A DNA stretch of 64,000 nt from a virus (lineage: Duplodnaviria > Heunggongvirae > Uroviricota > Caudoviricetes), in IMG/VR virus record IMGVR_UViG_3300031555_002005, one strand, 5' to 3'. Shown piece by piece: positions 1-64,000 of the stretch. The translations under genes and the position numbers were made by a program. Positions within the stretch are counted from its first letter, which is position 1; each line of letters starts with the position of its first letter. The notes under the pieces were generated by a model. It did no database searches. It was given only the letters and a program-made list of their open reading frames with translations, and had not been told where the DNA came from.

Positions 1-2
1 AT

Positions 3-197
3 ATTGAAGATTTCTTTGTTAATTTTGATGACTGTAATGGAAATGATCATGGAATTGGTTGGTGCGCCGACAATGTAAATAGCTCACAGTACAAAGTTAA
101 TATCCTTGACTTGTCTTTTGTAAATGTAGAAACCTATGATGAATATCCAGTATCAAAGGATACAATTAATAGATATAATCATGGGGTGATACAATGA
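3..197 (+). CDS. hypothetical protein, 5'-truncated by window edge
   Basis: Open frame from window start to TGA 195-197; ATGA overlap with next ORF. Confidence 0.4.
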   Translation: MEDFFVNFDDCNGNDHGIGWCADNVNSSQYKVNILDLSFVNVETYDEYPVSKDTINRYNHGVIQ

Positions 198-400
198 GTA
201 AAAAATTTGTATTTGAAATTGAAGCATATGATGGCAATACAATGATGGCTTTTGAAGTCACAGTCAACGGAGACGAGCTTGAAGTAACCAAGACAATGGA
301 TTGTAGTCATGCAGATACAGACGCAGATTATATCTTTGATACAGAAGCAGACCTATATAGAATTCAATCAGACATATTGAGAATGGAGGGGTCTAATTAA
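194..400 (+). CDS. hypothetical protein (68 aa, acidic)
   Basis: ORF track; translationally coupled to neighbours. Confidence 0.6.
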   Translation: MSKKFVFEIEAYDGNTMMAFEVTVNGDELEVTKTMDCSHADTDADYIFDTEADLYRIQSDILRMEGSN

Positions 401-561
401 TGAGAAAAATAACAGAAAAGGAATATAAGAAAATAAAGTCTTTAGAAAATGGTTTCTATAGAGGTGTTGAGAAATATTGCGAAGAACTGGAAGACACATG
501 GGATTTTGAGTATTACTTTCAAAAAATTATTGCGATTATTGATAGCGCAAGGAGGGAGTAA
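400..561 (+). CDS. hypothetical small protein (53 aa)
   Basis: ATG overlaps previous stop (TAATG); read manually, below track cutoff. Confidence 0.5.
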   Translation: MRKITEKEYKKIKSLENGFYRGVEKYCEELEDTWDFEYYFQKIIAIIDSARRE

Positions 562-563
562 GT

Positions 564-953
564 ATGGGAGCATGTTATAGTGTAAAAGTAAAAGTAAATG
601 TGCTTGATATGCCGGGAGCAATTAAGGCATTAAATGAGCATATTGTTAATGATACAAGTGCTGATTATTCTTTAGACGAGTATGCAGAACAAGGAATCAC
701 AACTGAAACATTTGATGGCTTGATGATGATTCTGTTGGCAAATCTTCAACAGGGAATTTTTGTTTACCAGGAAGGCAAGTTTACTATTTATGAAAGTGAC
801 TTTAATGCTTCTTATGGATGGGAGCGTATAATGATGGAGTGGTTTGAAGTGCTTGCGCCATTCCTTGCAAATGGTTCTCAGATGTTAATTTATCCTGATG
901 AAGATTATGATAAACTCGTAATTAGAAACGGGAAATGTGTGCAAATTCATTAG
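564..953 (+). CDS. hypothetical protein (129 aa)
   Basis: RBS AGGAGGGAG upstream; ORF track. Confidence 0.75.
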   Translation: MGACYSVKVKVNVLDMPGAIKALNEHIVNDTSADYSLDEYAEQGITTETFDGLMMILLANLQQGIFVYQEGKFTIYESDFNASYGWERIMMEWFEVLAPFLANGSQMLIYPDEDYDKLVIRNGKCVQIH

Positions 954-968
954 TTTGGAGGTATATGT

Positions 969-1178
969 ATGAAATACGTAGTTGTTGTAACAGAAAAACT
1001 TGAAAGAGGATATATTGTAGAAGCAGACAATCCAAAAGAAGCAGAAAAGAAAGTGTCGGAAGTATATAATAACCAGGAAATTACTCTTGATTATAGCGAC
1101 TATAATGGCTATGAGATTTCATGTGATAGAGAGGCAAGTGAATGTGACCTTGACCTTTATGACGATTTAGAAGATTAA
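969..1178 (+). CDS. hypothetical protein (69 aa, acidic)
   Basis: RBS GGAGG 8 nt upstream. Confidence 0.7.
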   Translation: MKYVVVVTEKLERGYIVEADNPKEAEKKVSEVYNNQEITLDYSDYNGYEISCDREASECDLDLYDDLED

Positions 1179-1195
1179 ACAATACAAAATTAACG
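1179..1195 (+). promoter_or_regulatory. ACAATACAAAATTAAT box copy (leader/gene-end type)
   Basis: acaatacaaaattaacg directly 5' of RBS GGGAGG of the RT gene. Confidence 0.6.
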
Positions 1196-1207
1196 GGAGG
1201 TGTAAAC

Positions 1208-2467
1208 ATGGATATTCTATTGAAGAAGTTCTTTGAAAAAGAACGATGGGAACAGGCACTTGAAACTGGTGTAGATAAGCACATTGACAAGGGAGAATTG
1301 AGAAAGCTTACATCTCCCGAAGTTAGACTTGCTTTGTATAGTGCAATTGTTAACGACAACTATGAGATTGCCCCGCCACATCAAGTACAGATTCCCAAAG
1401 ATAACGGAGACATGAGAATTGTATATGTCAATGAAAATGTTGACCGTATCTTCTTGTCTATTGTGAACAATCTTTTCTTTGAAATGTTCCCTGAGTTTGT
1501 GCATAAAAGCTGTAAGTCATATCAGTCTGGTATTGGCTGTGGCAAGATTGTACAGGAAGTTTCAAGAGAGATGGTTAAGGTAAACAGCAAGATTGTTGGC
1601 TTTAAGGCAGATTTAACTAAATACTTTGATACTGTTCCTATTAAGTACATAGATGAAATCTTTGACAGAATGGAAAGCAAAGTTGGTAAGTCCAAAATCA
1701 TTGATGTTGTGCGCAAGTATTATCATGCTGATTTATGCTTTGACTACAACGGAGAGCTTATTGAACATTATCAGTCTTTAAAGCAAGGTTGTGCAGTAGC
1801 AAGCTTCTTGGCTGATGCAGTGCTCTATCCAATCGATAAGGAAATCAGTGACATGGATGTTTACTATGTAAGATATTCTGATGATTTGCTTGTAGTTGGT
1901 AGGTGTTACGATGAAGCTTTTCAGATTTTAAAGGCAATGCTGAAAGAGATGGACATGACTTTGAATCCCAAGAAAGTAGAAACTGTTTGCAAAGACAGAT
2001 GGGTTAAATTCCTTGGTTTTAATATCAAAGGAAGCCAGATTACGCTTTCCAAGCAGCGTGTTAAGTCTTTCCAAAAGGAGATTGAAGCACGAACTATTAA
2101 GCAGCGCAAAACTTCTATGGAAAGAGCCATCAACCAAGTGAATAACTATCTCTATAAAGGAGATGGAACTTATTCTTGGGCGACATCTGTGTTACCTATT
2201 ATCAATGTAGAAAAAGACATTGATTCTTTGAATGAATTTGTCATGGATGCAATCAGAGCGTGTGCTACTGGTAAGAAAAAGATTGGAGGTCTGGGAAGTG
2301 TAAACAGCAAAGAAGACTATACAATTCTGCGTGGCACTGGCAAGAATGTGAGCGCAAACAGAGACAAGACTGAAAAGGAAATTGACGGTTTCCTAAGCTT
2401 AAGGTGCATGAGAAACGCTATTCTTACAAACCGAAGTGTATATGAGACTTTGGTAAGAAGTATGTAA
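1208..2467 (+). CDS. reverse transcriptase, stand-alone (class unassigned)
   Basis: 419 aa; RT motifs RIVYV, ADLTKYFDTV, LKQGCAVASF, YVRYSDDLLVV (YxDD), LNPKKVE, FLGF; no En/maturase domain seen. Confidence 0.9.
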   Translation: MDILLKKFFEKERWEQALETGVDKHIDKGELRKLTSPEVRLALYSAIVNDNYEIAPPHQVQIPKDNGDMRIVYVNENVDRIFLSIVNNLFFEMFPEFVHKSCKSYQSGIGCGKIVQEVSREMVKVNSKIVGFKADLTKYFDTVPIKYIDEIFDRMESKVGKSKIIDVVRKYYHADLCFDYNGELIEHYQSLKQGCAVASFLADAVLYPIDKEISDMDVYYVRYSDDLLVVGRCYDEAFQILKAMLKEMDMTLNPKKVETVCKDRWVKFLGFNIKGSQITLSKQRVKSFQKEIEARTIKQRKTSMERAINQVNNYLYKGDGTYSWATSVLPIINVEKDIDSLNEFVMDAIRACATGKKKIGGLGSVNSKEDYTILRGTGKNVSANRDKTEKEIDGFLSLRCMRNAILTNRSVYETLVRSM

Positions 2468-2492
2468 TCAAAGTTGTAATGCAGCAATAAAT

Positions 2493-2622
2493 TGCAAGGC
2501 AACCGAATTCAACTATCTTCCGTCCACCGGCATATCAGAGGAGATACCCAGCTCGCTGTCGCTCCGCTGGAGTATCGCCTCGATCATGCAGGCGAACAGA
2601 AGCTAATATGAAGCAAATAAAG
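2493..2622 (+). ncRNA. RT-associated structured RNA unit U1
   Basis: 5' box TGCAAGG-N7-ATTCAA, 3' box ATATGAAGCAAATAAAG; internal helices cttc/gaag, gaggagatac/gtatcgcctc, ccagc/gctgg. Confidence 0.55.
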
Positions 2623-2670
2623 AAATGCATCGTGGTTGTGAGCAATTTAATTGGCAGTGCGGCCATAGAT

Positions 2671-2793
2671 TGCAAGGTAATTAAATTCAATGACGCAGCA
2701 TACAATTCAGAAATTATGATCTTACTTGCGTGCTATCTCACGCCATAAGATCATAATCTTCTGGCCAATGCTGCATATATGAAGCTATTAAAG
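2671..2793 (+). ncRNA. RT-associated structured RNA unit U2
   Basis: Same boxes (TGCAAGG..ATTCAA / ATATGAAGCTATTAAAG); helices gcagcat/atgctgc, attatgatctta/taagatcataat, gcgtg/cacgc. Confidence 0.6.
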
Positions 2794-2843
2794 TAACGCA
2801 CCAATATTATGAGCAATCTACATTTGGAGTATACCAAAAGAAA

Positions 2844-2967
2844 TGCAAGGCAGTTAAATTCAATACCCTGCAATTGATAAGCCCTAATATGAGGCTCCTT
2901 CAGGGTATCCCCTGAAGCTGCCTCATCTGATGGCTTCCAATCTCAGGGTTACATGAAACATCTAAAG
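2844..2967 (+). ncRNA. RT-associated structured RNA unit U3
   Basis: Boxes TGCAAGG..ATTCAA / ACATGAAACATCTAAAG; helices accctg/cagggt, atgaggc/gcctcat, cttcaggg-TATC-ccctgaag. Confidence 0.6.
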
Positions 2968-3018
2968 TTATATACCGAAACTGTTGAGCATCTTATATTT
3001 TATAAAGGAGGTAAATCA

Positions 3019-3480
3019 ATGACTATCTATGAAGAGCTGATTAAGCGAGTTGAAGAGGGTGAGTCATTTTATATTAACTTTAAGAATCAGGCGCTCAAAA
3101 TTGGCAAGGAATTTATTGTTGCTGATGGTTTTTATGACGATGAACGCATTCTTTATACAACTTCTGAATTGGAAATGTCTGAGATTTTGGCATATATTGA
3201 AACGCTGTATGAAAACTACAAGTACTCTTTACCAAGCGAAAGAAGCGACAGTAGGCGCAGACAGTATTTTAAGGCACTGCCAGTGGACAAGCTTACTGAT
3301 AAGCAAATGGCAACTGGGCAAAGACGTGAGGTTGCAAGAGCGAGGCTTGAAGGTTTCATTCTTTGCATGATTGTTGATGGCTTCTTTGTATGGAACGAAG
3401 AAGAAATGGGCAAGTGGTTTTACCAGTCTAATAGAAATCCTGATTTAGTAATTCTGAGAAACTGGATTGAAAATAATTAA
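3019..3480 (+). CDS. hypothetical protein (153 aa) between RT-associated RNA arrays
   Basis: Start moved from 2953 to ATG 3019 with strong RBS AAAGGAGG; 2953 start would lie inside unit U3. Confidence 0.7.
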   Translation: MTIYEELIKRVEEGESFYINFKNQALKIGKEFIVADGFYDDERILYTTSELEMSEILAYIETLYENYKYSLPSERSDSRRRQYFKALPVDKLTDKQMATGQRREVARARLEGFILCMIVDGFFVWNEEEMGKWFYQSNRNPDLVILRNWIENN

Positions 3481-3500
3481 TAGAAAAGGAGAATGATATT

Positions 3501-4424
3501 ATGATGCACAAAGAAAGAATGGAAAAGTTAAATAAGGCAGGTATAAACACTAGTAAGTATTTCACTGTTGATCTCGACAATGGAACTAAGATTCACCTTA
3601 TCATTGACGAGAATGGACAGCCTGTGGTTGTTAACAACAAGAACGATGAAATTGCTGAGCAGATTATTGCTGATGGCTATGTAAGAAACACCAAGCTTCA
3701 TAGAAGATTCGTTATGGCTCAGATGTTCCATATGCTTAACTATGTATCCTATGATGGAAAAGAGTCTGGCTATAATGCATACCTGAAGAATTACTATGGC
3801 TATCACTATACTCTCACCATGATGCTTGAAGAGGTTAGAGTGCTTGCTAAGCTGGAGGGTAGAGACAAGGAAAGTTTTGATGAGAGAAGCCACTTCTTTA
3901 CCAAGAGGGTTGTCATTGCTGTGCTTGAGGACTATGTGGAAAAGTTGAAGAAATATGTGGACAACCTGCCTGACCGCAAGTGCAAGGGTGTTCCTTATAA
4001 GAGAATTAAGGGTCAGGATATCTTTAATGCAGACCTTGACAAGAAGCTGTATGTTCCTTTGAGAAATAAGCTCAACTATGTTCGCTTTGCATCCAATTAT
4101 ACTGAAATCTATAATGCAATGCAGAAGTTTATGAATGATATGATTAAGCTTCCTTATGACACTCCTAAGAGTAAGATTTGGATTGATGCTTACAAGGGAG
4201 AAGGTGCTTACTATACTCTTAAGAATCTGATTATGTTCCATGAATGCAAGATTCTTGCTCGCTATGTGTTTTATACTACTAGTGAAAGTATGGACATTCT
4301 TAAGCAGAAACTTGATGAATACAAGGGAGAAGGCTGGAGAATGTTTGCTCTCATGAAGAAGGTAATTGAGGATAACAATTTTAACTTCAATGACAGAATG
4401 AAAGAAATATATTCTGACAAGTAA
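3501..4424 (+). CDS. hypothetical protein (307 aa) between RT-associated RNA arrays
   Basis: RBS AAAGGAG upstream; long uninterrupted ORF; no motif recognised. Confidence 0.8.
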   Translation: MMHKERMEKLNKAGINTSKYFTVDLDNGTKIHLIIDENGQPVVVNNKNDEIAEQIIADGYVRNTKLHRRFVMAQMFHMLNYVSYDGKESGYNAYLKNYYGYHYTLTMMLEEVRVLAKLEGRDKESFDERSHFFTKRVVIAVLEDYVEKLKKYVDNLPDRKCKGVPYKRIKGQDIFNADLDKKLYVPLRNKLNYVRFASNYTEIYNAMQKFMNDMIKLPYDTPKSKIWIDAYKGEGAYYTLKNLIMFHECKILARYVFYTTSESMDILKQKLDEYKGEGWRMFALMKKVIEDNNFNFNDRMKEIYSDK

Positions 4425-4453
4425 ACAACTGTCAGCAGATAGATACTGTTTAA

Positions 4454-4579
4454 TGCACAAGGTATTTGTACTTCAATTTACCGTCTATTGATAACATCTT
4501 ACCAGCCAATTGGCGGCATATCTGCCGCCAGTTTCGCTGGTAATATGTCACATATACGGTATATATGAAACAGTTAAAG
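4454..4579 (+). ncRNA. RT-associated structured RNA unit U4
   Basis: Boxes TGCACAAGG..CTTCAA / ATATGAAACAGTTAAAG; helices taccgt/acggta, ttaccagc/gctggtaa, ggcggca-TATC-tgccgcc. Confidence 0.6.
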
Positions 4580-4624
4580 TAATATCTACAGAAATACAGA
4601 GTGCATTTGGTATAAGCGCCAATA

Positions 4625-4749
4625 TACACAAGGGAATTGGTTCAATATAACCTGCGTAGACACCTGGTTACAGGATCCTTTATTCTGGATATCTCCCGAA
4701 ACAGGATCCTTTACCAGGTTAACGCAGGTTAAATATGAGACAGTTAAAG
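4625..4749 (+). ncRNA. RT-associated structured RNA unit U5
   Basis: Boxes TACACAAGG..TTCAA / ATATGAGACAGTTAAAG; helices aacctgcgt/acgcaggtt, acctggt/accaggt, apical gga-TATC-tcc. Confidence 0.6.
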
Positions 4750-4803
4750 GGAGCTTGCGCAATTCATGAGTGTATATAATTTTATAAAAATGGAGGTTAA
4801 AAT

Positions 4804-5073
4804 ATGAGCAAAATGGCTTTTATTGAAAAACCAGAAGTTCCTAATTACATAATGAAAGATTTACGCCAGCGCAGAGAACTTGATGAAAATGACACATCTC
4901 AAGATGAAGAGATACTTGGGCTCAGTGGATTTGAGTTCTTTGATGAGTGGTTAAAGTGGAATGGGTTCCTTGGTTACACAAGAGATTTCATTGATGTAAT
5001 CTATTTTGCTTATGGAATTGATTTGACTGAATATCCGTTTTATGAAGAGATTGAAAGAAGCTTGATGGAATAA
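4804..5073 (+). CDS. hypothetical protein (89 aa)
   Basis: RBS GGAGG upstream. Confidence 0.75.
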   Translation: MSKMAFIEKPEVPNYIMKDLRQRRELDENDTSQDEEILGLSGFEFFDEWLKWNGFLGYTRDFIDVIYFAYGIDLTEYPFYEEIERSLME

Positions 5074-5098
5074 AATATAAGATTTGGAGGTAATACAT

Positions 5099-5776
5099 AT
5101 GAAACAAGAAAAAGACTTTACAATGAGCAGACAGGAATACATAGATTTTCTTGCAAACAAAAGCAATGAAATCAATATGGGAAATAAGAACAGCAAGACT
5201 GGCGCAGCTTGTTTGAATCTTGCATTTCCTGTGGCTGTATGTCGTGAAGATGCACCTTGTAAGGCAACTTGCTATGCATGTAAAGGATGTCAGACTATGG
5301 CAAATGTGCAGGCAGCTTACTACAGAAATCTGAGACTGTATCATGATGATCCTGATAATTTCTTTGAACAGGTTTACTGCAAGGTAAAGTTCTCTGGACT
5401 ACCCAAAGTGAGACTGTTTGATAGTGGCGATTTTCCTGATGCAGACTTCTTGGTAAGGCTTGTGGATCTGTGTAAGAAAACTCCTGACACTAAGTATATG
5501 GCATTTACTAAGAAGTATGAGATTGTTAATGATTACATTGACAAGAATGGAGAGCTGCCTGAAAACCTTAACATTATATTCTCTGCATGGGACAAGCTTT
5601 GGGAAGTACCTAATCCTCATGGACTTGGTATGGCCTATGTGGATTTTAATGATAAGAGGTTGAATGCTGAATGGCCTAAAAACGCATTTATATGCCCCGG
5701 CAGAGCATCTACTTGTTCCGCTTGTGGCGCTTGCTGGTCTAAGAGACTTAAGGCAGTTGTGTTTCATCAGCACTAA
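5099..5776 (+). CDS. Cys-rich protein, possible Fe-S/radical-SAM-like (CX3CX2C)
   Basis: Start moved to ATG 5099 (RBS GGAGG); motif C-KAT-C-YA-C plus C-terminal CPGRASTCSACGAC. Confidence 0.7.
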   Translation: MKQEKDFTMSRQEYIDFLANKSNEINMGNKNSKTGAACLNLAFPVAVCREDAPCKATCYACKGCQTMANVQAAYYRNLRLYHDDPDNFFEQVYCKVKFSGLPKVRLFDSGDFPDADFLVRLVDLCKKTPDTKYMAFTKKYEIVNDYIDKNGELPENLNIIFSAWDKLWEVPNPHGLGMAYVDFNDKRLNAEWPKNAFICPGRASTCSACGACWSKRLKAVVFHQH

Positions 5777-5792
5777 CAATACAAAATTAATG
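5776..5792 (+). promoter_or_regulatory. ACAATACAAAATTAAT box copy
   Basis: acaatacaaaattaatg immediately after stop of 5099..5776. Confidence 0.6.
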
Positions 5793-5857
5793 TAAATGTT
5801 TAAGTAGACCGTATCATTTCTTTTATAGTATAATATGAAGGAAATGAGGTGTATGTA

Positions 5858-6043
5858 ATGGGAAATAAAATCATTGAACTAACAAAAGTTAATGATGACC
5901 ATACTTGTCTTATTTGTTGCAAAAATGACGCAACAATTAAAATGAAAATCAATCGACTGGTGCTTGACGATAGTGTTACAAGTTTTTCAATTTGTGATGA
6001 TTGTCTTGCAAAGATGCAAAAGGATATTGAGACCTGCGAGTAA
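5858..6043 (+). CDS. zinc-ribbon small protein
   Basis: CxxC..CxxC pattern; in-frame ATG 5858 after RBS-like GAGGTG. Confidence 0.6.
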   Translation: MGNKIIELTKVNDDHTCLICCKNDATIKMKINRLVLDDSVTSFSICDDCLAKMQKDIETCE

Positions 6044-6065
6044 GTGGGTCTCTTATTTTGTGATT

Positions 6066-6082
6066 ACAATACAAAATTAATG
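6066..6082 (+). promoter_or_regulatory. ACAATACAAAATTAAT box copy
   Basis: acaatacaaaattaatg upstream of RBS of 6109 ORF. Confidence 0.6.
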
Positions 6083-6108
6083 AAATGACGATTTGGTGAG
6101 GTAATAAA

Positions 6109-6309
6109 ATGGAATATAGATATGTGACTTGTCCTAATTGTGGTTTGAGTGATGGTAATGATGATAAGATTTTGTCTAGCAAAGTTATCGACAAATCATA
6201 CAATGGTGGGGAACTCGTGATTCTTGAAGAAAGAAAGTGTGATATCTGCCAAAAGATATACAGAGTGGAGATGCACTATACGCTCAAATACGAAGAGTTG
6301 AGAGTATAA
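6109..6309 (+). CDS. zinc-ribbon small protein
   Basis: CPNC..CDIC; RBS GGTGAGG. Confidence 0.7.
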   Translation: MEYRYVTCPNCGLSDGNDDKILSSKVIDKSYNGGELVILEERKCDICQKIYRVEMHYTLKYEELRV

Positions 6310-6340
6310 AAGAGTGAGTGATTTTAAGTGAGGCAAATAT

Positions 6341-6946
6341 ATGATTATTGAACAGAAACGTTATGAAATTGCAGATGTCTTTGGCCTTTTAGGAGAAGAA
6401 TATCTTTGTAGAAATAATGATGGCGGTCAGTCTGGAAGTGATATTGTTGTAGATGGATTTAATGTACATCCAATTTCTCTTCGATATATGACATTCTATC
6501 AGAAAGGTACAAAGTGTGTTTGTTGTGGAAAAGAAGGAACCCACTTCAAGCTTTGTGGCGATGAAAATACAAATCGAAGACATTTTAATCTGTATGCAGA
6601 AGATGGAACTCTAATGACAAAAGATCATATTTTGCCTAAGAGTAAGGGTGGTCTTAATAGAGTATCTAATATGCAAACAATGTGTACAGACTGTAATAGC
6701 GCAAAAGGCTCTCACTGCCCTGGCTATGAAAAAGAATATATTGTTGGCCGAAATGCAGAGGGAAAAGAAATTGCATTTTCCTCAATTGAAAAGGCAGTTT
6801 ATCACTTGGTAAACAATCATATGAAGAAAAAGAATACCAAAGAGGATTGGGCAAGAAAAGCTATTAATATTACTTTGCAATTACTCAATGTAATTGAAAC
6901 AGGAGAGTGTTATCAAAATAGAATTTGGACAAAGGAAATGAGATAA
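6341..6946 (+). CDS. HNH homing endonuclease
   Basis: KDHILPKSKGG ... CTDCNSAKG (HNH core). Confidence 0.85.
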   Translation: MIIEQKRYEIADVFGLLGEEYLCRNNDGGQSGSDIVVDGFNVHPISLRYMTFYQKGTKCVCCGKEGTHFKLCGDENTNRRHFNLYAEDGTLMTKDHILPKSKGGLNRVSNMQTMCTDCNSAKGSHCPGYEKEYIVGRNAEGKEIAFSSIEKAVYHLVNNHMKKKNTKEDWARKAINITLQLLNVIETGECYQNRIWTKEMR

Positions 6947-6966
6947 ATATAAATGGAGGGATATTA

Positions 6967-7266
6967 ATGAGTAAAATTTCTCTTGAAAATGAATTTAACA
7001 TAAAGGAACTAAATCGTCTAAAGGAATTGGGATATCCAGAGTGTTGTACAACCCCATTAACTGCTGATGAAATTAAAAATTTAAAAATTGGCGCAGTTTG
7101 TTATGTCGCCACGCTGCAGTCCACATTCAAGCTCATGATGTTTACTGGCTATCTACAGAATGTAGATGAATTTAGTTTTTGCTGCTATCAGGGTACATAT
7201 TGGTATAAGGCAAGAAATGTTGCAAAAACATATAATGTATTTAATGCAAATATGAAGGAGGATTAA
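6967..7266 (+). CDS. hypothetical protein (99 aa)
   Basis: Start moved to ATG 6967 after RBS GGAGGG. Confidence 0.7.
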   Translation: MSKISLENEFNIKELNRLKELGYPECCTTPLTADEIKNLKIGAVCYVATLQSTFKLMMFTGYLQNVDEFSFCCYQGTYWYKARNVAKTYNVFNANMKED

Positions 7267-7268
7267 CT

Positions 7269-7502
7269 ATGAAAGCTTTTACTATTAATGAAATGGAAAA
7301 TATTTTCGAGATTGGTCGTGCTATGCAGTGCGCAGCCGATGAAGGAGAAATTGAAATTGAAGATAGCAAGAATGCATTTCTTTTTGCAGCAAAACTTGCA
7401 ATGGAGTTTGAAGAAAAATATCCTGATTCTGAGGATTATTACTATGATCTGGATGAGTTCATTACAGAGAAAATTGTAAAGGAATTCAACAAAGGCAATT
7501 AA
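7269..7502 (+). CDS. hypothetical protein (77 aa, acidic)
   Basis: RBS AAGGAGG. Confidence 0.8.
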   Translation: MKAFTINEMENIFEIGRAMQCAADEGEIEIEDSKNAFLFAAKLAMEFEEKYPDSEDYYYDLDEFITEKIVKEFNKGN

Positions 7503-7513
7503 ATAATAAATAG

Positions 7514-7539
7514 GGCCAGGGGTTTCCCTGGCCTTTTTT
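7514..7539 (+). terminator. rho-independent terminator
   Basis: ggccaggg-gttt-ccctggcc followed by TTTTTT. Confidence 0.85.
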
Positions 7540-7563
7540 GTATTTAGAAAGGAGATTTAAATT

Positions 7564-8085
7564 ATGAGCACAAACTATGGATGGAAATTATTTGAGCAAG
7601 ATCCTGATGGTAACTTATATCCTTTGTTTCTGGACAAGAATACTGTATACCCCATTGATGAGTGGATTAATGCAGAAATTCACTATGGTGCAAAGTTCGC
7701 ACCGAGACCCGGTATTCATTGTGGAATCATTCCTGCGGCTCCTTGGCTCATGTCTGTTGATGCTCTTGGCAATGGATTTTATAAGGGAAGGCGCAAGGGC
7801 TGGAAGCGTGTTTGGGCATACATTGAATATAACTGCACTATCAATTATAACGATGAGGTGTCCAAGCTAAAGAAAAAGTGTTTTGAAGACAGAATTCCTG
7901 AGAATGGTTGGTATTACTTCAAGGAATATGGTAAGGCAACTTGGATTATTACTGATAAAATTAAGATCTTGAGAACTATTACCGAAGAAGAAAGACAGAA
8001 GATTCTTGGTAATGTTGGTTATGACGAAGCCAAGGAATTTATTCCATATAAAAATGCAATTCTGAAACGCAAAAAGATTGCATAA
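7564..8085 (+). CDS. hypothetical protein (173 aa)
   Basis: RBS AAAGGAG. Confidence 0.8.
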   Translation: MSTNYGWKLFEQDPDGNLYPLFLDKNTVYPIDEWINAEIHYGAKFAPRPGIHCGIIPAAPWLMSVDALGNGFYKGRRKGWKRVWAYIEYNCTINYNDEVSKLKKKCFEDRIPENGWYYFKEYGKATWIITDKIKILRTITEEERQKILGNVGYDEAKEFIPYKNAILKRKKIA

Positions 8086-8115
8086 AATTGAACAAATATT
8101 CGAAATTAATTATAC

Positions 8116-8144
8116 TTGACAATCCAAAATTAATGTAGTATAAT
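8116..8144 (+). promoter_or_regulatory. sigma70-type promoter with box in spacer
   Basis: TTGACA-aatccaaaattaatgta(17)-TATAAT. Confidence 0.75.
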
Positions 8145-8164
8145 GCAGAAAGGAAAAATTAAAA

Positions 8165-8410
8165 ATGAAACAGTGCTTATTTAATACTTGTTCTGACAAT
8201 TGCTGTGCATATTGTAAGTTGCATCATTGTTCTATGACAGTAAAGCAGATGAAGGCAAAGAACTGTCTTCAGAAACAGTGCTGGCATTTGGCAAAGAATG
8301 AAGAACATCCGTATTGGCGACAGAGAGACAATACAAAACAGAAGAGAAAGAATAGAAAGCAAGCTATTAATGATTATGTAAATTCTGTAAGTGGAGGTAT
8401 TTCTGTATGA
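8165..8410 (+). CDS. Cys-rich small basic protein
   Basis: ORF track; multiple Cys; downstream of promoter 8116. Confidence 0.65.
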   Translation: MKQCLFNTCSDNCCAYCKLHHCSMTVKQMKAKNCLQKQCWHLAKNEEHPYWRQRDNTKQKRKNRKQAINDYVNSVSGGISV

Positions 8411-8625
8411 ACAAGGCAAGACGTAAGGCAATTCAGGATGCAGTAAGAAAAATTGAAGATCTTGTGCAAAATATTTTAGACGATGAACAGGAAGCATACG
8501 ACAACATGCCCGAAAGTTTGCAAGAATCTGAAAACGGATTGAATTCAGCAGAAGCGCAGGAAAATCTTGAAGCAGCTATTGACGCACTTGAAGAGGCAAT
8601 TTCTTATCTGGAGGATATTTGCTAA
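8407..8625 (+). CDS. hypothetical acidic protein (72 aa)
   Basis: ATGA overlap with previous ORF. Confidence 0.65.
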   Translation: MNKARRKAIQDAVRKIEDLVQNILDDEQEAYDNMPESLQESENGLNSAEAQENLEAAIDALEEAISYLEDIC

Positions 8626-9044
8626 TGAGCGAAAGAGAGAATTTTATTGTCGTCAATGGTCAAAAATATTATACCGGAACTGTTTTTCTGATTGATTTTC
8701 ATGGTAAGGTACAAGAGGCATCTTTTGTCTGCACTGTTGTCAAGACAAATAGAGTTCGATGTAAACTTGCTAACTCTTACTGGTTTATACATGCTGACGA
8801 TTTTCGCAAAAGAATTGTTGAGATCACAGATAAGGTTGATTCCAGTGTGCACATGCCCGTTACCAAAACAATGAAAGACACTGAGATTGGCAGCCTGTTT
8901 ATTGGCTGGCTGTGGTATATTTTTCTTATGGCAATTAGCACGATTTTTAAAAATGCAATTGGACTGTGGTGTTTTATTTCTTGGGTGTTTTTTACTTGGA
9001 GAGCTAAGAAAATAAAAGAGGAGGGGACTTACATTGAGTGGTAG
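8625..9044 (+). CDS. membrane-anchored hypothetical protein
   Basis: ATG overlaps stop (TAATG), RBS GGAGGA; C-terminal hydrophobic helices. Confidence 0.7.
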   Translation: MSERENFIVVNGQKYYTGTVFLIDFHGKVQEASFVCTVVKTNRVRCKLANSYWFIHADDFRKRIVEITDKVDSSVHMPVTKTMKDTEIGSLFIGWLWYIFLMAISTIFKNAIGLWCFISWVFFTWRAKKIKEEGTYIEW

Positions 9045-10008
9045 ACTTGAAAAAGAAAGACAAATCGAACAGCAGGTCATGAAAAAACTTGACTCTATGC
9101 CTTCTATCTTAACAGACTATTATTATAGTTTAATTGGTGCAGGCAAATCATATAGAACTGCAAAAGTATATATAGAAAATGTAATTCAGTTTGTAAAATT
9201 TACATTTGGAAAAAATATTAAAGAAGACTTTTATTCTAGTGTGAACGCAATCCATATCAATAGATATATTGCTTCTCTGAGAACAAAGACTGTAAAAGGA
9301 AAAACGGAGCGCACATCTGATAGTCACAAAACATTAAATTGGTCTTCTTTAAATTCGTTTTTTCAATTCTTGGTTCCAGATTATATTTCCACAAACCCTG
9401 TGGCAAATACAAAAAGACCCAAAATGAAAGATAATCCAAATGTTACATTCTTGGACACGGAAGAAATGGCAAAAATCTTTAAAAATGTTAAAGAAAAAGC
9501 GAATCCACGAATGTTAAATAGAGATATGTGCCTTTTAAAACTTGGGTTTGCTACGGGCTTACGTATTTCTGCAATAGTACAAATTGATATTGATGATTTA
9601 GATTTAAAACGTAATCAAATCAGAATTACAGAAAAGGGAGATCATGACGATTATGTGATTATAGGAGATAATCTTAAAGCGCAAGTTGAACTGTGGCTAA
9701 AAGACAGAGAGGAATATTTTAGTGATGTAAACAGTAATGCTCTGTTTGTTTCGCAAGAAAAGAATAGACTTAGCGCACGATCTGTTAAGGATTTAATGGA
9801 TAAATATACACTTGGCGCAACTGATAAAAAGGTTACACCTCATGTAATGCGTCACTCTTGTGCGACAAATTTGTATGAAAAAACTGGAGATATTTATCTG
9901 TGTGCAAGACAGTTACATCATAAAAATGTATCTACAACACAGAGATATGCTGAGCTGTCTAAAGAGAAACAGAAAAAGGCGGCGAATATTCTTGATGACA
10001 TGATTTGA
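9034..10008 (+). CDS. int: tyrosine recombinase / phage integrase
   Basis: GLRISAI, HVMRHSCATNLY, TTQRYAE (R..HxxR..Y catalytic set); TTG start after GAGGAGGGG. Confidence 0.88.
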   Translation: MSGRLEKERQIEQQVMKKLDSMPSILTDYYYSLIGAGKSYRTAKVYIENVIQFVKFTFGKNIKEDFYSSVNAIHINRYIASLRTKTVKGKTERTSDSHKTLNWSSLNSFFQFLVPDYISTNPVANTKRPKMKDNPNVTFLDTEEMAKIFKNVKEKANPRMLNRDMCLLKLGFATGLRISAIVQIDIDDLDLKRNQIRITEKGDHDDYVIIGDNLKAQVELWLKDREEYFSDVNSNALFVSQEKNRLSARSVKDLMDKYTLGATDKKVTPHVMRHSCATNLYEKTGDIYLCARQLHHKNVSTTQRYAELSKEKQKKAANILDDMI

Positions 10009-10038
10009 CAAGAATATGATTATTCCAACAATTACAAA

Positions 10039-10067
10039 TTGACAAACACGTGTTCGCAATGTATAAT
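10039..10067 (+). promoter_or_regulatory. sigma70-type promoter
   Basis: TTGACA-N17-TATAAT (TG-extended). Confidence 0.75.
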
Positions 10068-10090
10068 ATTCCACGAAGGGGTGGCAAACA

Positions 10091-11005
10091 ATGTATCAAT
10101 CTGAAATGAAAGAGGGTTTTATAAAAGACTATATGAGATCAAGGGTGGTTGCTCGAACGTCTTTATATAGTTTATTCAGAAAAACAGAACCATTTGAAGA
10201 AGAGAATAAAAAGGATTGCAGTCAGTTCAATCAAGATGAAGCTTTATCTATGTACACAAAATTTAAAGCAAAATCAATTTATGTGCTTCTTAATTATAAT
10301 ACAATTTTAAAAGCTTATTGTGCATGGAGACACTATTACCATAAAGAAAAAGTTACGGACTCATATGACAATACTACTATAGAATTACTGAAACCATGTG
10401 TCCCAGAAGATAGTAATAAGTTTTTATCAAGAGAAGAAATAATAGAAATAGAAGATCAATTATATAATTGGACCGACAAGGCAATTGTAGAGTGTTTATG
10501 GGAAGGTATTTCTGGACCAAGTATGATTGACTTGGTGAATATCAATAGATCTATGGTCGATTTTAAGGAAAAGGAAATGTACTTTTCAGACGGAAGAATA
10601 ATTGAATTAACTGATAGGTTATGTGAGCTTTTAAACAAGACATTTGATGAAATTGAGTATATGTGCTACGGAGAATCATTAAGAGTTAAAAAGCTTGTTG
10701 GAATTGGCAATCTATACAAAGAAAGAGATAATGCGCATGCAACAGATTCAAATGATAAATATTTCAGATGGGTGTATAGGAAAGTACAAAATTTTAGAGA
10801 TCATGTTGGTATCCCCGGACTAACCATGAAAAATATACACATATCTGGTATGTATCATTATTTGTGTCAAGGGATGCAAGAAACTGGGCTTGACCTGAAA
10901 AGCTTCTTGAAATCTCAAGATGGTGCGGAATTGGCTTGTAAATATGGTTTTCATTCAGATAGTTACGTAGATAATTTAACACACCGCTTTAAAGATTTTG
11001 TTTAA
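10091..11005 (+). CDS. hypothetical protein (304 aa), possibly integrase-associated DNA-binding
   Basis: RBS GAAGGGG; function guess only from position next to int. Confidence 0.75.
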   Translation: MYQSEMKEGFIKDYMRSRVVARTSLYSLFRKTEPFEEENKKDCSQFNQDEALSMYTKFKAKSIYVLLNYNTILKAYCAWRHYYHKEKVTDSYDNTTIELLKPCVPEDSNKFLSREEIIEIEDQLYNWTDKAIVECLWEGISGPSMIDLVNINRSMVDFKEKEMYFSDGRIIELTDRLCELLNKTFDEIEYMCYGESLRVKKLVGIGNLYKERDNAHATDSNDKYFRWVYRKVQNFRDHVGIPGLTMKNIHISGMYHYLCQGMQETGLDLKSFLKSQDGAELACKYGFHSDSYVDNLTHRFKDFV

Positions 11006-11035
11006 GTTATTGACATTATTAAGGGGGATTTAGAA

Positions 11036-11305
11036 TTGTTTCAGACTATTACTACAGAATTTACGAGAAAATTTAATGAATTGAACGGAAAAAATGCAGA
11101 TGTCCAAATTAAGCATGCTCTTTATGGATCTCAAAAAATTAAAAGATGTGTTCTCCATCCTTTTGTTGATGGGGAACGCATTGGATTAAATATTAATGAG
11201 GAAGATATTTACATTACAACTGAAGAGCTAAGGGAGACTAGGGTGGGGGCAAATCAATATGTTATTAAAGGGGAATTGATGGAATTATATATTAGTTTAT
11301 TATAA
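11036..11305 (+). CDS. hypothetical protein (89 aa)
   Basis: TTG start after RBS AAGGGGG. Confidence 0.6.
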   Translation: MFQTITTEFTRKFNELNGKNADVQIKHALYGSQKIKRCVLHPFVDGERIGLNINEEDIYITTEELRETRVGANQYVIKGELMELYISLL

Positions 11306-11330
11306 GAAAAGTATGGCGGCGAGGGAGGGC

Positions 11331-11359
11331 TTGACAAAATAGAAAAAATATGTTATACT
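11331..11359 (+). promoter_or_regulatory. sigma70-type promoter
   Basis: TTGACA-N17-TATACT; box copy at 11376..11392 downstream. Confidence 0.7.
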
Positions 11360-11375
11360 ATCACTAGCAAAAGAA

Positions 11376-11392
11376 ACAATACAAAATGAATG
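11376..11392 (+). promoter_or_regulatory. ACAATACAAAATTAAT box copy (variant)
   Basis: acaatacaaaatgaatg at about +17 of promoter 11331. Confidence 0.55.
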
Positions 11393-11635
11393 TGTGTTTT
11401 ACAGCTGGTGAAGGGAGGTTACATATGTTTGGAAGGCAGGGGAAAAGAGCGCACGTGGATTCAGTGCCAAAGTTGTGGGCATATATACCAAACAAACAAA
11501 AAAGTTTCTATTGAGAAATCGATAATTGAATCAGTTTGTCCAGAATGTGAGGGACATGTTGGGTTAAACTGCGGAGATAAAGAAGAAGATATTTATGTTT
11601 ATATGAATCCAAATTTAGATAATAGATACTACTAA
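11390..11635 (+). CDS. zinc-ribbon small protein
   Basis: CQSC..CPEC; real start probably in-frame TTG 11429 behind RBS AAGGGAGG. Confidence 0.65.
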   Translation: MCVLQLVKGGYICLEGRGKERTWIQCQSCGHIYQTNKKVSIEKSIIESVCPECEGHVGLNCGDKEEDIYVYMNPNLDNRYY

Positions 11636-11657
11636 GGAAATTATATTTTTATAATTA

Positions 11658-11674
11658 ACAATACAAAATTTATG
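11658..11674 (+). promoter_or_regulatory. ACAATACAAAATTAAT box copy (variant)
   Basis: acaatacaaaatttatg upstream of RBS of 11694 ORF. Confidence 0.55.
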
Positions 11675-11693
11675 ACAAAAAGAGAGGTACTAT

Positions 11694-12047
11694 ATGGTTT
11701 ATTACGGAACTAGTAAAATTGAAACTCTATGGGTTGGGCCAGAGAACGACATGGATGATGTTTGCTGCATTGACATGACTAAGGCATATGATGAGAATAT
11801 GTTTTATGTTAGTACATGCTGTAATACTGATTGGGTGTGGAAGTTCAAGATGGAGGGAGAAACCAACTATGAAATGGTAAAGTACACCATTATTGATGAA
11901 ATTTTTGAATGCGAGAATATGATTGAACTGATGGATCATCTTGATGACATTTTTGGAGAACTTTTTGATGATATTGTTGCGTATGAAGATGAGGCACATG
12001 ATGAGCTGTGTTGTGAAAATTGCAACCATAGAAGTTGCTTGAATTAA
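11694..12047 (+). CDS. hypothetical acidic Cys-containing protein
   Basis: RBS AGAGAGG. Confidence 0.75.
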   Translation: MVYYGTSKIETLWVGPENDMDDVCCIDMTKAYDENMFYVSTCCNTDWVWKFKMEGETNYEMVKYTIIDEIFECENMIELMDHLDDIFGELFDDIVAYEDEAHDELCCENCNHRSCLN

Positions 12048-12071
12048 TAAATAGAAAAGTGTGTTGGTAAA

Positions 12072-12944
12072 ATGGAGGAAATTAATAATGGCGTTTTAAC
12101 AATACAAAAAATTTCAAATGAAAAACAAAATTGGTGTGTTTATTTACATACAAACAAAATAAATGGGAAGAAATATGTTGGTATCACTGGCCAAAATCCA
12201 GAAGATAGATGGAGAAGAGATGGTAAAGGATACAGAACTCAAAAGTATTTTTGGAGAGCAATTCAGAAATATGGATGGAACAACTTTAAACATGAAGTTG
12301 TTTTATATAACGAAACTTTTAAATACGCATGTGCCGTAGAAAAATGTTTAATAAAGCATTATAAATCTAATGATCCAAGGTATGGTTATAATCTTACTGA
12401 TGGTGGCGAAGGCGTTTCTGGTAGAACTCCATGGAATTATGGAATACCAATGTCTGACGAAATGAAAGAAATAATACGGAAAGCAAATACTGGGAGAAAA
12501 ATATCCGAAGAAACACGTAAAAAATTAATTAATGCAAAAAAGGGTAAGCCTCCCAATAACGCAGGGCGTCCAATGTCAGACGAAACAAAAAGAAAATTGT
12601 CAATGTCGCTTATTGGACGAGTGTTTGATGATGAGACAAAACAAAAAATTAGCAATTCCAAAAAAGGAAAATACACAGGCGTAGATAGCTCTAGACATCA
12701 CCCAATTTATTGCGTTGAATTAAATGAAATTTTTTGGGGTGCAAAGGCTGTGAAAGATAAGTATGGTTTTACCACATGTAATATTGGAGCATGTTGTAGA
12801 GGAGAGCGAAATTATGCCAATAAACATCCAGACACCGGAGAGAAGCTTCATTGGATCTATTGTGATGATGCAATAAAAAATGGATATATTACATCATTTC
12901 AACTTGATAATTACTATAAAGGATTAATGGACAAAGGAGATTAA
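12072..12944 (+). CDS. GIY-YIG homing endonuclease with NUMOD-like repeats
   Basis: WCVYLHTN..KKYVGIT..RW..GYNLTDGGEG; three repeats of M/ISDETKxKL. Confidence 0.85.
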   Translation: MEEINNGVLTIQKISNEKQNWCVYLHTNKINGKKYVGITGQNPEDRWRRDGKGYRTQKYFWRAIQKYGWNNFKHEVVLYNETFKYACAVEKCLIKHYKSNDPRYGYNLTDGGEGVSGRTPWNYGIPMSDEMKEIIRKANTGRKISEETRKKLINAKKGKPPNNAGRPMSDETKRKLSMSLIGRVFDDETKQKISNSKKGKYTGVDSSRHHPIYCVELNEIFWGAKAVKDKYGFTTCNIGACCRGERNYANKHPDTGEKLHWIYCDDAIKNGYITSFQLDNYYKGLMDKGD

Positions 12945-12948
12945 CAAA

Positions 12949-14016
12949 ATGAGCAACAGGGTATTTGATTTGCAGGAAACCAAGGGAACCTTTCAGGTGA
13001 GAGGTATTATTAATGGTGTAGAAAAGGATCGCTTCTATACTGATAAGAAGACTAAGACTGGCAAGGATTTTAGAGCAGTAAATTTTGGCTGCGAATATGA
13101 TGATAAGCAGACTATTTATCTAAATCTGAATGGTATGCCCCAGCAGAAGGTTTATTTTTCTAAGAGAAATCAGGCAACTGGCAAGACTGAAACTAAGGAC
13201 GTGCCTTGGGCAAATAGAAACAAGTTTAACGAAGAGGGCTTCCGCATGATTGGCGTTGGTCTTGGACTAACTAAGACTAGAGATAATAGTGGCAAGGAAG
13301 TTAATGACAAGAAGACTATGGCACCCTTTGATGCATGTGAGTATATCAATGCAAATCTAAAGGATGATATGTCTACTTTTATTAAGGGCAATGTCGAATT
13401 TAGCAGCTATACTGATAACGAAGGTAATATTCGTAGAAGTGTAAAGTATATTCCTAGCCAGATTTCTCTGTGTAAGGAAGTAGATTTCAGTAAGTATGAT
13501 GATGCAGATAATAAGCCTGCACATGATTTCACTCAGACCATTGTGTTTATGGGCGTAGATCAGGAAAAGGTAGATGATAAGGCAACTGGTAGATTCATTG
13601 TTTCTGCTAAGATTGTAACTTATTCTGATATTGTTGATACTGAATTCTATATTCTTGATAAGAGCCTAGCGAACCTATTTAAGAAGAATCTAAAGCCCTA
13701 TACTGCTATTACTGTACATGGTAAGATTGAAGTATCTCATAGCGTTCAGGAAGTTGAGGAAGAGGATTCTTGGGGTGAAGCAAATGCAATGAATAGAGTT
13801 TCTAATCCTACTAAGGCTGAAATGATTATTACGGGTGCCACTCCTAGTACTATTGATCGTGAGACTTATAATGAGAAGAATGTTGCAGAGGCGGTTGCAA
13901 AGGTAAAGGCATCTAAGACTGCCGAGCAGAATTTCTCTGGCAAGACAACTGAGAGTTCTGATGATAGTTGGGGCGATAGTTATGATGATACAGACGATGA
14001 GTCTGATCCATGGTAA
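12949..14016 (+). CDS. putative ssDNA-binding protein
   Basis: Position in replication module; acidic tail DDTDDESDPW typical of SSB C-termini; fold not verified. Confidence 0.45.
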   Translation: MSNRVFDLQETKGTFQVRGIINGVEKDRFYTDKKTKTGKDFRAVNFGCEYDDKQTIYLNLNGMPQQKVYFSKRNQATGKTETKDVPWANRNKFNEEGFRMIGVGLGLTKTRDNSGKEVNDKKTMAPFDACEYINANLKDDMSTFIKGNVEFSSYTDNEGNIRRSVKYIPSQISLCKEVDFSKYDDADNKPAHDFTQTIVFMGVDQEKVDDKATGRFIVSAKIVTYSDIVDTEFYILDKSLANLFKKNLKPYTAITVHGKIEVSHSVQEVEEEDSWGEANAMNRVSNPTKAEMIITGATPSTIDRETYNEKNVAEAVAKVKASKTAEQNFSGKTTESSDDSWGDSYDDTDDESDPW

Positions 14017-14049
14017 TTAACATTTGACATAAAAGGAGATTAAAGATAT

Positions 14050-15198
14050 ATGGCAATAGCAAGAAGTGGAAGCACAATTAAACCAAAGCTAAACATGTTA
14101 TTTTATGGTGAGCCAGGTGTTGGTAAGTCAACTATGGCGCTACAGCTGGCTTATTTTAAGAGAGAGGATGGAACTCCTTTTAGATTACTAGTTCTAGATG
14201 CAGAGAGTGGCGGCTGTGAAGAATGCCTAGCTGAACTAGAAGAGAACGGTATTGATTTGAGAAACGTATATATTGTATATAGCCAGTCTCAGAAGGAAAT
14301 TAAGGAATACATTGCAAAGGTAAGAGATCACGAGCCATTCTACGAATTGGATGAAGATGGTAATGAAACTGATGAGATCGTTAAGGATGCTTATGGTGAA
14401 GACTTCTACCCTGATGCGCTAGTTCTAGATGGTACTTCTGTTCTAAAGCTAGTTAGCTCTCAGAGCCTACTGGATCTATCTAGAAAGAGAAATAAGATTA
14501 AGGCTGAAAAGTCTGGCGCAACTGCAGAAGAGAAGTTTGTTGCAGTAAGTAATGCAAACCTAGAGCTAAAGGACTACTCCCAGCTGAATTACTCAGGACA
14601 GGATCTAGTTCTTTCTCTGATGGCATGTGGTGTGCATGTTATTATCACTGCAAGAGAAAAGGACGAGACTGTTTCCGTCAAAGGAGACGATGGTAAGATT
14701 ACTAGCGTTGCTACTGGCAAGCGTGTGTATGATTCCTTTAAGGGAATGGATTACAACACTAAGACTCTAGTCAGATTGTATAGAGATGATCTAGGTCAGG
14801 TGTGTGCCGAAGTTATTAAGGATAGAACTCGTGTTTACTCTGCAGGTGAGATTATTGAGAATCCTTCCTTGCTTGCTTGGGAAAGTGTTATTCAGAAGGG
14901 TAAGGGCAAGGCAGATTTTACTTTGAGAAATGACTTGGACAAGGCAATTGACACCGATCAGGCAATCTTTGAAAAGCAGATGATGGGTAGTAATGCTGCG
15001 GAAGCAGAGGATAAATCTGTAGCTGCTGGTTCAGCTGATAGTTTGAGAGCAACAATCAAGAGTGCTGTTGCAAAGCTAAGTAATGAAGGTAAGCAGGAAA
15101 TGAAAAAGAAGCTGACTGAAGCAAATCTTCCTACGAATTTTACAAAGGTAACTGATGTAAATGTCCTTCAGCAGATTCTAAATATTGTTTCTGAATAA
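14050..15198 (+). CDS. RecA-like AAA ATPase (Sak4/AAA_24-like)
   Basis: Walker A GEPGVGKST; Walker B-like LVLDG. Confidence 0.6.
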   Translation: MAIARSGSTIKPKLNMLFYGEPGVGKSTMALQLAYFKREDGTPFRLLVLDAESGGCEECLAELEENGIDLRNVYIVYSQSQKEIKEYIAKVRDHEPFYELDEDGNETDEIVKDAYGEDFYPDALVLDGTSVLKLVSSQSLLDLSRKRNKIKAEKSGATAEEKFVAVSNANLELKDYSQLNYSGQDLVLSLMACGVHVIITAREKDETVSVKGDDGKITSVATGKRVYDSFKGMDYNTKTLVRLYRDDLGQVCAEVIKDRTRVYSAGEIIENPSLLAWESVIQKGKGKADFTLRNDLDKAIDTDQAIFEKQMMGSNAAEAEDKSVAAGSADSLRATIKSAVAKLSNEGKQEMKKKLTEANLPTNFTKVTDVNVLQQILNIVSE

Positions 15199-15214
15199 CA
15201 GTATGAAATTAATG
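15198..15214 (+). promoter_or_regulatory. ACAATACAAAATTAAT box copy (variant)
   Basis: acagtatgaaattaatg overlapping stop of 14050..15198. Confidence 0.45.
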
Positions 15215-15242
15215 TAGGGAGGCTTAGTCCTCCCTATCTTTA
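15215..15242 (+). terminator. terminator-like hairpin
   Basis: tagggagg-cttagt-cctcccta then TCTTT. Confidence 0.6.
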
Positions 15243-15272
15243 TATATGCATTGGCAGAAATGGAGATCTAAA

Positions 15273-15929
15273 ATGGCTAATTCTACAGTAAGAAAGTGTG
15301 AGCATTGTAAGGACAGTATACTTATTGACAGAAATAATGTTCATGATGTAACACTGTTTAAAAATAAATATTATCATAGCAAGTGCTTTAAAGAACGTGT
15401 AGAACAAAGACTTGCAGGTAAAAATCCACATAAGATGTGGAAGGATGCATTGAGCCACGTGGGCGAGTATGAAAATGACGCAAAGGAAGCAATAGAATTT
15501 TGGTTCAATAGAGATGATATATACAATCACTTGTTAGACAACTATGATATTGTAGAGGTTCCAGGTACAGTATTTACACGTCTTGATGCGGTTATTACTG
15601 GTACATATGGACGTAAGTCAAAGCCAATTGACTATGCAGATTTTGTGTCATGTTGGCGTGATGGTCAAACAACTCTTAATAGGATTAACAGAAATAATAG
15701 GGTGAATGGTAAAAATATCGATGGAGTTCATAGAATAAATTATGACTTGGCAGTTGTTCTCAAGAAGTTTCCGCAGTGGAGAAAGCATCAAGAGAAATTG
15801 AAAGCTGAGCGCATTGAAGCTGAAAGAGCGCAAAGGGAAGCTGTGCGCATTAATTATGATAGCATGATCAGAACAGAAATCAAGCATGAAGGTTTGGATG
15901 ACATTTCTGATTTACTAGATGAATTTTAA
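15273..15929 (+). CDS. hypothetical zinc-finger protein
   Basis: Start moved to ATG 15273 (RBS GGAG); CEHC..HSKC. Confidence 0.7.
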   Translation: MANSTVRKCEHCKDSILIDRNNVHDVTLFKNKYYHSKCFKERVEQRLAGKNPHKMWKDALSHVGEYENDAKEAIEFWFNRDDIYNHLLDNYDIVEVPGTVFTRLDAVITGTYGRKSKPIDYADFVSCWRDGQTTLNRINRNNRVNGKNIDGVHRINYDLAVVLKKFPQWRKHQEKLKAERIEAERAQREAVRINYDSMIRTEIKHEGLDDISDLLDEF

Positions 15930-15933
15930 GTAG

Positions 15934-17490
15934 GTGACAGAATTGCAAAATGAAAATAATGCAGTGAAATTTGATAAAACAAATGTACAGTCGGAGCTAT
16001 TGTTTTGCGGCTGTATGTATAAAGAACCAGATTTATATCTAAGTTATGGTGAATCTACAAAGTCTAAGTATGACTTGTCTGATCCTGCGACAAGATTTTT
16101 TTATGACTTGTTTGAAGATTACTATTTAACTTTCAGTCAGGATATTTCTCAGAACAAAATCAATAATTTTGTAACGCAAAACTCTGAAAGATTGAAGTCA
16201 TACAAGAGTTATGGTGGATGGAAAACCATTCAGAACATGATGGATTTAGCAGATCCTAATGATTTTAAGAACGTATTTAATACGGTCAAGAAGTATTCAT
16301 TGATTCGTGAATATGACAAGCAAGGATTCCCTGCTGAAAAAATGCTGTCAATGAAGAACTTCCAGTACATGACGGCTCATGATGTGTATCGTATGATGCG
16401 CAGTAAGGCAGATAAAATTAATACTAAAATTAATGTTATTGAAGAGCCTGTATTGCTTACTAAGGGAGTTTCTAAAGTTGTTGATTCTTATTTGTTGGCT
16501 CCGCAATTTGGCATTCAGACGCACTGGAAGGGATACAATGAATATTTTAGAGGTCTATTGCCTGGAAATGTTTTATTCCAAGGTTTTCTTTCCAATGAAG
16601 GTAAGTCAAGAAATCTTGTTAATCTAATTGCATATGTTACTCTTGTTAAAAAACAAAAGTTTATGCTGCTAAGTAATGAGATGACTGAAGATGCAATGAA
16701 GAACTGCTTGATTACTACTGTACTAAACTGCAAGGAATTTAAGGAACTTCATGGTGTTGAGCTTATGAAGCCTGAAAAAGAAATCACCATGGGCATGTAC
16801 AGAGATGATGTTACAGGTGAGTTTATAGAAAGAAAAAATGATGGCAAGGGAAACTTCACAGAAAGCGAAGAAGATTTCCTTAACAGAATTAAAAGCACAA
16901 AGGAATATCAGGACGTAATTAAGGTTGCCAACTGGATGGAAGAACAGCTGGAAGGCAAATTCTATTTTAATGATATTACCTCTGATTATAGCGATGAAGC
17001 AATTGAGTTGGAAGTCAGAAGAGCAAAGCTTGTTTATAATTGTAATTGCTTTGCGGTTGATACATTGAAAGCTTGGGGCGCTGAGGACTGGGTTAAGGTT
17101 AAGGCAACTGCTACCAAGATTGTTGAGCTTGGAAAGGAATTGAAGTTATTCGGTATGTGCACATTCCAGCTGACTGACGCAACAGTATTTGATAGTGTGT
17201 TTGATCTGTCGAGTAATAATATTGGTGCGGCTAAGGGCATAAAGCATCCAGTCGATTTATTGACGCTTGGTAAAAGAATTACACCAGAAGAATATCCGTC
17301 GTTGCAATATTTGGCTTATGACGATAATTGGGGCGAAGAGGTAGCACATGACCTTGATCCTCAGAAGCAATATTTTGGCCTGCGAATCGACAAGAACCGT
17401 CTAAATGAGAAGGGTAAGATACTATTGTTTTCCTACGATTTAAATTTCAATTTTTGGTACAACGAGGGAATTTTGATTAAAAAGAAATAA
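15934..17490 (+). CDS. DnaB-like replicative helicase
   Basis: 518 aa; degenerate P-loop SNEGKSR, size and position next to ATPase and primase-type genes. Confidence 0.65.
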   Translation: MTELQNENNAVKFDKTNVQSELLFCGCMYKEPDLYLSYGESTKSKYDLSDPATRFFYDLFEDYYLTFSQDISQNKINNFVTQNSERLKSYKSYGGWKTIQNMMDLADPNDFKNVFNTVKKYSLIREYDKQGFPAEKMLSMKNFQYMTAHDVYRMMRSKADKINTKINVIEEPVLLTKGVSKVVDSYLLAPQFGIQTHWKGYNEYFRGLLPGNVLFQGFLSNEGKSRNLVNLIAYVTLVKKQKFMLLSNEMTEDAMKNCLITTVLNCKEFKELHGVELMKPEKEITMGMYRDDVTGEFIERKNDGKGNFTESEEDFLNRIKSTKEYQDVIKVANWMEEQLEGKFYFNDITSDYSDEAIELEVRRAKLVYNCNCFAVDTLKAWGAEDWVKVKATATKIVELGKELKLFGMCTFQLTDATVFDSVFDLSSNNIGAAKGIKHPVDLLTLGKRITPEEYPSLQYLAYDDNWGEEVAHDLDPQKQYFGLRIDKNRLNEKGKILLFSYDLNFNFWYNEGILIKKK

Positions 17491-17547
17491 AAGCGAAACA
17501 AAAAGCTCAAAAAGAAAGGAATTTGACAACATGGAAGTGACTTAATA

Positions 17548-18603
17548 TTGGAACAAATCAATAATAATTGGTGTGTTTATATGCACACCAATATCATAAA
17601 TAATAAAAAATATATTGGAATTACGTGCAAGAAGCCAGAACATAGGTGGAATGAAGGCAAAGGATATAAACATAATAGATATTTTTGGAATGCAATTCAA
17701 AAATATGGTTGGGAAAATTTTAAACATGAAATTGTTTCATTTAACCTCTCTCACGATGATGCTTGTAAAATGGAAAAATATTTAATCGCTTATTATAGCT
17801 CGAATAATTCGATATATGGTTATAATCTTACAAGTGGTGGAGATAGTGGGTTTTTACATACTGAAGAAACAAAAGAGAGAATAAGACAAGCTAATAGTGG
17901 TATAAGCAATGCAATGTACGGTATTTCTCCAAAAGAACGAATGGATGAAGATACGTACAAACAATGGCTTTATAAGCAACAGACAAATAAACCACACGGT
18001 GAAGATAATCCACAATATGGTGTATCTCCAAAAGAGAGAATGGATGAAACAACATACCAAGAATGGTTGTACAAACAGAAAAATAACAAGCCAAAAGGGA
18101 AAGACCATCCTATGTATGGAGTGTCGCCACAGGAGCGAATGGACGAAGATACATACAAAAATTGGTTGGAAAAAATGAAAAATCCAGCCAAAAGCATATC
18201 TGTTAAGTGCATTGAAACAGATAAAATATATAAAAGTGCAAGAGAAGCAGAAAGAGAAACAGGAATTGCACACAGTTCAATTGTGAAGTCTTGTATGTCA
18301 GAAGATCATTCGGTAATTGCTGGCGGATTTCATTGGTGTTTGGGCAGCGATAATTTTTCTATGGAGGATCTTGGCTTAGAATATAAAGGTAAGAGGTACA
18401 TTAGGTGCATAGAGACTAATCGTATTTATAAAACAGCCAGAGAAGTTAAGAGAGAAACAGGTTTGGATGACTCATCCATTAACAAATGTTGCAAGGGATA
18501 TTATTTCAAAACAGTTGGTGGCCTTCATTGGGAATATATTTATTTGCTTCCAGAACAATACGAAGAATGGTGCAAAACCAACAACTTAACAACACAAAAT
18601 TAA
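17548..18603 (+). CDS. GIY-YIG homing endonuclease with repeats
   Basis: WCVYMHTN..KKYIGIT..RW..GYNLTSGG; three repeats YGxSPKERMDExTY. Confidence 0.85.
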   Translation: MEQINNNWCVYMHTNIINNKKYIGITCKKPEHRWNEGKGYKHNRYFWNAIQKYGWENFKHEIVSFNLSHDDACKMEKYLIAYYSSNNSIYGYNLTSGGDSGFLHTEETKERIRQANSGISNAMYGISPKERMDEDTYKQWLYKQQTNKPHGEDNPQYGVSPKERMDETTYQEWLYKQKNNKPKGKDHPMYGVSPQERMDEDTYKNWLEKMKNPAKSISVKCIETDKIYKSAREAERETGIAHSSIVKSCMSEDHSVIAGGFHWCLGSDNFSMEDLGLEYKGKRYIRCIETNRIYKTAREVKRETGLDDSSINKCCKGYYFKTVGGLHWEYIYLLPEQYEEWCKTNNLTTQN

Positions 18604-18605
18604 TA
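18589..18605 (+). promoter_or_regulatory. ACAATACAAAATTAAT box copy (variant)
   Basis: acaacacaaaattaata encodes C-terminal TQN-stop of the GIY-YIG gene. Confidence 0.5.
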
Positions 18606-18624
18606 AACGAAAGAAGGGAAGTTC

Positions 18625-18885
18625 ATGGCAGTAAACCTACAATTACGTGCCGAACTCCCAGAGGATGCAATAGTCTTTGACAACATGTCATATGATGGTT
18701 CAATAGTGGGAGTAACGACAGATGGTAGAGTAGTTTATGACTACGATAAAATGGTAGAAGAATTAATGCATGATGAAGAATGGAGCTATGAAGAGGCCGC
18801 AGAGTGGATCGACTATAACACAATTAGAGCGCTTCCATATGCAGGCGAGAATGGTCCAATTATTATGTTTAGTATACTAGAATAA
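18625..18885 (+). CDS. hypothetical protein (86 aa)
   Basis: RBS GAAGGGAAG. Confidence 0.75.
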   Translation: MAVNLQLRAELPEDAIVFDNMSYDGSIVGVTTDGRVVYDYDKMVEELMHDEEWSYEEAAEWIDYNTIRALPYAGENGPIIMFSILE

Positions 18886-18889
18886 CCAG

Positions 18890-18922
18890 TTAGGCAGGGT
18901 AAAATTTGTTTATCCTGCCTAA
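18890..18922 (+). terminator. terminator-like hairpin
   Basis: ttaggcagg-N15-cctgcctaa, abuts -35 of next promoter; no T-run. Confidence 0.45.
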
Positions 18923-18950
18923 TTGACATATGGAAAATTTTTGGTATAAT
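18923..18950 (+). promoter_or_regulatory. sigma70-type promoter
   Basis: TTGACA-N16-TGgTATAAT; box at 18952. Confidence 0.75.
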
Positions 18951-18951
18951 A

Positions 18952-18968
18952 ACAATACAAAATTAATA
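18952..18968 (+). promoter_or_regulatory. ACAATACAAAATTAAT box copy
   Basis: acaatacaaaattaata 2 nt after -10. Confidence 0.6.
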
Positions 18969-18980
18969 GGAGTGAATATT

Positions 18981-19118
18981 ATGGTAAATAAAGATAATTG
19001 TGATGCTTACGATAGTGGTTATTGTTATCGTTTAGGCAGACCTTTAACGGATGAAGAAGATGATATGTGCGAACATTGTTGTTGTGAAGATATTAAACAA
19101 ATAAAAGCAGAGTTTTAA
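18981..19118 (+). CDS. Cys-rich small protein (45 aa)
   Basis: Start moved to ATG 18981 after RBS AGGAG. Confidence 0.55.
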   Translation: MVNKDNCDAYDSGYCYRLGRPLTDEEDDMCEHCCCEDIKQIKAEF

Positions 19119-19129
19119 GAGGTAAGAAT

Positions 19130-19486
19130 ATGATTAAAGTTATATATAGTAAAGACGGACAACCTATTTCTGACTTTAAGGTATACGATGCTGTTGACGA
19201 TATGATTGAAGTTTATAACACCCATAGAAACACAATCACACAAGATATTCCTATTAAAACTTCTAGTGAACTTTATCTATCGGTTTTTTCTCTGCGTGTA
19301 ATGGAAGGGAAAATTTCAGCGGACGAAGTAGAGTTTTACTGTGAAGACGAAAAGTTAGAATTCGATATCTATTTCGGAGTTTCAATATCAAAAAATCACG
19401 CTATGGGATTTTTTGCGGAAGTTACTGAGAAAGCCGTTGTAACTGGATATAAAAATATGAAACGAGATAGATGTTACGACATATAA
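19130..19486 (+). CDS. hypothetical protein (118 aa)
   Basis: ORF track; RBS AGAGG. Confidence 0.7.
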   Translation: MIKVIYSKDGQPISDFKVYDAVDDMIEVYNTHRNTITQDIPIKTSSELYLSVFSLRVMEGKISADEVEFYCEDEKLEFDIYFGVSISKNHAMGFFAEVTEKAVVTGYKNMKRDRCYDI

Positions 19487-19517
19487 AAGAAGATTTTTAA
19501 ATGGAGAAGATAAACTA

Positions 19518-19724
19518 ATGGAACAGAATGCAAAGATTAAACCCTTTAAATGGGCAGATCTTACACTAGTTGTGCAATTTGAACATTGCACAAAGTGCAA
19601 ATATTTTTCTAGTTGTTATGATATAAAAGAATTGGCATGTGAATATGATGGACGTTCACGTGTTGTTAAAAAAGTGCCAAATTATATAAGTCAAGATTGT
19701 TTTAAGGAAGGAAGCGAAGATTAG
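19518..19724 (+). CDS. hypothetical Cys-containing protein (68 aa)
   Basis: RBS TGGAGAAG. Confidence 0.65.
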   Translation: MEQNAKIKPFKWADLTLVVQFEHCTKCKYFSSCYDIKELACEYDGRSRVVKKVPNYISQDCFKEGSED

Positions 19725-19726
19725 AA

Positions 19727-20254
19727 ATGAACCTAACAAAAGTAAGTAAATATATTAGTTTAATTTTGCGCCATAAGCCAGAAACAATTGGCATCAGCCT
19801 TGATGAGCATGGCTGGGCCAATGTAAAGGATCTTATTGATGGCGTAAATAAAACTCACAAGCTAGATATGAAAATGCTTGAAGAGATTGTAGCAACAGAT
19901 GATAAGCAGCGCTATTCTTTCAATGAAGATAAGACTATGATTCGTGCCAATCAGGGGCATTCTATTGATGTAGACGTGGAACTTGAAGAAGCTGTGCCTC
20001 CTGAGATGCTTTGGCATGGAACTGGTGTTAAATACATGAAGAGCATTGATACAGAGGGGCTTATTCCTAAGTCCAGATTGTATGTGCATTTGTCTACTGA
20101 TCCTAATACGGCAATGGAGGTCGGTAAGAGACATGGTGCACCTATGATTTACTGCATTGATGCGCTAAGAATGCATGAAGATGGATATAAGTTTTACAAA
20201 TCCAAGAACGGTGTGTGGTTAACTAAACATGTGCCTGCGGAGTATTTTAGGTAA
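19727..20254 (+). CDS. kptA: RNA 2'-phosphotransferase Tpt1/KptA
   Basis: Near full-length collinearity with KptA as I recall it: LRHKPE..GI.LD..GWA, FNED..IRANQGHS, WHGT, YVHLS, NGVWLT. Confidence 0.9.
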   Translation: MNLTKVSKYISLILRHKPETIGISLDEHGWANVKDLIDGVNKTHKLDMKMLEEIVATDDKQRYSFNEDKTMIRANQGHSIDVDVELEEAVPPEMLWHGTGVKYMKSIDTEGLIPKSRLYVHLSTDPNTAMEVGKRHGAPMIYCIDALRMHEDGYKFYKSKNGVWLTKHVPAEYFR

Positions 20255-20265
20255 GGGAAAAGCGA

Positions 20266-20448
20266 ATGAAATGGATACATAAGGAAAATATAATTGGAGA
20301 GACAGTCAGTCATGAATGCTGTTGTTCTAAGTGTGGGTATGTAACCATAAGATACTCGCATTTAATTTATGATTTGAGAGCGGGAAAGCCATATAGTGCG
20401 CCTAAGTATAATTATTGCCCAAATTGTGGAGAGGGAGTGGAAGCATGA
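20266..20448 (+). CDS. zinc-ribbon small protein
   Basis: CSKCG..CPNCG. Confidence 0.65.
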   Translation: MKWIHKENIIGETVSHECCCSKCGYVTIRYSHLIYDLRAGKPYSAPKYNYCPNCGEGVEA

Positions 20449-20702
20449 ATATTAATCAAAAGTGTAACGGTAGAAATAATGTAATGATTGGTAGCTGCAA
20501 TGTAATTAAGGGAAGCAACATTATTAGTGGGTCTGCTATTATTGACGGAACTGTTATTGTTAATGGCGTAGAATTGCCACCGCCTCCTACTAAGTGCCGT
20601 AGCACTACAATTATTAATAATAAAGTATATATTGACGGCTATGAATTTAAGAATGGCAAATGGAAGAAGACGCTACGGGCGTGGTGGCATTTGTGGTTTT
20701 AA
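20445..20702 (+). CDS. beta-helix repeat small protein (bactofilin-like)
   Basis: Start at ATG 20445; repeats GSxNVIKGSNIISGSAIIDGTVIVNG. Confidence 0.55.
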   Translation: MNINQKCNGRNNVMIGSCNVIKGSNIISGSAIIDGTVIVNGVELPPPPTKCRSTTIINNKVYIDGYEFKNGKWKKTLRAWWHLWF

Positions 20703-20714
20703 GGAGGTGTAAGT

Positions 20715-21509
20715 ATGCCCAAATTTTTTGTAAGTTCTGATATTCATAGTGCATATACTCCGTGGATGAAGGCATTAAAAGAAGCGGGTTTTGATGAAAA
20801 CAATCCTAGTCACAAAATTGTCGTATGCGGAGATTTGTTCGATAGACTGGATGAATCTATTCAGGTGTACGATTTTGTTAAGGACATGCTTGAAAAAGAT
20901 AAGTTAATTTACGTAAAAGGAAATCACGAAAGTCTAATGGAAGAATGCCTTGAAAGAGGATACCCTGGAAGGCATGATTGGTCAAATGGTACGGCAAAAT
21001 CTATTATTGACCTCGTTCCCCATGCAGAGAATTTTTATGATGGTTGCGCCGTCGTACGTGAAAAAATGAAATCTTTGTGGGGCAAGACTGTCAATTATTT
21101 TGAGACTAAGAATTATATTTTTGTACATGGCTGGATCCCGGTTATTTGCAAGGATAATTTGCCTAGCTATTATACTAGAAATAGAAAGTTTGAATTTAAC
21201 CCAGAGTGGCGTCATGCGCACTTTTCTGAGTGGGAACAGGCTAGATGGTTAAACGGTATGGATATGGCCAGAAAAGGCTTTGTGGAGCCTGAGAAGACTA
21301 TTGTATGCGGACACTGGCATTGCAGCTATGGTCATATGATGGATGATATGGCTAAGAATGGCCCATTTGATTGTATTGATGAATTTGGAGAAACTGCAAT
21401 TTGGGAACCTTATTATGGAAATGGTATAATTGCAATTGATCGCTGCACTGCACATACTGGAGAGGTTAATGTTCTTGTCATTGAGGATGAACTGTTGGAG
21501 GAATTATGA
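20715..21509 (+). CDS. calcineurin-like metallophosphoesterase
   Basis: SDIHS, GDLFDR, GNHE, GHWH motifs. Confidence 0.85.
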   Translation: MPKFFVSSDIHSAYTPWMKALKEAGFDENNPSHKIVVCGDLFDRLDESIQVYDFVKDMLEKDKLIYVKGNHESLMEECLERGYPGRHDWSNGTAKSIIDLVPHAENFYDGCAVVREKMKSLWGKTVNYFETKNYIFVHGWIPVICKDNLPSYYTRNRKFEFNPEWRHAHFSEWEQARWLNGMDMARKGFVEPEKTIVCGHWHCSYGHMMDDMAKNGPFDCIDEFGETAIWEPYYGNGIIAIDRCTAHTGEVNVLVIEDELLEEL

Positions 21510-21662
21510 AAAAGTTAACAGCAAAGCAATGAGCAAACATACAATGGGCAAAGGGGAAAAATCCAATTCACTTATTTGGTAACGTATATTTGGTACGCTA
21601 TAAGTCTACACAGCTCTCTAAAATCCCATTTTATTTGATCAAAATTTTTAAAGAATACCCTC

Positions 21663-21691
21663 TTGACAAATAGAAATAAATATGCTATAAT
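21663..21691 (+). promoter_or_regulatory. sigma70-type promoter (conserved cassette)
   Basis: cctcTTGACAaat-N17-TATAAT. Confidence 0.8.
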
Positions 21692-21708
21692 ACAGACACT
21701 TCAGAGAT

Positions 21709-21725
21709 ACAATACAAAATTAACG
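21709..21725 (+). promoter_or_regulatory. ACAATACAAAATTAAT box copy
   Basis: acaatacaaaattaacg 17 nt after -10, directly 5' of RBS. Confidence 0.6.
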
Positions 21726-21738
21726 AAGGAGTAAAGAT

Positions 21739-22071
21739 ATGAGCAAGAATTACTTTGCCATTGAAAGAAACGAACAGTGTTGGACTCCCGTAATCCTGGC
21801 GGATAGAAACGGAAATCCCGCATTTGAAGAGTTTTTTGACATGAGCTATGATGAAATGAAGAACAGTGCGCTGCTTGAGGATTTCGTTGTTGCCGCTATG
21901 GAGGCAGCGGATATAGTTTGTGGTGTAGAAGATGATCAGACTATCATGACGCTTGTGGGCAGCGATGATGTTTTCATTTGGAGTATCATTATGGGATATG
22001 AAAATGATGATATTCGATATTGCCTTGTTGACTGGAAGAAAGATGGTCATTCTTACAGATATGCAACTTAA
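21739..22071 (+). CDS. hypothetical protein (110 aa)
   Basis: RBS AAGGAG. Confidence 0.8.
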   Translation: MSKNYFAIERNEQCWTPVILADRNGNPAFEEFFDMSYDEMKNSALLEDFVVAAMEAADIVCGVEDDQTIMTLVGSDDVFIWSIIMGYENDDIRYCLVDWKKDGHSYRYAT

Positions 22072-22079
22072 ATACCCCC

Positions 22080-22108
22080 TTGACAAATAATGGAAAGTGT
22101 GCTATAAT
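22080..22108 (+). promoter_or_regulatory. sigma70-type promoter (first of tandem pair)
   Basis: ccccTTGACAaat-N17-TATAAT. Confidence 0.75.
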
Positions 22109-22158
22109 ACAGATACTTCAAAGGAGAGCGGCCTTGAATCGGGAGATTACAAAGGGGC

Positions 22159-22187
22159 TTGACAAATGAAGAAAGATGTGCTATAAT
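22159..22187 (+). promoter_or_regulatory. sigma70-type promoter (second of tandem pair)
   Basis: ggcTTGACAaat-N17-TATAAT. Confidence 0.75.
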
Positions 22188-22201
22188 ATTTACAGCTTAA
22201 A

Positions 22202-22218
22202 ACAATACAAAATTAATG
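22202..22218 (+). promoter_or_regulatory. ACAATACAAAATTAAT box copy
   Basis: acaatacaaaattaatg. Confidence 0.6.
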
Positions 22219-22233
22219 AGAGGAACAAAAAAT

Positions 22234-22578
22234 ATGGCAATTAAGTATTTTGTAAACGAAGAGAAGCGACAGGTTATTGGTCTGCTGGAAAACACTCGGT
22301 GGGACGCACTGAATAAGATTTGTAAGACTGTTGCGGATACTGATTTTTGTGTAGTGCCCAATGAAAAGTACATGATGCCCTCTGAATTCAGAACTGTTGT
22401 CACCTGTGATCCTAGAGATGAGTTTGATGTAGAGATTGGTAAGAAGATTGCCAAGGAGCGTCTACTAAAGAATTATTACGCATCTCTTGATAAGCGTGTG
22501 AACAAGTTCTTGGACGCTGCGCTGATCTTCAATGGAAAGGTATTCAAGACTCCTGAAACGCTTGAAAATAACACTTGA
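22234..22578 (+). CDS. hypothetical protein (114 aa)
   Basis: Start moved from box-internal ATG 22216 to ATG 22234. Confidence 0.75.
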   Translation: MAIKYFVNEEKRQVIGLLENTRWDALNKICKTVADTDFCVVPNEKYMMPSEFRTVVTCDPRDEFDVEIGKKIAKERLLKNYYASLDKRVNKFLDAALIFNGKVFKTPETLENNT

Positions 22579-22603
22579 CAAAATGTAAGATGTATGATAT
22601 AAT
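22575..22603 (+). promoter_or_regulatory. sigma70-type promoter for tRNA island 1
   Basis: TTGACA-N17-TATAAT overlapping stop of upstream ORF. Confidence 0.8.
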
Positions 22604-22617
22604 ACATACACTTAATC

Positions 22618-22634
22618 ACAATACAAAATTAATG
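22618..22634 (+). promoter_or_regulatory. ACAATACAAAATTAAT box copy
   Basis: acaatacaaaattaatg in the leader of a tRNA operon (no CDS follows). Confidence 0.6.
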
Positions 22635-22697
22635 GAAAGTTACGATTGAATAATGGGTAACGAGTCAGCTGATGAGGTTTAGAGCTGGCATGAATTT

Positions 22698-22774
22698 GGT
22701 TCCGTGGCTCAGTGGTCTAGAGCAGCGGGCTCATAATCCGTCAGACTTCGGTTCGAATCCGAACGGAACCACCA
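22698..22774 (+). tRNA. tRNA-Met/Ile2 (CAT)
   Basis: Manual cloverleaf: acceptor ggttccg/cggaacc, loop ctCATaa, T-loop ttcgaat, encoded CCA. Confidence 0.9.
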
Positions 22775-22777
22775 AAT

Positions 22778-22854
22778 GCTCTAGTAGCTCAGTTGGTTAG
22801 AGTATTCGCCTGATAAGCGAAAGGTCGGCTGTTCAAGTCAGCCCTAGAGCACCA
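22778..22854 (+). tRNA. tRNA-Ile (GAT)
   Basis: acceptor gctctag/ctagagc, loop ctGATaa, CCA. Confidence 0.9.
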
Positions 22855-22857
22855 AAT

Positions 22858-22983
22858 GACGGTGTAGCTCAGTTGGAAGAGCAATAGCCTTTGTCAGATG
22901 CAGGCTTGCACTAATTCAGTTCGATTCTGAAGTTTGGCACCATAAGCTATGGGTCGAGAGTTCGAGCCTCTCCACCGTCACCA
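22858..22983 (+). tRNA. interrupted tRNA: Lys(TTT) after removal of 50-nt nested insert (alternative register Gln TTG)
   Basis: acceptor gacggtg/caccgtc, D arm, anticodon stem atagc/gctat enclosing cttt+50 nt+taa, T arm gagag-ttcgagc-ctctc, CCA. Confidence 0.75.
22893..22942 (+). ncRNA. nested mini tRNA-like element (acceptor + T arm + ACCA)
   Basis: gtcagat/gtttggc 7-bp helix (3 G-U), ttcag-ttcgatt-ctgaa T arm, ends ACCA. Confidence 0.6.
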
Positions 22984-22989
22984 AAAGAA

Positions 22990-23265
22990 ATGGAGTTTAT
23001 TATGTATCATTCTTATTCTTGGAAGAAACATCATGATTGGGTTAAAGCGATAAGGAAAAGAAAAGTTGCAAAAGACATTTTCCCTTTTTATGACGAATGC
23101 CCCGAATTACATAAGCTCCATCATTATTCTAAAAATAAATTTCATTGTGTTTGGACTTATTCTCCGAAAACAAAGCAGAATGGAATTTATAACTACAAAG
23201 TAAGTGACATGCGAAAAATCCAAAGATTATTTGATTCTAAAAAAGAATATGATATGGTCCCTTAG
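22990..23265 (+). CDS. hypothetical His/Lys-rich protein inside tRNA island
   Basis: ORF track; 3' end overlaps tRNA-Asn start. Confidence 0.55.
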   Translation: MEFIMYHSYSWKKHHDWVKAIRKRKVAKDIFPFYDECPELHKLHHYSKNKFHCVWTYSPKTKQNGIYNYKVSDMRKIQRLFDSKKEYDMVP

Positions 23266-23331
23266 CTCAGTTGGCAGAGCAATAGGCTGTTAACCTATGT
23301 GTCGCTGGTTCGAGCCCAGCAGGGATCGCCA
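23256..23331 (+). tRNA. tRNA-Asn (GTT)
   Basis: acceptor ggtccct/agggatc, loop ctGTTaa, CCA. Confidence 0.9.
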
Positions 23332-23450
23332 AGCCTAGTTAGTTATCTGCGCAGATACGGCACATCCCATGGTTAAGGCGGCTGACCTTATAAAAGCCAC
23401 CCTGGTACGGTGATAATGCTTGCTAACGGCAAAACAACCGTACAACATAT

Positions 23451-23604
23451 ATCCCAGTAGCTCAGCTGGATAGAGCAACGGTCTTCGGGGAGTTCGTTAA
23501 AAGGTAAGATACTTTAGGATAAAACCTAAGGAGATTACAGTTCGAGTCTGTTGCTCCCCACCATAAACCGTAGGTCGGGGGTTCGAGTCCCTCCTGGGAT
23601 ACCA
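23451..23604 (+). tRNA. interrupted tRNA: Arg(TCT) after removal of 77-nt nested insert (alternative register Arg TCG)
   Basis: acceptor atcccag/ctgggat, anticodon stem acggt/accgt enclosing cttc+77 nt+taa, T arm ggggg-ttcgagt-ccctc, CCA. Confidence 0.75.
23487..23563 (+). ncRNA. nested full-length tRNA-like element with 6-nt 'anticodon' loop
   Basis: ggggagt/gctcccc acceptor, tttagg-ataaaa-cctaag arm, acag-ttcgagt-ctgt T arm, ends ACCA. Confidence 0.6.
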
Positions 23605-23610
23605 AAATAT

Positions 23611-23745
23611 CGGGAACAGGTGGAATGGTATACACATCGGAACCATAACTGAGTTTTGATAAAAACTTGCCAACAGCAAATACGTGGACGTAAAATCCGA
23701 CGCTTTTGCAAGCATCCTTGGTTCGAATCCAAGGGTTCCCGACCA
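23611..23745 (+). tRNA. tRNA-like gene with ACAGCAA-module insert in anticodon-arm position (anticodon uncertain, possibly CAT)
   Basis: acceptor cgggaac/gttcccg, T arm ccttg-gttcgaatc-caagg, CCA; stem tcgga/tccga encloses hairpin agtttt-gata-aaaact + ACAGCAA (23673..23679). Confidence 0.55.
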
Positions 23746-23748
23746 AAT

Positions 23749-23823
23749 GGTCCCGTCGTCTAGTGGCTAGGACTCAGGATTTTCATTCCTGCAACAGGGT
23801 TTCGAATACCCTCGGGATCACCA
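23749..23823 (+). tRNA. tRNA-Glu (TTC)
   Basis: acceptor ggtcccg/cgggatc, loop ttTTCat, CCA. Confidence 0.9.
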
Positions 23824-23896
23824 ATAAAGTAATTCTTGTCAAACGATACACAAAAGATGCTAAAGAATTACCTAATTTTAAAAGTTAGGTGATAGC

Positions 23897-24541
23897 ATGG
23901 AACAGAAGAAAAAAGATTATTCCAAGTATAGAAAAAAGTATTGGAGAGAACAAATAAAACATAGAGGTGTTCAATTTCTAGGTGGTGTGTGTCGTAATTG
24001 CGGAGGCGCTTTTGAAGATTGTTGCTATGATTTTCATCATTTAAATCCAAAAGAAAAAGACTTCACGATTGGAAATGTACAAACTAACGGAGCAAAAAGT
24101 TGGTTTAAAGTACGTGACGAATTAAAGAAGTGTGTACTATTATGTGCGAACTGTCATCGTCTTGCTCATGCAGGACTAATTGAAACAGATCTTCAGTTAT
24201 ATTTTAATGATGAATACTATGAATGGGATTTGACAAAATTTAAACTAATTGATTCATCAACTGGTTTGCCCAAGGATGCAAATATTACATGTCCTATATG
24301 CGGACAATACAAATCTCCAAATGCAAATAAATGTTCAGAGTGTGCAATGAAAGAGCAAATAAGATTTGAAGTCTCACGAGAAGAATTAAAAGAAATGATA
24401 TACACTATGGCATTTACTGATATTGGTAAAAAATATGGGGTTTCTGATAATTCTATTAGAAAAAGATGTGAAAAATTTGGATTACCATCTTACAAGAAAG
24501 ATATTCTAAAATACTCACCAGAAGAGTGGGCATCTATTTAG
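23897..24541 (+). CDS. HNH homing endonuclease
   Basis: FHHLNPKEKD...LLCANCHRLAH; C-terminal HTH-like tail. Confidence 0.85.
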   Translation: MEQKKKDYSKYRKKYWREQIKHRGVQFLGGVCRNCGGAFEDCCYDFHHLNPKEKDFTIGNVQTNGAKSWFKVRDELKKCVLLCANCHRLAHAGLIETDLQLYFNDEYYEWDLTKFKLIDSSTGLPKDANITCPICGQYKSPNANKCSECAMKEQIRFEVSREELKEMIYTMAFTDIGKKYGVSDNSIRKRCEKFGLPSYKKDILKYSPEEWASI

Positions 24542-24611
24542 ATATTATTCTATAAAACATAGACAATAAGTTTTAAGAATGTATATTCTGTTTTAAAGTT
24601 GTCATTTATAC

Positions 24612-24687
24612 GGTGGTGTAGCATAGTGGCTAATGCGCTGGACTGTCTCTCCAGTTACCGTGGGTTCGAGTCCCATCACCATCGCCA
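24612..24687 (+). tRNA. tRNA-Asp (GTC)
   Basis: acceptor ggtggtg/caccatc, loop ctGTCtc, CCA. Confidence 0.9.
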
Positions 24688-24690
24688 TAT

Positions 24691-24775
24691 CGGTGAGTCG
24701 CCTAGTTGGTTAGGGCAGCAGACTGTAAATCTGCCGGTTTTACCATCGTTGGTTCAAATCCAACCTCACCGACCA
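24691..24775 (+). tRNA. tRNA-Tyr (GTA), class II
   Basis: acceptor cggtgag/ctcaccg, loop ctGTAaa, long variable arm, CCA. Confidence 0.9.
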
Positions 24776-24917
24776 GTCCTCTTGATGCAGCGAGAGTAAG
24801 ATAATTTCAGCCGATGACAAGGCTATACATTGGTACTGCATTACCGATTCACGACGTAAATACGGATATAACAACGTATTTGAAGGACAGTGCCAACTAC
24901 TGGTTAGTTGGAGATCT

Positions 24918-24992
24918 GCGGTAGTAGCTCAATGGTAGAGTTCCAGATTTCCAATCTGGCTGTTGCGAGTTCGAGTCTCGTCTACCGCTCCA
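24918..24992 (+). tRNA. tRNA-Gly (TCC)
   Basis: acceptor gcggtag/ctaccgc, loop ttTCCaa, CCA. Confidence 0.9.
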
Positions 24993-24993
24993 T

Positions 24994-25160
24994 GCTATAT
25001 GGAGTATGCAACTTTAATTAAATGAATTTAGTAATAAAGACTTCGGGCCTTGATGCGTACGACAGGGCTTTATGTAAAGGTGGATTAATAAGCTTAGAAG
25101 TACAAAAAGCTAAATGAGTTTAATTCATTGGGGGTTGTGCATAGCTCCGCTTCATATAGC
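24994..25160 (+). ncRNA. unassigned multi-branched structured RNA candidate
   Basis: Closing helix gctatatg/catatagc, then tatgcaac/gttgtgcata, aatgaatt/aattcatt, ataaag/ctttat, agctt/aagct. Confidence 0.4.
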
Positions 25161-25214
25161 AACCACCTGAACAAATGACATAGTGTTATGTGTGGCTGAC
25201 CAACCTTAAGGTCA

Positions 25215-25700
25215 ATGAATATTGAACAAGTAATTCTTTATAAAAGAATCGAAAAAGTACTTAAGAATTACCTAATAAATGACTTGGGTGATTCACAAAT
25301 GAAGAAAAAGGAAAGCTATTGTTTGAATTGTGGAGTTTCTATACCAAATAGAAATAAATATTGCTCAAACAAATGCCAACTAGATTTCCAATATAAAGAG
25401 TATATACAGAGATGGAAAAATGGGCTTGAAGATGGTATGAGAGGTGAATATCTTATATCAGTACACATTAGAAAATATTTAATGGAAAAGTTTGATAACA
25501 AATGCTCAAAATGTGGATGGGGAGAAATAAATCCTTATACCAAAAATGTACCACTAGAAGTCCATCATAAAGATGGAGATTATACCAATAATTCAGAAGA
25601 CAATCTTGACTTACTATGTCCAAATTGTCACTCATTAACAGAAACATATAAAGCTGCAAATAAAGGCAATGGAAGAAAAGATCGTAAAAAATACACATAA
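25215..25700 (+). CDS. HNH homing endonuclease
   Basis: EVHHKDGDYTNN..LDLLCPNCHSL; start may be internal ATG 25299. Confidence 0.85.
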   Translation: MNIEQVILYKRIEKVLKNYLINDLGDSQMKKKESYCLNCGVSIPNRNKYCSNKCQLDFQYKEYIQRWKNGLEDGMRGEYLISVHIRKYLMEKFDNKCSKCGWGEINPYTKNVPLEVHHKDGDYTNNSEDNLDLLCPNCHSLTETYKAANKGNGRKDRKKYT

Positions 25701-25703
25701 TAT

Positions 25704-25777
25704 GCCCCGATAGTTCAACGGTAAAACGGTGGATTTGTAATCCTCTGTTCTCGGTTCAAGTCCGGGTCGGGGCTCCA
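25704..25777 (+). tRNA. tRNA-Thr (TGT)
   Basis: acceptor gccccga/tcggggc, loop ttTGTaa (one anticodon-stem mismatch), CCA. Confidence 0.8.
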
Positions 25778-25914
25778 TATTAAAAGCACAAGTGGATAAG
25801 TACTTTATAGTCAACTGACTAGTCATGTCACGAAAGGTAAGACGAGTTTGCACAAAAATGGCCATGGACATTTAGTGATGAATCCGCAAATCTACGAAAC
25901 GGAGGATATTGCCT

Positions 25915-25962
25915 ATGATTGTTTGTAGTGAATCCAGTGTGGGGGACACCCCACCCGCTTAG
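25915..25962 (+). CDS. conserved 15-codon uORF, copy 1 (MIVCSESSVGDTPPA)
   Basis: GGAGGA 7 nt upstream; TAG stop sits in loop of hairpin cccac/gtggg; paralog at 30959. Confidence 0.4.
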   Translation: MIVCSESSVGDTPPA

Positions 25963-26017
25963 TAGTGGGTTTCGCCGTTCCCACCAAAAACGGCGAACTT
26001 AATTAAGAGGTAATAAA

Positions 26018-26200
26018 ATGTGTAAACACCAAAACGGAAGTATATCAAGTATGTTTGGCATTCCAGTAGATCCTTGTGTGTACAAGGATATTGAAGCATA
26101 CAAGAATGTAACAGTAATTGTTAGCAAATGTATTCACTGTGGTGCTATTAATATCAGTTGGAAGCGTCAGGAAGATACTGAAGAAATTGAAGTTGAGTAA
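26018..26200 (+). CDS. zinc-ribbon small protein (60 aa)
   Basis: RBS AGAGG; Cys pairs. Confidence 0.6.
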   Translation: MCKHQNGSISSMFGIPVDPCVYKDIEAYKNVTVIVSKCIHCGAINISWKRQEDTEEIEVE

Positions 26201-26208
26201 TTAAATAT

Positions 26209-26299
26209 GGGGAATTGGCCGAGTGGTCGAAGGCAGCTGACTTGAAATCAGTAGACGGTGCTGAGCCGTCCGTGGGTTCGAATCCTACATTCCCCGCCA
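26209..26299 (+). tRNA. tRNA-Ser (TGA), class II
   Basis: acceptor ggggaat/attcccc, loop ctTGAaa, long variable arm, G73, CCA. Confidence 0.9.
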
Positions 26300-26344
26300 C
26301 AAAATGGGCTTACGGCTTCACCCAACCAAAGAAGCCGACGATAT

Positions 26345-26436
26345 GGAGCAGTACCCAAGTGGCTATAAGGGGACGCCCTGCTAAGGCGTTAGACCGAGCA
26401 ATCGGTGCGAGAGTTCGAATCTCTCCTGCTCCGCCA
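26345..26436 (+). tRNA. tRNA-Ser (GCT), class II
   Basis: acceptor ggagcag/ctgctcc, loop ctGCTaa, long variable arm, CCA. Confidence 0.9.
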
Positions 26437-27064
26437 TGCACTCAAGGGCACTACAGATGTTACCGATATTAGAAAACTCATATCGCCCTCGTAAATACTA
26501 AGAATGGTGCGAAGTATTTACACAAATCTCACGCAACACTACTTATTGCAGTAAGTTGATTGAATAAAGGTGTTGCTTATATAGGGGAGTCGTTCAAAGG
26601 AAGGACTGTAGTCTCCAAAACTACCAATGGGATATCGTGATTCTCCTCCCCTGCCAAGTAAGTGATACTTAAATACTGCAGAATAAAGGATTTGCCTTCC
26701 AGGGAACTGTGCCTGCATAGATCCCGTTTACTGGTGTTGATGCCAAAGTACACGGTGCAGTAGCCAGCTGATAAAGCCAACAACAAAGATTGGCCGCTTG
26801 TTTCGTGCGGCATATAAAAGTGAAACTCGCTAGTCACAGTGTGAACCTGAAAAAGATGCTTCGTCAAAAGCTTAAAATGGCATCGCTCTTCAATAATTGG
26901 CGGTTGTTGGAAATCTAAAGAAAGGAAATTATGTATCATGTGGAAGACTTTTAAAAAGAGACTTTTTGATGCTATTGTTGAATACGGTAAGTTTGTTCAG
27001 TTTATGTATTCCTAATAGCGTTATTAAGTGGATCATTGAGCCTAAAAAGCTTAATGATTCCCTC
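26437..27064 (+). ncRNA. 628-nt ORF-free structured region; large ncRNA candidate
   Basis: No supported + strand ORF; helices gcaacac/gtgttgc, ggggag/ctcccc and many local hairpins; flanked by tRNAs. Confidence 0.4.
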
Positions 27065-27093
27065 TTGACAAATCTTAAAACATGTGATATAAT
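27065..27093 (+). promoter_or_regulatory. sigma70-type promoter (conserved cassette)
   Basis: cctcTTGACAaat-N17-TATAAT. Confidence 0.8.
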
Positions 27094-27110
27094 TCCTTCA
27101 GTTCAAAGGA

Positions 27111-27127
27111 ACAATACAAAATTAATA
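27111..27127 (+). promoter_or_regulatory. ACAATACAAAATTAAT box copy
   Basis: acaatacaaaattaata, 2 nt before a tRNA 5' end. Confidence 0.6.
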
Positions 27128-27128
27128 T

Positions 27129-27216
27129 TGGGGATTCGCCTAGAGGCTAAGGGCGGCGGGCTTTGACCCCGTTTGGAGAAATCCTATCGTGTGTTCGAAT
27201 CACACATCCCCAACCA
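27129..27216 (+). tRNA. class II-shaped tRNA with Gln anticodon TTG
   Basis: acceptor tggggat/atcccca, loop ctTTGac, 16-nt variable arm (gga-gaaa-tcc), A73, CCA. Confidence 0.7.
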
Positions 27217-27219
27217 TAT

Positions 27220-27296
27220 AGAGCCGTAGCCAAGCGGTTAAGGCATCAGACTCTGACTCTGACATTTCATTGGTTCAAATCCAATCGGCTCTACCA
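27220..27296 (+). tRNA. tRNA-Gln (CTG)
   Basis: acceptor agagccg/cggctct, loop ctCTGac, CCA. Confidence 0.88.
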
Positions 27297-27322
27297 TTAT
27301 TTATTTGACATTAAAGAAGTGA

Positions 27323-27922
27323 TTGACATTGGCGAAACATGTAACTACAGAAGAAATAGCAACAAGAATAAAAAATACTTTTAAACAAAATGTTTCATTA
27401 GTTGGAGAATATAAGAATAAACGATCAAAATTAACATTACATTGTAATGATTGTGGACATGAATGGGAATCTCCATCAAGTAGTGTTATATATGGAGATA
27501 GACACGAGTGTCCTCGGTGTGGAAGACATGCAAAACAATTGAATGAATTTCAATGTACAAACTGTGGACAAGTTGTGTATCGTAAAGATTCAGACATTAA
27601 AAAGAATCAAACAGGTAATTTCTTTTGTTCTCAACAATGTGGAAATGAGTTTAAAAATCGAATACGAAAAGAAAGTGGAGAATGGGATAACTCGTTAAGC
27701 TATAGACGGAAAGCATTTGAAACTTATGAACATTTATGTTGTGTATGCGGTTGGAATGAAGATGAAAGAATTTTAGAAGTTCATCATAAAGATGAAGATC
27801 GTACAAACAATATGGTAAATAATCTATGTATTCTATGTCCTACATGTCATAGAAAAATAACATTAGGATATTATGAATTAACAGATGATTTCAAGCTAGT
27901 TGATAAAAATCAAAAGAATTAA
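27323..27922 (+). CDS. HNH homing endonuclease with zinc ribbons
   Basis: EVHHKDEDRTNN..CILCPTCHRKI; several CxxC pairs. Confidence 0.85.
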   Translation: MTLAKHVTTEEIATRIKNTFKQNVSLVGEYKNKRSKLTLHCNDCGHEWESPSSSVIYGDRHECPRCGRHAKQLNEFQCTNCGQVVYRKDSDIKKNQTGNFFCSQQCGNEFKNRIRKESGEWDNSLSYRRKAFETYEHLCCVCGWNEDERILEVHHKDEDRTNNMVNNLCILCPTCHRKITLGYYELTDDFKLVDKNQKN

Positions 27923-27924
27923 TA

Positions 27925-28001
27925 TCCGGTAGTGGCCAAATTTGGTAAGGCTCTTGATTTGGGTTCAAGAAATTTGCACGTTCGAGTCGTGTCTACCGGA
28001 C
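27925..28001 (+). tRNA. tRNA-Pro (TGG)
   Basis: acceptor tccggta/taccgga, loop ttTGGgt; CCA not encoded. Confidence 0.85.
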
Positions 28002-28028
28002 CACAAAAAATAACAAAAGGAGATTTTT

Positions 28029-28202
28029 ATGCTAGAATTTGGAACAACTGTAACCGATACCAACACTGGATATTCAGGTAAGATCACCGCACGTGCAGAG
28101 TATAATATTGGTACAATTTTGTATCTGGTCGAAAGCGTTGATACAACTGGTAGACCGATTGAACAGTGGATTAACTCTGAAAGAATTGAAGTAGAAATTT
28201 AA
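28029..28202 (+). CDS. hypothetical small protein (57 aa)
   Basis: RBS AAAGGAG 8 nt upstream; read manually, below track cutoff. Confidence 0.6.
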   Translation: MLEFGTTVTDTNTGYSGKITARAEYNIGTILYLVESVDTTGRPIEQWINSERIEVEI

Positions 28203-28212
28203 AAAATACCCC

Positions 28213-28240
28213 TTGACAAATCAGAATTATATGATATAAT
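28213..28240 (+). promoter_or_regulatory. sigma70-type promoter for the ACAGCAA RNA array
   Basis: ccccTTGACAaat-N16-TATAAT. Confidence 0.8.
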
Positions 28241-28257
28241 ACAAGCAGTTCAAGGGA

Positions 28258-28274
28258 ACAGTACAAAATTAATA
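28258..28274 (+). promoter_or_regulatory. ACAATACAAAATTAAT box copy (variant)
   Basis: acagtacaaaattaata in leader of a non-coding array. Confidence 0.55.
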
Positions 28275-28275
28275 A

Positions 28276-28369
28276 AGGCGCACACAGCAAATTTACTATA
28301 TGGTTAAAATTTTTTATGTTTGTGTTAAAAAATGAGAAGGTTCAAATCCTTTAAAAATTTCATGCGCCT
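28276..28369 (+). ncRNA. ACAGCAA-module RNA unit A
   Basis: outer helix aggcgca/tgcgcct, 5' bulge cACAGCaa (28284..28290), inner helix aaattt/aaattt, cargo with T-arm-like aagg-ttcaaat-cctt. Confidence 0.55.
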
Positions 28370-28379
28370 TGACAAAAAA

Positions 28380-28442
28380 AGACACTAACAGCAACTTTAT
28401 TAACTATACAATTTGGGCTTGTAAATATTGTTAATAGTGTCT
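28380..28442 (+). ncRNA. ACAGCAA-module RNA unit B
   Basis: outer helix agacact/agtgtct, bulge aACAGCAA (28388..28394), inner helix attaac/gttaat. Confidence 0.55.
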
Positions 28443-28449
28443 TGAATAT

Positions 28450-28561
28450 GGGAACGTCCGGTGGCAGTAAATAAGTGCATGGAGTGGGCAGCACACACAG
28501 CAATTTTACTTAACAATTTCTGGAAAAAATTGACTCCTTGGTTCAACTCCGAGGGTTCCCA
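28450..28561 (+). ncRNA. tRNA-like RNA with permuted ACAGCAA module (unit C)
   Basis: acceptor-like gggaac/gttccc, T arm cttgg-ttcaact-ccgag; hairpin gtgc-N12-gcac + ACAGCAA (28497..28503); agtaaa/tttact. Confidence 0.5.
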
Positions 28562-28582
28562 AAAATCCCACTAACTTAATAT

Positions 28583-28712
28583 GCGGAAGTAGCTCAGCTG
28601 GGAGAGCAATAGTATTTATTTAAAAATGTGTTTAGATTAACACTAACAGCAATTTTTATTTAAAGAAGAAGTTGGGGACTATGGGTCGTAGGTTCGAGCC
28701 CTACCTTCCGCA
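28583..28712 (+). tRNA. tRNA-like gene with permuted ACAGCAA module in anticodon loop (unit D; anticodon unassigned)
   Basis: acceptor gcggaag/cttccgc, D and T arms canonical, stem atagt/actat encloses 64 nt: taaaaa-[gtgtt-tagatt-aacac]-tAACAGCAA-ttttta. Confidence 0.6.
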
Positions 28713-28724
28713 TCAACTAAATAT

Positions 28725-28852
28725 GCCAGAGTAGCTCAGTTGGTAGAGCACGTATATATCAACCAACGTGGTATGAAAATTTCACGCACAGCAATTTTAA
28801 TGATTCTTGCCTTTTAAGCACGTTGTCGTGGGTTCGAGTCCCATCTCTGGCA
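28725..28852 (+). tRNA. tRNA-like gene with ACAGCAA module (unit E; anticodon unassigned)
   Basis: acceptor gccagag/ctctggc, D/T arms canonical; insert has hairpin cgtg-N12-cacg + cACAGCAA (28788..28794); flanked by direct repeat agcacgt. Confidence 0.55.
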
Positions 28853-28862
28853 AACTTTATAT

Positions 28863-28981
28863 GGCGCAATGGTGTAATGGTAGCACAACGTAATAATTGA
28901 GGTTTGTTAAAATCTTAAACTGCAATTTTACAATGCATGATCACGCCGTAGGTTGAAGTTCGATTCTTCATTGCGTCTCCA
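28863..28981 (+). tRNA. tRNA-like gene with variant module ACTGCAA (unit F; anticodon unassigned)
   Basis: acceptor ggcgcaa/ttgcgtc, T arm tgaag-ttcgatt-cttca, CCA; hairpin gttt-N11-aaac + TGCAATTTTA. Confidence 0.5.
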
Positions 28982-28998
28982 AATTAACAATTAAATAA

Positions 28999-29118
28999 AG
29001 GCACATACAGCAATTTTAAATTCTGAAGCAGCCATTTTGCTTTGTAGTATAACTGGTTAGTACGCAGGACTGATAATCCTGAAATGCTGGTTCGAGTCCA
29101 GTCTTTAAAAATGTGCCT
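28999..29118 (+). ncRNA. ACAGCAA-module RNA unit G carrying an internal tRNA-like domain
   Basis: outer aggcacat/atgtgcct, bulge ACAGCAA (29007..29013), inner ttttaaa/tttaaaa; cargo has arm cagga-ctGATaa-tcctg and T arm ctgg-ttcgagt-ccag. Confidence 0.6.
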
Positions 29119-29129
29119 TGCAATTAAAA

Positions 29130-29235
29130 GAGAGACGAACAGCAAATTGATTGAATTAAAGAAGATAGAAAACTTATTTACTAATTATTGTTGTTTTATT
29201 TATGTATTAGATTATTTATCACTTTTAAGTCTCTC
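29130..29235 (+). ncRNA. ACAGCAA-module RNA unit H
   Basis: outer gagagac/gtctctc, bulge gAACAGCAA (29139..29145), AT-rich cargo. Confidence 0.5.
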
Positions 29236-29250
29236 GAATAAATAAAATCT

Positions 29251-29313
29251 CCAAAGACGCTAACAGCAATGTACGACTTGACTGCAAATCAATAATCGTA
29301 AAATGCGTCTTGG
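29251..29313 (+). ncRNA. ACAGCAA-module RNA unit I
   Basis: outer ccaaagacgc/gcgtcttgg, bulge tAACAGCAA (29263..29269), inner tacga/tcgta. Confidence 0.55.
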
Positions 29314-29353
29314 ATTTTAGTAATAAAATCAAAACTTTTAGGAGGAACAAAAA

Positions 29354-30907
29354 ATGGAATTTATGAGTGCAGTTAGACAGACTCTCAATAATGAGTACAA
29401 TGTGTCTATCACTGAGAACGGCGCAGTTGGTTATAGAACCACTGGCAAGGAGCTGCTTGACCTGAACTTTGCAGTAGCATCTCTTCGTAAGATGACCGAT
29501 GCAGAAGTCGCAAAGAGATTCAAGAAGGCTTTTTGTGAAGATCAGGTTCTCGCAATGAAGTGGCTGTTCTACGCAAGAGACGTTCGTGGTGGTTTGGGTG
29601 AGCGTAGACTGTTCAGAGTTGTTCTGGCAGATCTGGTACAGTCCAATCCTGAAATGGTTATTCCTGTCATGAATCTGATTCCTGAGTATGGTCGCTACGA
29701 TGACCTGTGGTGTCTGTTAGATGACAAGGAAGCAGCTAATGTGATTTATCAGATTGTTGATAATCAGCTGAAGCGTGACTGGGAAAACATGGCTTCAAAG
29801 AAGCCTATTTCTATTCTGGCAAAGTGGATGCCTTCTATCAATGCATCTTCTGCTAAGACCAAGGAATACGGAAAGAAGCTGTGCAAGGCTCTGAAGATGA
29901 CTGAGCGTGAATACCGCAAGGCTCTGAGCAAGCTTCGTGCATATCTGGATGTTGTTGAAGTTAAGATGTCCGATAAGAACTGGTCTGCAATTAAGTATGA
30001 AGCAGTTCCTTCTCGTGCAAATCTGATTTACAACAGCGCATTCCTGAGAAATGACGAAGCAAGACGTAGAGAATATCTTGGCCAGCTTGAAAAGGGCGAG
30101 ACTAAGATTAACGCATCTACTCTGTTCCCTCACGATATTGCTCATAAGTATACTAACAACTCATGGGGTCGTGGTCTAAAGGCAAAGGATGCAACCATTG
30201 AAGCTCTGTGGAAGGCGCTACCTGACACTGTAAATGGCTGTGGTAATACTATTGTTGTTGCTGACGGCTCTGGTAGTATGACTTGCACTGTTGACAATCA
30301 CTCTCGTGTTACTGCACTTGAAGTTGCAAACGCACTGGCAATTTACTTTGCTGAGCACTCTTCTGGTCAGTTCAAGGATAAGTACATTACTTTCTCTGAA
30401 AGACCTCAGTTTGTTGACTTCAGCAATTGTAAGACTCTGCATGACAAGCTACACACTGCACTAATGCATAATGAAGTTGCAAATACTAACATCGAAAAGG
30501 TGTTTGATTTGATTCTGACTTCTGCGGTCAATAACCATATGCATCAGGAAGATCTTCCTCAGAACATCCTGATCATCTCTGATATGGAGTTTGATAGCTG
30601 TGCAACTTCTGGCAATGTTGATCGTTGGAGCTACCGTAACAGACCTACTCAGAAGCTATTCGATGTTATCGCTCAGAAGTACGCAAGAGCAGGTTACAAG
30701 ATGCCTCGTCTGGTATTCTGGAATGTAAACTCTCGCACTGGTACTATTCCTGTAAAGGAAAATGACCTTGGTGTGGCACTGGTCAGCGGTTTCTCTGTAA
30801 ACGTTGCCAAGATGGTCATGAGTGGCAAGACTGATCCTTTCGAGTGTCTGCTTGAAACTCTGAACTCTGAGAGATATGCTCCTGTTGAGGAAGCTTTAAA
30901 TCAGTAA
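29354..30907 (+). CDS. DUF2828 / TROVE(Ro60)-like protein with C-terminal vWA domain
   Basis: N-terminal ITENGAVGYRTTGKELLDLNF signature as I recall for DUF2828; MIDAS-like VVADGSGSM; strong RBS AGGAGG. Confidence 0.75.
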   Translation: MEFMSAVRQTLNNEYNVSITENGAVGYRTTGKELLDLNFAVASLRKMTDAEVAKRFKKAFCEDQVLAMKWLFYARDVRGGLGERRLFRVVLADLVQSNPEMVIPVMNLIPEYGRYDDLWCLLDDKEAANVIYQIVDNQLKRDWENMASKKPISILAKWMPSINASSAKTKEYGKKLCKALKMTEREYRKALSKLRAYLDVVEVKMSDKNWSAIKYEAVPSRANLIYNSAFLRNDEARRREYLGQLEKGETKINASTLFPHDIAHKYTNNSWGRGLKAKDATIEALWKALPDTVNGCGNTIVVADGSGSMTCTVDNHSRVTALEVANALAIYFAEHSSGQFKDKYITFSERPQFVDFSNCKTLHDKLHTALMHNEVANTNIEKVFDLILTSAVNNHMHQEDLPQNILIISDMEFDSCATSGNVDRWSYRNRPTQKLFDVIAQKYARAGYKMPRLVFWNVNSRTGTIPVKENDLGVALVSGFSVNVAKMVMSGKTDPFECLLETLNSERYAPVEEALNQ

Positions 30908-30958
30908 ACTGGTACACGCAAGTGTCTTGTTTAAATAATCCAAAGGAGGACTTTGCCT

Positions 30959-31006
30959 ATGATTGTATCAGCTAATTCCAACTTGGAGGATTGTCCACCA
31001 GCTTAG
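30959..31006 (+). CDS. conserved 15-codon uORF, copy 2 (MIVSANSNLEDCPPA)
   Basis: GGAGGActTTGCCTATGATTGT shared with copy 1; TAG in loop of hairpin tccacc/ggtgga. Confidence 0.4.
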   Translation: MIVSANSNLEDCPPA

Positions 31007-31041
31007 GTGGAGTCCTGGGTAAGACTTAAAACTGCCCATTC

Positions 31042-31165
31042 AGACATTAACAGCAAACAATAATTACTTGGTTGCGAGGTTAGCTTAGCTGGTCTAAAGC
31101 AATAGATGTGAAAATCTATGATCACTGGTTCGAACCCAGTACCTTGTGTTTAAGTGATAATGTCT
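31042..31165 (+). ncRNA. ACAGCAA-module RNA unit J carrying a tRNA-like domain
   Basis: outer agacatt/aatgtct, bulge aACAGCAA (31049..31056), inner ttactt/aagtga; cargo 31074..31148 cloverleaf-like with 6/8-nt 'anticodon' loop. Confidence 0.6.
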
Positions 31166-31176
31166 AGTTTCTATAT

Positions 31177-31254
31177 TGCGGAGTGGACAAGAGGTCTAAG
31201 TCGCCAGCCTCATAAGCTGGAGGTCGCTGGTTCGAATCCAGCCTCACGCAACCA
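31177..31254 (+). tRNA. tRNA-Met/Ile2 (CAT) with bulged acceptor stem
   Basis: loop ctCATaa, T arm gctgg-ttcgaat-ccagc, CCA; acceptor tgcggag/ctc(a)cgca needs a 1-nt bulge. Confidence 0.6.
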
Positions 31255-31257
31255 TAT

Positions 31258-31344
31258 GCCGCTGTGGTGGAATCGGTAGACACCAGGGACTTAAAATCCC
31301 TTGCTGACAACAGCGTACGAGTTCGAGTCTCGTCAGCGGCACCA
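31258..31344 (+). tRNA. tRNA-Leu (TAA), class II
   Basis: acceptor gccgctg/cagcggc, loop ctTAAaa, long variable arm, CCA. Confidence 0.9.
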
Positions 31345-31379
31345 TAAAAAATATTGGCACTTTGAAAGGAGAAATTAAA

Positions 31380-31538
31380 ATGCCTGTATTTTATATTTTA
31401 GTCATTCTCGCAGCGTGTCTGTTGTGGTTCTTACTAGCTTTTATGTTTAAGCCAATGGGAAAGCTTGGACATAGAATCTGGAAAGATGCAGTAGATGCAA
31501 TGAATGAGGATGATGAAAACGAAAACAAAAAGGAGTAA
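31380..31538 (+). CDS. small membrane protein (52 aa), NfeD-like position
   Basis: RBS AAAGGAG; N-terminal TM helix; precedes SPFH gene. Confidence 0.55.
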   Translation: MPVFYILVILAACLLWFLLAFMFKPMGKLGHRIWKDAVDAMNEDDENENKKE

Positions 31539-31544
31539 AAACAA

Positions 31545-32465
31545 ATGAGAAAAGGTAGTATTGGCGCAATTCTTCTGGCATTTCTGATCTTTGGTGGACT
31601 GCTTCTATGTCTAGCATGCACAGAAAAGATTCCGACTGGTTATGTTGGTGTTGTTTACAACATGAGCGGTGGCGTAGATGGTGAAGTGCTTTCCCAGGGC
31701 TTCCATATCGTAGCACCCACTAAGAAGGTAACCACTTATTCTGTAGGACTAGAGCAGAGTTATCTGTCTTCTGAAGATGTTGGCGACTCCCCGAAGGATG
31801 AAAGTTTCAACATTCCTACTTCTGATGGTAAGACTGTCCGTGTAAATCTAGAATTCTCTTATCGTTTTGATTCCGAGCGTGTTGCAGAAACCTTTACTAT
31901 GTTTAAGGGTAAGTCTGGTGAAAACATTAAGGAAACCTTTATTAAGCCCAAGGTAATGGCATGGACTCAGGAAGTTTCCGCAAAGTATCCTGTTACAGAC
32001 ATTTTTGGTGACAAGCGTACTGCTATCAATGCAGAGCTAGACATTTATCTGCGTGAAAAGTTTGCACCTTATGGCATTATTATTGACACTGTAAACTTTA
32101 CTGACATTTCTGTTGACAATGAAACTGCCGCAGCAATTCAGAAGAAGGTTAATGCACAGCAGGAACTAGAGCTTGCAAACATTGAAGCAGAAACTGCAAA
32201 GATTCAGGCCCAGAAGGACAAAGAGGTTGCACGTGTTCAGGCAGAAAAGGACAAGGAAGTTGCCGCTATTAAGGCAGAGCAGAAGATTATTGCAGCCGAA
32301 GCAGATGCCGAGGCACTAAGAATTGCATCTGAAGCAGAAGCAGAAGCAAACCGTGAGATCGCAGCTTCTCTGACTCCTCAGCTAATCGAGAAGATTAAGT
32401 ATGAGCAGTGGAATGGTCAGATGCCCAAGGTCACTGGTGGCAGTTCTATTGTAAGTATTGATTAA
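31545..32465 (+). CDS. SPFH / band-7 (prohibitin-HflK-like) membrane protein
   Basis: N-terminal TM, SPFH core then Ala/Glu/Lys-rich coiled coil. Confidence 0.8.
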   Translation: MRKGSIGAILLAFLIFGGLLLCLACTEKIPTGYVGVVYNMSGGVDGEVLSQGFHIVAPTKKVTTYSVGLEQSYLSSEDVGDSPKDESFNIPTSDGKTVRVNLEFSYRFDSERVAETFTMFKGKSGENIKETFIKPKVMAWTQEVSAKYPVTDIFGDKRTAINAELDIYLREKFAPYGIIIDTVNFTDISVDNETAAAIQKKVNAQQELELANIEAETAKIQAQKDKEVARVQAEKDKEVAAIKAEQKIIAAEADAEALRIASEAEAEANREIAASLTPQLIEKIKYEQWNGQMPKVTGGSSIVSID

Positions 32466-32485
32466 AACTAAATTGAGGTAACACA

Positions 32486-32749
32486 ATGAAGAAGAACAAG
32501 CAGGATATTCTCACTCTAAAGACTCAGGAATATGCATCTGCGGCAAAGGAAGCAGAAAATGCAGTGTCTATGGTTTCTACTGCTATGAATCGTCTAAAGG
32601 CAGCAAACCATAGAATGGAAAGCAACATGAAGGACATTCGAGAGTATTGTACCAACATGATGGCTATTCATGATCAGATGGGCAAGGATCATGCCCACAA
32701 TGAAGCAGTTATTTCCAACTTTTCTAAGCTGCTATGCATTGAAGAGTAA
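32486..32749 (+). CDS. hypothetical coiled-coil protein (87 aa)
   Basis: RBS TGAGG. Confidence 0.7.
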   Translation: MKKNKQDILTLKTQEYASAAKEAENAVSMVSTAMNRLKAANHRMESNMKDIREYCTNMMAIHDQMGKDHAHNEAVISNFSKLLCIEE

Positions 32750-32757
32750 TTAAATAT

Positions 32758-32776
32758 AGGGGTGTTTTACACCCCT
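32758..32776 (+). terminator. terminator-like hairpin
   Basis: aggggtg-tttta-cacccct; no clear T-run. Confidence 0.45.
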
Positions 32777-32858
32777 AAAATATTAATAACAGGCTCATAT
32801 TATTTACAACAAAATGCAAGTTCGAGTCTTAAATAAATTTTAAGCGGGTGACAAGAAC

Positions 32859-33704
32859 TTGAAAAAATTTCATATCATTTGTGCACTAATATTGATTATT
32901 ACATTAATTATTGGTTGTGCACATGTACCAAATAATAATAACATTTCAAATAATATAATAGAAACAACAGTTGTTGAAACTGAAATTCCAGCAACAACAG
33001 AAGCAGAATACACTTTCTTTAATCCAGATAGCATATTTTCATATGAATATATTTATGATGGAGAAATTATTCCACATATTTTATTTACGCCTTCAATAAG
33101 TGATGAAAGTAGACCAAAGCCATTAATTGTATGGCTACATGGAACTGGCGAAAGAAATGCAAATAAGCTAGATTTTTTACTATCTGGTCTACCTTTAACA
33201 ATCAACATGTGGTTAACTGATGGATTTGATGCTTATGTTCTATGTCCACATCTAACTGGTAAATGGAATATTAGCGTTTGGAATTACATTTATTCAGCAG
33301 ATAATTTAAAATTATTATTGGATAAATTTATCAGTGAACATAATGTAGACACAGGCAATATTGTTATTGTTGGTCACAGCTTAGGCGGTCAAGGCGCACT
33401 ATATATGGCACATCAGTTGCCAGAGTATTTTTCTAAATGCGTTGTTCTTAGTGGATATCCAGCAGGAATAGATATTTCAGAAATCAAAATACCTACTATC
33501 GGATATGTTGGACAATATAACTGTGGAGAAAGCCGTGACAGCATTAATTATATGATGAACTATTTCGCCCCAGTTTTCGGAGAAGAAAATACATTTAGCA
33601 TTCCAACTTCTCATGGTAAATTACCATTTGTAGTTTTCAATCAGGATGTTGATGATAATAATAGATCAGATGTTATTGAATGGATGTTTGATGGCATTGA
33701 TTAA
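32859..33704 (+). CDS. alpha/beta-hydrolase lipoprotein (esterase-like)
   Basis: lipobox LIIGC; WLHGTGE; nucleophile elbow GHSLGG. Confidence 0.75.
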   Translation: MKKFHIICALILIITLIIGCAHVPNNNNISNNIIETTVVETEIPATTEAEYTFFNPDSIFSYEYIYDGEIIPHILFTPSISDESRPKPLIVWLHGTGERNANKLDFLLSGLPLTINMWLTDGFDAYVLCPHLTGKWNISVWNYIYSADNLKLLLDKFISEHNVDTGNIVIVGHSLGGQGALYMAHQLPEYFSKCVVLSGYPAGIDISEIKIPTIGYVGQYNCGESRDSINYMMNYFAPVFGEENTFSIPTSHGKLPFVVFNQDVDDNNRSDVIEWMFDGID

Positions 33705-33707
33705 TAT

Positions 33708-33792
33708 GCAGGTGTGTATGGAATGGTAGACAGGGTAGACTCAAAATCTACTGGCATATGCCGTGTGGGTTCGAATCCCACCACCTGCACCA
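33708..33792 (+). tRNA. tRNA-Leu (CAA), class II
   Basis: acceptor gcaggtg/cacctgc, loop ctCAAaa, variable arm, CCA. Confidence 0.9.
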
Positions 33793-33796
33793 AATC

Positions 33797-33900
33797 CCAA
33801 AGCTGACAGAGCGCAGGGGTGAACTTGATGATCCCGTCAGCAGGGCCCGAGCTAAGCCGGGAAGGAAAGCGGCGCTTTTCGGTGAAGTGCGACGCCAAGG
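33797..33900 (+). ncRNA. GC-rich structured RNA candidate
   Basis: helices gctgac/gtcagc, cccg/cggg, ggcg/cgcc in a locally GC-rich, ORF-free stretch. Confidence 0.3.
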
Positions 33901-33957
33901 ATATATCTGGAGAACTGTGTTCTCAATTTAAGGGTTATATCAAACCGAATTAAATAT

Positions 33958-34049
33958 CCAGCAATGGCGAAAATGGTAAACGCAGTCCGCAGTAGGATTG
34001 CCTGATAGCGCAGTCGGGCATGATAGTTCAAGTCTATCTTGCTGGGCCA
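33958..34049 (+). ncRNA. non-canonical tRNA-like RNA
   Basis: acceptor ccagcaa/ttgctgg+G+CCA, D arm gcg-N11-cgc, T arm gatag-ttcaagt-ctatc; middle is 7-bp hairpin tgcctga/tcgggca with 8-nt loop; direct repeat cgcagtc. Confidence 0.45.
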
Positions 34050-34089
34050 GAATTAAATTAAAAAAAACAAAAAAGGACGGTAACAAATT

Positions 34090-34290
34090 ATGCATTACGA
34101 ACTACCCGCAATGGAGCGACATGCCATGGAAGAACGAATTAATGAGCTTGAATCTATGCTCAAAGCTATGCAGTCTGATTTTGCAAAGAGCGCAAGAGGA
34201 ATTTCTCCGTGTTTCTTCTGTGCCAAAGATGATAGTTGTCAGTGTGTAGACGATAAAAAGTGTGAGTTTGTATGGGAAAAGCATAATTAA
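34090..34290 (+). CDS. hypothetical Cys-containing protein (66 aa)
   Basis: ORF track; weak RBS AAGGA. Confidence 0.6.
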   Translation: MHYELPAMERHAMEERINELESMLKAMQSDFAKSARGISPCFFCAKDDSCQCVDDKKCEFVWEKHN

Positions 34291-34306
34291 TTAGGAGGAA
34301 ACAAAA

Positions 34307-34429
34307 ATGTTTAACACTATTGATTCACTAAAGACTCGTATTCATAATCTGCAGCAGCGTGACCCTGTTGCTAATGCAAAGATTATTGCAAAGCTGAAGC
34401 GAAGAATCCGTGCACTAGAAAATAAGTAA
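34307..34429 (+). CDS. hypothetical small basic protein (40 aa)
   Basis: RBS AGGAGG 7 nt upstream; read manually. Confidence 0.55.
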   Translation: MFNTIDSLKTRIHNLQQRDPVANAKIIAKLKRRIRALENK

Positions 34430-34438
34430 AAAATATAA

Positions 34439-34469
34439 AGCCAGGGGTCTTCCCTGGCTTATTTTTTTT
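34439..34469 (+). terminator. rho-independent terminator
   Basis: agccaggg-gtctt-ccctggct followed by T8. Confidence 0.9.
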
Positions 34470-34474
34470 GTTAC

Positions 34475-34502
34475 TTGACAAAATGGTAAAATGTGTTATA
34501 AT
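34475..34502 (+). promoter_or_regulatory. sigma70-type promoter
   Basis: TTGACA-N16-TATAAT; box starts 2 nt after -10. Confidence 0.8.
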
Positions 34503-34503
34503 A

Positions 34504-34520
34504 ACAATACAAATTTAATG
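34504..34520 (+). promoter_or_regulatory. ACAATACAAAATTAAT box copy (variant)
   Basis: acaatacaaatttaatg. Confidence 0.55.
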
Positions 34521-34535
34521 AAGGGAGTATACATA

Positions 34536-35630
34536 GTGACATATCTTGACTACGCTGCCACAACGCCAATATGTGATGCAGCACAGCAAACAATAATTAA
34601 GTATTTAAATTACTTTGGCAACCCATCAAGTTCTCATGAGTTTGGAAGACAATCCAGACTGTTAATCGAAGATGCACGTGAAAGAATTGCCCAATGTATC
34701 AACGCAGATCCTAGTGAAATTTACTTCACGTCTGGAGGTTCTGAAGCAAATACACTTGCGTTAAACAATAGGAGATATTCAGCGTCTTCAAAATTTGAGC
34801 ATCATTCTGTGGTGTCAAATTGGCCAAAAATTTCTATTACAAAAGATGGATTTATCAAGGTACATAAACTAAATAATATGATCTCAGAATGGTGGGAGGT
34901 TCCATTTGATGTTATGTCTTGCATGTATGTGAACAATGAAATTGGAACAATACAGCCAGTAAAAGAGCTATCTACTGTAGCGCATAGATATGGTATTTTA
35001 CTTCACACTGACGCAGTTCAGGCAATGCCTTATGTACACATAGACGTTAAAGATTTGGGTTGCGATATGTTATCTGCAAGTGGGCATAAGTTTGGTGCAC
35101 CAAAAGGCATAGGATTTTTATATGCAAATTCTCGTTCAAGAATCAAGCCGATCATTAATGGAGGCAAGCAAGAAAACTCTATGCGCCCAGGTACTGAAAA
35201 TATTTTAGGCATTCTGGCCATGGCTTCGGCGCTTGAAGACGCTGTGGAACATATGGATGAACGTAATGAGCGCATTAAATCTTTAAGAGACAGTCTGCTT
35301 GATAAGTTACTTAAAATTGATGGAGCGCATCTTAATGGCTCACTTGAAAATCGCATTCCAGGCAACATCAATATCAGATTTGATGGGGTTTACGGTTCAA
35401 GACTAGTTACATTGTGCAGTTTATATGGAGTTTATATTTCCGCAGGATCTGCATGCAACGAAGGCACCACTGAGCCAAGCCACGTGCTTAAAGCAATTAA
35501 TCTATCAGACGAAGAAGCATTAAGTAGCGTAAGAATTACTTTGGGGCATCAAACTACCGAAGAAGATGTTAACATAGCAGCAGATATTATTACAGCACTA
35601 GTTAAAAGGATTCGTTCAGATGAATCTTAA
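34536..35630 (+). CDS. cysteine desulfurase (NifS/IscS-like, class V aminotransferase)
   Basis: GTG start giving MTYLDYAATTP; PLP lysine SGHKFGAPKG; active-site SAGSACNEG. Confidence 0.88.
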   Translation: MTYLDYAATTPICDAAQQTIIKYLNYFGNPSSSHEFGRQSRLLIEDARERIAQCINADPSEIYFTSGGSEANTLALNNRRYSASSKFEHHSVVSNWPKISITKDGFIKVHKLNNMISEWWEVPFDVMSCMYVNNEIGTIQPVKELSTVAHRYGILLHTDAVQAMPYVHIDVKDLGCDMLSASGHKFGAPKGIGFLYANSRSRIKPIINGGKQENSMRPGTENILGILAMASALEDAVEHMDERNERIKSLRDSLLDKLLKIDGAHLNGSLENRIPGNINIRFDGVYGSRLVTLCSLYGVYISAGSACNEGTTEPSHVLKAINLSDEEALSSVRITLGHQTTEEDVNIAADIITALVKRIRSDES

Positions 35631-35694
35631 GACATTTGTTATAATGTGCGCTATTATGCTTTCAGCAATGTTTATTAGCTGGTGTATAATACTC

Positions 35695-35723
35695 TTGACA
35701 ATACAAAATTAATGTGTTATAAT
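35695..35723 (+). promoter_or_regulatory. sigma70-type promoter with box as -35/spacer
   Basis: TTGACAatacaaaattaatgtgtTATAAT. Confidence 0.85.
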
Positions 35724-35746
35724 GATGGCACATTAAGAACTAACAG

Positions 35747-36790
35747 GTGAGCAGAATGGATATCAGAGATCTGAAAGAAGAAATTTTGAATAGAGAGCTC
35801 ATTTCTGATATCTTGACAGAGCTTGGATGTCATCATGTCAGAGATAAAGGCGATTATATCCAAGCAGGCAATCGTGATGGAGATAACCCAAGCAGTATTG
35901 TAGTTTATAAGAATGAATATATCAGCTGTATCAACTATACAAGACAGATAACTAAAAATGGTAGAACAGCTGATATTTTTGACTTGGTTGCTTATGTAGA
36001 GGATTGTTCCTTCGCTGAGGCAATGAAATTTGTATGCGGAGTTGCAGGAATTGATTATTACGGTGAAAGAGAAGATTTGCCTGAGTCATTGCAAATTCTT
36101 CGTATGCTAAAAGATATGAGCATCAATGATGATGATGAAGATAATAGCCAAGTGAAGCCAATATCTGAAAAAATATTGAGCTACTATCTTCATTGTGGCA
36201 ATAAGATGTTTGAAGATGACAATATCTCTCTTGAAACCCAAAAAGAATTTGAGATTGGGTATGATCCTCAAAGCAATTATATTACTATCCCTATTCGTGA
36301 CAGTCTAGGAACGCTTTGTGGTATCAAGGGGCGCTATTTTGGTGAGCCTGACGAGTCACACACCAAATATACGTATTTGGAAAAGTGCAATAAGTCTAAA
36401 ATTTTATACGGATATTGGCAAAATCGAGAGCATATCAAGCAAAATAAGTATATATATGTGTTAGAAAGCGAAAAGGCAGTTCAGCAATTAGCTACTATTG
36501 GAGTGCGTTCATGCGTATCGACTGGCGGCAAAACTATTTCTAAGTACCAAGTTGAAGAGATTATACGAACTGGATGCACTCCAATTCTTGCACTTGATAA
36601 GGATGTTGATGAAGAAGAGTTAAAAAAAATAGCATCAATGTTTATGGATGGCATCACCGTTTATGCTGTTATAGATAAAGAAAACATTCTTGATGAAAAA
36701 GAAAGCCCATCTGATTGCCCCGAGAAATGGGCAAAGCTTGTTAATAATCATATCTATGATATTAGCAAAGGGGGTGAGTCAGATGGTTAG
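35747..36790 (+). CDS. Toprim-domain DNA primase
   Basis: Toprim E...DxD: YVLESEKAVQQL ... LALDKDVDE; alternative start ATG 35756. Confidence 0.7.
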   Translation: MSRMDIRDLKEEILNRELISDILTELGCHHVRDKGDYIQAGNRDGDNPSSIVVYKNEYISCINYTRQITKNGRTADIFDLVAYVEDCSFAEAMKFVCGVAGIDYYGEREDLPESLQILRMLKDMSINDDDEDNSQVKPISEKILSYYLHCGNKMFEDDNISLETQKEFEIGYDPQSNYITIPIRDSLGTLCGIKGRYFGEPDESHTKYTYLEKCNKSKILYGYWQNREHIKQNKYIYVLESEKAVQQLATIGVRSCVSTGGKTISKYQVEEIIRTGCTPILALDKDVDEEELKKIASMFMDGITVYAVIDKENILDEKESPSDCPEKWAKLVNNHIYDISKGGESDG

Positions 36791-36983
36791 GTTTGAAGAT
36801 GAGTGTGTTGGATGCCCTCCAGAAATTGGATGTATGGGAGAATATTGCCCTTATAAAAACGTCCCTACATTATATTGCGATGAATGCGAGGAAGAGAATC
36901 AACTTTATTGGTTTGATGGCCAACAGCTTTGTCTTGGTTGTATAGAGGCACGATTGGAAAGGGTTGAATACGACGATGATTGA
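36783..36983 (+). CDS. zinc-ribbon small protein (66 aa)
   Basis: Start moved to ATG 36783 (overlaps primase end); CVGC..CDEC..CLGC. Confidence 0.6.
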   Translation: MVRFEDECVGCPPEIGCMGEYCPYKNVPTLYCDECEEENQLYWFDGQQLCLGCIEARLERVEYDDD

Positions 36984-37116
36984 TAAAAATAAGAAAAAAG
37001 AAGAGGCTAAACAGCAGCGCAATCTGTGGCCAATGAGTCCAGTAACAAGAATTGTTGAGAGCCGAAAAAAGTATAACAGGCAAAAAGATCGCAAGAATAA
37101 GAAATTGTATGATTAA
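36976..37116 (+). CDS. small basic protein (46 aa)
   Basis: ATG overlaps upstream end; Lys/Arg-rich; read manually. Confidence 0.4.
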   Translation: MIDKNKKKEEAKQQRNLWPMSPVTRIVESRKKYNRQKDRKNKKLYD

Positions 37117-37133
37117 AAAAGAGGTAGAGTGTT

Positions 37134-37550
37134 GTGGATTTGACAAAGAAAGACAGAGCATATTTTAATATTGCAAAAGAAGTATCTAAGCTGTCTGATT
37201 TTCCTAGAGTTCAAATTGGTGCGTGTGCAGTATACAAGCATAAAGTAATCAGCACAGGTTGTAACTCTATGCGCACAAGCCCTCTTCAGAAGAAATATAA
37301 TCAGTACAGATTTACGGTGGAAACTCCACACACTTGCCACGCCGAAACAAGTTGCCTTAAGCCGCTTATTGGGCGCAAGGATATCGATTTTAGAAATGTA
37401 GATATTTACATATTCAGGTCTTATAAAAACGGCGAACTGGGGCTTGCACGGCCTTGTGAGAGCTGTTTTAACTTGATAAAAGACCTTGGAATCAGAAATA
37501 TTTATTACTCTAATGAGGGCGGGTTCTCTCATGAAGAGATTATATATTAA
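37134..37550 (+). CDS. dCMP / cytidine deaminase family zinc enzyme
   Basis: HAETSCL ... PCESCFNLI (H-A-E, PCxxC). Confidence 0.85.
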   Translation: MDLTKKDRAYFNIAKEVSKLSDFPRVQIGACAVYKHKVISTGCNSMRTSPLQKKYNQYRFTVETPHTCHAETSCLKPLIGRKDIDFRNVDIYIFRSYKNGELGLARPCESCFNLIKDLGIRNIYYSNEGGFSHEEIIY

Positions 37551-37566
37551 CAATACAAAATTAATA
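37550..37566 (+). promoter_or_regulatory. ACAATACAAAATTAAT box copy
   Basis: acaatacaaaattaata overlapping stop of deaminase gene. Confidence 0.6.
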
Positions 37567-37579
37567 AGGAGAGTTATTA

Positions 37580-37741
37580 ATGAGTCAACAGGATATATAC
37601 GAATCTCTTTGTAAGAAGTGTTATATTCGTATTATGAAGCCGACCAAGAAGGAAATTAAGAAGATTGTTATGAGTGACGAAGAGTATCAGTGTGATTGTT
37701 GTAATAAGACTGATTACATTGTTGAGTATGTGGAGGATTAA
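37580..37741 (+). CDS. zinc-ribbon small protein (53 aa)
   Basis: RBS AAGGAGAG; CKKC..CDCC; read manually. Confidence 0.6.
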   Translation: MSQQDIYESLCKKCYIRIMKPTKKEIKKIVMSDEEYQCDCCNKTDYIVEYVED

Positions 37742-37743
37742 CA

Positions 37744-38520
37744 ATGACAGAAGAAAGACTGAAATTCATTCAGCCAATTTTAGACACATTTGAGAATGAA
37801 GATATTAAAGAATTTGCAGTTGTTTTGCTTGGCGATTTGCCTGATTATATTTGGCATGTAGGCGCAAGCTCCACTGGCAAATATCACCCAGCATATTCGC
37901 TTGGAGAAATGGGTTTGATGAGACATCAAGTTGCAGTAGTTAGATTTTTAAATTTCTTTTTGGAGTTAGAACAATATAATAGCAAGTTAACAAGCAGAGA
38001 AAGGGATCTTATTAGACTTTCTGGACTTGTGCACGATGGGCGCAAATCAGGATCTCAGGAAGATTATGAAAAGTCCAAGTACACCAGATTTAATCATCCT
38101 ATTCTGATGGCAGACGTAATTAGAAGTTTTGATGGAAAGTATTTAACTCATGAAGAAATTGAAATGGTAGCCGATACCATTAGCAAACATATGGGACAAT
38201 GGAACGAAGACAAAAAAACTGGTGTTGAGCTTCCTAAGCCTAATAATAAGTTTGCCAGAATGGTTCATGTTGCAGACTATCTTGCATCTAGAAAATGCTT
38301 GACTATGGACTTTGATGGATATTTCATGGTGCAAGAAAATGTTGAATTTGATGAGAATTATACACTACCATTCGGTAAGCATTCAGGTAAACGTCTAATT
38401 GATGTGTATAGATCTGCGCCTGACTATATTGCGTGGATGGAAGAAAACATTAAAAAGCCTGATATTTTGAATATGATTAAGGCAATGAAAGAACATTTGA
38501 ATAAGGAGAATAAAGAATGA
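37744..38520 (+). CDS. HD-domain phosphohydrolase with DUF3820-like C-terminus
   Basis: KYHP, GLVHDGRK (HD), C-terminal LPFGKHSGKRLIDV. Confidence 0.75.
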   Translation: MTEERLKFIQPILDTFENEDIKEFAVVLLGDLPDYIWHVGASSTGKYHPAYSLGEMGLMRHQVAVVRFLNFFLELEQYNSKLTSRERDLIRLSGLVHDGRKSGSQEDYEKSKYTRFNHPILMADVIRSFDGKYLTHEEIEMVADTISKHMGQWNEDKKTGVELPKPNNKFARMVHVADYLASRKCLTMDFDGYFMVQENVEFDENYTLPFGKHSGKRLIDVYRSAPDYIAWMEENIKKPDILNMIKAMKEHLNKENKE

Positions 38521-38939
38521 AGGTTGAAGTGCTAACTGGTGGAGAATTTCGTGATGTCGTAAGTCATCTACATATTGCAGCAAAGCGTACATATAGATGT
38601 CCGCATGATCCATACAATGACCATCCTTATTATGAAGTTTGGAAAGTAGAAAAGTGTGACCTAGGCAATATTGAATCATTCTGTATGAATGAAGAAATTT
38701 TCTGCTGCTTTTCAAATGGCGAGCACAGAGGAACCGCATATGATTTCCTAACCATTAATGGTGTTGGAGTAATTGCTTGGCAAGAGGGAAGCAAGAAAGA
38801 TACATTTAATTGTCTAAGTGATTACTTTAAGGATTGTATTGGTGTAACTGATAGCTATAAGATTGGCGCTTATTCTGTGTATCTGGCAAAGACTAACGGT
38901 TGGTCTTTGAGTGATATGTGGAAGAAATTGGAGGGCTAA
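38517..38939 (+). CDS. hypothetical protein (140 aa)
   Basis: ATGA overlap with upstream gene. Confidence 0.7.
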   Translation: MKVEVLTGGEFRDVVSHLHIAAKRTYRCPHDPYNDHPYYEVWKVEKCDLGNIESFCMNEEIFCCFSNGEHRGTAYDFLTINGVGVIAWQEGSKKDTFNCLSDYFKDCIGVTDSYKIGAYSVYLAKTNGWSLSDMWKKLEG

Positions 38940-38943
38940 GAGA

Positions 38944-39399
38944 ATGACTGTAACAGAGTGCAAGGTAGAAACGATTAAGCACATTGAAAATGTAAGAATG
39001 TATATTAGAATGTTTACAGATGCACTTACAACTCGTGGAGTTAAACATGATGCTTCTAAGCTAGAAAGTCCAGAAGTAGAAGCATTTACTAAATGCACTC
39101 CAAAGTTGGCAAAACTGACTTACGGAACACCAGAATATAACGAGTCACTAAAGGAACTTAATACAGCACTTCAACATCACTATGCGTGTAATCGTCATCA
39201 TCCTGAGCATTTTAGCAAAGGTATTAACGATATGACTCTTGTTGATGTTGTGGAAATGTTATGTGATTGGAAGGCTGCTAGTATGAGGCAACATGATGGC
39301 AATCTGCTCAAATCAATTGAAATTAACGCAACAAGATTTGGATATGATGACCAGCTAAAGCAGATCTTTATTAATACTGCAAAAATGCTTGATGAATAA
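38944..39399 (+). CDS. His-rich conserved phage protein (DUF5662-like?)
   Basis: Start moved to ATG 38944; HDASK ... HHYACNRHHPEHF. Confidence 0.65.
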   Translation: MTVTECKVETIKHIENVRMYIRMFTDALTTRGVKHDASKLESPEVEAFTKCTPKLAKLTYGTPEYNESLKELNTALQHHYACNRHHPEHFSKGINDMTLVDVVEMLCDWKAASMRQHDGNLLKSIEINATRFGYDDQLKQIFINTAKMLDE

Positions 39400-39426
39400 A
39401 TGTTGATTTTATTTGAGGTATGAAAA

Positions 39427-39834
39427 ATGAGTAATGAATGGAAAGATTATCAGCATGATATTCGGACAGATTTTGAATATAACTTTGAATCTTCAATTGA
39501 TGGTATTCCAGATGGCTGGATTAAGTCATTTTTCCCTCAATTAAAAGACGAATTGTTTAAAGCGTGCGGCGCATATGCGGACGAGATAATGTTTTATCAG
39601 ATTAAAGAAAAGTACGGGCAGTTAACTGTGTACTGGAATTTCCCCGATAAAGATTATTATACAGATATAGACAATAAAGATATTGAAGAGATCATTCCGA
39701 CTGTCCAAGATATTATTAAGAGGTATACTGAAATTAGCAGACATACCTGTATAATCTGTGGCAAAGAAACAGCACATATGACGTATGGACATATCATTGT
39801 GCCGCTTTGTGGTAGTTGCGAAGATAAACTTTAA
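39427..39834 (+). CDS. hypothetical protein with C-terminal zinc ribbon
   Basis: RBS TGAGG; CIICG..CGSC. Confidence 0.75.
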   Translation: MSNEWKDYQHDIRTDFEYNFESSIDGIPDGWIKSFFPQLKDELFKACGAYADEIMFYQIKEKYGQLTVYWNFPDKDYYTDIDNKDIEEIIPTVQDIIKRYTEISRHTCIICGKETAHMTYGHIIVPLCGSCEDKL

Positions 39835-39845
39835 CTAAAATAAAC

Positions 39846-39874
39846 AAATGGCCGAAGTGATCTTTGGCCATTTT
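39846..39874 (+). terminator. rho-independent terminator
   Basis: aaatggcc-N12-ggccattt then T-run. Confidence 0.8.
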
Positions 39875-39880
39875 GCCATA

Positions 39881-39908
39881 TTGATTTCTGGAAAATATAT
39901 GATATACT
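39881..39908 (+). promoter_or_regulatory. sigma70-type promoter
   Basis: TTGATT-N16-TATACT. Confidence 0.6.
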
Positions 39909-39909
39909 A

Positions 39910-39926
39910 ACAGTACAAAATGAATG
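39910..39926 (+). promoter_or_regulatory. ACAATACAAAATTAAT box copy (variant)
   Basis: acagtacaaaatgaatg. Confidence 0.5.
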
Positions 39927-39939
39927 GAGGTACAAAACA

Positions 39940-40104
39940 ATGCTTGATCTAAAATATGAACTGAAGAAATGTAAGGAATGTAGCTGCTCTAGATGCAGTC
40001 TAAATGGAACAAATGGATGCTTTATTGAAGTTGCTATTAAAGAGCTTGATAGATATGAGCAGGCTTTTGATTCCATGGAAAAACATAAGAATGATGAAGA
40101 TTAA
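39940..40104 (+). CDS. Cys-rich small protein (54 aa)
   Basis: RBS GGAGG; CKECSCSRC; read manually. Confidence 0.55.
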   Translation: MLDLKYELKKCKECSCSRCSLNGTNGCFIEVAIKELDRYEQAFDSMEKHKNDED

Positions 40105-40123
40105 TTAGAAAGGACAATAAGAA

Positions 40124-41509
40124 ATGGCTTATACAGCATTTATTACAAGAATTAAGAATCTGCGTACACACCCTAAGGCGGATCGACTGCAGATGGGTGA
40201 GTGCTTTGGTAACACTGTAATTGTCTCTCTGGAATACGAGGACAACCAGCTTGGCATTTACTTCCCTTCTGATGGACAGATTAGCACTGCATTTGCAGAA
40301 GCAAATAACCTGCTTCGCAAGAAGGATGAAAACGGCAATAACATTGGCGGTTACATGGATCCCGACAAGCGCAACGTCACTGCTATTAAGCTTCGTGGAG
40401 AAAAGTCTGATGGCCTGTTCCTGCCTCTGAAGTCTCTTGAGCCTTTTGGTGACATTACCACTCTGCGTGAGGGTGACCGAATTGATAACTTTAATGGACA
40501 TGAGATTTGCTGCAAGTATGTACCTTTTAAGCGTGAACGTACTGCCGCAGGTGGAGCAGGAAAGCGCATTAAGCGTAGAGCTAAGAGAAGCATTGCACCT
40601 CTGTTTTATGAGCATATGGACACTGAGCAGCTCGCCTACAATCTGGCAGCTTTTAAGCCCGGTGACGAGATTGAAATCACTCTAAAGATGCATGGCACTT
40701 CTCAGCGAACTGCACACCTACCTGTGTTTAAGGACTACAAGCGCACAATCTGGGACAAACTATTCCGTCGTGAAGGTACTCCTGTTTATGATTGGGGTTA
40801 CGTCTCTGGCACTCGTCGTACTGTTCTAGAGAATTTTGAAGGTGGATATTATGGATCTAACGAGTTCCGTGAAGCACATTCTAAGTTCTTTGAGGGCAAG
40901 CTGTGGAAGGGCGAAGAGGTCTACTACGAGGTGGTTGGTTTCACTCATACTGGCGCACCTATTATGTCTACGGCAGACAATAAGAAGCTGAACGACAAGG
41001 AGTTTGTTAAGCAGTATGGAAAGACTACTACTTTCTCTTATGGTTGTGCCCCTGATGGTGTAAATTCCGCAGATGGAGTTATTCCTCAGTCTGATATCTA
41101 CGTTTACCGTATGACAATGACCAATGAAGATGGTGATGTTGTCGAGTACACTCCTGATTTCATGCGCTATCGTTGTGAGCAGATGGGTGTTAAGACTGTC
41201 CCTGTGATGTGGAAGGGCACTATTCCTTACGCAGATTGGCTTGAAGCTAACACGTGGGAAAGCGCAGGGCATTATGCAATTACTCGTGCAGAAAAGTACT
41301 ATGATGGTCCCGACCCTATTGGCAAGACTCATGTCCGTGAAGGCGTTGTAGTTCGTATTCTGAACCGTCCTAAATTCTGTGCATACAAGCATAAGAACTG
41401 GTCTTTCAAGGCTCTTGAAGGAATTGTTAAGGTTGAAGCTGAGGCTCCTGATATGGAAGAAGCCGATGGCATTAATGAGGAAGTGATGACTGATGAATTT
41501 TCACAGTGA
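40124..41509 (+). CDS. ATP-dependent RNA ligase (Rnl2/Rnl5-like, N-terminal OB-like module)
   Basis: Motif I LKMHGTS (KxHG as in T4 Rnl2/DraRnl per memory); N-terminal ~150 aa extra domain. Confidence 0.7.
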   Translation: MAYTAFITRIKNLRTHPKADRLQMGECFGNTVIVSLEYEDNQLGIYFPSDGQISTAFAEANNLLRKKDENGNNIGGYMDPDKRNVTAIKLRGEKSDGLFLPLKSLEPFGDITTLREGDRIDNFNGHEICCKYVPFKRERTAAGGAGKRIKRRAKRSIAPLFYEHMDTEQLAYNLAAFKPGDEIEITLKMHGTSQRTAHLPVFKDYKRTIWDKLFRREGTPVYDWGYVSGTRRTVLENFEGGYYGSNEFREAHSKFFEGKLWKGEEVYYEVVGFTHTGAPIMSTADNKKLNDKEFVKQYGKTTTFSYGCAPDGVNSADGVIPQSDIYVYRMTMTNEDGDVVEYTPDFMRYRCEQMGVKTVPVMWKGTIPYADWLEANTWESAGHYAITRAEKYYDGPDPIGKTHVREGVVVRILNRPKFCAYKHKNWSFKALEGIVKVEAEAPDMEEADGINEEVMTDEFSQ

Positions 41510-42302
41510 TGAATGGATCATGCGGAATGTTCGAGAGCACTACAACGAGGCTCTCGAACACTTCCCCGAAGATAGAATTGTAGGTATCTTTTATCAGGGC
41601 AGCGGTAACTACGGCCTTGACTATGAAGGTTCTGATGTAGACACCAAGCTGATTGTCACGCCAACCTTTGAAGATATTGCAATGAATAAAAAGGCAGTAA
41701 GTACAACTCATATCAGAGAGAATGAAGAGCACATCGATTTTAAGGATATTAGACTCTATATCCAGACTTTCAGAAAGCAAAACTTGAACTTCCTAGAAAT
41801 CCTGTTTACTAAATATGCAATTATCAATCCTATGTATAAAGATGAATGGGATAGACTTGTAAAGGCTCGTGAGAAAATTGCACGCTATGCACCTGTACAG
41901 GCTATTAAGTCTATGAAGGGCATTGCAAAAGAAAAGTATCATGCAATGGAACATCACTATCCTGCACGAATGGCATGGATTGAGAAGTTTTCTTACGATC
42001 CGAAACAACTGCATCATCTACTGAGAGTTAATGAATATATCAGCAGATACATTGACGGCGAATCATATGAAGATTGCTTGATTTCAAAAATGCCAGACTA
42101 TTTACAGTCAGTAAAACTTGGTTTTCACAACCTGGATGATGCTCGCATGATTGCTAATTGGGCTATTGGCTGTATTGATAAAATGTGCGATAAGTATCTA
42201 GAGACTTGTTCAACTGAAGTTGATAAAGATGTTGATGTTCTACTTGATGATGTGCAGTACAACATTATGAAGATTGCTATTAAGAAAGAAATTGGTGATT
42301 AA
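41493..42302 (+). CDS. Pol-beta superfamily nucleotidyltransferase (RNA-ligase-associated type)
   Basis: GSGNYGLDYEGSDVD (GS..DxD NTase signature); overlaps ligase gene end. Confidence 0.7.
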   Translation: MNFHSDEWIMRNVREHYNEALEHFPEDRIVGIFYQGSGNYGLDYEGSDVDTKLIVTPTFEDIAMNKKAVSTTHIRENEEHIDFKDIRLYIQTFRKQNLNFLEILFTKYAIINPMYKDEWDRLVKAREKIARYAPVQAIKSMKGIAKEKYHAMEHHYPARMAWIEKFSYDPKQLHHLLRVNEYISRYIDGESYEDCLISKMPDYLQSVKLGFHNLDDARMIANWAIGCIDKMCDKYLETCSTEVDKDVDVLLDDVQYNIMKIAIKKEIGD

Positions 42303-42303
42303 A

Positions 42304-43200
42304 ATGAACAGACCTAGTTTAATTTTACTTGTCGGAATTCCCGGCTCAGGCAAAACTACATACGCAGAAAAATATATTAAAGAGAATCCCAATACAGTAC
42401 ATCTTTCCTCCGACAAGATTCGTGAAGAACTTTGGGGTAATGAAGCTACTCAGGGCGACAACAACAAAGTGTTTTCTCTGATGCAGTCTAGAGCAATTGA
42501 AGCACTGAATAACGGACAGTCTGTGGTATATGACGCTACGAACATTACAAGAAAAGACAGATCTTACATTATCACTCTTTGCCCTAAGTTTGCTAAGATT
42601 GAGTGCCATATTATTTGGGCACCTATTGAGACTTGCATCGAGAGAGACGCTGCCAGAGAACGCACTGTTGGCAAGGAAGTCATTGATAGAATGCTTAAGC
42701 GATTCCAGGCACCTTATTATGATGAAGGGTTTGATGGTATCTATATTCGTTATTCTGATGACAATTTTAATGCAAAAGAATACAGTAAAAAGATAGTTAT
42801 GAACATGGATATCCCTCATGATAACCCTCATCACACTTTGAATATTTTAGATCATTGTGCTGAAGCAGGATCATATTTTTATGAAAGAGGTCAGTATGAC
42901 GAAGTGTGGGTGGCAGCTATGTATCATGACATAGGAAAACCATACGTAAAAGCATTTGTTGATAGCAAAGGTAATCCTTGTGAGAATGCTCATTACTACC
43001 AGCATCAATGTTTGGGTTCATATATGTATTATGGAATGACTAGTGAAATTGGTGGTACTAGTGACACATGGGTAAAAATTGCTTGGCTGATTTCCACACA
43101 TATGGATCCTTATCTAAATACGAAATATTACAATAGACTTCCTGCTTATCTAAAGAAACAGGTAGATTTGCTTCACGAGGCGGACAGGAATGCACATTAA
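42304..43200 (+). CDS. polynucleotide kinase (P-loop) fused to HD phosphohydrolase (Pnkp-like)
   Basis: Start ATG 42304; GIPGSGKTT; C-terminal MYHDIGKP ... HMDP. Confidence 0.75.
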   Translation: MNRPSLILLVGIPGSGKTTYAEKYIKENPNTVHLSSDKIREELWGNEATQGDNNKVFSLMQSRAIEALNNGQSVVYDATNITRKDRSYIITLCPKFAKIECHIIWAPIETCIERDAARERTVGKEVIDRMLKRFQAPYYDEGFDGIYIRYSDDNFNAKEYSKKIVMNMDIPHDNPHHTLNILDHCAEAGSYFYERGQYDEVWVAAMYHDIGKPYVKAFVDSKGNPCENAHYYQHQCLGSYMYYGMTSEIGGTSDTWVKIAWLISTHMDPYLNTKYYNRLPAYLKKQVDLLHEADRNAH

Positions 43201-43225
43201 GTAATTAAAAATAAAAGATGCATAG

Positions 43226-43242
43226 ACGATACAAAATTAATG
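43226..43242 (+). promoter_or_regulatory. ACAATACAAAATTAAT box copy (variant)
   Basis: acgatacaaaattaatg upstream of LAGLIDADG gene. Confidence 0.5.
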
Positions 43243-43260
43243 TAAAATTGGAGTGGTTCT

Positions 43261-44049
43261 ATGCCAAATAAAATTGATAAAAAAACAGAAAAAGATATAA
43301 TTGATTTATATAATAATGGATACGGGACTATGGAAATATCACAAAAATGTGAAATTCATAGAGCAACTGTTCAAAGAATTTTAAAAAGAAATAATATAGA
43401 TTTACGTAAACGTACACCTGTACATTATGACATTCATTTCTTTGACGAATACAATGAAAATAGTTGTTATTGGGCAGGGTTTATTGCAGCAGATGGATAT
43501 GTGAGATCCGACAGAGCAGCTGTAACAATACATTTAGCAAGTGTAGATTATGAGCATTTGTTAAAACTTGCCAAATTAACCAATTATGAAGGGAACGTCA
43601 AACTCAATAAGAATGATTGTTATATTACATTTGCTGGCAAATGGTTTCAAGATGCTCTAGATAAAAATTTTAATATACGTCCAAATAAAACATTTGATAT
43701 TACAATTCCAGACAAAATTCCAGAAGATATGGTTAAACATTTTATTCGTGGTTACTTTGATGGCGATGGTAGTGTAACTCATACAAACAATTATTTACGC
43801 ATTAATTTCACTTCTGGATCTGAAACTATGCTTCAACAGATTATGAATTTTGTATATAACAATAATATATTAGTTCGAAATAATACTGGAATGCCACCAA
43901 TCCATCAATATGTAATTAACTATTCTTGTAGTGTTGCATATAAAATTCTAGACATATTATATGGATGTTCATCAGACTTAACAAGACTGGATAGAAAATA
44001 TCAATTATATTTAAGTTATAAAAAATCTAAAAGTCCATTGGCAAATTAA
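43261..44049 (+). CDS. LAGLIDADG homing endonuclease with N-terminal HTH
   Basis: GFIAADGYV and GYFDGDGSV motifs; free-standing between Pnkp-like and Thg1-like genes. Confidence 0.85.
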   Translation: MPNKIDKKTEKDIIDLYNNGYGTMEISQKCEIHRATVQRILKRNNIDLRKRTPVHYDIHFFDEYNENSCYWAGFIAADGYVRSDRAAVTIHLASVDYEHLLKLAKLTNYEGNVKLNKNDCYITFAGKWFQDALDKNFNIRPNKTFDITIPDKIPEDMVKHFIRGYFDGDGSVTHTNNYLRINFTSGSETMLQQIMNFVYNNNILVRNNTGMPPIHQYVINYSCSVAYKILDILYGCSSDLTRLDRKYQLYLSYKKSKSPLAN

Positions 44050-44069
44050 TTTGATTGGAGAATAATATT

Positions 44070-44903
44070 ATGGATACAAGTGAACTAGCAAAAAGAATGA
44101 AAGACTATGAGTCTGTGCCAAAAGCAAGGCTGATGAGGCGTTGTCCCGTGGCATGTCGTATTGACGGAAAGGCTCACCATAGCTTTACAAAAGGATTCAA
44201 AAGACCGTTTGACGAAGTTTATATTAAGTCGATGCAGAAAACAGCAAAATATTTATGTGAAAATGTACAAGGTGTTGTGCTGTCATATCAGCAGTCAGAT
44301 GAAATTACTTTGATTTTAATTGACTATAAAGAATTCAACACATCTCCATATTTTGACTACGAAATTCAAAAGCTGTGTTCAATTCTAGCTTCTATGGCAA
44401 CTATGGCGTTCAATAAGTTTTTTGCAAACGAATGTTGTCAGTGGTTTGAAAATAACATTGATTGGAGTGACCTAGACGTTGTCGCAGCAGATGAAGATAT
44501 CAAGAAGTTGTTTAATGCCTATACCAAGGCTTGTGAAAAAGGTGCAATGTTCGATGCTAGAGTATTTAATATCCCTAAGGAAGAAGTCATGAACCTTCTA
44601 TATTGGAGACAGTTAGATGCTACTAGAAACAGCATTCAAATGGTTGGGCAGGCAAACTTCTCTCATAATCAGCTTCACGGTAAGAACTGTAGCGATATTC
44701 AGGATATGTTAATGTTCGAAAAGGGCATCAACTGGAACGATTATCCGACTCACCTAAAGCGTGGCAGCTGTTGTATTAAGAAACCTTTCAAGATTAATGA
44801 GGGCACCGAGCAGGAAACAGTTCGTAACAAATGGGTAATTGACACTGAGATACCTATTTTCACGCAAGATAAAGATTATGTAAATAAATTGATTTTTATT
44901 TAA
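44070..44903 (+). CDS. tRNA-His guanylyltransferase-like protein (Thg1/TLP, 3'-5' polymerase)
   Basis: ACRIDGKAHHSFTKGFKRPFDE, SYQQSDEITL; start ATG 44070 (track 44055 TTG). Confidence 0.85.
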   Translation: MDTSELAKRMKDYESVPKARLMRRCPVACRIDGKAHHSFTKGFKRPFDEVYIKSMQKTAKYLCENVQGVVLSYQQSDEITLILIDYKEFNTSPYFDYEIQKLCSILASMATMAFNKFFANECCQWFENNIDWSDLDVVAADEDIKKLFNAYTKACEKGAMFDARVFNIPKEEVMNLLYWRQLDATRNSIQMVGQANFSHNQLHGKNCSDIQDMLMFEKGINWNDYPTHLKRGSCCIKKPFKINEGTEQETVRNKWVIDTEIPIFTQDKDYVNKLIFI

Positions 44904-44911
44904 AAAAGTTC

Positions 44912-44939
44912 TTGACAAACAAAGAATATATGATATAAT
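44912..44939 (+). promoter_or_regulatory. sigma70-type promoter
   Basis: TTGACA-N16-TATAAT. Confidence 0.8.
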
Positions 44940-44954
44940 ACACACAGTTAAATA

Positions 44955-44971
44955 ACAACACAAAATTAATT
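44955..44971 (+). promoter_or_regulatory. ACAATACAAAATTAAT box copy (variant)
   Basis: acaacacaaaattaatt then RBS AAGGAG. Confidence 0.5.
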
Positions 44972-44986
44972 AAGGAGAAAAACATT

Positions 44987-45595
44987 GTGGGTAAATATCA
45001 GAAAAAAGTAAATCGCTTTTCTCAAATTCAAAAAGTAGTGATTTACGTAATCATTTTTGCTATTGTGATTATGACTCCCGTTGTAAGTCAACGAGTCAAG
45101 TACGAAAAGCAAATTGCAGAAATTAATGCCAATCACGAAGAAGAGATGGTTGCTCTTCGTGCAGAATTACAGAGTGATTACGAATCCAAAGTCTCTGAAC
45201 TTGAACAATACTATGAATATGGTGGAGATGTTTCTCAGATCGAACGAGAAGCAGAATACATCGCAAAGGTTATTTATGGCACTGCTCGCAATCATGTGGA
45301 TTCCGATAAGAAAGCTGTTGTGTGGTGTATCTTAAATCGAGTTGAACATTATGCCCACCCTGACACTATTGCAGAAGTTTGTGAACAGCCTAAACAGTGG
45401 ATGGGCTACTCTAGTGACAATCCAGTTTTAACTGAGAATTATGATTTAGCTCTAGCTGAATTAAAGACCTGGTATAACGATGGTCATCGCCCTATGAGTA
45501 GTGACTACATCTATTTATCTTGGTCTTCCAAGGAAATTCTGTTGCGAGATACTTTTGAAGAAAACAAGAACACCCATTATTGGCGTATGAGATAA
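44987..45595 (+). CDS. membrane-anchored cell-wall hydrolase (SleB/CwlJ Hydrolase_2-like)
   Basis: N-terminal TM; AKVIYGTARN...VVWCILNRVEH...QPKQW. Confidence 0.7.
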   Translation: MGKYQKKVNRFSQIQKVVIYVIIFAIVIMTPVVSQRVKYEKQIAEINANHEEEMVALRAELQSDYESKVSELEQYYEYGGDVSQIEREAEYIAKVIYGTARNHVDSDKKAVVWCILNRVEHYAHPDTIAEVCEQPKQWMGYSSDNPVLTENYDLALAELKTWYNDGHRPMSSDYIYLSWSSKEILLRDTFEENKNTHYWRMR

Positions 45596-45607
45596 AGGAG
45601 ACTTTAA

Positions 45608-46156
45608 ATGAAGAGTTCAAAGATTGTATTAATTACTATTGCAATTATTATTGCAACTATTCTACTGGGTGTATTTGCATTCCAGGGTGTGCAGAATAAA
45701 GCAATTTCCCTAGAGGAGCAGATTTACACTGCATACTCTGACATTGATGTTCAGCAGAAGCGCAGAGCAGACCTTATTCCCAATCTGGTAGACTGCGTTA
45801 AAGCATATGACAAGCATGAATATCAGACTCTGATGGACGTTGTGAGCGCAAGAGGCACTGATTCTGACCAGTCTGTAGCAGAAATCCAGACTATGATTCA
45901 GGCGGTTGCAGAAGCGTATCCTGACCTGAAGAGCAATGAGAACTATAAGGAGCTTATGAATGAGCTTGCAACCACAGAGAATCTAATTGCAAACTACCGT
46001 AGCAACTATAATAAATGGATCAAGAGCTATAATCAGTATGTTCGCAAGTTCCCTAACAAGCAGATTCTAAGTATGCTTGGCTATGAAGCAGTTGCCTATA
46101 CTTATTTGGACTATAATACGTCTGCCGATGCCCCTACTAATTTGTTTGGTGATTAA
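45608..46156 (+). CDS. lemA: LemA family membrane protein
   Basis: N-terminal TM; QQKRRADLIPNLV...YNxxVRKFPN. Confidence 0.8.
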   Translation: MKSSKIVLITIAIIIATILLGVFAFQGVQNKAISLEEQIYTAYSDIDVQQKRRADLIPNLVDCVKAYDKHEYQTLMDVVSARGTDSDQSVAEIQTMIQAVAEAYPDLKSNENYKELMNELATTENLIANYRSNYNKWIKSYNQYVRKFPNKQILSMLGYEAVAYTYLDYNTSADAPTNLFGD

Positions 46157-46158
46157 TA

Positions 46159-46911
46159 ATGAAAGTTACAAAACGAGAAGTTCTGTTTAGCATTGTTATT
46201 GTTTGTGCCATGCTCATCATTGGTATTGTTATTGCTGGCAATATCAATGATGCAGTTATGGAAAAGCAGCAAGAATATATTACTGCATTGCAAATTAATA
46301 ATGATAAAGACCTATTTGAATATGGTATGAGAACGAACGTTGGTAATGCATTTGTATATGGTGAGCTAAAAGCTGTTGACACCGTGACGTTCGATGAAAT
46401 TGGTGGAGAATATTCATATGTTGAAAAAGTCAAAGAGAGATACACAAGACACACCAGAACCGTAACAAAAACTAGAACTGTTAATGGCAAGACTCAAACA
46501 TATACTGAAACAGAAGTGTATTGGACCTGGGATGAAGTAGATAGTTGGGATAAACATTCTGAGAAAATTACATTTTTAGACGTTGAGTTTGATTATGGTA
46601 AAATTAATTTTCCCAGTGAACGTCATATTGACACACAAGATGGCGGATATCATATTAGATATGTATACTATGGTGCACCAACATACAGCATTGGTACAAT
46701 TTATACAAATTTAAAAGATGATACAATTTCTAACTATACCACTATGTATCATAACTGCACAATTGAAGAAACTCTTGAGATTAAAACAAACGATTTTGGA
46801 ATTATATTCTTTTGGATTTGTTGGGTTTTCCTAACTGGCGTAGTTGTTTATGGATTCTATTATATCGACAATAGGTGGCTCGAAGACAACTATAGAAGAA
46901 GATATTATTAA
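46159..46911 (+). CDS. membrane protein (LemA partner position)
   Basis: TM helices at both ends; ATAATG coupling to lemA. Confidence 0.7.
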   Translation: MKVTKREVLFSIVIVCAMLIIGIVIAGNINDAVMEKQQEYITALQINNDKDLFEYGMRTNVGNAFVYGELKAVDTVTFDEIGGEYSYVEKVKERYTRHTRTVTKTRTVNGKTQTYTETEVYWTWDEVDSWDKHSEKITFLDVEFDYGKINFPSERHIDTQDGGYHIRYVYYGAPTYSIGTIYTNLKDDTISNYTTMYHNCTIEETLEIKTNDFGIIFFWICWVFLTGVVVYGFYYIDNRWLEDNYRRRYY

Positions 46912-46917
46912 TTTATA

Positions 46918-46948
46918 CGGGTCACGGCAAAACTGTGGCCCGTTTTTT
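46918..46948 (+). terminator. rho-independent terminator
   Basis: cgggtcac-N9-gtggcccg then TTTTTT. Confidence 0.85.
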
Positions 46949-46964
46949 GTATATATTGTCAATA

Positions 46965-46993
46965 TTGACAATACAAAATTAATGTGGTATAAT
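46965..46993 (+). promoter_or_regulatory. sigma70-type promoter with box as -35/spacer
   Basis: TTGACAatacaaaattaatgtggTATAAT. Confidence 0.85.
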
Positions 46994-47021
46994 AGCGATG
47001 CTAGAAAGGAGTTGGAATTAT

Positions 47022-48749
47022 TTGAAATATAAACTAATAGGAAGCAATGATACAAATAATATAATTAAAACAATATTAAACAACAGAGGAATAGAAGACT
47101 GGAATGGGTACATTAACCTTAGTAAAGCTCCACGAGACACATATGATAACTTGGATAATATTGCAAAAGCTGTTTTTGCGTTTGATTTGCACTATGTACA
47201 GAAACATCCAATTGCAATTCTTGTGGACAATGACGTTGATGGTGTTTGTAGTAGTACATTAATGTACAGGTTTATTAAGACACTTGATCCAGATTACGAT
47301 GTTAGAATGTATGTTCACAGAAAAAATAAGAGTCATGGACTAGATGGAGACTTCGACATTGACAGTGATATTAAGTTGTTAATTGTGCCAGATGCAGGAT
47401 CCAACGATGTTGCAGAGCATAAAAGACTGTATTACGAGCTTGGAATTGATTGTTTGTGTTTAGACCATCACCAAGTAACTGTTGATACAAGCAAGAGCCC
47501 AGCGATCATTGTTAACAATCAAACAAGTGATAGATATGAAAACAAAGGATGCTGTGGCGCATCAGTGACACTAGAATTCTGCAGAGCACTAGAAGAATTT
47601 TATTGGGAAGACGTATGCGACGATCTGTTAGACCTTGCCGCTGTGGCAAATGTATGTGACATTATGCCAATCACTGAATTTGAAACTAGAGCAGTAATTA
47701 ATGAGGGCTTGTCTAATATAAACAACAAGATGCTACAAGAAATCATTAAAGCTCAAGACTTCTCCATGAAAGGTATTGTGAGTCCACATACAGTAGGTTT
47801 TTATGTTGGCCCTCTAATCAATGCTTTTATTCGCATGGCAACTTTTGAAGAGCGTCAACTACTTGTTCGAGCATTTTGCGAAGATGAGTCTGAAACTTTT
47901 TCGTACACAAAACGTGGAGAATCACTACCAACTGAAGAGAACATTTATGAACATGTTGTTCGACTAATGAAGTCATATAAGGGCAAACAAGACCGACAGA
48001 GACAAAATACTTTACCTACGCTTGTAAACAAGGGTAAAGAGTGTGATGGTAACGTTGCACTTATTGATGCCACTGGCATTATTGACACATCTCTAACAGG
48101 AGTTGTGGCAATCAAGGTTTCAGAATCTTTAAACAAGCCAACATTACTTTTACAACAAAGAAATGACAAAGTGTATGGAGGAAGTGGCAGAGTATTTGAT
48201 AACTGTCCAATAGAAGACTTCAGAGCACTTGTTGATGAATGTCCTTACACCACCTTGGCACAAGGGCACCCAGGTGCATTCGGAATTGAGATTCCAGTTG
48301 AGAATATAGGACTTGCAAGAGATTGGCTTAACGAGCGGCTTGCGAATGTTGATATGGATAAAGTCTACAACGTTGACTTCGAAATCAACGCAGAAAATCT
48401 TTCTATTCCAATGTTCCAAGCGCTTGACCAAAACAAAACACTTTGGGGACATAACGTTAACGAACCTTTGTTCGCAATTAATAATCTACACATATCTTCT
48501 GAGAACTCTAGAATCTGTGGCAAAAGTCAAAATACAATTCAGATTTATGATGAAGTAGCAAACGTAAAGTATGTTATGTTCTTCTGCAATGGAGCAGAGG
48601 AACTGTATCAATGGATTAGTAATAACTGGGGAGATGATAAAGCAGTTATTACTGTTATTGGTACACTTGGATTGAGCTTGTATGAAGGTAAGCTAGATAG
48701 TCAAGTTATTATTAAGGATGCAAGAATAGAAAAAACAATACAAAATTAA
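47022..48749 (+). CDS. RecJ-like DHH-family ssDNA exonuclease
   Basis: DNDVDGVCS, VPDAGSND, LDHHQV (DHH); start likely TTG 47022 (RBS AAAGGAG) because track ATG 46998 lies at the predicted TSS. Confidence 0.8.
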   Translation: MKYKLIGSNDTNNIIKTILNNRGIEDWNGYINLSKAPRDTYDNLDNIAKAVFAFDLHYVQKHPIAILVDNDVDGVCSSTLMYRFIKTLDPDYDVRMYVHRKNKSHGLDGDFDIDSDIKLLIVPDAGSNDVAEHKRLYYELGIDCLCLDHHQVTVDTSKSPAIIVNNQTSDRYENKGCCGASVTLEFCRALEEFYWEDVCDDLLDLAAVANVCDIMPITEFETRAVINEGLSNINNKMLQEIIKAQDFSMKGIVSPHTVGFYVGPLINAFIRMATFEERQLLVRAFCEDESETFSYTKRGESLPTEENIYEHVVRLMKSYKGKQDRQRQNTLPTLVNKGKECDGNVALIDATGIIDTSLTGVVAIKVSESLNKPTLLLQQRNDKVYGGSGRVFDNCPIEDFRALVDECPYTTLAQGHPGAFGIEIPVENIGLARDWLNERLANVDMDKVYNVDFEINAENLSIPMFQALDQNKTLWGHNVNEPLFAINNLHISSENSRICGKSQNTIQIYDEVANVKYVMFFCNGAEELYQWISNNWGDDKAVITVIGTLGLSLYEGKLDSQVIIKDARIEKTIQN

Positions 48750-48751
48750 TA
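48735..48751 (+). promoter_or_regulatory. ACAATACAAAATTAAT box copy
   Basis: acaatacaaaattaata encodes C-terminal TIQN-stop of the RecJ-like gene. Confidence 0.6.
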
Positions 48752-48767
48752 TAAAAGGAGCAATAAA

Positions 48768-49937
48768 ATGATTCATTCTTATCAGAAACCTTTGAGTGGC
48801 AAAAGTGTTGGTGTAGTATTTGGCTCTTTTGCCCCTCTACACCAAGGTCATCTGGACTGCATTATGAGGGCAAAGAAAGAAAATGATGGCGGCGCAATTG
48901 TAATCGTTTGCGGATTCGACGGTGACAAGGGTGGTAAAATGATGCCACTAAAGCGAAGATACAGATATGTTAGAGAGTTCTTCTCTGATGATGATTTGGT
49001 TGCTGTATATGCAATTGATGACGGTGAGATTGGCGCAGAGCCTTATCCTAATGGTTGGGAAAAGTGGCTCGACGAGTTTTGGAATATTTGGGAAAAGGCC
49101 ACTGAGCTATCTTGGAAAGAAACAGATGGTCCAGAAGGTTTTGAAACTAGTGTTAGTTTGGAACGTCCTAAGCGCCACTGGTATGCAGGTGACCCTAATT
49201 ATGTGAGTGACCTCGTTGAACGTGGCGAAGAAGCAACTCTGCTTGACCGTGTAGCAGACAATCCTATTTGTGCAACAATGATTCGTCAGAATCCTATTAA
49301 GCACTGGGATAAAATTACTTTCCCCTTCCGTCGTCTGTTTAGCCACAACATTCTAATTTGTGGCACAGCATCTGAAGGTAAATCAACTCTTACAACGGAT
49401 CTTGGTAAGTATTTCAATGCGCCTTATAGCTATGAATGGGCACGTGACTATATGAGAGAAAGTTGCGTTATTGACTGGGAACTAGATGGCGCAGATTATA
49501 TGGCTTTCCTTGAAGGCCAGTACAACCTAAACAAGCAGATGATTAATTCTCCTGGCAATCATGGCATTTTCTTTGCTGATTCTGACTCTATGGTAACTAG
49601 AATGTATGCAGAGTATTATGCTCAGGATGAAACTTGTGCGCTTACTCAAGAAGAATTTGAACGAGTAGCAGTAATGGCCGATGAAATTACACGTAAATCT
49701 CGTTGGGACAAGATCTTCTTACTGGCACCGCATGGTGTATTTGTTGACGACCATGAAAGATATATGGCTCATTCTGGCATGAAGGAACGGCAAGAGCTAT
49801 TTGAAATCCTATGCAGAAACATTAAGGAATCTGGAAACTGGGACAAGGTTACAATTCTAACTGGAAACTATTACGAAAATTTCATGGCAATTGTAAGTTA
49901 TGTAAAAGATCGAATTGAGAAAGGCATGGCTGATTAA
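48768..49937 (+). CDS. nadR: NadR-type bifunctional NMN adenylyltransferase / ribosylnicotinamide kinase
   Basis: GVVFGSFAPLHQGHLDCIMRA (HxGH) plus P-loop CGTASEGKST. Confidence 0.85.
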   Translation: MIHSYQKPLSGKSVGVVFGSFAPLHQGHLDCIMRAKKENDGGAIVIVCGFDGDKGGKMMPLKRRYRYVREFFSDDDLVAVYAIDDGEIGAEPYPNGWEKWLDEFWNIWEKATELSWKETDGPEGFETSVSLERPKRHWYAGDPNYVSDLVERGEEATLLDRVADNPICATMIRQNPIKHWDKITFPFRRLFSHNILICGTASEGKSTLTTDLGKYFNAPYSYEWARDYMRESCVIDWELDGADYMAFLEGQYNLNKQMINSPGNHGIFFADSDSMVTRMYAEYYAQDETCALTQEEFERVAVMADEITRKSRWDKIFLLAPHGVFVDDHERYMAHSGMKERQELFEILCRNIKESGNWDKVTILTGNYYENFMAIVSYVKDRIEKGMAD

Positions 49938-50429
49938 ATGGCTAAAATGTATTTAATGTGCGGTTGCAGTGGCGCAGGAAAGACAACATTTGCAAAAGAG
50001 TTTGCCAAGAAAAATAGCCTTAAGTATTTAGGTATTGATGATTTCTACGCACTAGTCAATGGTGATGAATGTATACACACTAATTCATTTGAAGTGTGGA
50101 TTGAATTTTATAAAGCAATTCATGAAGCAGAGATTAATAATCTTGACGTAGTTATTGATACAAATGCAATTACTCGTTCTCATCGTGAACAGTTTATTGA
50201 TTGGTTTCCAACTTTTGAACATCATCTAATTTACATTAAAGCTACACATGACCTAAGAAAGCAGAACAATAAATCTCGTCGCAGACAAGTTCCAGACGAT
50301 GTAATGGATAAAATGCGTGACCAATTTCAAATACCTTTGTTGAGTGAAAAGTTTAAAACAATCACAATAATTAGAAACGTTGATAATAATTTTAGAGTAC
50401 CTATTGTATTAAAAGGAGAAGCAAAATGA
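49938..50429 (+). CDS. P-loop kinase/ATPase (AAA_33-like)
   Basis: GCSGAGKTTFA Walker A. Confidence 0.6.
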   Translation: MAKMYLMCGCSGAGKTTFAKEFAKKNSLKYLGIDDFYALVNGDECIHTNSFEVWIEFYKAIHEAEINNLDVVIDTNAITRSHREQFIDWFPTFEHHLIYIKATHDLRKQNNKSRRRQVPDDVMDKMRDQFQIPLLSEKFKTITIIRNVDNNFRVPIVLKGEAK

Positions 50430-51118
50430 AGAATTGGGTATTGAAGAATTTTTGGAATGGATACACTCTTTTCGAGAAGCTGTTTATGCTAGTAGCAGTA
50501 GCAATGCAGGTGATTGTCTTTATGATTACACCTGATAGTTGGCTAAATATCGTAGCTGGCCTTGCTGGTGTAGTGTCTGTTATTATGTGCGCCAAGGGTA
50601 GAACCATGTTCTATTTTATTGGCTTTATTCAGACGGTAACGTATCTGGTTCTTGCATGGCAGAATAGATTTTATGGCGAAGTGCTTGAAAACATTTTCTA
50701 CTTTGTAACTATGATTTTGGGCATTTTTGAGTGGAAGAAGAATGAAGTCACCAATGCTGACGGTACTGAGGATGTTATTGCCAAGAAGTTCAGTCCCACT
50801 CAGTGGATTCTGTCTATTGCTGGCACTGTAATTGCAACGATGGCTATGGGTTACTGGTTAGACGGTATTGGTAGCGCACAGGCATATACAGATGCAGCTA
50901 CTAATGTTATGGCTATCTTTGCTCAGCTTTTAATGGTTTGGAGATTCCGTGAGCAGTGGATTTGGTGGATCGTAATTGATCTGTTCTGCATCAAGATGTG
51001 GTTCGTTGCAGGTAATTGGTCCATGGTTGCAATGTACATTGTTTGGACTGTAAATGCAATTTATGGTTGGATTAATTGGAGTAAGTTGAACAAGATTCAG
51101 AGCGTTAAGGAGGCTTAA
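50426..51118 (+). CDS. pnuC: PnuC nicotinamide riboside transporter
   Basis: 7 predicted TM helices, W/F-rich pattern typical of PnuC; adjacent to nadR. Confidence 0.75.
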   Translation: MKNWVLKNFWNGYTLFEKLFMLVAVAMQVIVFMITPDSWLNIVAGLAGVVSVIMCAKGRTMFYFIGFIQTVTYLVLAWQNRFYGEVLENIFYFVTMILGIFEWKKNEVTNADGTEDVIAKKFSPTQWILSIAGTVIATMAMGYWLDGIGSAQAYTDAATNVMAIFAQLLMVWRFREQWIWWIVIDLFCIKMWFVAGNWSMVAMYIVWTVNAIYGWINWSKLNKIQSVKEA

Positions 51119-51120
51119 AT

Positions 51121-51567
51121 ATGACACTAGAAAAGCTACAGTCTGAAATGGTTCAGGCTATGAAGGACAAAGATAAACTACGCAAGTCCGTACTTTCTGG
51201 ACTTGTGGACGCAGTAAAGAAAGCATCTATGACCAATAATGGTCGTATTGAAATTACAGAGCAGCTTGTTGATGAAGTTCTGTTAAAGTATAAGAAAATG
51301 GTTCAAGAACAGATTGACACTTGTCCTGCAAAGCGCATTGAAACTCTTGAAGAGTATAAGGCGCAGATGGCAGTTGTTACCGAATTTGCACCTACTCTGA
51401 TCACTGATGAAACTGAGATTCATTATCTCATTCTTGACATTGTTAATAATGAACATGAATTCTCAAAATCAAATAGAGGCGTTCTTATGAAGATTCTTGC
51501 TCCTGTACTGAAGGGTAAGGCAGATATGAGTATTGTTAATAAGGTACTTGGAGGAATGTTGCAGTGA
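51121..51567 (+). CDS. GatB/YqeY-domain protein
   Basis: N-terminus LQSEMVQAMKDKDKLRKSVL typical of YqeY. Confidence 0.75.
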   Translation: MTLEKLQSEMVQAMKDKDKLRKSVLSGLVDAVKKASMTNNGRIEITEQLVDEVLLKYKKMVQEQIDTCPAKRIETLEEYKAQMAVVTEFAPTLITDETEIHYLILDIVNNEHEFSKSNRGVLMKILAPVLKGKADMSIVNKVLGGMLQ

Positions 51568-52841
51568 ACACTAATATATTTGTGCCAAAGCAAATCAATG
51601 TTGGTTTTCAAAATCGCAAAGATACATATTCTGGCAAGCTCGCATATGTAATTTACTTTGACGAAAAAGGAAAACTTCGCAAAGAAACTTCATGGAATAG
51701 TTGGAGAGATGAGAACATCCCCAATGAAATCTATGACAATGAGCCAACTGAAGGATTTGTTTTAAACAAAAAGGTTGGCGGTGTGGAAGAATGTTGGGGC
51801 TGGGATCCAAGAAAAACATACACAAGAGTCTATGATCCAAGAGGATTTGAATTTGAAATTACAATTCCTAATCTGCTATGGATTCTAGAAAACGCCAATT
51901 GTATTAAGGGCAAGGGTCTTGAAGGTGAGTTTGTTTATGGTTGGGATGGAAAGGAACTATTGCTAGTTCCTGTAGACTCTGCAGACTATAAAGAAATTGA
52001 AAGAAAGAATAAGATTTTCCACAATAACGAATTTATTAAAGCAAAAGACTTAAAAGTTGGCGCAACATATTTAAGTAAAAACGACGGTAAATACGTATAT
52101 ATGGGAAAGTTTGATAAATATGAACAAGGTTATTGGAAAAATGGTTTGTTCTTTACAACTCGCAAAAAGATGATTAAATATTGTGAAGAAAACAATATTC
52201 CGCCAACAAAAACATATAATGGTTATTGGACTACAAGCTGTTATGAAGCAGATAAGTGGGATTATGGCCCTGTTGGTAAACAGCATTGTTTCTATTACTC
52301 ATGGACAGACAGTAATGGTGCAGAGCGTTCTACATTTGAATGGAAAGCTTCAATTAGTAAATTTTTAATTAATGTAATTGATGAAAATTGTAATGCAAAT
52401 TATGCAACATATTTTGATTCATTGGAGCGCAAGCCAAGCTATTCTATGCCAGATAACGATAAAGTAACATACCACGAAGAGTTACTTGAAGACTTCTCTA
52501 AAAGAGCATATACTCCAAATTATTATTGGCCATATGCAACAGTTTATTTTTATTCAAATATAAATGGCAAAATTGAACGTTTTAAAATTGTTCCTAAAAA
52601 TAGTAATGTTAATGAATATGTGTTATATAAATGCAAAGTAGATAATAATTATGCAGAAAAAGAAGTTCTAGATATTTTTCCTGTAATAAGTGAAGAAAAA
52701 ACTGAATATCGTTGGCCATATAAAAAGTACACAGAACATCACATGATTCCAGCAACATGGCAGGAAATATATAATAAAATGAAACCAATGTACAAGCAAA
52801 CTTATTTAACTAATGGAAAAGAATATACAAAGGGGTATTAA
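51564..52841 (+). CDS. hypothetical protein (425 aa)
   Basis: GTG start overlapping upstream stop; long ORF. Confidence 0.75.
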   Translation: MNTNIFVPKQINVGFQNRKDTYSGKLAYVIYFDEKGKLRKETSWNSWRDENIPNEIYDNEPTEGFVLNKKVGGVEECWGWDPRKTYTRVYDPRGFEFEITIPNLLWILENANCIKGKGLEGEFVYGWDGKELLLVPVDSADYKEIERKNKIFHNNEFIKAKDLKVGATYLSKNDGKYVYMGKFDKYEQGYWKNGLFFTTRKKMIKYCEENNIPPTKTYNGYWTTSCYEADKWDYGPVGKQHCFYYSWTDSNGAERSTFEWKASISKFLINVIDENCNANYATYFDSLERKPSYSMPDNDKVTYHEELLEDFSKRAYTPNYYWPYATVYFYSNINGKIERFKIVPKNSNVNEYVLYKCKVDNNYAEKEVLDIFPVISEEKTEYRWPYKKYTEHHMIPATWQEIYNKMKPMYKQTYLTNGKEYTKGY

Positions 52842-52843
52842 TT

Positions 52844-53257
52844 ATGAGCAAGAATGATGATAGAATTTTAACTCTCAAGAAACAGATTGAAGACAAGAAG
52901 AAGGAGCTAGGTAAGCAGCCTAGATTCACTCCTGTAACCACATGTATGTTTACTTATAACGGCAATAGAGTGAATATTCACACTCTAACATCTGTTAAGG
53001 ATATTAATGCAATGTTAGTTTATTTTAATATCTACGCCATGTCTGCAGAGAACCTTGGCATTAACCTAGAAGATGTTGCTTTTGATGGTTTTTCTGTTGC
53101 TGATTGGATGGAAGACCTACATTCTAAGAAGACAGTTATTGAATATACCGCAAAGAAGTCTCAGCTAACTGTAATGGAAAAGAAGTTGGACAAGCTACTA
53201 TCTGACGATAAGAAGACAGAGCTAGAAATTGATGCAATTGCTGACCTGTTGGGGTGA
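52844..53257 (+). CDS. hypothetical protein (137 aa)
   Basis: RBS AAGGGG. Confidence 0.75.
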   Translation: MSKNDDRILTLKKQIEDKKKELGKQPRFTPVTTCMFTYNGNRVNIHTLTSVKDINAMLVYFNIYAMSAENLGINLEDVAFDGFSVADWMEDLHSKKTVIEYTAKKSQLTVMEKKLDKLLSDDKKTELEIDAIADLLG

Positions 53258-53262
53258 TAAAT

Positions 53263-53616
53263 ATGTTTGGTTTTAACAAAAATAATAGCTTTAGTCGAAT
53301 TGTTATTAATGGAAAATCCATTGACTGTGTTGGTAATAACATTACTGTACAAAACGGCAAAGTCATCGTTGATGGCAAGGTAATTCAGTCCAACATTGGA
53401 TATGATATCAAGGTTGTTGTATATGGTGACGTAAATAAGCTTGATTGCGCTGGCTCTGTTGAAGTGCATGGCAATTGTGGTTCCATTGATTGTAGCGGCA
53501 GCTGTAAAGTAGATGGTAATGTTAATGGTGACATTGACGCAAGTGGATCTGTGACTTGTGGTAATGTCTCAGGTGATATTGATTGCAGTGGAAGTGTAAG
53601 ATGTAGAAGGGGATAA
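53263..53616 (+). CDS. beta-helix repeat protein (bactofilin-like)
   Basis: repeats G(D/N)I(D)xSGSVxC; paralog-like to 20445..20702; track start GTG 53254. Confidence 0.6.
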   Translation: MFGFNKNNSFSRIVINGKSIDCVGNNITVQNGKVIVDGKVIQSNIGYDIKVVVYGDVNKLDCAGSVEVHGNCGSIDCSGSCKVDGNVNGDIDASGSVTCGNVSGDIDCSGSVRCRRG

Positions 53617-53617
53617 A

Positions 53618-55573
53618 GTGAATAAAATTGATAGAATTAAAGAACTCGTAGAGCTGCTAAATCATTATCGAAATGAATATTATAACAACTCTCGCAGTGA
53701 AATCTCAGATTTTGAATATGACCAGTTATTTGACGAACTTGTTAGTCTAGAATCAGAAACTGGTTTTATTATGGCAGTGTCACCAACACAAACAGTTGGT
53801 TATGAGGTTAAGTCAGAACTGAAAAAAGTGAAACATAATCATCCTATGTTGTCACTTGATAAAACCAAAAGCGTAGATGATGTACTTTCATTCCTTGATG
53901 GAAAAGATGGCGCAATTATGGCCAAGATGGATGGGCTGACATGTTCGCTACGATATTTGAATGGAGAGCTTGTTTCTGCTGAAACGAGAGGCAATGGTGA
54001 GGTCGGAGAGGATATTTTGCACTGTGCAAAAACTATTAAAAATATTCCTCTTAAAATTAATTGCACAGAAGAAATCATTATTGATGGCGAAGTGATTATT
54101 ACATATGATGACTTTGAAAAAATCAATTCCACATTACCAGACGATCAAAAATACAAACATCCACGAAACCTTGCGTCAGGATCTATTAGACAGCTTGATA
54201 GCAATATTGCCGCACAAAGAAACATGAAGTTCATTGCGTGGAAAGTTATTAAAGGTTGTAGTAATAATTCTTTTATACGTAGGTTGATGTTTGCAAGTGG
54301 ACTTGGGTTTAGCACTACTCCACTAATTCCACTGCCGACGATTTTTCAAAATAAAGAGCAGATTCAAATTGCGATTGAACAAATTAAGATTTGGTCTAAA
54401 GAAGAAGGATATCCTATTGACGGATGTGTGTTTGGATATGACGATGTAGCTTATGGTAAATCACTTGGTGCAACAGGACACCATCTGCGTAGCCAACTTG
54501 CTTTTAAGTTTTATGATGAGTTATATCCTACAAGATTACAATATATTGATTGGACAATTGGTAAGTCTTCTCAGCTAACACCAACAGCAGTATTTGATAC
54601 TGTAGAAATTGATGGAGCCGATGTGTCACGTGCATCACTACATAATATCAGTATTATTAAAAATCTTGGACTGACTAATGGTTGTACTGTAAATGTATTT
54701 AAGGCCAATCAAATTATCCCACAGATTGACTCTTGTGAAAATGATGGCAGTGGTGATATTGAAATCCCTATGACTTGCCCGATTTGTGGAGGAGCAACTG
54801 CTATTAAAAGAGATAATGAATCTGAGGTGCTAATCTGTACAAATTCTGAGTGTGCGGGCAAGAAGCTTGCGCAGTTTACTCACTTTGTTTCTAAGAAAGG
54901 TATGGATATTAAAAATTTATCTGAGGCAACACTTCAAGATTTGATCTCACATGGATTTATCCACAACTTCAAAGACATTTACCATCTTGCTGACCATAAA
55001 CAGCAACTTATTCGTCTAGATGGATTTGGCAAAAAATCAGTGGAAAATCTGCTAAAATCTATTGAAGATTCGAGGAATGTGAAGCTTGAGAATTTTATTG
55101 CTGCACTAGGCATTCCAAACATTGGACTATCAGCGTCTAAAACTATATCAAAACACTTCAGTGGCAGCTATAAAGAATTAATGAATACATATTTTTACTG
55201 GCGTTTTGATTGGACAGCTCTTGAAGACTTTGGAGATGTTATGGCAGAAAGTATCAATAAGTATTTGTGTAATCATTTTGAAGAAATTAATGAATTGGCC
55301 GATGAAATGAATTTTATACTTCCAGAGGAGCATAATGATAATTCTCTTGAAGGATTAAAGTTTTGCATAACTGGCAGTTTCAGTCAGCCTAGAGATGGCC
55401 TCAAGAAGCAGTTAGAGAGCCGTGGAGCCAAGTTTATCAGCTCCGTGAGCAAGAATCTGGACATTCTTTTCGCAGGAGAGAAGGCTGGCAGCAAGCTTAC
55501 AAAGGCACAACAGCTTGGTGTTAGAGTTGCAAATGAAGAAGAATTAATGAAGATGCTTGGAGAACATATATGA
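53618..55573 (+). CDS. ligA: NAD-dependent DNA ligase
   Basis: adenylation KMDGLT, Zn finger CPICGG..CTNSEC, HhH and C-terminal BRCT-like. Confidence 0.92.
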   Translation: MNKIDRIKELVELLNHYRNEYYNNSRSEISDFEYDQLFDELVSLESETGFIMAVSPTQTVGYEVKSELKKVKHNHPMLSLDKTKSVDDVLSFLDGKDGAIMAKMDGLTCSLRYLNGELVSAETRGNGEVGEDILHCAKTIKNIPLKINCTEEIIIDGEVIITYDDFEKINSTLPDDQKYKHPRNLASGSIRQLDSNIAAQRNMKFIAWKVIKGCSNNSFIRRLMFASGLGFSTTPLIPLPTIFQNKEQIQIAIEQIKIWSKEEGYPIDGCVFGYDDVAYGKSLGATGHHLRSQLAFKFYDELYPTRLQYIDWTIGKSSQLTPTAVFDTVEIDGADVSRASLHNISIIKNLGLTNGCTVNVFKANQIIPQIDSCENDGSGDIEIPMTCPICGGATAIKRDNESEVLICTNSECAGKKLAQFTHFVSKKGMDIKNLSEATLQDLISHGFIHNFKDIYHLADHKQQLIRLDGFGKKSVENLLKSIEDSRNVKLENFIAALGIPNIGLSASKTISKHFSGSYKELMNTYFYWRFDWTALEDFGDVMAESINKYLCNHFEEINELADEMNFILPEEHNDNSLEGLKFCITGSFSQPRDGLKKQLESRGAKFISSVSKNLDILFAGEKAGSKLTKAQQLGVRVANEEELMKMLGEHI

Positions 55574-55893
55574 TAAATATGGCGCCAATAGTATTAAACT
55601 TAATTAACGCATCAAGGCGTCCTACTGCAAGTAAAAGACAGCCTAATCCAAATTACAAGCATCCTGCATCAGTAGCTAATCGAGATATTCTTGATGGTAG
55701 AGGTTTAAAACCACTTGGGCACACAAATATTCCTATGTCACCAGTGAAACCGTCTGTCAAACATAATATACATATCAAAATGACTTATGATAATGTATGG
55801 CATATTTATGTTAATAATAAGCTAACATTTAGTACTACTTCAAACAAGAATTTACTAAAACATTTAGCAACAATTATTAATAATAAAAATTAA
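55570..55893 (+). CDS. hypothetical basic protein (107 aa)
   Basis: ATGA overlap with ligA. Confidence 0.65.
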   Translation: MINMAPIVLNLINASRRPTASKRQPNPNYKHPASVANRDILDGRGLKPLGHTNIPMSPVKPSVKHNIHIKMTYDNVWHIYVNNKLTFSTTSNKNLLKHLATIINNKN

Positions 55894-55900
55894 TTGAAAA

Positions 55901-55931
55901 GGGCACATGGGCTATCTATGTGCCCTTAATT
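55901..55931 (+). terminator. terminator-like hairpin
   Basis: gggcacat-N9-atgtgccc then TTAATTT. Confidence 0.65.
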
Positions 55932-55936
55932 TGCAC

Positions 55937-55964
55937 TTGACAAACTAGAAATTTCTGCTATAAT
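55937..55964 (+). promoter_or_regulatory. sigma70-type promoter
   Basis: TTGACA-N16-TATAAT. Confidence 0.8.
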
Positions 55965-55965
55965 A

Positions 55966-55982
55966 ACAGTACAAAATTAATG
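55966..55982 (+). promoter_or_regulatory. ACAATACAAAATTAAT box copy (variant)
   Basis: acagtacaaaattaatg 2 nt after -10. Confidence 0.55.
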
Positions 55983-55997
55983 AAAGGAATAACCAAT

Positions 55998-56483
55998 ATG
56001 GCAAGTAACAATATTGTCAACAATTACTGTAGCACTCTTATTCAGATTGCAACTGACGTGGTAAAAAAGTACGAAAGCAACGTAGAAATTATCAAGAAGA
56101 CTGAAGATGAGCTGAATGACGTTTATCACGAAATTGAGCTTGGTAAACCTCAGGATCTTTATGGCGGATATAAACTGTATAAACAAGTGAAGGATTTGCG
56201 TATGCAGAGAAGACAGGCCAAGGATGAGAATGATTTGCTCAAAGACATGTATGACTATATTAAGAGTCAGCCAGGACAGTCTTTCAAGAGTAAGATTCAG
56301 TCTATTCAGGGAAGCTCTGCAAAGGTTTATGAAGCACAGAATCGTAGAACTTATAATCCTCGACAAAGAAGTGATTTGACTATTACGAATAAGACTTGTG
56401 AGGTAAATAGACCGTTTGAGGATTTGATGAAGGAATTTAAGCAGACGAAGGTAACAATGCAGGGTGGCAAGTTAAGGAAGTGA
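55998..56483 (+). CDS. hypothetical protein (161 aa)
   Basis: Start moved from box ATG 55980 to ATG 55998. Confidence 0.7.
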   Translation: MASNNIVNNYCSTLIQIATDVVKKYESNVEIIKKTEDELNDVYHEIELGKPQDLYGGYKLYKQVKDLRMQRRQAKDENDLLKDMYDYIKSQPGQSFKSKIQSIQGSSAKVYEAQNRRTYNPRQRSDLTITNKTCEVNRPFEDLMKEFKQTKVTMQGGKLRK

Positions 56484-56487
56484 ATTA

Positions 56488-57627
56488 ATGGTTTTAACTA
56501 ATGGACAAGAAAAAGGATTAAAGATAGCGGTTGAAAGATATAAAAAAGGAAAGCCGTACACAACTATTGTCGGGTACGCTGGAACTGGTAAAACGACACT
56601 TGTTAGATTTATTGTGGATGAACTCAAGCTACATGACTCTAAAGTTGTATACATTGCATACACAGGAAAGGCTGCATTAGTTCTACGTAACAAAGGATGT
56701 ACTAATGCTATGACCGCCCATAGGCTATTATATAAATCAGAAGAGCTTCCAGACGGAACATTTATTCATACGCCAAAAAAGAAGCTGGACAGAAATTATG
56801 ATCTAATTGTTTGTGATGAGGCGTCAATGCTGCCACAGGAGATGATAGACCTATTGTTGTCACACAGTGTTCATGTATTATTTCTTGGTGATAATGCACA
56901 GCTCCCTCCAATTGAAGGCAAGCAGACTATTCTCAATAATCCAAATGTATTTTTAACAGAGGTTACGAGGCAAGCACTTGATAATCCTATTATTCAATTA
57001 TCTATGGATGTGCGAGAAGGAAAACGGCTTGAATATGGCGGTGACAAGCGATGCAGAGTAATGCAGAATGACAAAGTTACAGATGCGTTGTTGCTTGGTG
57101 CAGATCAAATTATTGTTGGTAAAAATATTACCAGACATAAGATTAATGAGTATATGCGTCAATTAAAATGGGGAGAAAAATATTCTAAAGATCCCCTAGA
57201 AGGAGAAAAGTGTATTTGTCTTAAAAATAACTGGAACGAAACCGCATCAAATGGAGATCCATTAATTAATGGGCAAATTGGGCAGTTAACAAACATTCAC
57301 ATAATTGAAATGCCCCCTTATGAGAAAGTTATTGTTGCAGATTTTATATCTGATGATGGTGGAGTTTATGAAGATTTATTAATTGACTATAAGTTAATGG
57401 TTGAGGGAAAATCCACTGTAAATAAAGATAATTGGAAACAATATGCCGGTGCGCCAAAATTGCTTGAATTTGCATATGCATATGCGATCACTTGTCATAA
57501 GAGCCAAGGTTCTGAGTTTAATCGTGTGATTTTATTTGAAGAGTGGCTAGGAGATTATGAACAGCATCAGAAGTGGTTATATACCGGAATCACGAGAGCT
57601 TCAAAACAATTAGTAATTGTTAAATAA
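56488..57627 (+). CDS. RecD/Dda-like SF1 DNA helicase
   Basis: GYAGTGKTT, CDEASML, TCHKSQGSEF, YTGITRA. Confidence 0.88.
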   Translation: MVLTNGQEKGLKIAVERYKKGKPYTTIVGYAGTGKTTLVRFIVDELKLHDSKVVYIAYTGKAALVLRNKGCTNAMTAHRLLYKSEELPDGTFIHTPKKKLDRNYDLIVCDEASMLPQEMIDLLLSHSVHVLFLGDNAQLPPIEGKQTILNNPNVFLTEVTRQALDNPIIQLSMDVREGKRLEYGGDKRCRVMQNDKVTDALLLGADQIIVGKNITRHKINEYMRQLKWGEKYSKDPLEGEKCICLKNNWNETASNGDPLINGQIGQLTNIHIIEMPPYEKVIVADFISDDGGVYEDLLIDYKLMVEGKSTVNKDNWKQYAGAPKLLEFAYAYAITCHKSQGSEFNRVILFEEWLGDYEQHQKWLYTGITRASKQLVIVK

Positions 57628-57644
57628 ACAATACAAAATTAATA
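57628..57644 (+). promoter_or_regulatory. ACAATACAAAATTAAT box copy
   Basis: acaatacaaaattaata directly after helicase stop. Confidence 0.6.
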
Positions 57645-57660
57645 TAAGTGAGGTGAGAGT

Positions 57661-58314
57661 ATGGGAAAAATAATTGATATGACCGGATGGGTTATGAGTG
57701 AACATGGTGTTCCTGATAGCAAATGGAAAGTTATAGAGCGGTCTAAATCTTTAGACGGGAAAAATAGTTTTTGGTTATGCGAATGCTCCTGTGATAATCA
57801 TACAAGAAAAATTATAGCACGGCATAGTCTTGTAAGCGGAAATAGTAAGTCTTGTGGGTGTTTGTCAGCAGAAGAAACAAGTAAGAGAATAAGTACTCAT
57901 AAAATGTCTGGATCTCGCCTTCATAATATATGGAAAAGCATGAAAGAAAGATGCTATAACATTAATCACAACCAATATAAAGACTATGGCGGAAGAGGAA
58001 TTGCTATATGCGAAGAATGGAAAGATGATTTTATTTCTTTTTATAACTGGGCAACAAGTAATGGTTATAGTGACAATTTGACAATAGATAGGATTGATAA
58101 TAATAAAAATTACTGTCCTGAAAATTGTAAATGGAGCACAAGAAAAGAACAAAATAATAATCAGCGAACTAATCATTTGCTTACATATAACAATAAAACA
58201 CAAACAATGGCGCAGTGGGCGGAAGAGATTGGATTGAATCCACGTACATTGCAAACACGTATTTCAAGAGGATGGAATGTACAAGATGCATTGTTCGGAA
58301 AAGCACAAAATTAA
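57661..58314 (+). CDS. HNH-type homing endonuclease with C-terminal DNA-binding repeats
   Basis: DRIDNNKNYCPENCKWSTRKEQ; C-terminus ends AQN-stop inside a partial box copy. Confidence 0.75.
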   Translation: MGKIIDMTGWVMSEHGVPDSKWKVIERSKSLDGKNSFWLCECSCDNHTRKIIARHSLVSGNSKSCGCLSAEETSKRISTHKMSGSRLHNIWKSMKERCYNINHNQYKDYGGRGIAICEEWKDDFISFYNWATSNGYSDNLTIDRIDNNKNYCPENCKWSTRKEQNNNQRTNHLLTYNNKTQTMAQWAEEIGLNPRTLQTRISRGWNVQDALFGKAQN

Positions 58315-58333
58315 TGAGAGGGAGTGATATAAA

Positions 58334-61300
58334 TTGAGTTTTGTGAATCTTCATGTTCACTCAGCACAAGGTTCATTACTAGATTCAATTTTAACTATTG
58401 ACCAAATGGTCAAGTATGCTGTAGATAATAAACAACCAGCTATTGCACTGTCTGACCATGGAACAATGCATGGTTTTGTGGACCAAGTAGAGCTGTGTAA
58501 TAAACATGGCATTAAGCCCATTGTTGCTTGTGAAATTTATGAGGTAGATAACTACCTTGAAAAGCAAGATACTAAAGAATATAAACAGCCAAGATATCAC
58601 TTGCTTCTTATTGTCAAAACACAGCAAGGTCTAAAAAATCTATTTAAAATTGTAAGTGAAGCATCGACGACTGGTTTTTATGGCAAGCCAAGAATTTCAA
58701 TTCCTTGGATAAAAGATAATAATCTTGGTGATGGCATTATTTGCCTTACCGCATGTCAAGCAGGTCGTGTTAGTAGATATCTTGAAGCAGAAAGATATAA
58801 AGAAGCAGAAGAATATGTTAAGCTTCTTAAAGATACTTTCGATTATGTATCTCTTGAAATTCAATCTCACCCCACAGAACAGCAGTTGGCATGCAATACT
58901 TTAATTTTTAATTTTGCAAGATATATGAAAATGCCTTATGTCATTACTACTGATGCACATATGTTAAGCGCCGATCAGCTTGATTCTCATTCCATTTTTG
59001 TTGAAATCGGTGAAGGTCGTGAAGCCGGTGAGATTTATTCAGGATGTCATTTGCAAAATGAAAAAGATGTCTACAAATATTTAGGCAACTGGAATCTAGA
59101 CAGAGTAATTCAGGCGGGAATTGACGAAACAATTAAAATCACAAATATGATTGATGATGGTATTGATTATGGTCTAGGACATGGTAGTATTACTCCTGTA
59201 GTTGATGTTCCTGCAGAATATTCATCTCATGCAGACTATTTGCACTATCTTGTTTTCCAAACGTTTAATGAAAAGTTTGGATGGATGAGTAAAGAAGAGC
59301 AAGAAATTAGACGAGAGAGACTTGAAAGAGAGCTTCCTGTTATTAACGCTCTAGATTACACAGACTATTTTATTATGCTTTATATGATTGCAAAAGAAGC
59401 AGATAAACGTGGACTTCCTAGAGGGTATTCTAGAGGTTCTGGCGCAAACTGCTTGTGTCTATTTATGCTAAATGTCACTCAGGTTGACAGTGTAAGATGG
59501 ACGCTTGATTTTTCTCGTTTTGCTAATATGGGTCGTATTGGTAGTCTAGCAGACTTCGACTGGGATATTTCTAAGCGTAGACGTAAAGAAATTATTGAAA
59601 TTACAGAAGAGTTATTTGGCAAAGAAAACGTGGCACCAATTGCTACATTTAATACATTGTCTACAAAGGTTGCAATCAAAGATATTGGTAAGGTTCTTAA
59701 TGAAAAAGAAAGTAGCCCATATTTTGGTCAGATTCCATATTCAGTACGTGATGAAGTTGCAAAAATGATTCCTACTGTAAAAACATTAAGCGACCTTGGT
59801 GAAGCCGAAGAAAAAGATGTCTTGCTACGAGAACTCGTTGGTAAAAATGAAAAGCTTGACACAATTCACAAACAATTCCCTATGTGGTTTAAGTATGTTA
59901 TGGATCTTGAAGGACTTCCTAAGAGTAGGGGTAGACATGCAAGTGCAACATTGATTACGCCACATCCAGTTATTGAGCATATGCCATTATGTCTTGATAA
60001 CGACAAAAATGTTATGGCTCAGCTTGAAATGCATGCCGCTATGGACAAGCTGGGTTATTGTAAAATGGACTATCTTGGTCTTGAAAATCTTGACATTATT
60101 GATGATGCTTTAAAAAATGCAGGCTTGACATGGGATAATGTTAACATCAACCATCTAAACATTGATGACAAAAAAGTCTTTGATGAAGTATACAATTCTG
60201 GCAATACAATTGGAATTTTCCAGTTTGAATCTGCCGAAGCTAGAGCGATGAGTATTGCTGCGCATGTTGACAATATTGAAGATGTTATTGCAGTGAATGC
60301 AAGTAATCGTCCTGGCACTAAAAATAGTTTTCCTGACTACTGCAAGAATAAGCTACATCCAGAAAGTATAGAAAGCATCCATAAAGACCTTGATACTTTA
60401 TTTAAAACTACTCATAGTATTCTTTTGTACCAAGAAGATGCACTTCATTTATTTGCATATGCAGGTTTTCCCGAGGAAAAACAAGATGTTGCAAGAAGAG
60501 CAATTGGTAAGAAGAAAAAAGATGTCATGGCTTCTTTGTACGAAGAATTTAAAAATGGATTAGTTGCAAAGCAATGGTCAGAAAAGCAGATTCAAGATGT
60601 ATGGGCATTGCTTGCTAAGCAGGCAGAATATTCTTTTAACCGTGGGCATGCAGTTGCATACAGTTTGTTATCTTATTTGACAGCTTGGTTAAAAGTTTAT
60701 TATCCTGTTCAGTTTATGACTGCACTATTGACTGCAAAATCAGACCGTACTGAAAAGCTGAGCGCAATTATTAATGATTGTAATCGAATGGGTATCCAAG
60801 TGCTTCCTCCGAAGATCAATGAATCAAAGCAGTCATTTACGGGCAATGCCGCTAAGCGTGAGATTCTATTTGGATTTGGCGCAGTTAAAGGCATTGGAGA
60901 TTCAGTTATCTCTAAGATTATTGAAAATCAGCCATATAAAAGCTTTGATGATTATGTTGATAAAGTTCAAGATAAAACTGCAACTATTGCTCTCATTAAA
61001 GCAAATGCGTTTCCAACCAAAGATAGAATGAAACTTATGCAGAAATATGCAAAGAGTTTGTATCCTGAAAAAGAATATAAACCAGTTTCTTCTTTGCCCA
61101 CTAAAGCCAGGCTTCTACTTGATTGGGATATTGACACTTCCGATTATATGATTGGCAAAAAGGTCGATAAAGAAAGAGTGCTTAATATTTATAATCAAAA
61201 GCGCAAAGAAATATTTGATGCAGATCAAAAGCAAAAGTTTAAAGCTTTTATGGCAGAGTTTAAATGTAAATATGCGGAAGATGAATTCTTGTGGGAATTC

Positions 61301-61675
61301 CAGAGTCTATCTATGTTTATCACATTTAATCCTTTGAAAGAAGCCTATGATCTTATTGGCACCGAGTGGGATGATGTTCCAAGTGGCAACAAAGCAGTTG
61401 TGCCATGTGTTATTGTAGATATCAAACGTAAAAAGGATAGAAATAATAATCAGTTTGCATATTTAGATTTGTGTATTAATGACCGCATTCTAGAAGCAAC
61501 TATTTGGAGTAAACAGCTTAAAGAATATGCTGAGCTTATCACAAAGGGTAGTTGTATTTGCATTCTTGGTAAAAAAGAAGAAGAACATTTATTTGTTGAG
61601 AAGATTAAGCCGTATCAGGTTTGGCTTAACAAGATCAAAAAGCTTAAAGCAAAAGCTAATATTTATAACTATTAA
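58334..61675 (+). CDS. dnaE: DNA polymerase III alpha subunit (DnaE-type, PHP domain)
   Basis: 1113 aa; FVNLHVHSAQGSLLDS PHP start; RGSGANCL; FNRGHAVAYS; C-terminal OB-like. Confidence 0.92.
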   Translation: MSFVNLHVHSAQGSLLDSILTIDQMVKYAVDNKQPAIALSDHGTMHGFVDQVELCNKHGIKPIVACEIYEVDNYLEKQDTKEYKQPRYHLLLIVKTQQGLKNLFKIVSEASTTGFYGKPRISIPWIKDNNLGDGIICLTACQAGRVSRYLEAERYKEAEEYVKLLKDTFDYVSLEIQSHPTEQQLACNTLIFNFARYMKMPYVITTDAHMLSADQLDSHSIFVEIGEGREAGEIYSGCHLQNEKDVYKYLGNWNLDRVIQAGIDETIKITNMIDDGIDYGLGHGSITPVVDVPAEYSSHADYLHYLVFQTFNEKFGWMSKEEQEIRRERLERELPVINALDYTDYFIMLYMIAKEADKRGLPRGYSRGSGANCLCLFMLNVTQVDSVRWTLDFSRFANMGRIGSLADFDWDISKRRRKEIIEITEELFGKENVAPIATFNTLSTKVAIKDIGKVLNEKESSPYFGQIPYSVRDEVAKMIPTVKTLSDLGEAEEKDVLLRELVGKNEKLDTIHKQFPMWFKYVMDLEGLPKSRGRHASATLITPHPVIEHMPLCLDNDKNVMAQLEMHAAMDKLGYCKMDYLGLENLDIIDDALKNAGLTWDNVNINHLNIDDKKVFDEVYNSGNTIGIFQFESAEARAMSIAAHVDNIEDVIAVNASNRPGTKNSFPDYCKNKLHPESIESIHKDLDTLFKTTHSILLYQEDALHLFAYAGFPEEKQDVARRAIGKKKKDVMASLYEEFKNGLVAKQWSEKQIQDVWALLAKQAEYSFNRGHAVAYSLLSYLTAWLKVYYPVQFMTALLTAKSDRTEKLSAIINDCNRMGIQVLPPKINESKQSFTGNAAKREILFGFGAVKGIGDSVISKIIENQPYKSFDDYVDKVQDKTATIALIKANAFPTKDRMKLMQKYAKSLYPEKEYKPVSSLPTKARLLLDWDIDTSDYMIGKKVDKERVLNIYNQKRKEIFDADQKQKFKAFMAEFKCKYAEDEFLWEFQSLSMFITFNPLKEAYDLIGTEWDDVPSGNKAVVPCVIVDIKRKKDRNNNQFAYLDLCINDRILEATIWSKQLKEYAELITKGSCICILGKKEEEHLFVEKIKPYQVWLNKIKKLKAKANIYNY

Positions 61676-61685
61676 TTGTTAAGTC

Positions 61686-61707
61686 AAGAGGGAATTACCA
61701 CCCTCTT
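61686..61707 (+). terminator. hairpin after dnaE, overlapping next -35
   Basis: aagaggg-N8-ccctctt. Confidence 0.5.
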
Positions 61708-61734
61708 GACAATACAAAATTAATGTGATATAAT
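61706..61734 (+). promoter_or_regulatory. sigma70-type promoter with box as -35/spacer
   Basis: TTGACAatacaaaattaatgtgaTATAAT. Confidence 0.85.
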
Positions 61735-61766
61735 ATATCCGACTACAATGAAAGGAAGGTATTACA

Positions 61767-62090
61767 ATGGAAGATGAAATGAAGACCATTGAAGATCAGG
61801 AAAATGATAAGCCCGTTCTAGACGACGATGCTCTAAAGGGAGCAATTGAGGAACAGCTTTCTAAGATTCGAAGACAGTCTATGATTTTAGGCTTTAGAGT
61901 AAGCTGTCAGACTGTTCTAGACAAGATCACCGCATTTGAAAGATCCCCTGGCAGCAAGTCTAACAATGATCATAAGAGACTTATTAAGGATATTAAAAAG
62001 TTTGTAGAAACTGGACTTGCTCGTAAGATGAATGAGAATGGTGAAATCGAAGTTCCAGAAGAAACTGAATCTGAAACAGTACAAAATTAA
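61767..62090 (+). CDS. hypothetical acidic protein (107 aa)
   Basis: RBS AAAGGAAGG; ends TVQN-stop inside box copy. Confidence 0.75.
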   Translation: MEDEMKTIEDQENDKPVLDDDALKGAIEEQLSKIRRQSMILGFRVSCQTVLDKITAFERSPGSKSNNDHKRLIKDIKKFVETGLARKMNENGEIEVPEETESETVQN

Positions 62091-62092
62091 TG
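62076..62092 (+). promoter_or_regulatory. ACAATACAAAATTAAT box copy (variant)
   Basis: acagtacaaaattaatg spanning stop of 61767 ORF, then RBS GGAGGG. Confidence 0.55.
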
Positions 62093-62104
62093 GAGGGCAA
62101 ATAC

Positions 62105-62818
62105 ATGAAAGTAACAATTTTAAACCCTGAAGAAACTACAAGACTTTTTGAGTATTGGGGAAAAGCAAGCTGTGTATGTTATGATACTGAAACCGACACT
62201 CCTGCAAATGTTGGTAAGCATTGTATGAATAGTGGCCATTTCTCTGGAAGTCGTGGAAGATTTATCTTATTCAAAGTAGAGGGCTGCCCCAGATTTACAA
62301 TTGATCAAGCCGTCAGACATGAAGTTGGCGTAATGAAAAATGTACAGTCATTTAGATACGTAAGTAAAGATGCGTTTGTCTATGAAATCCCTGTAGAAAT
62401 TACTGACAATCATGAGCTATTAGAAAAGTACCATGTACATATGATGGCTGCTAGAGATCTTTACTGTGAAATTCAGGAGTATGTTCTGAATAAAACTGGT
62501 TCTCATGAAAGAGCAAATGAACAGGCGAGACATGTTATTCCTATTTCTACTCATGCAGATTTTGTTATTGGCATGACTGTAGAAGCACTTATTCATTTTG
62601 AAAATTCTAGACTGTGCATCAGAGCAGAAGATAAAATTAGAGAACTGGCTTTAGGATTTAAAAATGCGACACTTGAACTTCTCCCTGAACTAAAAGAAAA
62701 GCTAGTTCCTAACTGTCAGGAGTTGCTGTGGTGCCCTGAGGGCAAAGCATCTTGCGGTGCATATCCTACCAAGAAACAGCTTAAGCAAATGATTGCAGAG
62801 GTGAGGGTTCGTGGATAA
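62105..62818 (+). CDS. thyX: flavin-dependent thymidylate synthase ThyX
   Basis: Start ATG 62105 (MKVTIL); AVRHEVG..QSFRYV resembles the ThyX RHRxxSxxxxSxRY motif. Confidence 0.8.
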   Translation: MKVTILNPEETTRLFEYWGKASCVCYDTETDTPANVGKHCMNSGHFSGSRGRFILFKVEGCPRFTIDQAVRHEVGVMKNVQSFRYVSKDAFVYEIPVEITDNHELLEKYHVHMMAARDLYCEIQEYVLNKTGSHERANEQARHVIPISTHADFVIGMTVEALIHFENSRLCIRAEDKIRELALGFKNATLELLPELKEKLVPNCQELLWCPEGKASCGAYPTKKQLKQMIAEVRVRG

Positions 62819-63374
62819 TACTCTTTATTTATTCGTGGGCAAAAGTGCATCAGGCAAAACAACTGTGGCAAATTTTCTAGAACAAAAACATGGTTTTAAA
62901 CAGGTAAATTCCTACACCACAAGACCTCCTAGATATGAAGGTGAAATTGGTCACATCTTTGTAAGTGATGAAGAGTTTGATGATCTTGGAGAGATGGTGG
63001 CGTATACAGAATACAATGGTCATCGCTACGGCACAACAGCAGAACAGCTAGATCAGTGCCAGATGTATGTAGTTGATGTGCCTGGAGTGGAAACACTACT
63101 AGAAAGATATGAAGCAGATAGGCAAATTGCGATTTTATATTTTAGCACCAATGTTTGCACTCGCATTAATCGAATGATAGATAGAGGTGATAGCGATATG
63201 GCTATTATTTCTAGGCTTTTGCAAGACGAGAAAGAAGATTGGCATGACAAACTAGATGATGTTGTTTGGCGATATAGAGCTTATTATAACCGTCGAATTT
63301 TTTTGTTTGACATGTATGCAGATGATGATCTAGCATCTGTAGTCACTAGAGCTGAGCGCCACATGGGGGTGTAA
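62811..63374 (+). CDS. guanylate kinase-like nucleoside monophosphate kinase
   Basis: GKSASGKTT; SYTTRPPRYGE. Confidence 0.8.
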   Translation: MDNTLYLFVGKSASGKTTVANFLEQKHGFKQVNSYTTRPPRYEGEIGHIFVSDEEFDDLGEMVAYTEYNGHRYGTTAEQLDQCQMYVVDVPGVETLLERYEADRQIAILYFSTNVCTRINRMIDRGDSDMAIISRLLQDEKEDWHDKLDDVVWRYRAYYNRRIFLFDMYADDDLASVVTRAERHMGV

Positions 63375-63376
63375 AC

Positions 63377-63928
63377 ATGGTGATTGTATGTGATGTAGAC
63401 AATGTGATATGTAATCTTCAAGAAGTTGTAGTTAACTTATTTAATGAGCGCAATGGCACACATTATACACTTAATCATTTTACTGAGTATGATGTAATGA
63501 ATGTTTTACCTACATCTGATGCAATTAAAATGCGAGATATATACAGCGAAACAGGCTTATACAATATTGTAAAGCCGCTTATTGGGGCACAAGATTCATT
63601 ACAAAAATTAATTAGTGACGGTCATCAAGTATATTTGGTGACCGACGCAATTCCAAAAACATATGGAGAAAAAGTTGAATTTATTCATCGGTATTTTCCA
63701 TTCATCGATGATGGGCATATTGTTGCCATGAAACACAAGCATTTATTTAGATGTGATGTACTTATTGAAGATAATTTAGCTAATCTTCTTGCGAAGCCTT
63801 ATTATCATCGAATCTGTTTCAACTATCCTTGGAACGAATCAAAAAAGGATTATGTTTACGGCATTCATCGTTGTTACAACTGGGATGATGTTGTTGCAGC
63901 GATTAATAAAATTAATGATTTGGAGTGA
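63377..63928 (+). CDS. 5'(3')-deoxyribonucleotidase (HAD/NT5C-like)
   Basis: N-terminal CDVDNV (DxDxV). Confidence 0.75.
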   Translation: MVIVCDVDNVICNLQEVVVNLFNERNGTHYTLNHFTEYDVMNVLPTSDAIKMRDIYSETGLYNIVKPLIGAQDSLQKLISDGHQVYLVTDAIPKTYGEKVEFIHRYFPFIDDGHIVAMKHKHLFRCDVLIEDNLANLLAKPYYHRICFNYPWNESKKDYVYGIHRCYNWDDVVAAINKINDLE

Positions 63929-63934
63929 TGAATA

Positions 63935-64000
63935 TTGAACGTTCAAGAATGGCTTGGAGAAGATAATCAGTTAGGAATTGATATCTGGGAAAAAAAGTAC
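63935..64000 (+). CDS. ribonucleotide reductase N-terminus (class II-like), 3'-truncated by window
   Basis: TTG start; EWLGEDNQLGIDIWEKKY resembles the N-termini of B12-dependent RNRs as I recall them. Confidence 0.5.
   Translation, partial: MNVQEWLGEDNQLGIDIWEKKY

Follow-up and report, generated by a model that had tools for sequence, protein, structure and literature searches.

How can a phage make use of a tRNA gene whose anticodon loop is split by an element that itself resembles a tRNA? Two genes raise this question in a 64,000-nucleotide stretch of DNA from a virus of the Caudoviricetes (IMG/VR record IMGVR_UViG_3300031555_002005), which we analyzed as a whole and refer to here as the window. 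The interrupted genes and their parts are as follows.

22858..22983, + strand: tRNA-Lys(UUU) gene, interrupted by an insert in the anticodon loop between positions 35 and 36
22858..22892, + strand: tRNA-Lys(UUU) 5' exon, with acceptor strand, D arm, anticodon stem strand ATAGC and loop bases CUUU (positions 32-35)
22943..22983, + strand: tRNA-Lys(UUU) 3' exon, with UAA (positions 36-38), GCTAT, variable loop, T arm, acceptor strand and ACCA
23451..23604, + strand: tRNA-Arg(UCU) gene, interrupted by an insert in the anticodon loop between positions 35 and 36
23451..23486, + strand: tRNA-Arg(UCU) 5' exon, whose last loop bases are CUUC (positions 32-35)
23564..23604, + strand: tRNA-Arg(UCU) 3' exon, with UAA at its start

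The outer genes had been predicted to be canonical tRNA genes with an encoded CCA, and the Rfam tRNA model (RF00005, cut-off 29) agreed, matching the Lys gene with 55.8 bits at 22858..22980 and the Arg gene with 52.4 bits at 23451..23601, in both cases over model positions 1-71. The sole break in these matches was an anticodon-loop insertion of 53 nt (Lys) or 80 nt (Arg), and the anticodon stems named as enclosing the inserts (ATAGC/GCTAT and ACGGT/ACCGT) are present in the sequence. ARAGORN, run in intron mode as the original prediction had suggested, called both genes, with introns of 50 nt in Lys and 77 nt in Arg. Exact removal of the stretch from the first base (G1) to CCA restored the expected 7-nt loops with U33, CTTTTAA in Lys and CTTCTAA in Arg, upon which ARAGORN gave standard tRNA-Lys(ttt) and tRNA-Arg(tct). 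The intron boundaries that ARAGORN itself placed (Met CAT and Arg TCG) were rejected, since they need cuts within the nested helix or the CCA and are also at odds with uninterrupted orthologues. When the Arg gene was compared by BLAST with annotated phage tRNA-Arg genes, the matches ended at the exon ends (query positions 36 and 114). A related locus (L075) has an uninterrupted tRNA-Arg that is 92% identical, and the spliced window Arg aligns across the junction.

According to both the default and the intron mode of ARAGORN, the interrupted copies are the only Lys and Arg tRNAs in the window array, and in the window AGA makes up 52% of Arg codons and AAA occurs at 43 per 1000 codons. The outer genes thus look needed by the phage. 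A putative promoter of the array, judged by its consensus match, lies ∼95 nt upstream of the first tRNA:

22575..22603, + strand: sigma-70-type promoter-like site, TTGACA, 17 nt, TG-TATAAT, 12/12 consensus, with extended -10

The inserts themselves had been described as starting at G1, forming a 7-bp helix, carrying a T arm and ending in A-CCA. All of these parts were found.

22893..22942, + strand: nested Lys element, 50 nt, consisting of GTCAGAT, a 15-nt linker, a T arm (TTCAG-TTCGATT-CTGAA), GTTTGGC, A and CCA
23487..23563, + strand: nested Arg element, 77 nt, consisting of an acceptor, a 7-bp arm with a 6-nt loop, a T arm and ACCA

The acceptor-like helix is paired at 7/7 positions in both elements (GTCAGAT/GTTTGGC in Lys and GGGGAGT/GCTCCCC in Arg), and the T stem at 5/5 in Lys and 4/5 in Arg (one mismatch); the T loops are TTCGATT and TTCGAGT, respectively. 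Both acceptor helices begin with G1-C72 and are followed by a 3' ACCA, and the base at -1 is U in Lys and, as a deviation, C in Arg. The 7-bp acceptor helix abuts a T arm with a 7-nt loop in both inserts, which is the geometry of an RNase P substrate, and ARAGORN in default mode called 23487..23563 alone as a tRNA with an abnormal anticodon loop. Among 10^6 shuffles per insert, a 7/7 terminal helix with at least 4/5 T-stem pairs arose in ∼1 of 10^4, a figure that applies before CCA and TTCGA are required too. Thermodynamic folding of the inserts gave modest support (z = -1.5 and -2.4), and the minimum-energy fold of the whole Arg gene was not the nested cloverleaf. Since single-sequence folding was of modest value, we relied on comparative evidence instead.

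Homologues of both elements could be found. A 49-nt homologue of the Lys element is present in a related locus (L088), with base changes that preserve pairs. For the 77-nt Arg insert there are 8 homologues, all of which share the acceptor, anticodon-like and T helices, and 15 of the 17 pairs show compensatory changes. The Arg exons of the window are better conserved (82-88% identity) than the insert (58-69%), of which the helices alone are kept.

The nested design extends well beyond these relatives. Pattern scans of viral and metagenome contigs yielded more than 50 distinct nested elements, in genes for Lys, Asn, Arg, Thr, Ile, and Leu tRNAs; the scans demanded TTCRA, CCA, and TAA, and the census is therefore biased to this form. 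Exact excision from the first base to CCA gave a normal ARAGORN tRNA in all 29 distinct viral examples despite sequence differences among their exons, and the predicted correspondence between the ends of the intron-like inserts and tRNA ends thus held across the family. The insertion point varied, with 35|36 used by both window elements, 36|37 by the homologous element of the L088 Lys gene and 34|35 in Leu(UAA). The boundaries track the inner element's own ends and not a fixed position in the outer loop. Elements without an open reading frame (ORF) are 44-135 nt long and form a series that begins with fully tRNA-like ones (Asp GUC with G73, Gly UCC with U73, and Thr UGU) and ends with minihelices of 44-50 nt. 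Their apparent origin is in real tRNA genes that came to lie within other tRNA genes and later lost all but the parts required for processing.

In relatives, the acceptor was paired at 7/7 positions in 27/27 elements and the T stem at 5/5 in 24/27. In an aligned set of 21 elements, 98.8% of acceptor and T-helix positions were paired, compared to 61.8% in shuffles; double-change cells numbered 97, compared to 23.6 in shuffles; and the covariation score was 1.03, compared to 0.23 for shuffled sequences and 0.12-0.20 for slid partners. Although not a selection criterion for the examples, the T stem was 97% paired. G1 was present in 29/29 examples and a U preceded the element in 28/29, with G1-C72 invariant in the aligned set. 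A few metagenome elements begin with C1-G72. RNase P and the tRNA 3'-end enzymes need no more than an acceptor/T-arm minihelix with NCCA as their substrate, and the conserved part of the family, as judged from sequence, is just such a predicted processing substrate, namely, the minihelix plus NCCA.

The original prediction had counted uninterrupted genes in relatives against itself if the nested helices did not covary. Uninterrupted relatives do exist, but the nested helices covary strongly, and this bears on the possibility that both genes are dead, i.e., left unspliced after insertion of a mobile tRNA-derived element in a phage that uses host tRNA-Lys and tRNA-Arg. The uninterrupted genes of related phages fit such an account, as does a decayed arrangement in one locus (L171), where a tRNA-Val is followed by the orphan 3' half of a tRNA-Lys. 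The account does not explain, however, why exact excision leaves perfect tRNAs in 29 distinct viral examples with differing exons or why the Arg exons of the window are better conserved than an insert that has nevertheless kept its helices. The array, moreover, resembles those of relatives in other respects and has no further Lys or Arg tRNA besides the interrupted ones, and some relatives carry a homing-endonuclease ORF in the insert, an arrangement that normally persists only inside a still-working gene. We therefore consider it very unlikely that the genes are dead.

Scanning 185,579 species genomes produced 81 matches, among which 2 were true cases, on what look like phage contigs that had ended up in metagenome-assembled genomes; the other 79 were chance matches or ordinary tRNAs with TAA behind them. 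The nested design is thus close to phage-specific. No match was obtained when deposited phage genomes were searched by megablast with 22000..35000 or, in a distant mode, with a 917-nt concatenate of ten nested junctions, and these searches of deposited phage genomes found no cultured carrier. The nearest cultured relative of the window phage infects a Clostridium-group bacterium, and the host of the window phage is likely a member of the Bacillota.

Comparison of related arrays showed presence and absence of the elements at the same sites. In a close relative (L007), the Lys and Arg genes are uninterrupted at the same array places and Leu is interrupted; in L088, Lys and Arg are both interrupted; in L001, Asn is interrupted and Lys and Arg are intact. 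A 61-nt element is 100% identical between two tRNA-Lys genes (of L097 and L144) that are themselves 68% identical, and homologous elements sit in different hosts, Arg in L088 and Lys in L106. The copies in the window, which look old, did not show such an excess of element similarity over host gene similarity.

Several relatives contain longer versions. L161 has, at 2504..3313, a 735-nt insert with an HNH ORF (PF01844, 23.8 bits against a cut-off of 21.4), and three further inserts of 905-907 nt (in L129, L132, and L140) each contain a homologue of an HNH protein encoded in the window. These ORF-bearing inserts (735-907 nt) all have tRNA-like ends and CCA|TAA; they occur in relatives only, and the window inserts are without an ORF. 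The window protein is encoded by a free-standing gene that starts 293 nt downstream of the interrupted Arg gene:

23897..24541, + strand: HNH endonuclease gene, free-standing, matching PHROG HNH families (E = 2e-23)

In related loci, homologues of this protein are encoded within long tRNA-like inserts or immediately beside tRNA genes that are interrupted, which makes 23897..24541 a candidate homing endonuclease of the intron family. Related loci also hold long tRNA introns that lack a CCA end and carry PD-(D/E)XK ORFs; no Rfam intron family matched in the five related loci with long tRNA introns that were compared. Given the presence and absence at the same sites, the identical element in diverged genes and the versions with endonuclease ORFs, the elements appear to be selfish and mobile and to have been spread by associated homing endonucleases.

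The same observations count against a functional role. The original prediction had raised the idea of a counter-defense route or a decoy, for which we found no specific evidence. In this account, maturation of the Lys and Arg tRNAs would be delayed or gated until the ligase is made, or the inner minihelices and the tRNA halves would be released as decoys for anticodon nucleases. In its favor, nucleases are known to attack Lys(UUU) and Arg tRNAs, and an anticodon loop that is interrupted would escape them; the phage is also heavily equipped for RNA repair, and the inner elements are long-lived with a conserved structure. However, Asn, Thr, Ile, and Leu tRNAs serve as hosts as well, occurrence is patchy even among close relatives, and the identical elements in diverged genes and the endonuclease-ORF versions point to selfish spread. 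Nothing in this analysis linked the elements to any defense system. A device of this kind strikes us as improbable, and the evidence points rather to a selfish mobile intron.

How, then, might such an intron be removed? We lean slightly toward the reading that the inserts are tRNA-mimicking introns, cut out by tRNA end-processing and sealed by a phage ligase, and from the sequence we infer the following course. The whole interrupted gene would be transcribed with the tRNA array, and the nested element would fold into an acceptor/T-arm minihelix ending in NCCA. Because of this fold, the end-processing machinery of the cell would take it for a tRNA. RNase P would cleave at the element's 5' end (U/C-1 | G+1), leaving a 3'-OH on the 5' exon, and an endonuclease, with an RNase Z/BN-type enzyme as the leading candidate, would cut directly after CCA, leaving a 5'-phosphate on the 3' exon. 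The outer acceptor and anticodon stems would keep the exon halves together until an Rnl5-like ATP-dependent ligase closed the nick to give tRNA-Lys(UUU) and tRNA-Arg(UCU). Such introns would be tolerated because the phages that carry them already have RNA-repair ligases. The precise cut after CCA would be the weak link, especially with a likely Bacillota host: Bacillus-type RNase Z has been reported to avoid CCA-bearing precursors, and no RNase Z-like gene was detected among the scanned window ORFs, about a dozen of which had no family match.

For the gene at 40124, proposed earlier to encode an Rnl2/Rnl5-like sealing enzyme, profile searches pointed to an Rnl5-like ligase, and RNA-repair genes lie next to it and upstream of the tRNA array.

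40124..41509, + strand: Rnl5/DraRnl-like ATP-dependent RNA ligase (phrog_968 RNA ligase, E = 9e-66)
41493..42302, + strand: RlaP-like nucleotidyltransferase (Pfam, PHROG, and NCBIfam matches)
42274..43200, + strand: polynucleotide kinase (PNK) and HD phosphohydrolase (Pfam, PHROG, and NCBIfam matches)
19727..20254, + strand: Tpt1/KptA RNA 2'-phosphotransferase (PF01885, E = 3e-48)
20715..21509, + strand: metallophosphoesterase (PF00149, E = 1e-13)

The ligase also matched TIGR02306 over residues 7-196 with E = 5e-13, at 48.7 bits and hence below the cut-off of 151, and had sub-cut-off matches to Pfam RNA_ligase (PF09414) and to the OB-fold models PHA02142/PF21189; a comparison with PDB sequences gave no match. 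Rnl5 ligases (DraRnl/NgrRnl) are defined by an OB fold at the N terminus and, after it, a nucleotidyltransferase domain with a motif I lysine; in the window protein, the motif K188-M-H-G is invariant among 9 homologues. Members of its family occur on at least 8 contigs with nested tRNAs among the best 80 of 219 matches, a co-occurrence that is partly owed to shared ancestry. The protein is a candidate exon-sealing enzyme. Against such a role count the sub-cut-off matches, the lack of a PDB match and the fact that the Rnl5 enzymes characterized so far act on nicks within duplexes rather than loops.

The end-healing genes at 41493..43200 adjoin the ligase gene, and those for Tpt1 and the metallophosphoesterase lie just upstream of the window tRNA array and, in L088, beside the interrupted genes (77% identity). 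The window further encodes Thg1 and a TROVE-like protein. Ends with 3'-OH and 5'-phosphate would not need the RlaP-like and PNK/HD proteins. Kinase, phosphoesterases and Tpt1 suit 2',3'-cyclic-phosphate/5'-OH ends and not those of the RNase P type, which counts against the reading we favor. These genes would fit better if the introns were removed by a dedicated phage or host endoribonuclease that leaves 2',3'-cyclic phosphate and 5'-OH ends, followed by heal-and-seal repair by kinase/HD, metallophosphoesterase and ligase, with Tpt1 stripping the 2'-phosphate from the junction, as happens when tRNAs are spliced in yeast and plants; the tRNA shape would then be a relic of origin. Tpt1, the PNK/HD protein, the metallophosphoesterase and the RlaP-like nucleotidyltransferase are all encoded in the window, the position of Tpt1 and the phosphoesterase next to interrupted genes recurs in L088, and for the likely host group no enzyme that would cut behind CCA is known to us. 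Left unexplained, however, would be why minihelix geometry, G1-C72 and NCCA are the sole conserved parts of otherwise very different elements and why the cut sites move with the inner element inside the outer loop. The scanned ORFs included none that resembles a splicing endonuclease, and no bulge-helix-bulge could be drawn at the junctions by inspection. Finally, the repair sets are already accounted for, having been described in phages as a counter to anticodon nucleases (PMC7824862). We regard removal by such an endoribonuclease as unlikely, and tRNA end-processing followed by ligation remains the reading that we prefer.

Our results suggest a little-described kind of mobile intron whose design recurs in dozens of uncultured phages. 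There is about an even chance, in our estimation, that it constitutes a new class: mobile, tRNA-mimicking introns with neither a ribozyme nor a bulge-helix-bulge, spliced by host tRNA enzymes together with a viral ligase, in which full-tRNA inserts would give two tRNAs. If splicing is confirmed, it would add a route beside group I, group II, spliceosomal, and bulge-helix-bulge splicing, one in which the intron mimics a tRNA to borrow the maturation machinery. Confirmation would also give phage RNA ligases a routine job beyond the repair of nuclease damage, explain the "enigmatic" tRNA introns of megaphages, show that tRNA genes can nest with two products, and suggest how a protein-dependent intron originates, namely, by a tRNA gene landing in a tRNA gene of a ligase-bearing genome. 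The interrupted genes are mislabeled by ARAGORN, as Met and Arg(tcg) in the window and as His and Gln in relatives. Since standard tRNA finders miss or mislabel them, phage tRNA inventories and codon-reassignment calls may be wrong. In addition, the nested design offers a module that can be tested as it stands for the programmed excision and ligation of RNA in bacteria.

The original prediction knew of no described tRNA intron class that looks like this. That holds for group I and bulge-helix-bulge introns, neither of which fits, but not for a single, unexplained tRNA intron case in Lak megaphages, found in tRNA-Thr and called "enigmatic" by its authors (Devoto et al., Nat Microbiol 2019, PMC6784885). 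They describe an intron that only some of the genomes possess and whose sequence is highly conserved; they propose no family, boundary rule, covariation, endonuclease link, or mechanism of the kind described here (PMC6784885). Our full-text literature search gave no description of tRNA-shaped introns besides this report (PMC6784885). The Lak intron and the window elements, likened by description and not by sequence, are almost certainly the same phenomenon.

A group I reading of the inserts was rejected on its defining features, i.e., core, size, and end bases. The inserts (50 and 77 nt) are, as had been noted, too short, and no Rfam match to Intron_gpI was obtained for them even at E values up to 10, or in the whole window. 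Rfam matches were to tRNA only, in the region at E up to 10 and in the whole window at the gathering score, with no ribozyme, group I or II intron or RNase P RNA. Group I introns have a catalytic core (P3-P8) and are usually longer than 200 nt; their 5' exon ends in U and the intron in G. Group I tRNA introns, such as that of the cyanobacterial tRNA-Leu(UAA), resemble the elements described here in lying in the anticodon loop, with U34|A35 of tRNA-Leu(UAA) used by both, and likewise are sporadic, can carry homing-endonuclease ORFs, and occur in phages. In contrast, our elements have no ribozyme core and end in CCA instead of G, the Arg 5' exon ends in C instead of U, and their splicing would depend on proteins and on a ligase.

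Archaeal and eukaryal tRNA introns (EndA/Sen, RtcB or Trl1, and Tpt1) are similar in that excision is enzymatic and a ligase rejoins halves held by the mature tRNA domain, and a Tpt1 homologue is present in the window. A bulge-helix-bulge consists of two 3-nt bulges with a 4-bp helix between them at the splice sites. This reading was rejected by inspection because GUCA or GGGG after the 5' site cannot pair with ACCA before the 3' site. No EndA/Sen splicing endonuclease was found among ∼60 window ORFs scanned with Pfam, about a dozen of which were without a match, and to our knowledge bacteria do not have this enzyme. The positions differ as well, being 34|35, 35|36, and 36|37 here and not 37|38, the predicted ends are 3'-OH and 5'-phosphate, and recognition would be via the tRNA shape of the intron.

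The proposed cleavage steps have parallels in mascRNA at the 3' end of MALAT1, mitochondrial tRNA punctuation and engineered tRNA-guide RNA arrays, in which an embedded tRNA module recruits RNase P and a 3' endonuclease; the module is released, and the ends of the flanking RNA are thereby defined. The flanks are never rejoined in these systems, whereas here they are two tRNA halves and ligation would be required. The proposed ligation has a parallel in T4 Pnkp/Rnl1, which repairs tRNA-Lys broken in its anticodon loop by means of a phage ligase. The window also resembles the described phage RNA-repair set in having a ligase, RlaP, a kinase, phosphoesterases, Thg1, and a TROVE-like protein (PMC7824862). 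In T4, however, the break is damage that a host nuclease inflicts at 33|34, leaving cyclic-phosphate ends, and the ligase is Rnl1; here, the enzyme is Rnl5-like and the break would be programmed by the structure of the gene itself.

The tRNA array of the window extends from 22698 to 34049 and comprises about 25 tRNA or tRNA-like genes, with a perfect sigma-70-type promoter-like site (22575..22603) in the same region. Two tRNA genes in it are interrupted: the Rfam tRNA model aligned end to end with 22858..22980 (55.8 bits) and with 23451..23601 (52.4 bits), in each case with a single insertion, located in the anticodon loop. Exons and inserts were read from the sequence as follows.

22858..22892, plus strand: Lys gene, 5' exon, ending in CUUU
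22893..22942, plus strand: Lys gene, insert of 50 nt
22943..22983, plus strand: Lys gene, 3' exon, beginning with UAA
23451..23486, plus strand: Arg gene, 5' exon, ending in CUUC
23487..23563, plus strand: Arg gene, insert of 77 nt
23564..23604, plus strand: Arg gene, 3' exon, beginning with UAA

Both inserts start with G, form a 7-bp helix closed by their own 3' part and end in A-CCA, and the T arm abuts this helix directly (TTCAG-TTCGATT-CTGAA in the Lys insert, TACAG-TTCGAGT-CTGTT in the Arg insert). A terminal helix plus T stem arose by chance in about 1 in 10^4 of 10^6 shuffles per insert, with the CCA and the T-loop sequence not yet required. Sequence reading, Rfam and ARAGORN bore out all the sequence details listed in the original prediction; the intron-tolerant ARAGORN run that it had proposed recovered the two outer genes, giving intron lengths of 50 and 77 nt, and the 77-nt insert alone was called as a tRNA whose 6-nt loop is abnormal.

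ARAGORN's own boundaries, giving Met(CAT) and Arg(TCG), were rejected as artefacts of its intron model. When G1 through CCA of the inner element was taken out exactly, as originally proposed, 7-nt loops were restored (CUUUUAA and CUUCUAA) and ARAGORN called Lys(ttt) and Arg(tct). The spliced Arg gene was 92% identical across the junction to an uninterrupted gene at the related locus L075, and BLAST alignments to annotated tRNA-Arg genes of cultured phages ended at nucleotides 36 and 114, which are the exon ends. The boundaries are unambiguous, since shifting the excised block by one base in either direction changes the anticodon relative to the uninterrupted genes. No further Lys or Arg tRNA was found in the array; AGA accounts for 52% of Arg codons, and AAA for 43 per 1000 codons.

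The nested-tRNA feature is real and recurrent. Candidates were collected from loci around homologues of flanking proteins and by two pattern scans of viral contigs, and filtering of 31 nested elements left 29 distinct cases; counting three from other routes, there are 27 distinct element sequences. A metagenome scan yielded at least about 25 additional elements among the matches listed. In all 29 distinct viral cases, excision from the first base through CCA produced a normal ARAGORN tRNA and the first base was G, preceded by U in 28. Among genomes of 185,579 species (one genome each) there were only two true cases, both on what look like phage contigs placed in metagenome-assembled genomes. 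The outer genes are tRNA-Lys(UUU), Asn(GUU), Arg(UCU), Thr(UGU), Ile(GAU, UAU) and Leu(UAA). At one end of the range of inner elements are minihelices of 44-50 nt (acceptor, linker of 9-15 nt, T arm), at the other full cloverleaves, and several of the latter resemble genuine tRNAs (Asp GUC with G73, Gly UCC with U73, Thr UGU); a gradation of this kind, from whole tRNAs down to bare minihelices, is to be expected if processing signals alone are maintained.

One 58-nt element has its T arm and 3' acceptor strand in common with a full tRNA-Val at the related locus L171. There (2230..2347, minus strand), TAA and an orphan tRNA-Lys 3' half come immediately after a complete tRNA-Val(UAC); no matching 5' half was found upstream, and an intact tRNA-Lys lies 370 nt away. 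The arrangement resembles a nested gene that has decayed or recombined, and it connects the 58-nt elements of loci L153 and L172 with a genuine tRNA-Val. The boundary rule has a possible exception in a tRNA-Cys(GCA)-like gene at locus L180 (4345..4524, minus strand), with a tRNA-like insert of 105 nt, in which the 7-nt loop is regained only by a cut after CC, not CCA (TTGC|...CACC|AAT).

The position of the insert is not fixed relative to the outer tRNA. The 50-nt insert lies at 35|36 in the window (CUUU|G...ACCA|UAA), its homologue at locus L088 lies one base later, at 36|37 (CUUUU|G...GCCA|AA), and in two Leu(UAA) genes the break falls at 34|35. In each of these cases the excised block was the tRNA-like element, from its first base to CCA, which argues against an enzyme measuring from the outer tRNA body and favours enzymes recognising the ends of the inner element. 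An acceptor/T-arm minihelix with G+1, U-1 and a 3' RCCA carries the classic determinants of bacterial RNase P, and that module is also the binding target of tRNA 3' endonucleases and of the CCA-adding enzyme.

Conservation of the helices argues that the nested structure is under selection. When 21 elements were aligned over their acceptor and T-arm parts (12 pairs), pairing reached 98.8%, versus 61.8% in shuffles, 97 cells were changed on both sides, versus 23.6, and the covariation score was 1.03, versus 0.23 in shuffles and 0.12-0.20 with slid partners. The acceptor evidence is partly circular, since this helix was a candidate filter; the T stem was not, and it showed 97% pairing and covariation at four of its five pairs. 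For the 77-nt element, the RNAalifold consensus of eight homologues consisted of an acceptor, an anticodon-like arm and a T arm, with compensatory changes at 15 of 17 pairs. L088, whose Lys and Arg genes hold homologues of both window inserts, keeps the window gene order, with Tpt1 and phosphoesterase 77% identical. The original prediction had considered decaying insertions, to be recognized by uninterrupted relatives and an absence of covariation; uninterrupted relatives do occur, but the nested helices covary both in the alignment and among the 77-nt homologues, so this refutation fails.

The elements behave like introns and are apparently mobile. The closest relative, L007 (RlaP 94% identical), shares the gene order Met, Ile, Lys, Asn, Arg, Glu, Asp; its Lys and Arg genes are uninterrupted and its Leu(UAA) gene is interrupted, whereas that of the window is intact. 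A 61-nt element is 100% identical between two tRNA-Lys genes sharing only 68% identity, and homologous elements occur in Arg (L088) and Lys (L106). Inserts of 735-906 nt at four loci (L129, L132, L140, L161) keep tRNA-like ends (e.g., GCTAAAT...ATTTAGC-T-CCA|TAA) and contain ORFs: an HNH endonuclease in L161 (PF01844, above its cut-off) and homologues of the window HNH protein 23897..24541 in the others. At a dozen loci, homologues of this protein directly flank interrupted genes without an ORF. The window Arg insert looks old, being 58-69% identical to its homologues, compared with 82-88% for the exons.

Free-standing homing-endonuclease genes are unusually dense in the window, and two of those of the HNH type are interspersed with the tRNA genes of the array.

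6341..6946, 12072..12944, 17548..18603, 25215..25700 and 27323..27922: free-standing homing-endonuclease genes (HNH, GIY-YIG/NUMOD3)

Long tRNA introns of 464-738 nt without a CCA end (L140 9758..10568, L161 4403..4941, L180 5791..6545, L146 1143..1962) encode PD-(D/E)XK_5 (I-Ssp6803I-like) or HNH endonucleases and are probably classical group I introns; Rfam at gathering score gave no intron match in them. CUA-anticodon tRNA genes ("Pyl" according to ARAGORN; L132 5903..5974, L146 791..879, L150 73..161, L180 10234..10387) suggest that several nested-tRNA phages read TAG as an amino acid. The endonuclease ORF of the L129 insert does not stay intact when read with the standard bacterial code.

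In the best-supported model, RNase P would cut at the 5' end of the nested element, an endonuclease would cut immediately after CCA, and the phage ligase would then seal the resulting 3'-OH/5'-P nick. The sequence logic behind the RNase P step is strong; the full splicing model we consider about as probable as not. A precise endonuclease would be required after CCA because exonucleolytic trimming would destroy the 3' exon. Cuts after CCA have been reported for RNase Z of some bacteria and for E. coli RNase BN, and Bacillus RNase Z has been reported to avoid CCA-bearing precursors. The nearest cultured relative infects a Clostridium-group host (DnaE 47.5% identity).

The candidate ligase, ORF 40124..41509, matched the phage RNA ligase family phrog_968 (E = 9e-66) and the DraRnl family TIGR02306 (E = 5e-13, below the cut-off of that model), and its K-M-H-G motif is invariant. 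It neighbours genes for an RlaP-like nucleotidyltransferase, a kinase + HD protein, a LAGLIDADG endonuclease and a Thg1-like protein, and Tpt1/KptA and a metallophosphoesterase lie directly upstream of the tRNA array.

19727..21509: RNA-repair set, Tpt1/KptA and metallophosphoesterase
31545..32465: Band-7 protein
40124..44903: RNA-repair set, Rnl5-like ligase, RlaP-like nucleotidyltransferase, polynucleotide kinase + HD, Thg1-like 3'-5' polymerase
43261..44049: LAGLIDADG endonuclease gene, inserted among the repair genes
48768..51118: NAD salvage, NadR-like nucleotidyltransferase/kinase and PnuC nicotinamide-riboside transporter
53618..55573: NAD-dependent DNA ligase, near the NAD salvage genes

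Since Tpt1, the kinase and phosphoesterases are present in the window, we keep open an alternative removal route through cyclic-phosphate ends. The repair genes belong to the known phage RNA-repair repertoire (PMC7824862). The ligase family occurs on at least eight other nested-tRNA contigs, among the best 80 of 219, and much of this association is shared ancestry.

A second, different type of interrupted tRNA-like RNA is encoded at 28583..28712, 28725..28852, 28863..28981 and 23612..23748, with more than 60 distinct homologues in loci L001-L086. Their acceptor, D and T arms are good, but in place of the anticodon loop they have a hairpin and, after it, a conserved (T/G)AACAGCAA motif; CCA is absent from most copies. 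Three copies lie immediately upstream of the gene for a possibly Ro/TROVE-like DUF2828/DUF7788 protein (29354..30907; phrog_850, "RNA-binding protein"); an Rfam YrlA match at 28680..28757 was weak (25 bits, cut-off 69). Instead of being interrupted tRNAs, these RNAs may be tRNA mimics of the phage that resemble Y RNA. Further odd tRNA-like genes (31073..31149, 33958..34049, 27129..27216, 29041..29110) include two ARAGORN "tRNA-???" with abnormal anticodon loops, an 88-nt tRNA-Gln(UUG) with a long extra arm and a 70-nt Ile(GAT)-like gene without CCA. Directly 3' of the interrupted Lys gene lies a 91-aa ORF (22990..23265) without a family match; among the related loci compared, tblastn found relatives (about 30% identity) only in L115 and L147, both with nested tRNAs. 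A reverse transcriptase ORF (1208..2467) most resembles the maturases of group II introns (TIGR04416, E = 3e-32, below cut-off), and an Rfam search of the whole window detected no RNA of such an intron.

We rejected a group I intron (no core, wrong terminal bases, no Rfam match) and a bulge-helix-bulge intron (no motif, wrong positions, no splicing endonuclease found among about 60 window ORFs scanned with Pfam) as explanations of the nested elements. The original prediction that they fit no described class holds for these two; a full-text literature search retrieved one precedent, the "enigmatic" tRNA introns of Lak megaphages (Devoto et al., PMC6784885). As a class, the nested elements are essentially undescribed, and the search found no description of a tRNA-shaped processing signal combined with T4-style anticodon-loop ligation. 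The inserts would act as tRNA-shaped processing signals like those of mascRNA and of mitochondrial punctuation, and would combine these with sealing in the anticodon loop as in T4.

Follow-up and report, generated by a model that had tools for sequence, protein, structure and literature searches.

Two loci of the window (the whole stretch of viral DNA analysed, 64,000 nucleotides) carry the same small element: a strong Shine-Dalgarno (SD) sequence, a 15-codon mini-ORF and, 2–5 nt after the stop of that mini-ORF, a compact pseudoknot of the H type whose third loop is rich in A. On comparative grounds the pseudoknot is the best-supported structure of the element. What is directly observed is the anatomy of the element, its conservation and covariation, the statistics of its frames and the rules of its position. 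For the function we favour, tentatively and at somewhat less than an even chance, a translated mini-cistron whose pseudoknot would serve as a 3' boundary or protective structure, the end of the RNA being set by RNase P at the next tRNA. The two copies and their immediate neighbours are:

25888–25900, + strand: conserved 5' flank AAAUCUACGAAAC of the copy-1 type, from the alignments of relatives
25901–25906, + strand: SD GGAGGA of copy 1, 8 nt 5' of the AUG, invariant in 25/25 members
25915–25962, + strand: mini-ORF 1, MIVCSESSVGDTPPA, 15 codons and TAG (ATG at 25915, TAG at 25960–25962; second in-frame TAG at 25963–25965)
26018–26200, + strand: 60-aa ORF with its own SD, 22 nt 3' of pseudoknot 1
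30914–30939, + strand: P0 hairpin ACAC-GCAA-GUGU, then UUGUUUAAAUAAU, 5' of copy 2
30945–30950, + strand: SD GGAGGA of copy 2
30959–31006, + strand: mini-ORF 2, MIVSANSNLEDCPPA, 15 codons and TAG (ATG at 30959, TAG at 31004–31006)
31073–31149, + strand: tRNA-like gene whose anticodon loop is abnormal, 34 nt 3' of pseudoknot 2, followed by tRNA-Met and tRNA-Leu

The block GGAGGA-NN-TTGCCTATGATTGT has only two matches in the window (25901–25922 and 30945–30966, up to 3 mismatches allowed), and none of 100 shuffled windows gave two such matches at the same tolerance, so that a chance duplication of the two loci is ruled out. The original prediction had seen this shared block of GGAGGA and 22-mer in both loci; it is indeed present, but the second one starts at 30945 and not at 30946. 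From SD to stop the copies are about 71% identical in an ungapped alignment. Both lie on the + strand within an array of more than 20 tRNA genes, in keeping with the location in tRNA/ncRNA islands given in the original prediction: copy 1 between a tRNA-Thr and the 60-aa ORF, copy 2 between a 517-aa DUF2828/DUF7788 gene and the tRNA-like gene. The 60-aa ORF, for which no Pfam family was found, stands where most relatives have a tRNA, and its SD is free, 11 nt beyond pseudoknot 1; the usual downstream neighbour of the element is a tRNA and not a regulated ORF. No sigma-70 promoter was found within the element. Upstream of copy 2, the P0 stem changes in the relatives yet stays paired (CACAC/GUGUG, CGUAC/GUACG, GUAC/GUAC). 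The adjoining DUF2828 gene suggested a Y RNA; the relatives have a different RNA there, and the idea is irrelevant to the mini-ORF element.

Relatives were collected by exact-pattern scans of IMG/VR and metagenomes, then by a profile search of the collected contigs. This revealed further copies in related phages, for which the original prediction had proposed a search: the family comprises 25 distinct members, of a copy-1 and a copy-2 type. The 21 members collected via the 22-mer are biased for SD and AUG; the 4 full-length members without the exact 22-mer came from the profile search. The exact-pattern matches L002, L010, L020, L027, L029–L032 and L034 were left out as chance matches or ordinary gene starts, and GenBank phages gave matches to tRNAs only. 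The family alignment is nearly gap-free, with no indels across the 15 codons. Wherever the contig is long enough there is one copy per type (the window, L001, L006, L024, L005 with L008, L003 with L009), which indicates that the duplication is old and that both paralogues were retained; judged from this distribution, the two loci are ancient paralogues.

In five relatives (L006, L008, L021, L023 and L038) a drum RNA (RF02958) lies directly 5' of the copy-1 type and ends about 9 nt 5' of the SD, which accounts for the conserved AAUCUACG flank: the 5' part of the AAAUCUACGAAAC flank overlaps the 3' end of drum, and the rest directly follows it. No drum RNA was detected in the window. A pistol ribozyme and a fragment of GOLLD also occur in the relatives. 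Among DnaE proteins the closest is that of Clostridium phage Amboise (47% identity), followed by those of Alicyclobacillus and Brevibacillus phages, so that the host is, from this protein, likely a Firmicute.

Three pseudoknots are found in this part of the window, the third one without a mini-ORF:

25965–25995, + strand: H-type pseudoknot 1 (S1a GUGGG, L1 UUU, S2a CGCCGUU, S1b CCCAC, L3 CAAA, S2b AACGGCG)
26305–26337, + strand: third pseudoknot, UGGG-CUUA-CGGCUUC-A-CCCA-ACCAAA-GAAGCCG
31010–31038, + strand: H-type pseudoknot 2 (S1a GAGUC, L1 C, S2a UGGGUA, L2 A, S1b GACUU, L3 AAAAC, S2b UGCCCA)

The original prediction had pointed to an extra cccac in the loop of a terminator-like cgccgtt/aacggcg hairpin. 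The motif (25980–25984) and the stem (25973–25979 with 25989–25995) are both there, but without a U-tract behind it the hairpin does not resemble a terminator. Instead the loop cccac pairs with gtggg and forms stem 1 of a pseudoknot whose stem 2 is the cgccgtt hairpin, a fold that the prediction did not contain. Within the copy-1 type S1 is 91% and S2 100% paired, with compensatory changes GAG/CUC (L008), AUGGG/CCCAU (L028) and GGCCGUU/AACGGCC (L001). For the copy-2 type both stems are 100% paired and 3 of the 5 S1 pairs show compensatory changes (GAGUC/GACUU, GGGUG/CACCU, GAGUG/CACUU, GGUUC/GAACU), the G.U pairs fixing the strand. Pseudoknot 2 is a member of the class GUS-C-UGGGYA-N-SAC-NNNAAAC-UGCCC. 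The background of the scanner was 10 matches in total, on both strands, for 20 shuffled windows. A tRNA starts 4–9 nt 3' of the pseudoknot in 12 members of this phage clade; the third pseudoknot itself is flanked by two tRNA-Ser genes, 5 nt from the upstream one and 7 nt from the downstream one.

The short ORF had been predicted to be translated, and the comparison of the relatives suggests that it genuinely is. SD and AUG are present in 25/25 members, including the 4 found without requiring the 22-mer, and no stop interrupts the first 15 codons of frame 0 in any of the 25, whereas frames +1 and +2 contain 36 and 34 stops, several of them fixed bases, e.g. TGA within ATGA. In the zone of codons 15–17, by contrast, the stops cluster in frame 0: 18, versus 2 in frame +1 and 0 in frame +2. 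An in-frame stop at codon 16 or 17 is thus found in 18/25 members; at codon 16 it is TAG, TAA or TGA, with differing codons before it. The other 7/25, of the copy-2 type, run for 21–25 codons or more and stop inside the pseudoknot (ending ...SWA or ...CWASL before the stop). The variability at codon positions 1, 2 and 3 is 0.55, 0.90 and 1.18 bits. The two peptides of the window have the same length and the same Pro-Pro-Ala-TAG end, as had been noticed, but neither the position of the stop nor the final Ala is universal in the relatives: the last residue may be A, V, E, D, N, Y or G, and positions 4–6, 8–9, 12 and 15 vary freely. All members but one have Pro-Pro (24/25), and the motif E-[DE]-x-P-P is conserved. 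The helix arms GGAGGA and CCNCC supply the codons of E-[DE] and of P-P, so that coding and structural constraints are confounded, the conserved positions of the peptide overlapping the RNA helices. In L006b Pro14 is lost (Pro-Ile instead of Pro-Pro) and the helix P-b, described below, is kept by a compensatory change. Altogether these patterns suggest that translation of the mini-ORF is probably selected and that the specific peptide probably is not.

This freedom bears on two readings in which the peptide itself would act. That the mini-ORF is the gene of a functional 15-residue micropeptide appears improbable to us: a conserved length, the persistence of both paralogues throughout the clade and some physicochemical conservation (Ile2, Ser7, the acidic pair, Pro-Pro) would fit it, whereas the positions listed above are free to vary, the C-termini are different and longer in 7/25 members, and neither a signal nor a partner gene accompanies the frame. 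Slightly less probable still is the arrest peptide of the original prediction, in which Pro-Pro-Ala-stop would stall the ribosome at termination. The conservation of Pro-Pro and of E-[DE]-x-P-P would fit such a peptide, as would a stable pseudoknot at the ribosome entry site during termination; however, the residue following Pro-Pro is highly variable, 7/25 members lack the stop at codon 16–17 and run at least 21 codons into the pseudoknot, the residues that are conserved have their codons in the GGAGGA/CCNCC helix arms—Pro-Pro is such an arm, and its loss in L006b goes with a compensated helix—and no downstream ORF has a masked ribosome-binding site (RBS).

The coincidence of conserved “codons” with helices could also be taken the other way, i.e. 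the element would not be translated at all but would be a structured sRNA of about 100 nt, made of the weak hairpin P1, of P-a/P-b and of the pseudoknot, released by tRNA processing, forming in some relatives a 3' extension of drum, and in which GGAGGA and AUG would be structural or protein-binding features. Drum lies directly upstream in five relatives, the invariance of the nucleotides around AUG exceeds the coding need, and the L006b case, where Pro14 is lost and P-b maintained, goes in the same direction. Nevertheless we hold this reading for rather unlikely: the frame-specific stops (18 versus 2 versus 0, with three different triplets) are hard to explain without translation, not a single indel occurs across the 15 codons, P1 is too weak for hiding the start, and bacteria fuse the same pseudoknot to an unquestionably coding micro-ORF.

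The helices upstream of the pseudoknot, and overlapping it, are:

25904–25935, + strand: P1 of copy 1, weak hairpin of about −5 kcal/mol that includes the AUG and the final GGA of the SD
25939–25954, + strand: P-a of copy 1, hairpin GUGGGG-GACA-CCCCAC (gtgggg 25939–25944, ccccac 25949–25954)
25950–25969, + strand: P-b of copy 1, with the stop in its loop (cccac 25950–25954, gtggg 25965–25969)
30948–30979, + strand: P1 of copy 2, weak hairpin of about −3 kcal/mol
30984–31000, + strand: P-a of copy 2, UGGAGGA-UUG-UCCACCA, interrupted centrally by an A.A mismatch, with an internal SD-like GGAGGA
30994–31011, + strand: P-b of copy 2, UCCACC-AGCUUA-GGUGGA, with the stop at its loop (tccacc 30994–30999, ggtgga 31006–31011)

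P1 ranges from −1 to −6 kcal/mol across the family; in the copy-1 type its outer pairs are kept at 100%, via one-sided changes only, and its inner part is not conserved. P-a pairs a GGAGG-like strand with CCNCC. In most members of the copy-1 type the pairing is uninterrupted and closes on a four-base loop (GACA/GAAA); it occurs in this type in three registers with compensatory variants (UGGAG/CUCCA, GGAGGA/UCCUCC, CGGAG/CUCCG); in the copy-2 type it is 71% paired and its central position is unpaired in 10/12 members. P-b is the hairpin with the stop in its loop and a covarying stem of the original prediction. It is present in both copies and covaries in the copy-2 type (CCACC/GGUGG, CCCCC/GGGGG, CCGC/GCGG, CCAAU/AUUGG); in the copy-1 type, where CCCAC or CCCGC faces GUGGG, it is weakly supported (83% paired, one covarying pair). 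The predicted alternative pairings of copy 1, gtgggg/ccccac against cccac/gtggg, both exist and are mutually exclusive. P-b of the copy-1 type competes with stem 1 of the pseudoknot; P-b of copy 2 excludes P-a and overlaps stem 1 by 2 nt.

Such a set of alternatives could form a translation-sensing switch, the idea of the original prediction taken more broadly, in which the progress or pausing of the ribosome in the mini-ORF would select P-a, P-b or the pseudoknot. Pausing could come from Pro-Pro, from the internal SD-like GGAGGA or from codons read by the phage tRNAs, and the downstream tRNA or ORF would be tuned to the translational capacity in its processing, stability or read-through transcription. 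In favour of it we note the mutually exclusive chain GGAGGA:UCCNCC versus UCCACC:GGUGGA versus GUGGG:CCCAC, the covariation of column 81 of the copy-1-type alignment with columns 74 and 100, the stop located in or beside a hairpin loop, the situation in tRNA islands, and the end of the ORF inside the pseudoknot in 7/25 members, which implies that there every ribosome must melt the pseudoknot. On the other hand neither a terminator nor a sequestered RBS is available as output; the single-stranded leader 5' of the tRNA is identical in both folds; P-b is poorly supported in the copy-1 type, and in the copy-2 type P-b and the core of the pseudoknot can coexist; finally Pro-Pro, which doubles as a helix arm, is the only enriched regulatory codon of the mini-ORF. 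We therefore consider the switch possible but unlikely.

The pseudoknot of the copy-2 type is not restricted to the mini-ORF family. The class was scanned with the pattern CTGGGNANNACNNNAAACTGCCC, and the viral statistics given here hold among the matches listed, 108 of which are distinct. In 107 of these 108 the three upstream bases that the pattern leaves free read GU followed by the complement of the loop base; the variable pair of stem 1 is C with G 85 times and G with C 22 times. These viral sites are, among the matches listed, without a mini-ORF. Where a long ORF precedes the pseudoknot on its own strand, the stop of that ORF is 6–8 nt before the pseudoknot in 38/65 listed matches and never 0–4 nt before it, TAA being the stop in 44/65. 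A first paired base about 6 nt past the A-site codon is approximately where the mRNA enters the helicase site of the ribosome. A tRNA starts 3–12 nt 3' of the pseudoknot in 8 of the 108 listed matches and at 16–100 nt in none, against a chance expectation of about 0.1 for the former interval, estimated from the tRNA density in those loci; the Nostoc phage NMeng1 displays the same pseudoknot-then-tRNA arrangement, its pseudoknot being located at about 37841–37866. By contrast the spacing to the next ORF start is loose (matches listed). The genes upstream are of many kinds, among them those for Hsp20, for secreted hydrolases and for RdRps of tombus-like RNA viruses. Overall the class comprises more than 200 pseudoknots, in dsDNA phages, a microvirus, RNA-virus contigs and many bacterial phyla; among annotated carriers are the microvirus and phages of Nostoc, Moorella, Corynebacterium and Latilactobacillus. 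No pseudoknot match was found in E. coli genomes. Many pseudoknot-only sites lie inside operons.

In bacteria of many phyla, at least 81 pseudoknots of the class are joined to a short ORF that has a strong SD. This micro-ORF, MKRFMIPRVAHCSEGC... or MDITIRYMLRPVAHCKEGCS...SWARR-stop, is conserved, contains Cys, and shows among the matches listed the classic synonymous variation of third positions; its peptide gave nothing in Pfam or NCBIfam. Its stop is located at −8, −2, +10 or +16 from the start of the pseudoknot, always in the same frame (matches listed), and the copy-2 ORF of the phage has the −8 position and this very frame (S-W-[A/V] through the pseudoknot), which suggests that a translated short frame followed by the pseudoknot is a recurrent design. 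Judged from these positions, the class pseudoknot is an independent and widespread module marking the 3' end of translated frames.

A pseudoknot at such a distance from a stop is typical of recoding stimulators, and one could imagine that it stimulates read-through, frameshifting or hopping. This we consider hardly credible. The commonest stop is TAA, two consecutive stops terminate the frame in copy 1, no slippery heptamer is present and a tRNA lies downstream; among the 65 long-ORF cases listed, no frame was found to read through past the stop, the in-frame extension not being longer (median of 13 codons) than those of the two other frames (14 and 9). A ligand-binding pseudoknot riboswitch was also rejected, given that L2 may be any base (U 74, A 19, C 11 and G 4 times among the 108 listed matches), the first three positions of L3 vary, the spacing to the ORFs is not fixed and the neighbours are diverse.

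We come back to the mini-cistron closed by a boundary pseudoknot, the reading we favour. Each copy would be a self-contained mini-cistron of the tRNA array, with a strong RBS and a translated 15-codon frame whose peptide sequence would carry little weight. The pseudoknot would be placed as near the stop as a terminating ribosome permits, or else the short frame would enter it. Cleavage of the downstream tRNA by RNase P would then create an RNA 3' end just beyond the pseudoknot, which may shield the upstream RNA against 3' exonucleases and insulate the translated segment from the tRNA. A ribosome on the mini-ORF would open P1, P-a and P-b, and could thereby time the docking of the G-rich strand into the hairpin loop. 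Translation, end formation by RNase P and protection are thus the putative parts of this proposal, and a few observations stand against it. The third pseudoknot (26305–26337) lies between two tRNA-Ser genes, where a protected 3' trailer would hinder the maturation of the upstream, CCA-encoding tRNA; copy 1 of the window and L008 precede an ORF or AT-rich DNA and not a tRNA; many pseudoknot-only sites are within operons; and the model gives no account of the near-invariant UUGCCUAUGAUUGU around the AUG.

The protection might instead be exerted at the other end of the RNA. In a 5' stabiliser of the STAB-SD or stalled-ribosome type known from Firmicutes, a ribosome bound at the SD would block the 5'-to-3' decay by RNase J, and the short frame with its early stops would end an unavoidable translation before the tRNA. 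The very strong SD, the weakly constrained peptide, the selected in-frame stops and the likely Firmicute host (best DnaE match in Clostridium phage Amboise) agree with it. However, tRNAs need no such protection, and the pseudoknot, with its fixed spacing from the stop in unrelated phages, would be left unexplained; a 5' stabiliser is thus about as improbable in our eyes as the untranslated sRNA.

Phage tRNA islands harbour enigmatic RNAs of unsolved roles (drum, GOLLD, ribozymes), to which a pseudoknot-capped translated mini-cistron is now added, together with a larger class showing near-perfect covariation of stem 1 and two sharp rules: 6–8 nt after a stop, 3–12 nt before a tRNA. If either the definition of 3' ends or a ribosome-linked switch is true, the element would offer a testable mechanism by which compact genomes end or stabilise transcripts without terminators, and a handle for stabilising synthetic transcripts. 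Cultured carriers allow direct tests: the phages NMeng1 of Nostoc, MTATph1 of Moorella and phi673 of Corynebacterium.

How does the element compare with known RNAs? Rfam 15 has no model for the pseudoknot and none for the mini-ORF element, and in the window the element matched nothing at the gathering threshold. A check for a known ribozyme or leader, as had been advised with the original prediction, returned only tRNAs, the adjacent drum, pistol, GOLLD and a sub-threshold wcaG fragment; the families below threshold include preQ1-I/II/III, SAM-II/V, guanidine-III, fluoride, HDV-like, pistol and wcaG. In the literature we found no description of the pseudoknot class or of the mini-ORF; either may nonetheless be an unnamed entry of a large catalogue (e.g. 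PMC10690425). HDV-like/theta ribozymes have a nested double pseudoknot with P3 between P2 and P1, and cleave at their 5' end directly after a tRNA (PMC10879173); with only 0–1 nt between S2a and S1b, and lying 5' of tRNAs, the element is not one of them. Pistol, tmRNA and a gene-60-like hop each fail on a defining feature.

The likeness to wcaG (RF01761) is partial: in the window and in L009 the hairpin of the copy-1 pseudoknot matches positions 57–84 of the model (GGUUUC-stem-UUCC...CAAA.A-stem), and both RNAs are associated with phages or marine samples, but the match reaches 15–19 bits against a gathering threshold of 42 and nothing else of wcaG is present, which means that the element does not belong to this family. 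With drum (RF02958), GOLLD and pistol it shares the neighbourhood of tRNA islands, although it bears no resemblance to drum, which the window copy also lacks. Leader-peptide attenuators (trp, his, pheA) resemble it by a short frame, a strong SD and alternative pairings remodelled by the ribosome. They have in addition a terminator with its U-tract and a run of regulatory codons, both of which the element lacks: no intrinsic terminator site was found in 25600–26300, a further scan detected only a tRNA T-arm, and no U-tract is present in the tails that follow the pseudoknots (AACUUAAUU and AUUCAGAC). As no terminator follows, the element is not a classical attenuator, contrary to the original prediction; its terminal structure is a pseudoknot and what comes next is usually a tRNA gene.

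STAB-SD and ermC stabilisers of Firmicutes likewise rely on a strong SD, whether or not a short frame accompanies it, and on a bound ribosome that affects RNA stability instead of yielding a useful protein, but they act at the 5' ends of mRNAs and without a pseudoknot. Recoding pseudoknots, like that of MuLV read-through or those of retroviral and luteoviral −1 frameshifting, are equally compact and H-type, with a loop 1 of 1–3 nt and an A-rich loop 3, and are placed 5–8 nt after the A-site codon, at the mRNA entry of the ribosome; unlike them, the element has neither slippery site nor extended product, prefers TAA and also occurs between tRNAs. Finally, MALAT1 and MEN-beta possess an A-rich, triplex-capable structure directly 5' of an RNase P site at a tRNA or tRNA-like fold, and the likeness would mean a protected 3' end made without a terminator. 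It is possible, though rather doubtful, that the class and its copy-1-type analogue form an interface between termination and the 3' end: the pseudoknot would stay folded in front of the terminating ribosome and, with RNase P cutting at an adjacent tRNA, would give exonuclease-resistant, terminator-independent ends—a viral and prokaryotic counterpart of MALAT1/mascRNA, to which the mini-ORF would couple the traffic of ribosomes. MALAT1 and MEN-beta are however eukaryotic and nuclear, with an ENE-type triple helix and a genomically encoded A-tract, whereas the element is a 30-nt H-type pseudoknot standing beside real tRNA genes, with putative cleavage and protection.

Among bacterial genomes and MAGs (loci L160-L279) we found a micro-ORF that is conserved, encodes 16-27 aa (MKRFMIPRVAHCSEGC.. 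or MDITIRYMLRPVAHCKEGCS..) and is preceded by a strong SD. Its 3' end is fused to the pseudoknot GUC-CUGGGCA...AAACUGCCC, as in these two bacterial loci:

L170 3300-3410, micro-ORF and pseudoknot
L176 4830-4920, micro-ORF and pseudoknot

This arrangement spans many phyla among the matches listed, and at several loci the genes just 3' of the micro-ORF encode an Rrf2 regulator and hybrid cluster protein, accompanied in two of them by a superoxide reductase. The micro-ORF itself matched no Pfam or NCBIfam model.

The pseudoknot class of copy 2, the second mini-ORF element of the window, also occurs in three tombus-like RNA-virus contigs of IMG/VR (L125, L136, L139), after the RdRp ORF, and in the microvirus OM869566.1 (5801-5831), 3' of a peptidase gene. 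In the window, a third H-type pseudoknot, this one without mini-ORF, lies between two tRNA-Ser genes, 5 nt downstream of one and 7 nt upstream of the next:

26305-26337, pseudoknot without mini-ORF

After the DUF2828/DUF7788 gene, related contigs have a conserved RNA-like stretch of another kind (UUGAGUAGUGAGUACA... and a T-arm-like hairpin), which may be a Y-RNA-like partner; its place in the window is occupied by the copy-2 element.

29354-30907, DUF2828/DUF7788 gene, window
L011 4540-4800, RNA-like stretch
L012, RNA-like stretch
L015 4525-4830, RNA-like stretch

Four tRNA genes of the window, called full-length by Rfam over 123-151 nt, are split by inserts of 50-80 nt, possibly intron-like or inserted elements; for three tRNA-like genes ARAGORN reported an abnormal anticodon loop ("tRNA-???"), and at 31073 the stem has 6 bp and the loop 6 nt.

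22858-22980, interrupted tRNA gene
23451-23601, interrupted tRNA gene
28583-28712, interrupted tRNA gene
28725-28852, interrupted tRNA gene
23487-23563, tRNA-like gene
31073-31149, tRNA-like gene
33958-34049, tRNA-like gene

The motif ACAGCAAWTT, several copies of which are housed in long tRNA-gene insertions, occurs six times exactly at 28284-29148, on the + strand only, a count reached in none of 100 shuffles; looser copies lie near 28393, 28932, 29265 and 31048. The tRNA island also contains a textbook promoter (TTGACA-17-TATAAT, about 28213-28245), and HNH endonuclease ORFs are scattered between tRNAs (25215-25700 and 27323-27922).

Known RNA families accompany the element in related phages, drum (RF02958) lying directly upstream of copy-1-type elements and a pistol ribozyme 3 nt downstream of a tRNA:

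L006 5646-5756, drum
L008 7622-7732, drum
L021 868-985, drum
L023 4743-4853, drum
L038 6539-6648, drum
L025 1743-1812, pistol ribozyme
L009 1-145, GOLLD fragment

Follow-up and report, generated by a model that had tools for sequence, protein, structure and literature searches.

The 628-nt gap in the tRNA island of this phage is best explained as the non-coding middle of a tRNA operon, composed of a chain of independent small modules, and the probability of this reading is put at roughly three in four. As judged from its sequence and that of its relatives, the gap is a cluster of small elements, without one large ornate RNA. From 5′ to 3′ the modules are a hairpin motif (a1), a tRNA-Trp(CCA) gene, a 17-nt spacer hairpin, a small RNA with a four-way junction (c), a leader (e), an RBS with a 25-codon gene, a further hairpin and a promoter (Table 1). 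The anatomy of these modules, their conservation and their covariation are direct observations.

The window (the whole stretch of 64,000 nt that was analysed, from IMGVR_UViG_3300031555_002005) comes from a large phage in which the promoters are of the Firmicutes type and the coding DNA has ~30% GC. Its RecJ-like protein is ~34–36% identical to the RecJ-like proteins of SPbeta-like and Geobacillus phages. The tRNA island spans ~22.7 to 34 kb, and 21 tRNA genes are found in the window by ARAGORN and 22 by Rfam. The gap under study runs from the 3′ end of tRNA-Ser(GCU), placed at 26436 by ARAGORN, to a perfect TTGACA-17-TATAAT promoter beginning at 27065. Both borders are as given in the preliminary description, and the local enrichment in GC that it reported was also found (0.42–0.46 over 26400–26900, against ~0.28–0.34 in flanking coding DNA). 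A terminator scan showed no terminator-like site between 24530 and 29791, making co-transcription with the upstream tRNAs likely. A blastn search of 26300–27200 against 50,697 phage records matched only the tRNA-Ser; no isolated phage has the region.

Table 1. Features of the gap between tRNA-Ser(GCU) and the next tRNA group (positions in the window).
Feature	Position	Strand	Remarks
Non-conserved spacer after tRNA-Ser(GCU)	26437-26523	+	Unalignable with L001, L072, L064, L062; no Rfam match
a1 hairpin motif	26524-26582	+	Five aligned versions, compensatory changes
tRNA-Trp(CCA), unannotated	26583-26656	+	74 nt, encoded CCA; Rfam tRNA 33.8 bits
Spacer hairpin AAGU-GAU-ACUU	26657-26673	+	Always 5′ of c
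c RNA	26674-26766	+	93-nt four-way junction, NCCA end; covariance model R1
e leader	26777-26910	+	Five versions, conserved ends
RBS and 25-codon ORF	26917-27015	+	RBS AAAGAAAGGAAA 26917-26928, ORF 26938-27015
Hairpin after small ORF	27030-27061	+	No U tract; MFE fold
Sigma-70-type promoter for next tRNA group (tRNA-Gln onward)	27065-27093	+	12/12 positions and TG extension

Related loci were obtained by an exact-pattern scan of IMG/VR from the tRNA-Trp block, which retrieved contig L001, and by a scan with the core of an upstream block (25889–25996), which retrieved ten further loci; more relatives were gathered via the neighbourhoods of a highly conserved DUF2828 protein. Between L001 and the window, blastn identity is 95% over 26524–26656 and 94% over 25889–25996, with flanks at 69–77%. 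Other relatives have other parts in common with the window. By blastn, 26524–26580 (a1) is shared with L062, L064, L067 and L069, 26583–26652 with L001 only, and 26892–26928 with L065, and the stretch 26653–26791 is common to L065, L067 and L072. The a1 hairpin stands out as the block in common in L064, L067, L062 and L069. When the intervals from tRNA-Ser to tRNA-Gln were compared side by side, the combinations of blocks differed between relatives, and blocks were found singly, rearranged in order or placed in different tRNA slots; in L067, one block occupies the interval from tRNA-Asp to tRNA-Gly. The module maps of the Ro60-linked relatives likewise differ among themselves, with further combinations, and in no relative was a helix found that joins modules. 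In L061, a syntenic relative found via its metallophosphatase, all modules were absent within 10 kb.

The tRNA-Trp(CCA) gene folds into the cloverleaf AGGGGAG UC GUUC AAAGGAA GGAC U GUAGU CUCCAAA ACUAC CAAU GGGAU AUCGUGA UUCUC CUCCCCU G CCA. When 26578–26662 was searched alone, Rfam RF00005 gave a full-length model match of 33.8 bits (gathering score 29, E = 3.8e-6), and the same tRNA was lost in larger Rfam searches because of their speed filters. ARAGORN did not call it at any threshold tried, even 70%, and relaxed runs returned implausible calls only, a failure attributed to the deviant T arm. Bacterial tRNA-Trp is marked by the anticodon CCA, the discriminator G73 and a first pair A1-U72, and all three can be read from the sequence. 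Of the 21 cloverleaf pairs, 20 are standard, and the gene shares with the bacterial and phage tRNA-Trp(CCA) of RF00005 the stems of 7 (acceptor), 4 (D), 5 (anticodon) and 5 bp (T), a 7-nt anticodon loop CUCCAAA with U33 and a purine at 37, the encoded CCA and the slot in the island; U8 and the GG of the D loop are also in place. It differs from them in a 4-nt variable loop, in being invisible to ARAGORN and in its T arm, GGGAU-AUCGUGA-UUCUC, which departs from the canonical pattern (G53-C61, U54, U55, C56, R57, A58). A U53.U61 opposition replaces G53-C61, and the loop AUCGUGA stands in place of UUCRANY, with U55, C56 and G57 retained and A54 and U58 non-canonical.

In L072, L099, L100, L105 and L106 the slot between tRNA-Ser(GCU) and tRNA-Gln contains a canonical tRNA-Trp(CCA) gene, and that of L099 has the same acceptor and D arms as the window copy. 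Compared with the tRNA-Trp that ARAGORN calls in L072, six of the seven differing pairs are changed on both sides, i.e., are compensatory. No other tRNA-Trp was found in the window. The gene is identical in L001 (74/74), while a1 next to it differs at six positions and the flanks cannot be aligned; such identity beside changed neighbours argues for selection rather than decay. The deviant T arm is known from these two contigs only, exact-pattern scans with the tRNA-Trp block having found L001 alone in IMG/VR and no match in the metagenome scan. A 15-mer scan from the block gave 60 matches that were judged to be chance, and a single match to the variant T arm in a genome scan, which lies within a GC-rich protein-coding gene in a Clostridia MAG, was also put down to chance. 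As part of the overall explanation, the gene is probably functional though atypical. The variant T arm would be maintained by selection and may change how a factor of the host or the phage recognizes the tRNA. Against the preferred explanation, U53.U61, A54 and U58 might impair folding of the tRNA, its cleavage by RNase P or its use by EF-Tu.

Copies of c were collected from IMG/VR and from metagenome contigs, including human-gut assemblies, by pattern scans and with the covariance model R1, which matches 19 distinct full-length copies and one truncated copy at 95–116 bits. A scan of the species-representative genomes of bacteria and archaea did not find the c pattern. The terminal helix of the RNA (P1, 6 bp, between its 5′ and 3′ ends) alternates between U-A and C-G in a ratio of 9:8. 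The first hairpin is AAGG-AUUWG-CCUU, the second has a covarying stem of 9–11 bp with a CYUG tetraloop, and the third is irregular and invariant in sequence (GUUUACUGGUGUNGAUGCC...GUAC); the molecule ends in an invariant NCCA tail, which is followed by GC. Of the cells of the alignment, 97.4% are paired; sliding the partners lowers this to 28–54%. Seven pairs are changed on both sides, six of them in the long hairpin, and the covariation score is 0.229 compared with 0.126 ± 0.012 in shuffles, none of 500 reaching 0.229. Conserved G.U pairs fix the strand. Helices 2, 4 and 5 are invariant across copies, hence putative pairings, and conservation within the invariant hairpin is inflated by the 22-base pattern inside it with which most copies were retrieved. 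Rfam gave no match to c at E ≤ 0.1, and only chance-level ones above this (mir-144, E = 0.4; PVT1_3, E = 4.4). The pairing pattern makes c a well-supported new small RNA family without a match in Rfam, its covariation being enough to propose a family.

In every locus c starts 17 nt after a ...CCA, and the sequence RNNAAGUGANACUUAAW lies upstream of all 19 copies without exception, right after that CCA. The spacer AAGTGANACTTAA was also considered as a repeated promoter-like signal, and was rejected as it occurs once in the window. The tRNA on the 5′ side is most often tRNA-Pro; L065, L086 and L098 have tRNA-Ser in this place, the window and L072 have tRNA-Trp, and L067 has tRNA-Asp. The next tRNA begins ~10 nt after c in many loci, and a tRNA follows directly in at least eight. 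With tRNAs on both sides, c fills a tRNA slot. It is not itself a tRNA by the tests applied: there is no Rfam tRNA match at E ≤ 10, the central arm is capped by a tetraloop and the T-loop sequence is absent, and c, lacking both the T loop and an anticodon loop of 7 nt, cannot decode. The best guess is that c is a stable RNA of a tRNA-like kind that is processed together with the tRNAs.

The a1 motif lies 3′ of tRNA-Ser. Its outer stem (26533–26540/26569–26576, GCAACACU/GGUGUUGC) and inner stem (26541–26545/26552–26556, ACUUA/UAAGU) are separated on the 3′ side by an invariant 12-nt internal loop, UGAYUGAAUAAA, and preceded by a conserved 5′ flank, AAAUCUCAC. The alignment comprised five distinct versions (window, L001, L064 = L067, L062 = L069, and L072), without a sixth, partly degraded one in L099. 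Of 15 predicted pairs, five are changed on both sides with pairing kept. The 3′ neighbour of the motif varies, being tRNA-Trp in the window, L001 and L072, an RBS in L064 and L067, and another non-coding module (d) in L062, L069 and L099. A search of the window for sequences complementary to the invariant loop, as a trans target, gave matches at chance level. The possibility that a1 is a promoter (TTGATT-16-TATATA) was dismissed, as the -10 is not conserved, the tRNA starts 1–2 nt later and the stems covary.

The leader e is known in five versions (window, L086, L098, L065 and L100), all placed just upstream of AAGAAAGGAA and an ATG, with the 3′ end ~10 nt before the RBS. Its ends are conserved (CCAACAAC / GUUGUUGG) and could form a putative closing helix of 8 bp, which shows no variation among versions and is without covariation; the interior is variable and rich in hairpins. 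The preliminary description had seen no + strand ORF with an RBS in the gap, but AAAGAAAGGAAA is followed at 26938–27015 by an ORF of 25 codons, the product of which is MWKTFKKRLFDAIVEYGKFVQFMYS*. The peptide is conserved in L086 (84% identity by tblastn; MLKNFKKNLFNAIVEYGKFVQFMYS) and L096 (83%), and L072 has one of equal length and pattern (MWNKIKNYILEALSLYGQYIQHMCR). Between L086 and the window the C-terminal half is identical and contains four synonymous third-position changes. By this pattern of substitution, 26938–27015 is a conserved small protein-coding gene. In other relatives e precedes an ORF of 77–80 aa, which the window lacks. The minus-strand frame of 120 aa, previously regarded as spurious, is indeed so: it has no significant PHROG match (best E = 0.16), and in relatives with the same blocks it is interrupted by stops, the longest open stretch being 31–76 aa. 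A PHROG search of the ORFs inside the gap gave no significant match. The hairpin that follows the small ORF is also present in L086 and L072 with changed pairs, and was not listed by the terminator scan. The same promoter block is found 5′ of tRNA-Gln in L062, L065, L098 and L099.

Before these comparisons, the gap had been put forward as a candidate for a single large structured RNA, and such an RNA, of ~500–630 nt and either of the GOLLD/ROOL type or of a new class, is suggested by an ORF-poor, GC-enriched and tRNA-adjacent phage region, and by an MFE z-score of -2.8 for the full 628 nt on the + strand (-2.3 on the - strand; 20 shuffles each). As a fold of the whole region this is weak, and the description "highly structured" applies to the individual modules, where covariation, and not the folding energy of 628 nt, supports the structure. 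The three helices named at the outset are all present as RNA helices but are not long-range, since all are local (≤74 nt): gcaacac/gtgttgc forms the outer stem of a1 and actta/taagt its inner stem, both with compensatory changes in relatives, and ggggag/ctcccc is the tRNA acceptor stem AGGGGAG/CUCCCCU. A check against the Rfam models for GOLLD, ROOL, HEARO, group I introns, tmRNA and RNase P gave no match to any of them, neither at the Rfam gathering score over the whole window nor at E ≤ 10 over 26200–27300, 26437–26700, 26578–26662 and 26655–26775; ARAGORN found no tmRNA, and the sole relevant Rfam match in the gap was the tRNA (26583–26653). The gap resembles GOLLD, ROOL and HEARO RNAs in its phage context, its position beside tRNAs and its non-coding nature, and differs in having no model match and no single conserved unit. 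Its blocks are 59–134 nt long, separate, and found alone or rearranged in relatives where no helix joins them; one block is a tRNA and the 3′ end is a conserved coding micro-ORF. Conservation as one unit is thus contradicted, and a single large RNA is hardly credible. What stands of the earlier reading is that the gap is mostly structured, conserved non-coding RNA, part of it new to Rfam. Very improbable, if less so, is that the gap is decaying junk, consisting of tRNA remnants and a lost protein gene with a role in spacing only. Degenerate tRNAs do occur in phage islands, the tRNA-Ser(GCU) of L001 looks degraded, the longer ORF of the relatives is missing from the window, and the first 87 nt of the gap are not conserved. 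Decay would not account for a1, tRNA-Trp and c being conserved above neighbouring protein genes (95–100% against 69–77% in L001), for differences in all three being concentrated in compensatory pairs, or for the retention of c in distant phages in which the Ro60-like protein is only 28–37% identical.

That protein is encoded by an ORF at 29354–30907, which matches only DUF2828 and DUF7788 in Pfam, and not the TROVE model. A profile of 73 diverse homologues had Ro60 as its best match in PDB. An AlphaFold model built with the homologue alignment reached a pLDDT of 92.9 (38 for a single-sequence run), and the top five PDB matches by Foldseek were all Ro60/TROVE (507–577 alignment columns, E 3e-7 to 2e-5, TM 0.40–0.59), full length and including the Ro60 of Thermus phage phiLo; the next matches were vWA domains only. 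The MIDAS motif DGSGSM is conserved. On the predicted model, the DUF2828 neighbour folds as a Ro60-like protein, with a helical-repeat ring and a vWA domain with MIDAS. A literature search on DUF2828 returned nothing relevant. Directly beside the gene is a second RNA motif family, b/b′, which is absent from Rfam. The copy named b′ begins 19 nt downstream of the stop codon of the Ro60-like gene in the window/L097, L098, L099, L100/L101, L103 and L108. The motifs adjoin the Ro60-like protein, Tpt1 and a phosphoesterase.

The possible functions of c can be ranked as ideas only, in the order of a stable tRNA-like RNA acting in trans (favoured), a cis-acting processing element or ribozyme, and a Y-RNA-like partner of Ro60. 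If cis-acting, c could generate the 3′ end of the upstream tRNA, as a self-cleaving ribozyme or through a signal for processing, or else serve the downstream ORF as a riboswitch-like leader. The constant 17 nt after the tRNA 3′ CCA with their invariant sequence are in keeping with this, as are the many invariant nucleotides of its junctions and two hairpins, reminiscent of a ribozyme core, and the RBS and ORF that follow in the window, L086, L098, L065 and L072. It is nevertheless doubtful, as no ribozyme or riboswitch of Rfam matches, the direct tRNA followers, in place of an ORF, speak against a leader or riboswitch, and a pure processing signal leaves the invariant NCCA at the 3′ end unexplained. 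Still more doubtful is that c is a Y-RNA-like partner of the phage Ro60-like protein, serving as a tRNA-mimicking tether or gate. [quoted passage not shown] Like Y RNA/YrlA (Chen et al. 2014, PMC4201824), c is a small structured RNA with paired ends near a Ro60-type gene on the same strand (2.6 kb downstream in the window, as expected from the placement of Y RNAs, and 2 kb in L098), for which tRNA-like processing by RNase P and with CCA is plausible; the distant c-bearing L073 and L076 also have DUF2828 homologues, 6.7–8.5 kb from c. Unlike Y RNAs, it has no steady linkage to Ro60, being absent within 6–8 kb of the Ro60-like gene in L099, L100, L103, L105 and L106, no mimicry of T or D arms and no consistent Ro-binding motif GNCGAAN0-1G (PMC4201824), which the site GCC[G/A][A/G][A/C/U]G fits in only 7 of 19 copies. 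No Y RNA of Rfam matches c, and b′, from its place beside the Ro60-like stop codon in most relatives, appears the better positional candidate for a Y RNA.

According to the preferred explanation, a chain of modules within a tRNA operon, the gap would be transcribed together with the upstream tRNAs, RNase P would cut 5′ of the acceptor-type stems, and 3′ trimming would proceed to the encoded CCA; in this way both tRNA-Trp and c would be set free as small, stable RNAs. Release by the ordinary enzymes of tRNA processing is suggested by the stems of acceptor type and by the CCA ends present in the DNA. The linkers of c have other lengths than in a tRNA, which makes its processing in the manner of a tRNA uncertain. 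Once released, c may bind a protein that handles tRNA ends, as a decoy, a regulator, or a partner of RNA-repair and Ro60-like proteins. A further-reaching proposal, which is speculative and rather unlikely, is that c founds a new class of CCA-ended, RNase P-processed, tRNA-slot RNAs in uncultivated gut and rumen phages, acting in trans on the tRNA-handling machinery as a decoy for host nucleases that attack anticodons or tRNA ends or for CCA-adding or repair enzymes, or, with b/b′, as a Y-RNA-like partner of the Ro60-like protein in a tRNA-maintenance module of the phage.

Both tRNA-like RNAs and small RNAs encoded within the tRNA clusters of phages are already known as a kind, and it is the particular families that are new to Rfam. 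The tRNA cluster of phage T4 encodes two small stable non-tRNA RNAs, species 1 and 2 (rnaC/rnaD), which derive from the same precursor transcripts as the tRNAs and have no known function. They are like c in being small non-tRNA RNAs between the tRNA genes of a large phage, T4 being lytic. They differ in host, which is E. coli for T4 and apparently a gut or rumen Firmicutes for the present phage, and c is distinguished by its defined four-way junction and invariant NCCA end.

The tRNA-Trp described here escaped ARAGORN, and also Rfam in all but short stretches, and the tRNA repertoires of phages may therefore be under-counted; there is current interest in atypical tRNAs of phages as a route round host defences that target tRNAs. 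The tRNA islands of abundant, uncultivated Firmicutes-type phages carry at least three structured motifs that are absent from Rfam (c, a1 and b/b′). Their context, with a Ro60-like protein, Tpt1 and a phosphoesterase, leads to the hypothesis that these phages may possess a tRNA/RNA quality-control module with small RNAs of its own.

A conserved RNA motif of about 110 nt, here called b/b', occurs twice in the window and in related phage contigs (L001, L062-L071, L086, L096-L101, L103 and L108), giving 18 distinct copies that fall into two subfamilies. The core of the motif, GGAGGAnnnUGCCUAUGAUUG, combines a Shine-Dalgarno-like sequence with an AUG. Downstream of it come about 15 codons, such as MIVCSESSVGDTPPA, with a stop codon that is not fixed. 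Both the core and these codons overlap covarying hairpins, among them GGAGG...CCUCC. A search of Rfam gave no hit to the family, the sole match being a weak and partial one to wcaG RNA (E = 1.3).

The gene just upstream of the b' copy encodes a protein that, judged by its modelled fold, is Ro60-like, with a TROVE ring and a vWA/MIDAS domain. The structure model has a pLDDT of 92.9, and its best five PDB matches are all Ro60/TROVE proteins. The protein is very abundant: over 120 clusters lie at 83-100% identity, and a search at E <= 1e-3 found 6955 representatives.

Features of the window and of related phage contigs.
Feature	Sequence	Position (strand)	Remarks
b motif	window	25889-25996	upstream of tRNA-Ser genes
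b' motif	window	30926-31040	19 nt past stop codon of Ro60-like gene, just 5' of tRNA-Met
Ro60-like protein	window	29354-30907 (+)	517 aa; DUF2828 + DUF7788; assigned by fold
RNA-repair and tRNA-modification type genes	window	19727-20254, 20715-21509, 34491-35630	flank tRNA island
Reverse transcriptase gene	window	1208-2467 (+)	Pfam RVT_1, E = 9e-22
Tyrosine-recombinase-type genes	window	9034-11005	
tRNA genes with insertions	window	22858-22983, 23451-23604, 23562-23745, 28582-28714, 28724-28853, 28863-28981	Rfam and ARAGORN intron mode
tRNA-Gln(UUG)	window	27129-27216	88 nt, long extra arm
Free-standing homing-endonuclease genes	window	12072-12944, 17548-18603, 25215-25700, 27323-27922	
Mini tRNA-like element	L086; L072	1116-1175; 1067-1126	~55 nt, 3' of micro-ORF hairpin
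Module d	L001; L062; L069; L099 (part)	4700-4330 (-); 3390-3080 (-);; 5130-5205	
Suppressor-type tRNA loci	L073; L076; L105; L106	3673-3747 (-); 4323-4397 (-); 5193; 4633	

The genes flanking the tRNA island of the window encode a Tpt1/KptA RNA 2'-phosphotransferase, a calcineurin-like phosphoesterase that weakly resembles Pnkp, and an aminotransferase of class V that is similar to cysteine desulfurases; in L099, an RNA ligase is also close by. Within the island, several tRNA genes carry insertions of 34-88 nt at or near the anticodon loop. Their Rfam tRNA hits span 123-151 nt, and the same genes are reported by ARAGORN in intron mode. The inserts are too short to be group I introns. One of these genes has an anticodon read as UUA (a 'stop' suppressor). 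The extra arm of tRNA-Gln(UUG) is unusual for a tRNA of this specificity. The mini tRNA-like element, found downstream of the hairpin that follows the 25-codon micro-ORF, comprises only an acceptor stem plus a T arm of canonical form (GUUCGAAUC).

The order of elements varies among the relatives. A conserved non-coding module of about 270 nt with raised GC content (module d) lies between the hairpin motif a1 and tRNA-Gln or tRNA-Trp in related phages; the window lacks it. An HNH gene separates tRNA-Pro from c, the 93-nt four-way-junction RNA, in L073 and L087. The several homing endonucleases in and around the tRNA island of the window include both GIY-YIG enzymes (of the 'group I intron endonuclease' type) and HNH enzymes, and such genes may drive the shuffling of modules. 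Relatives that bear c or the Ro60-like gene also carry suppressor-type tRNAs with CUA and UUA anticodons, a hint that some of these phages have reassigned stop codons.
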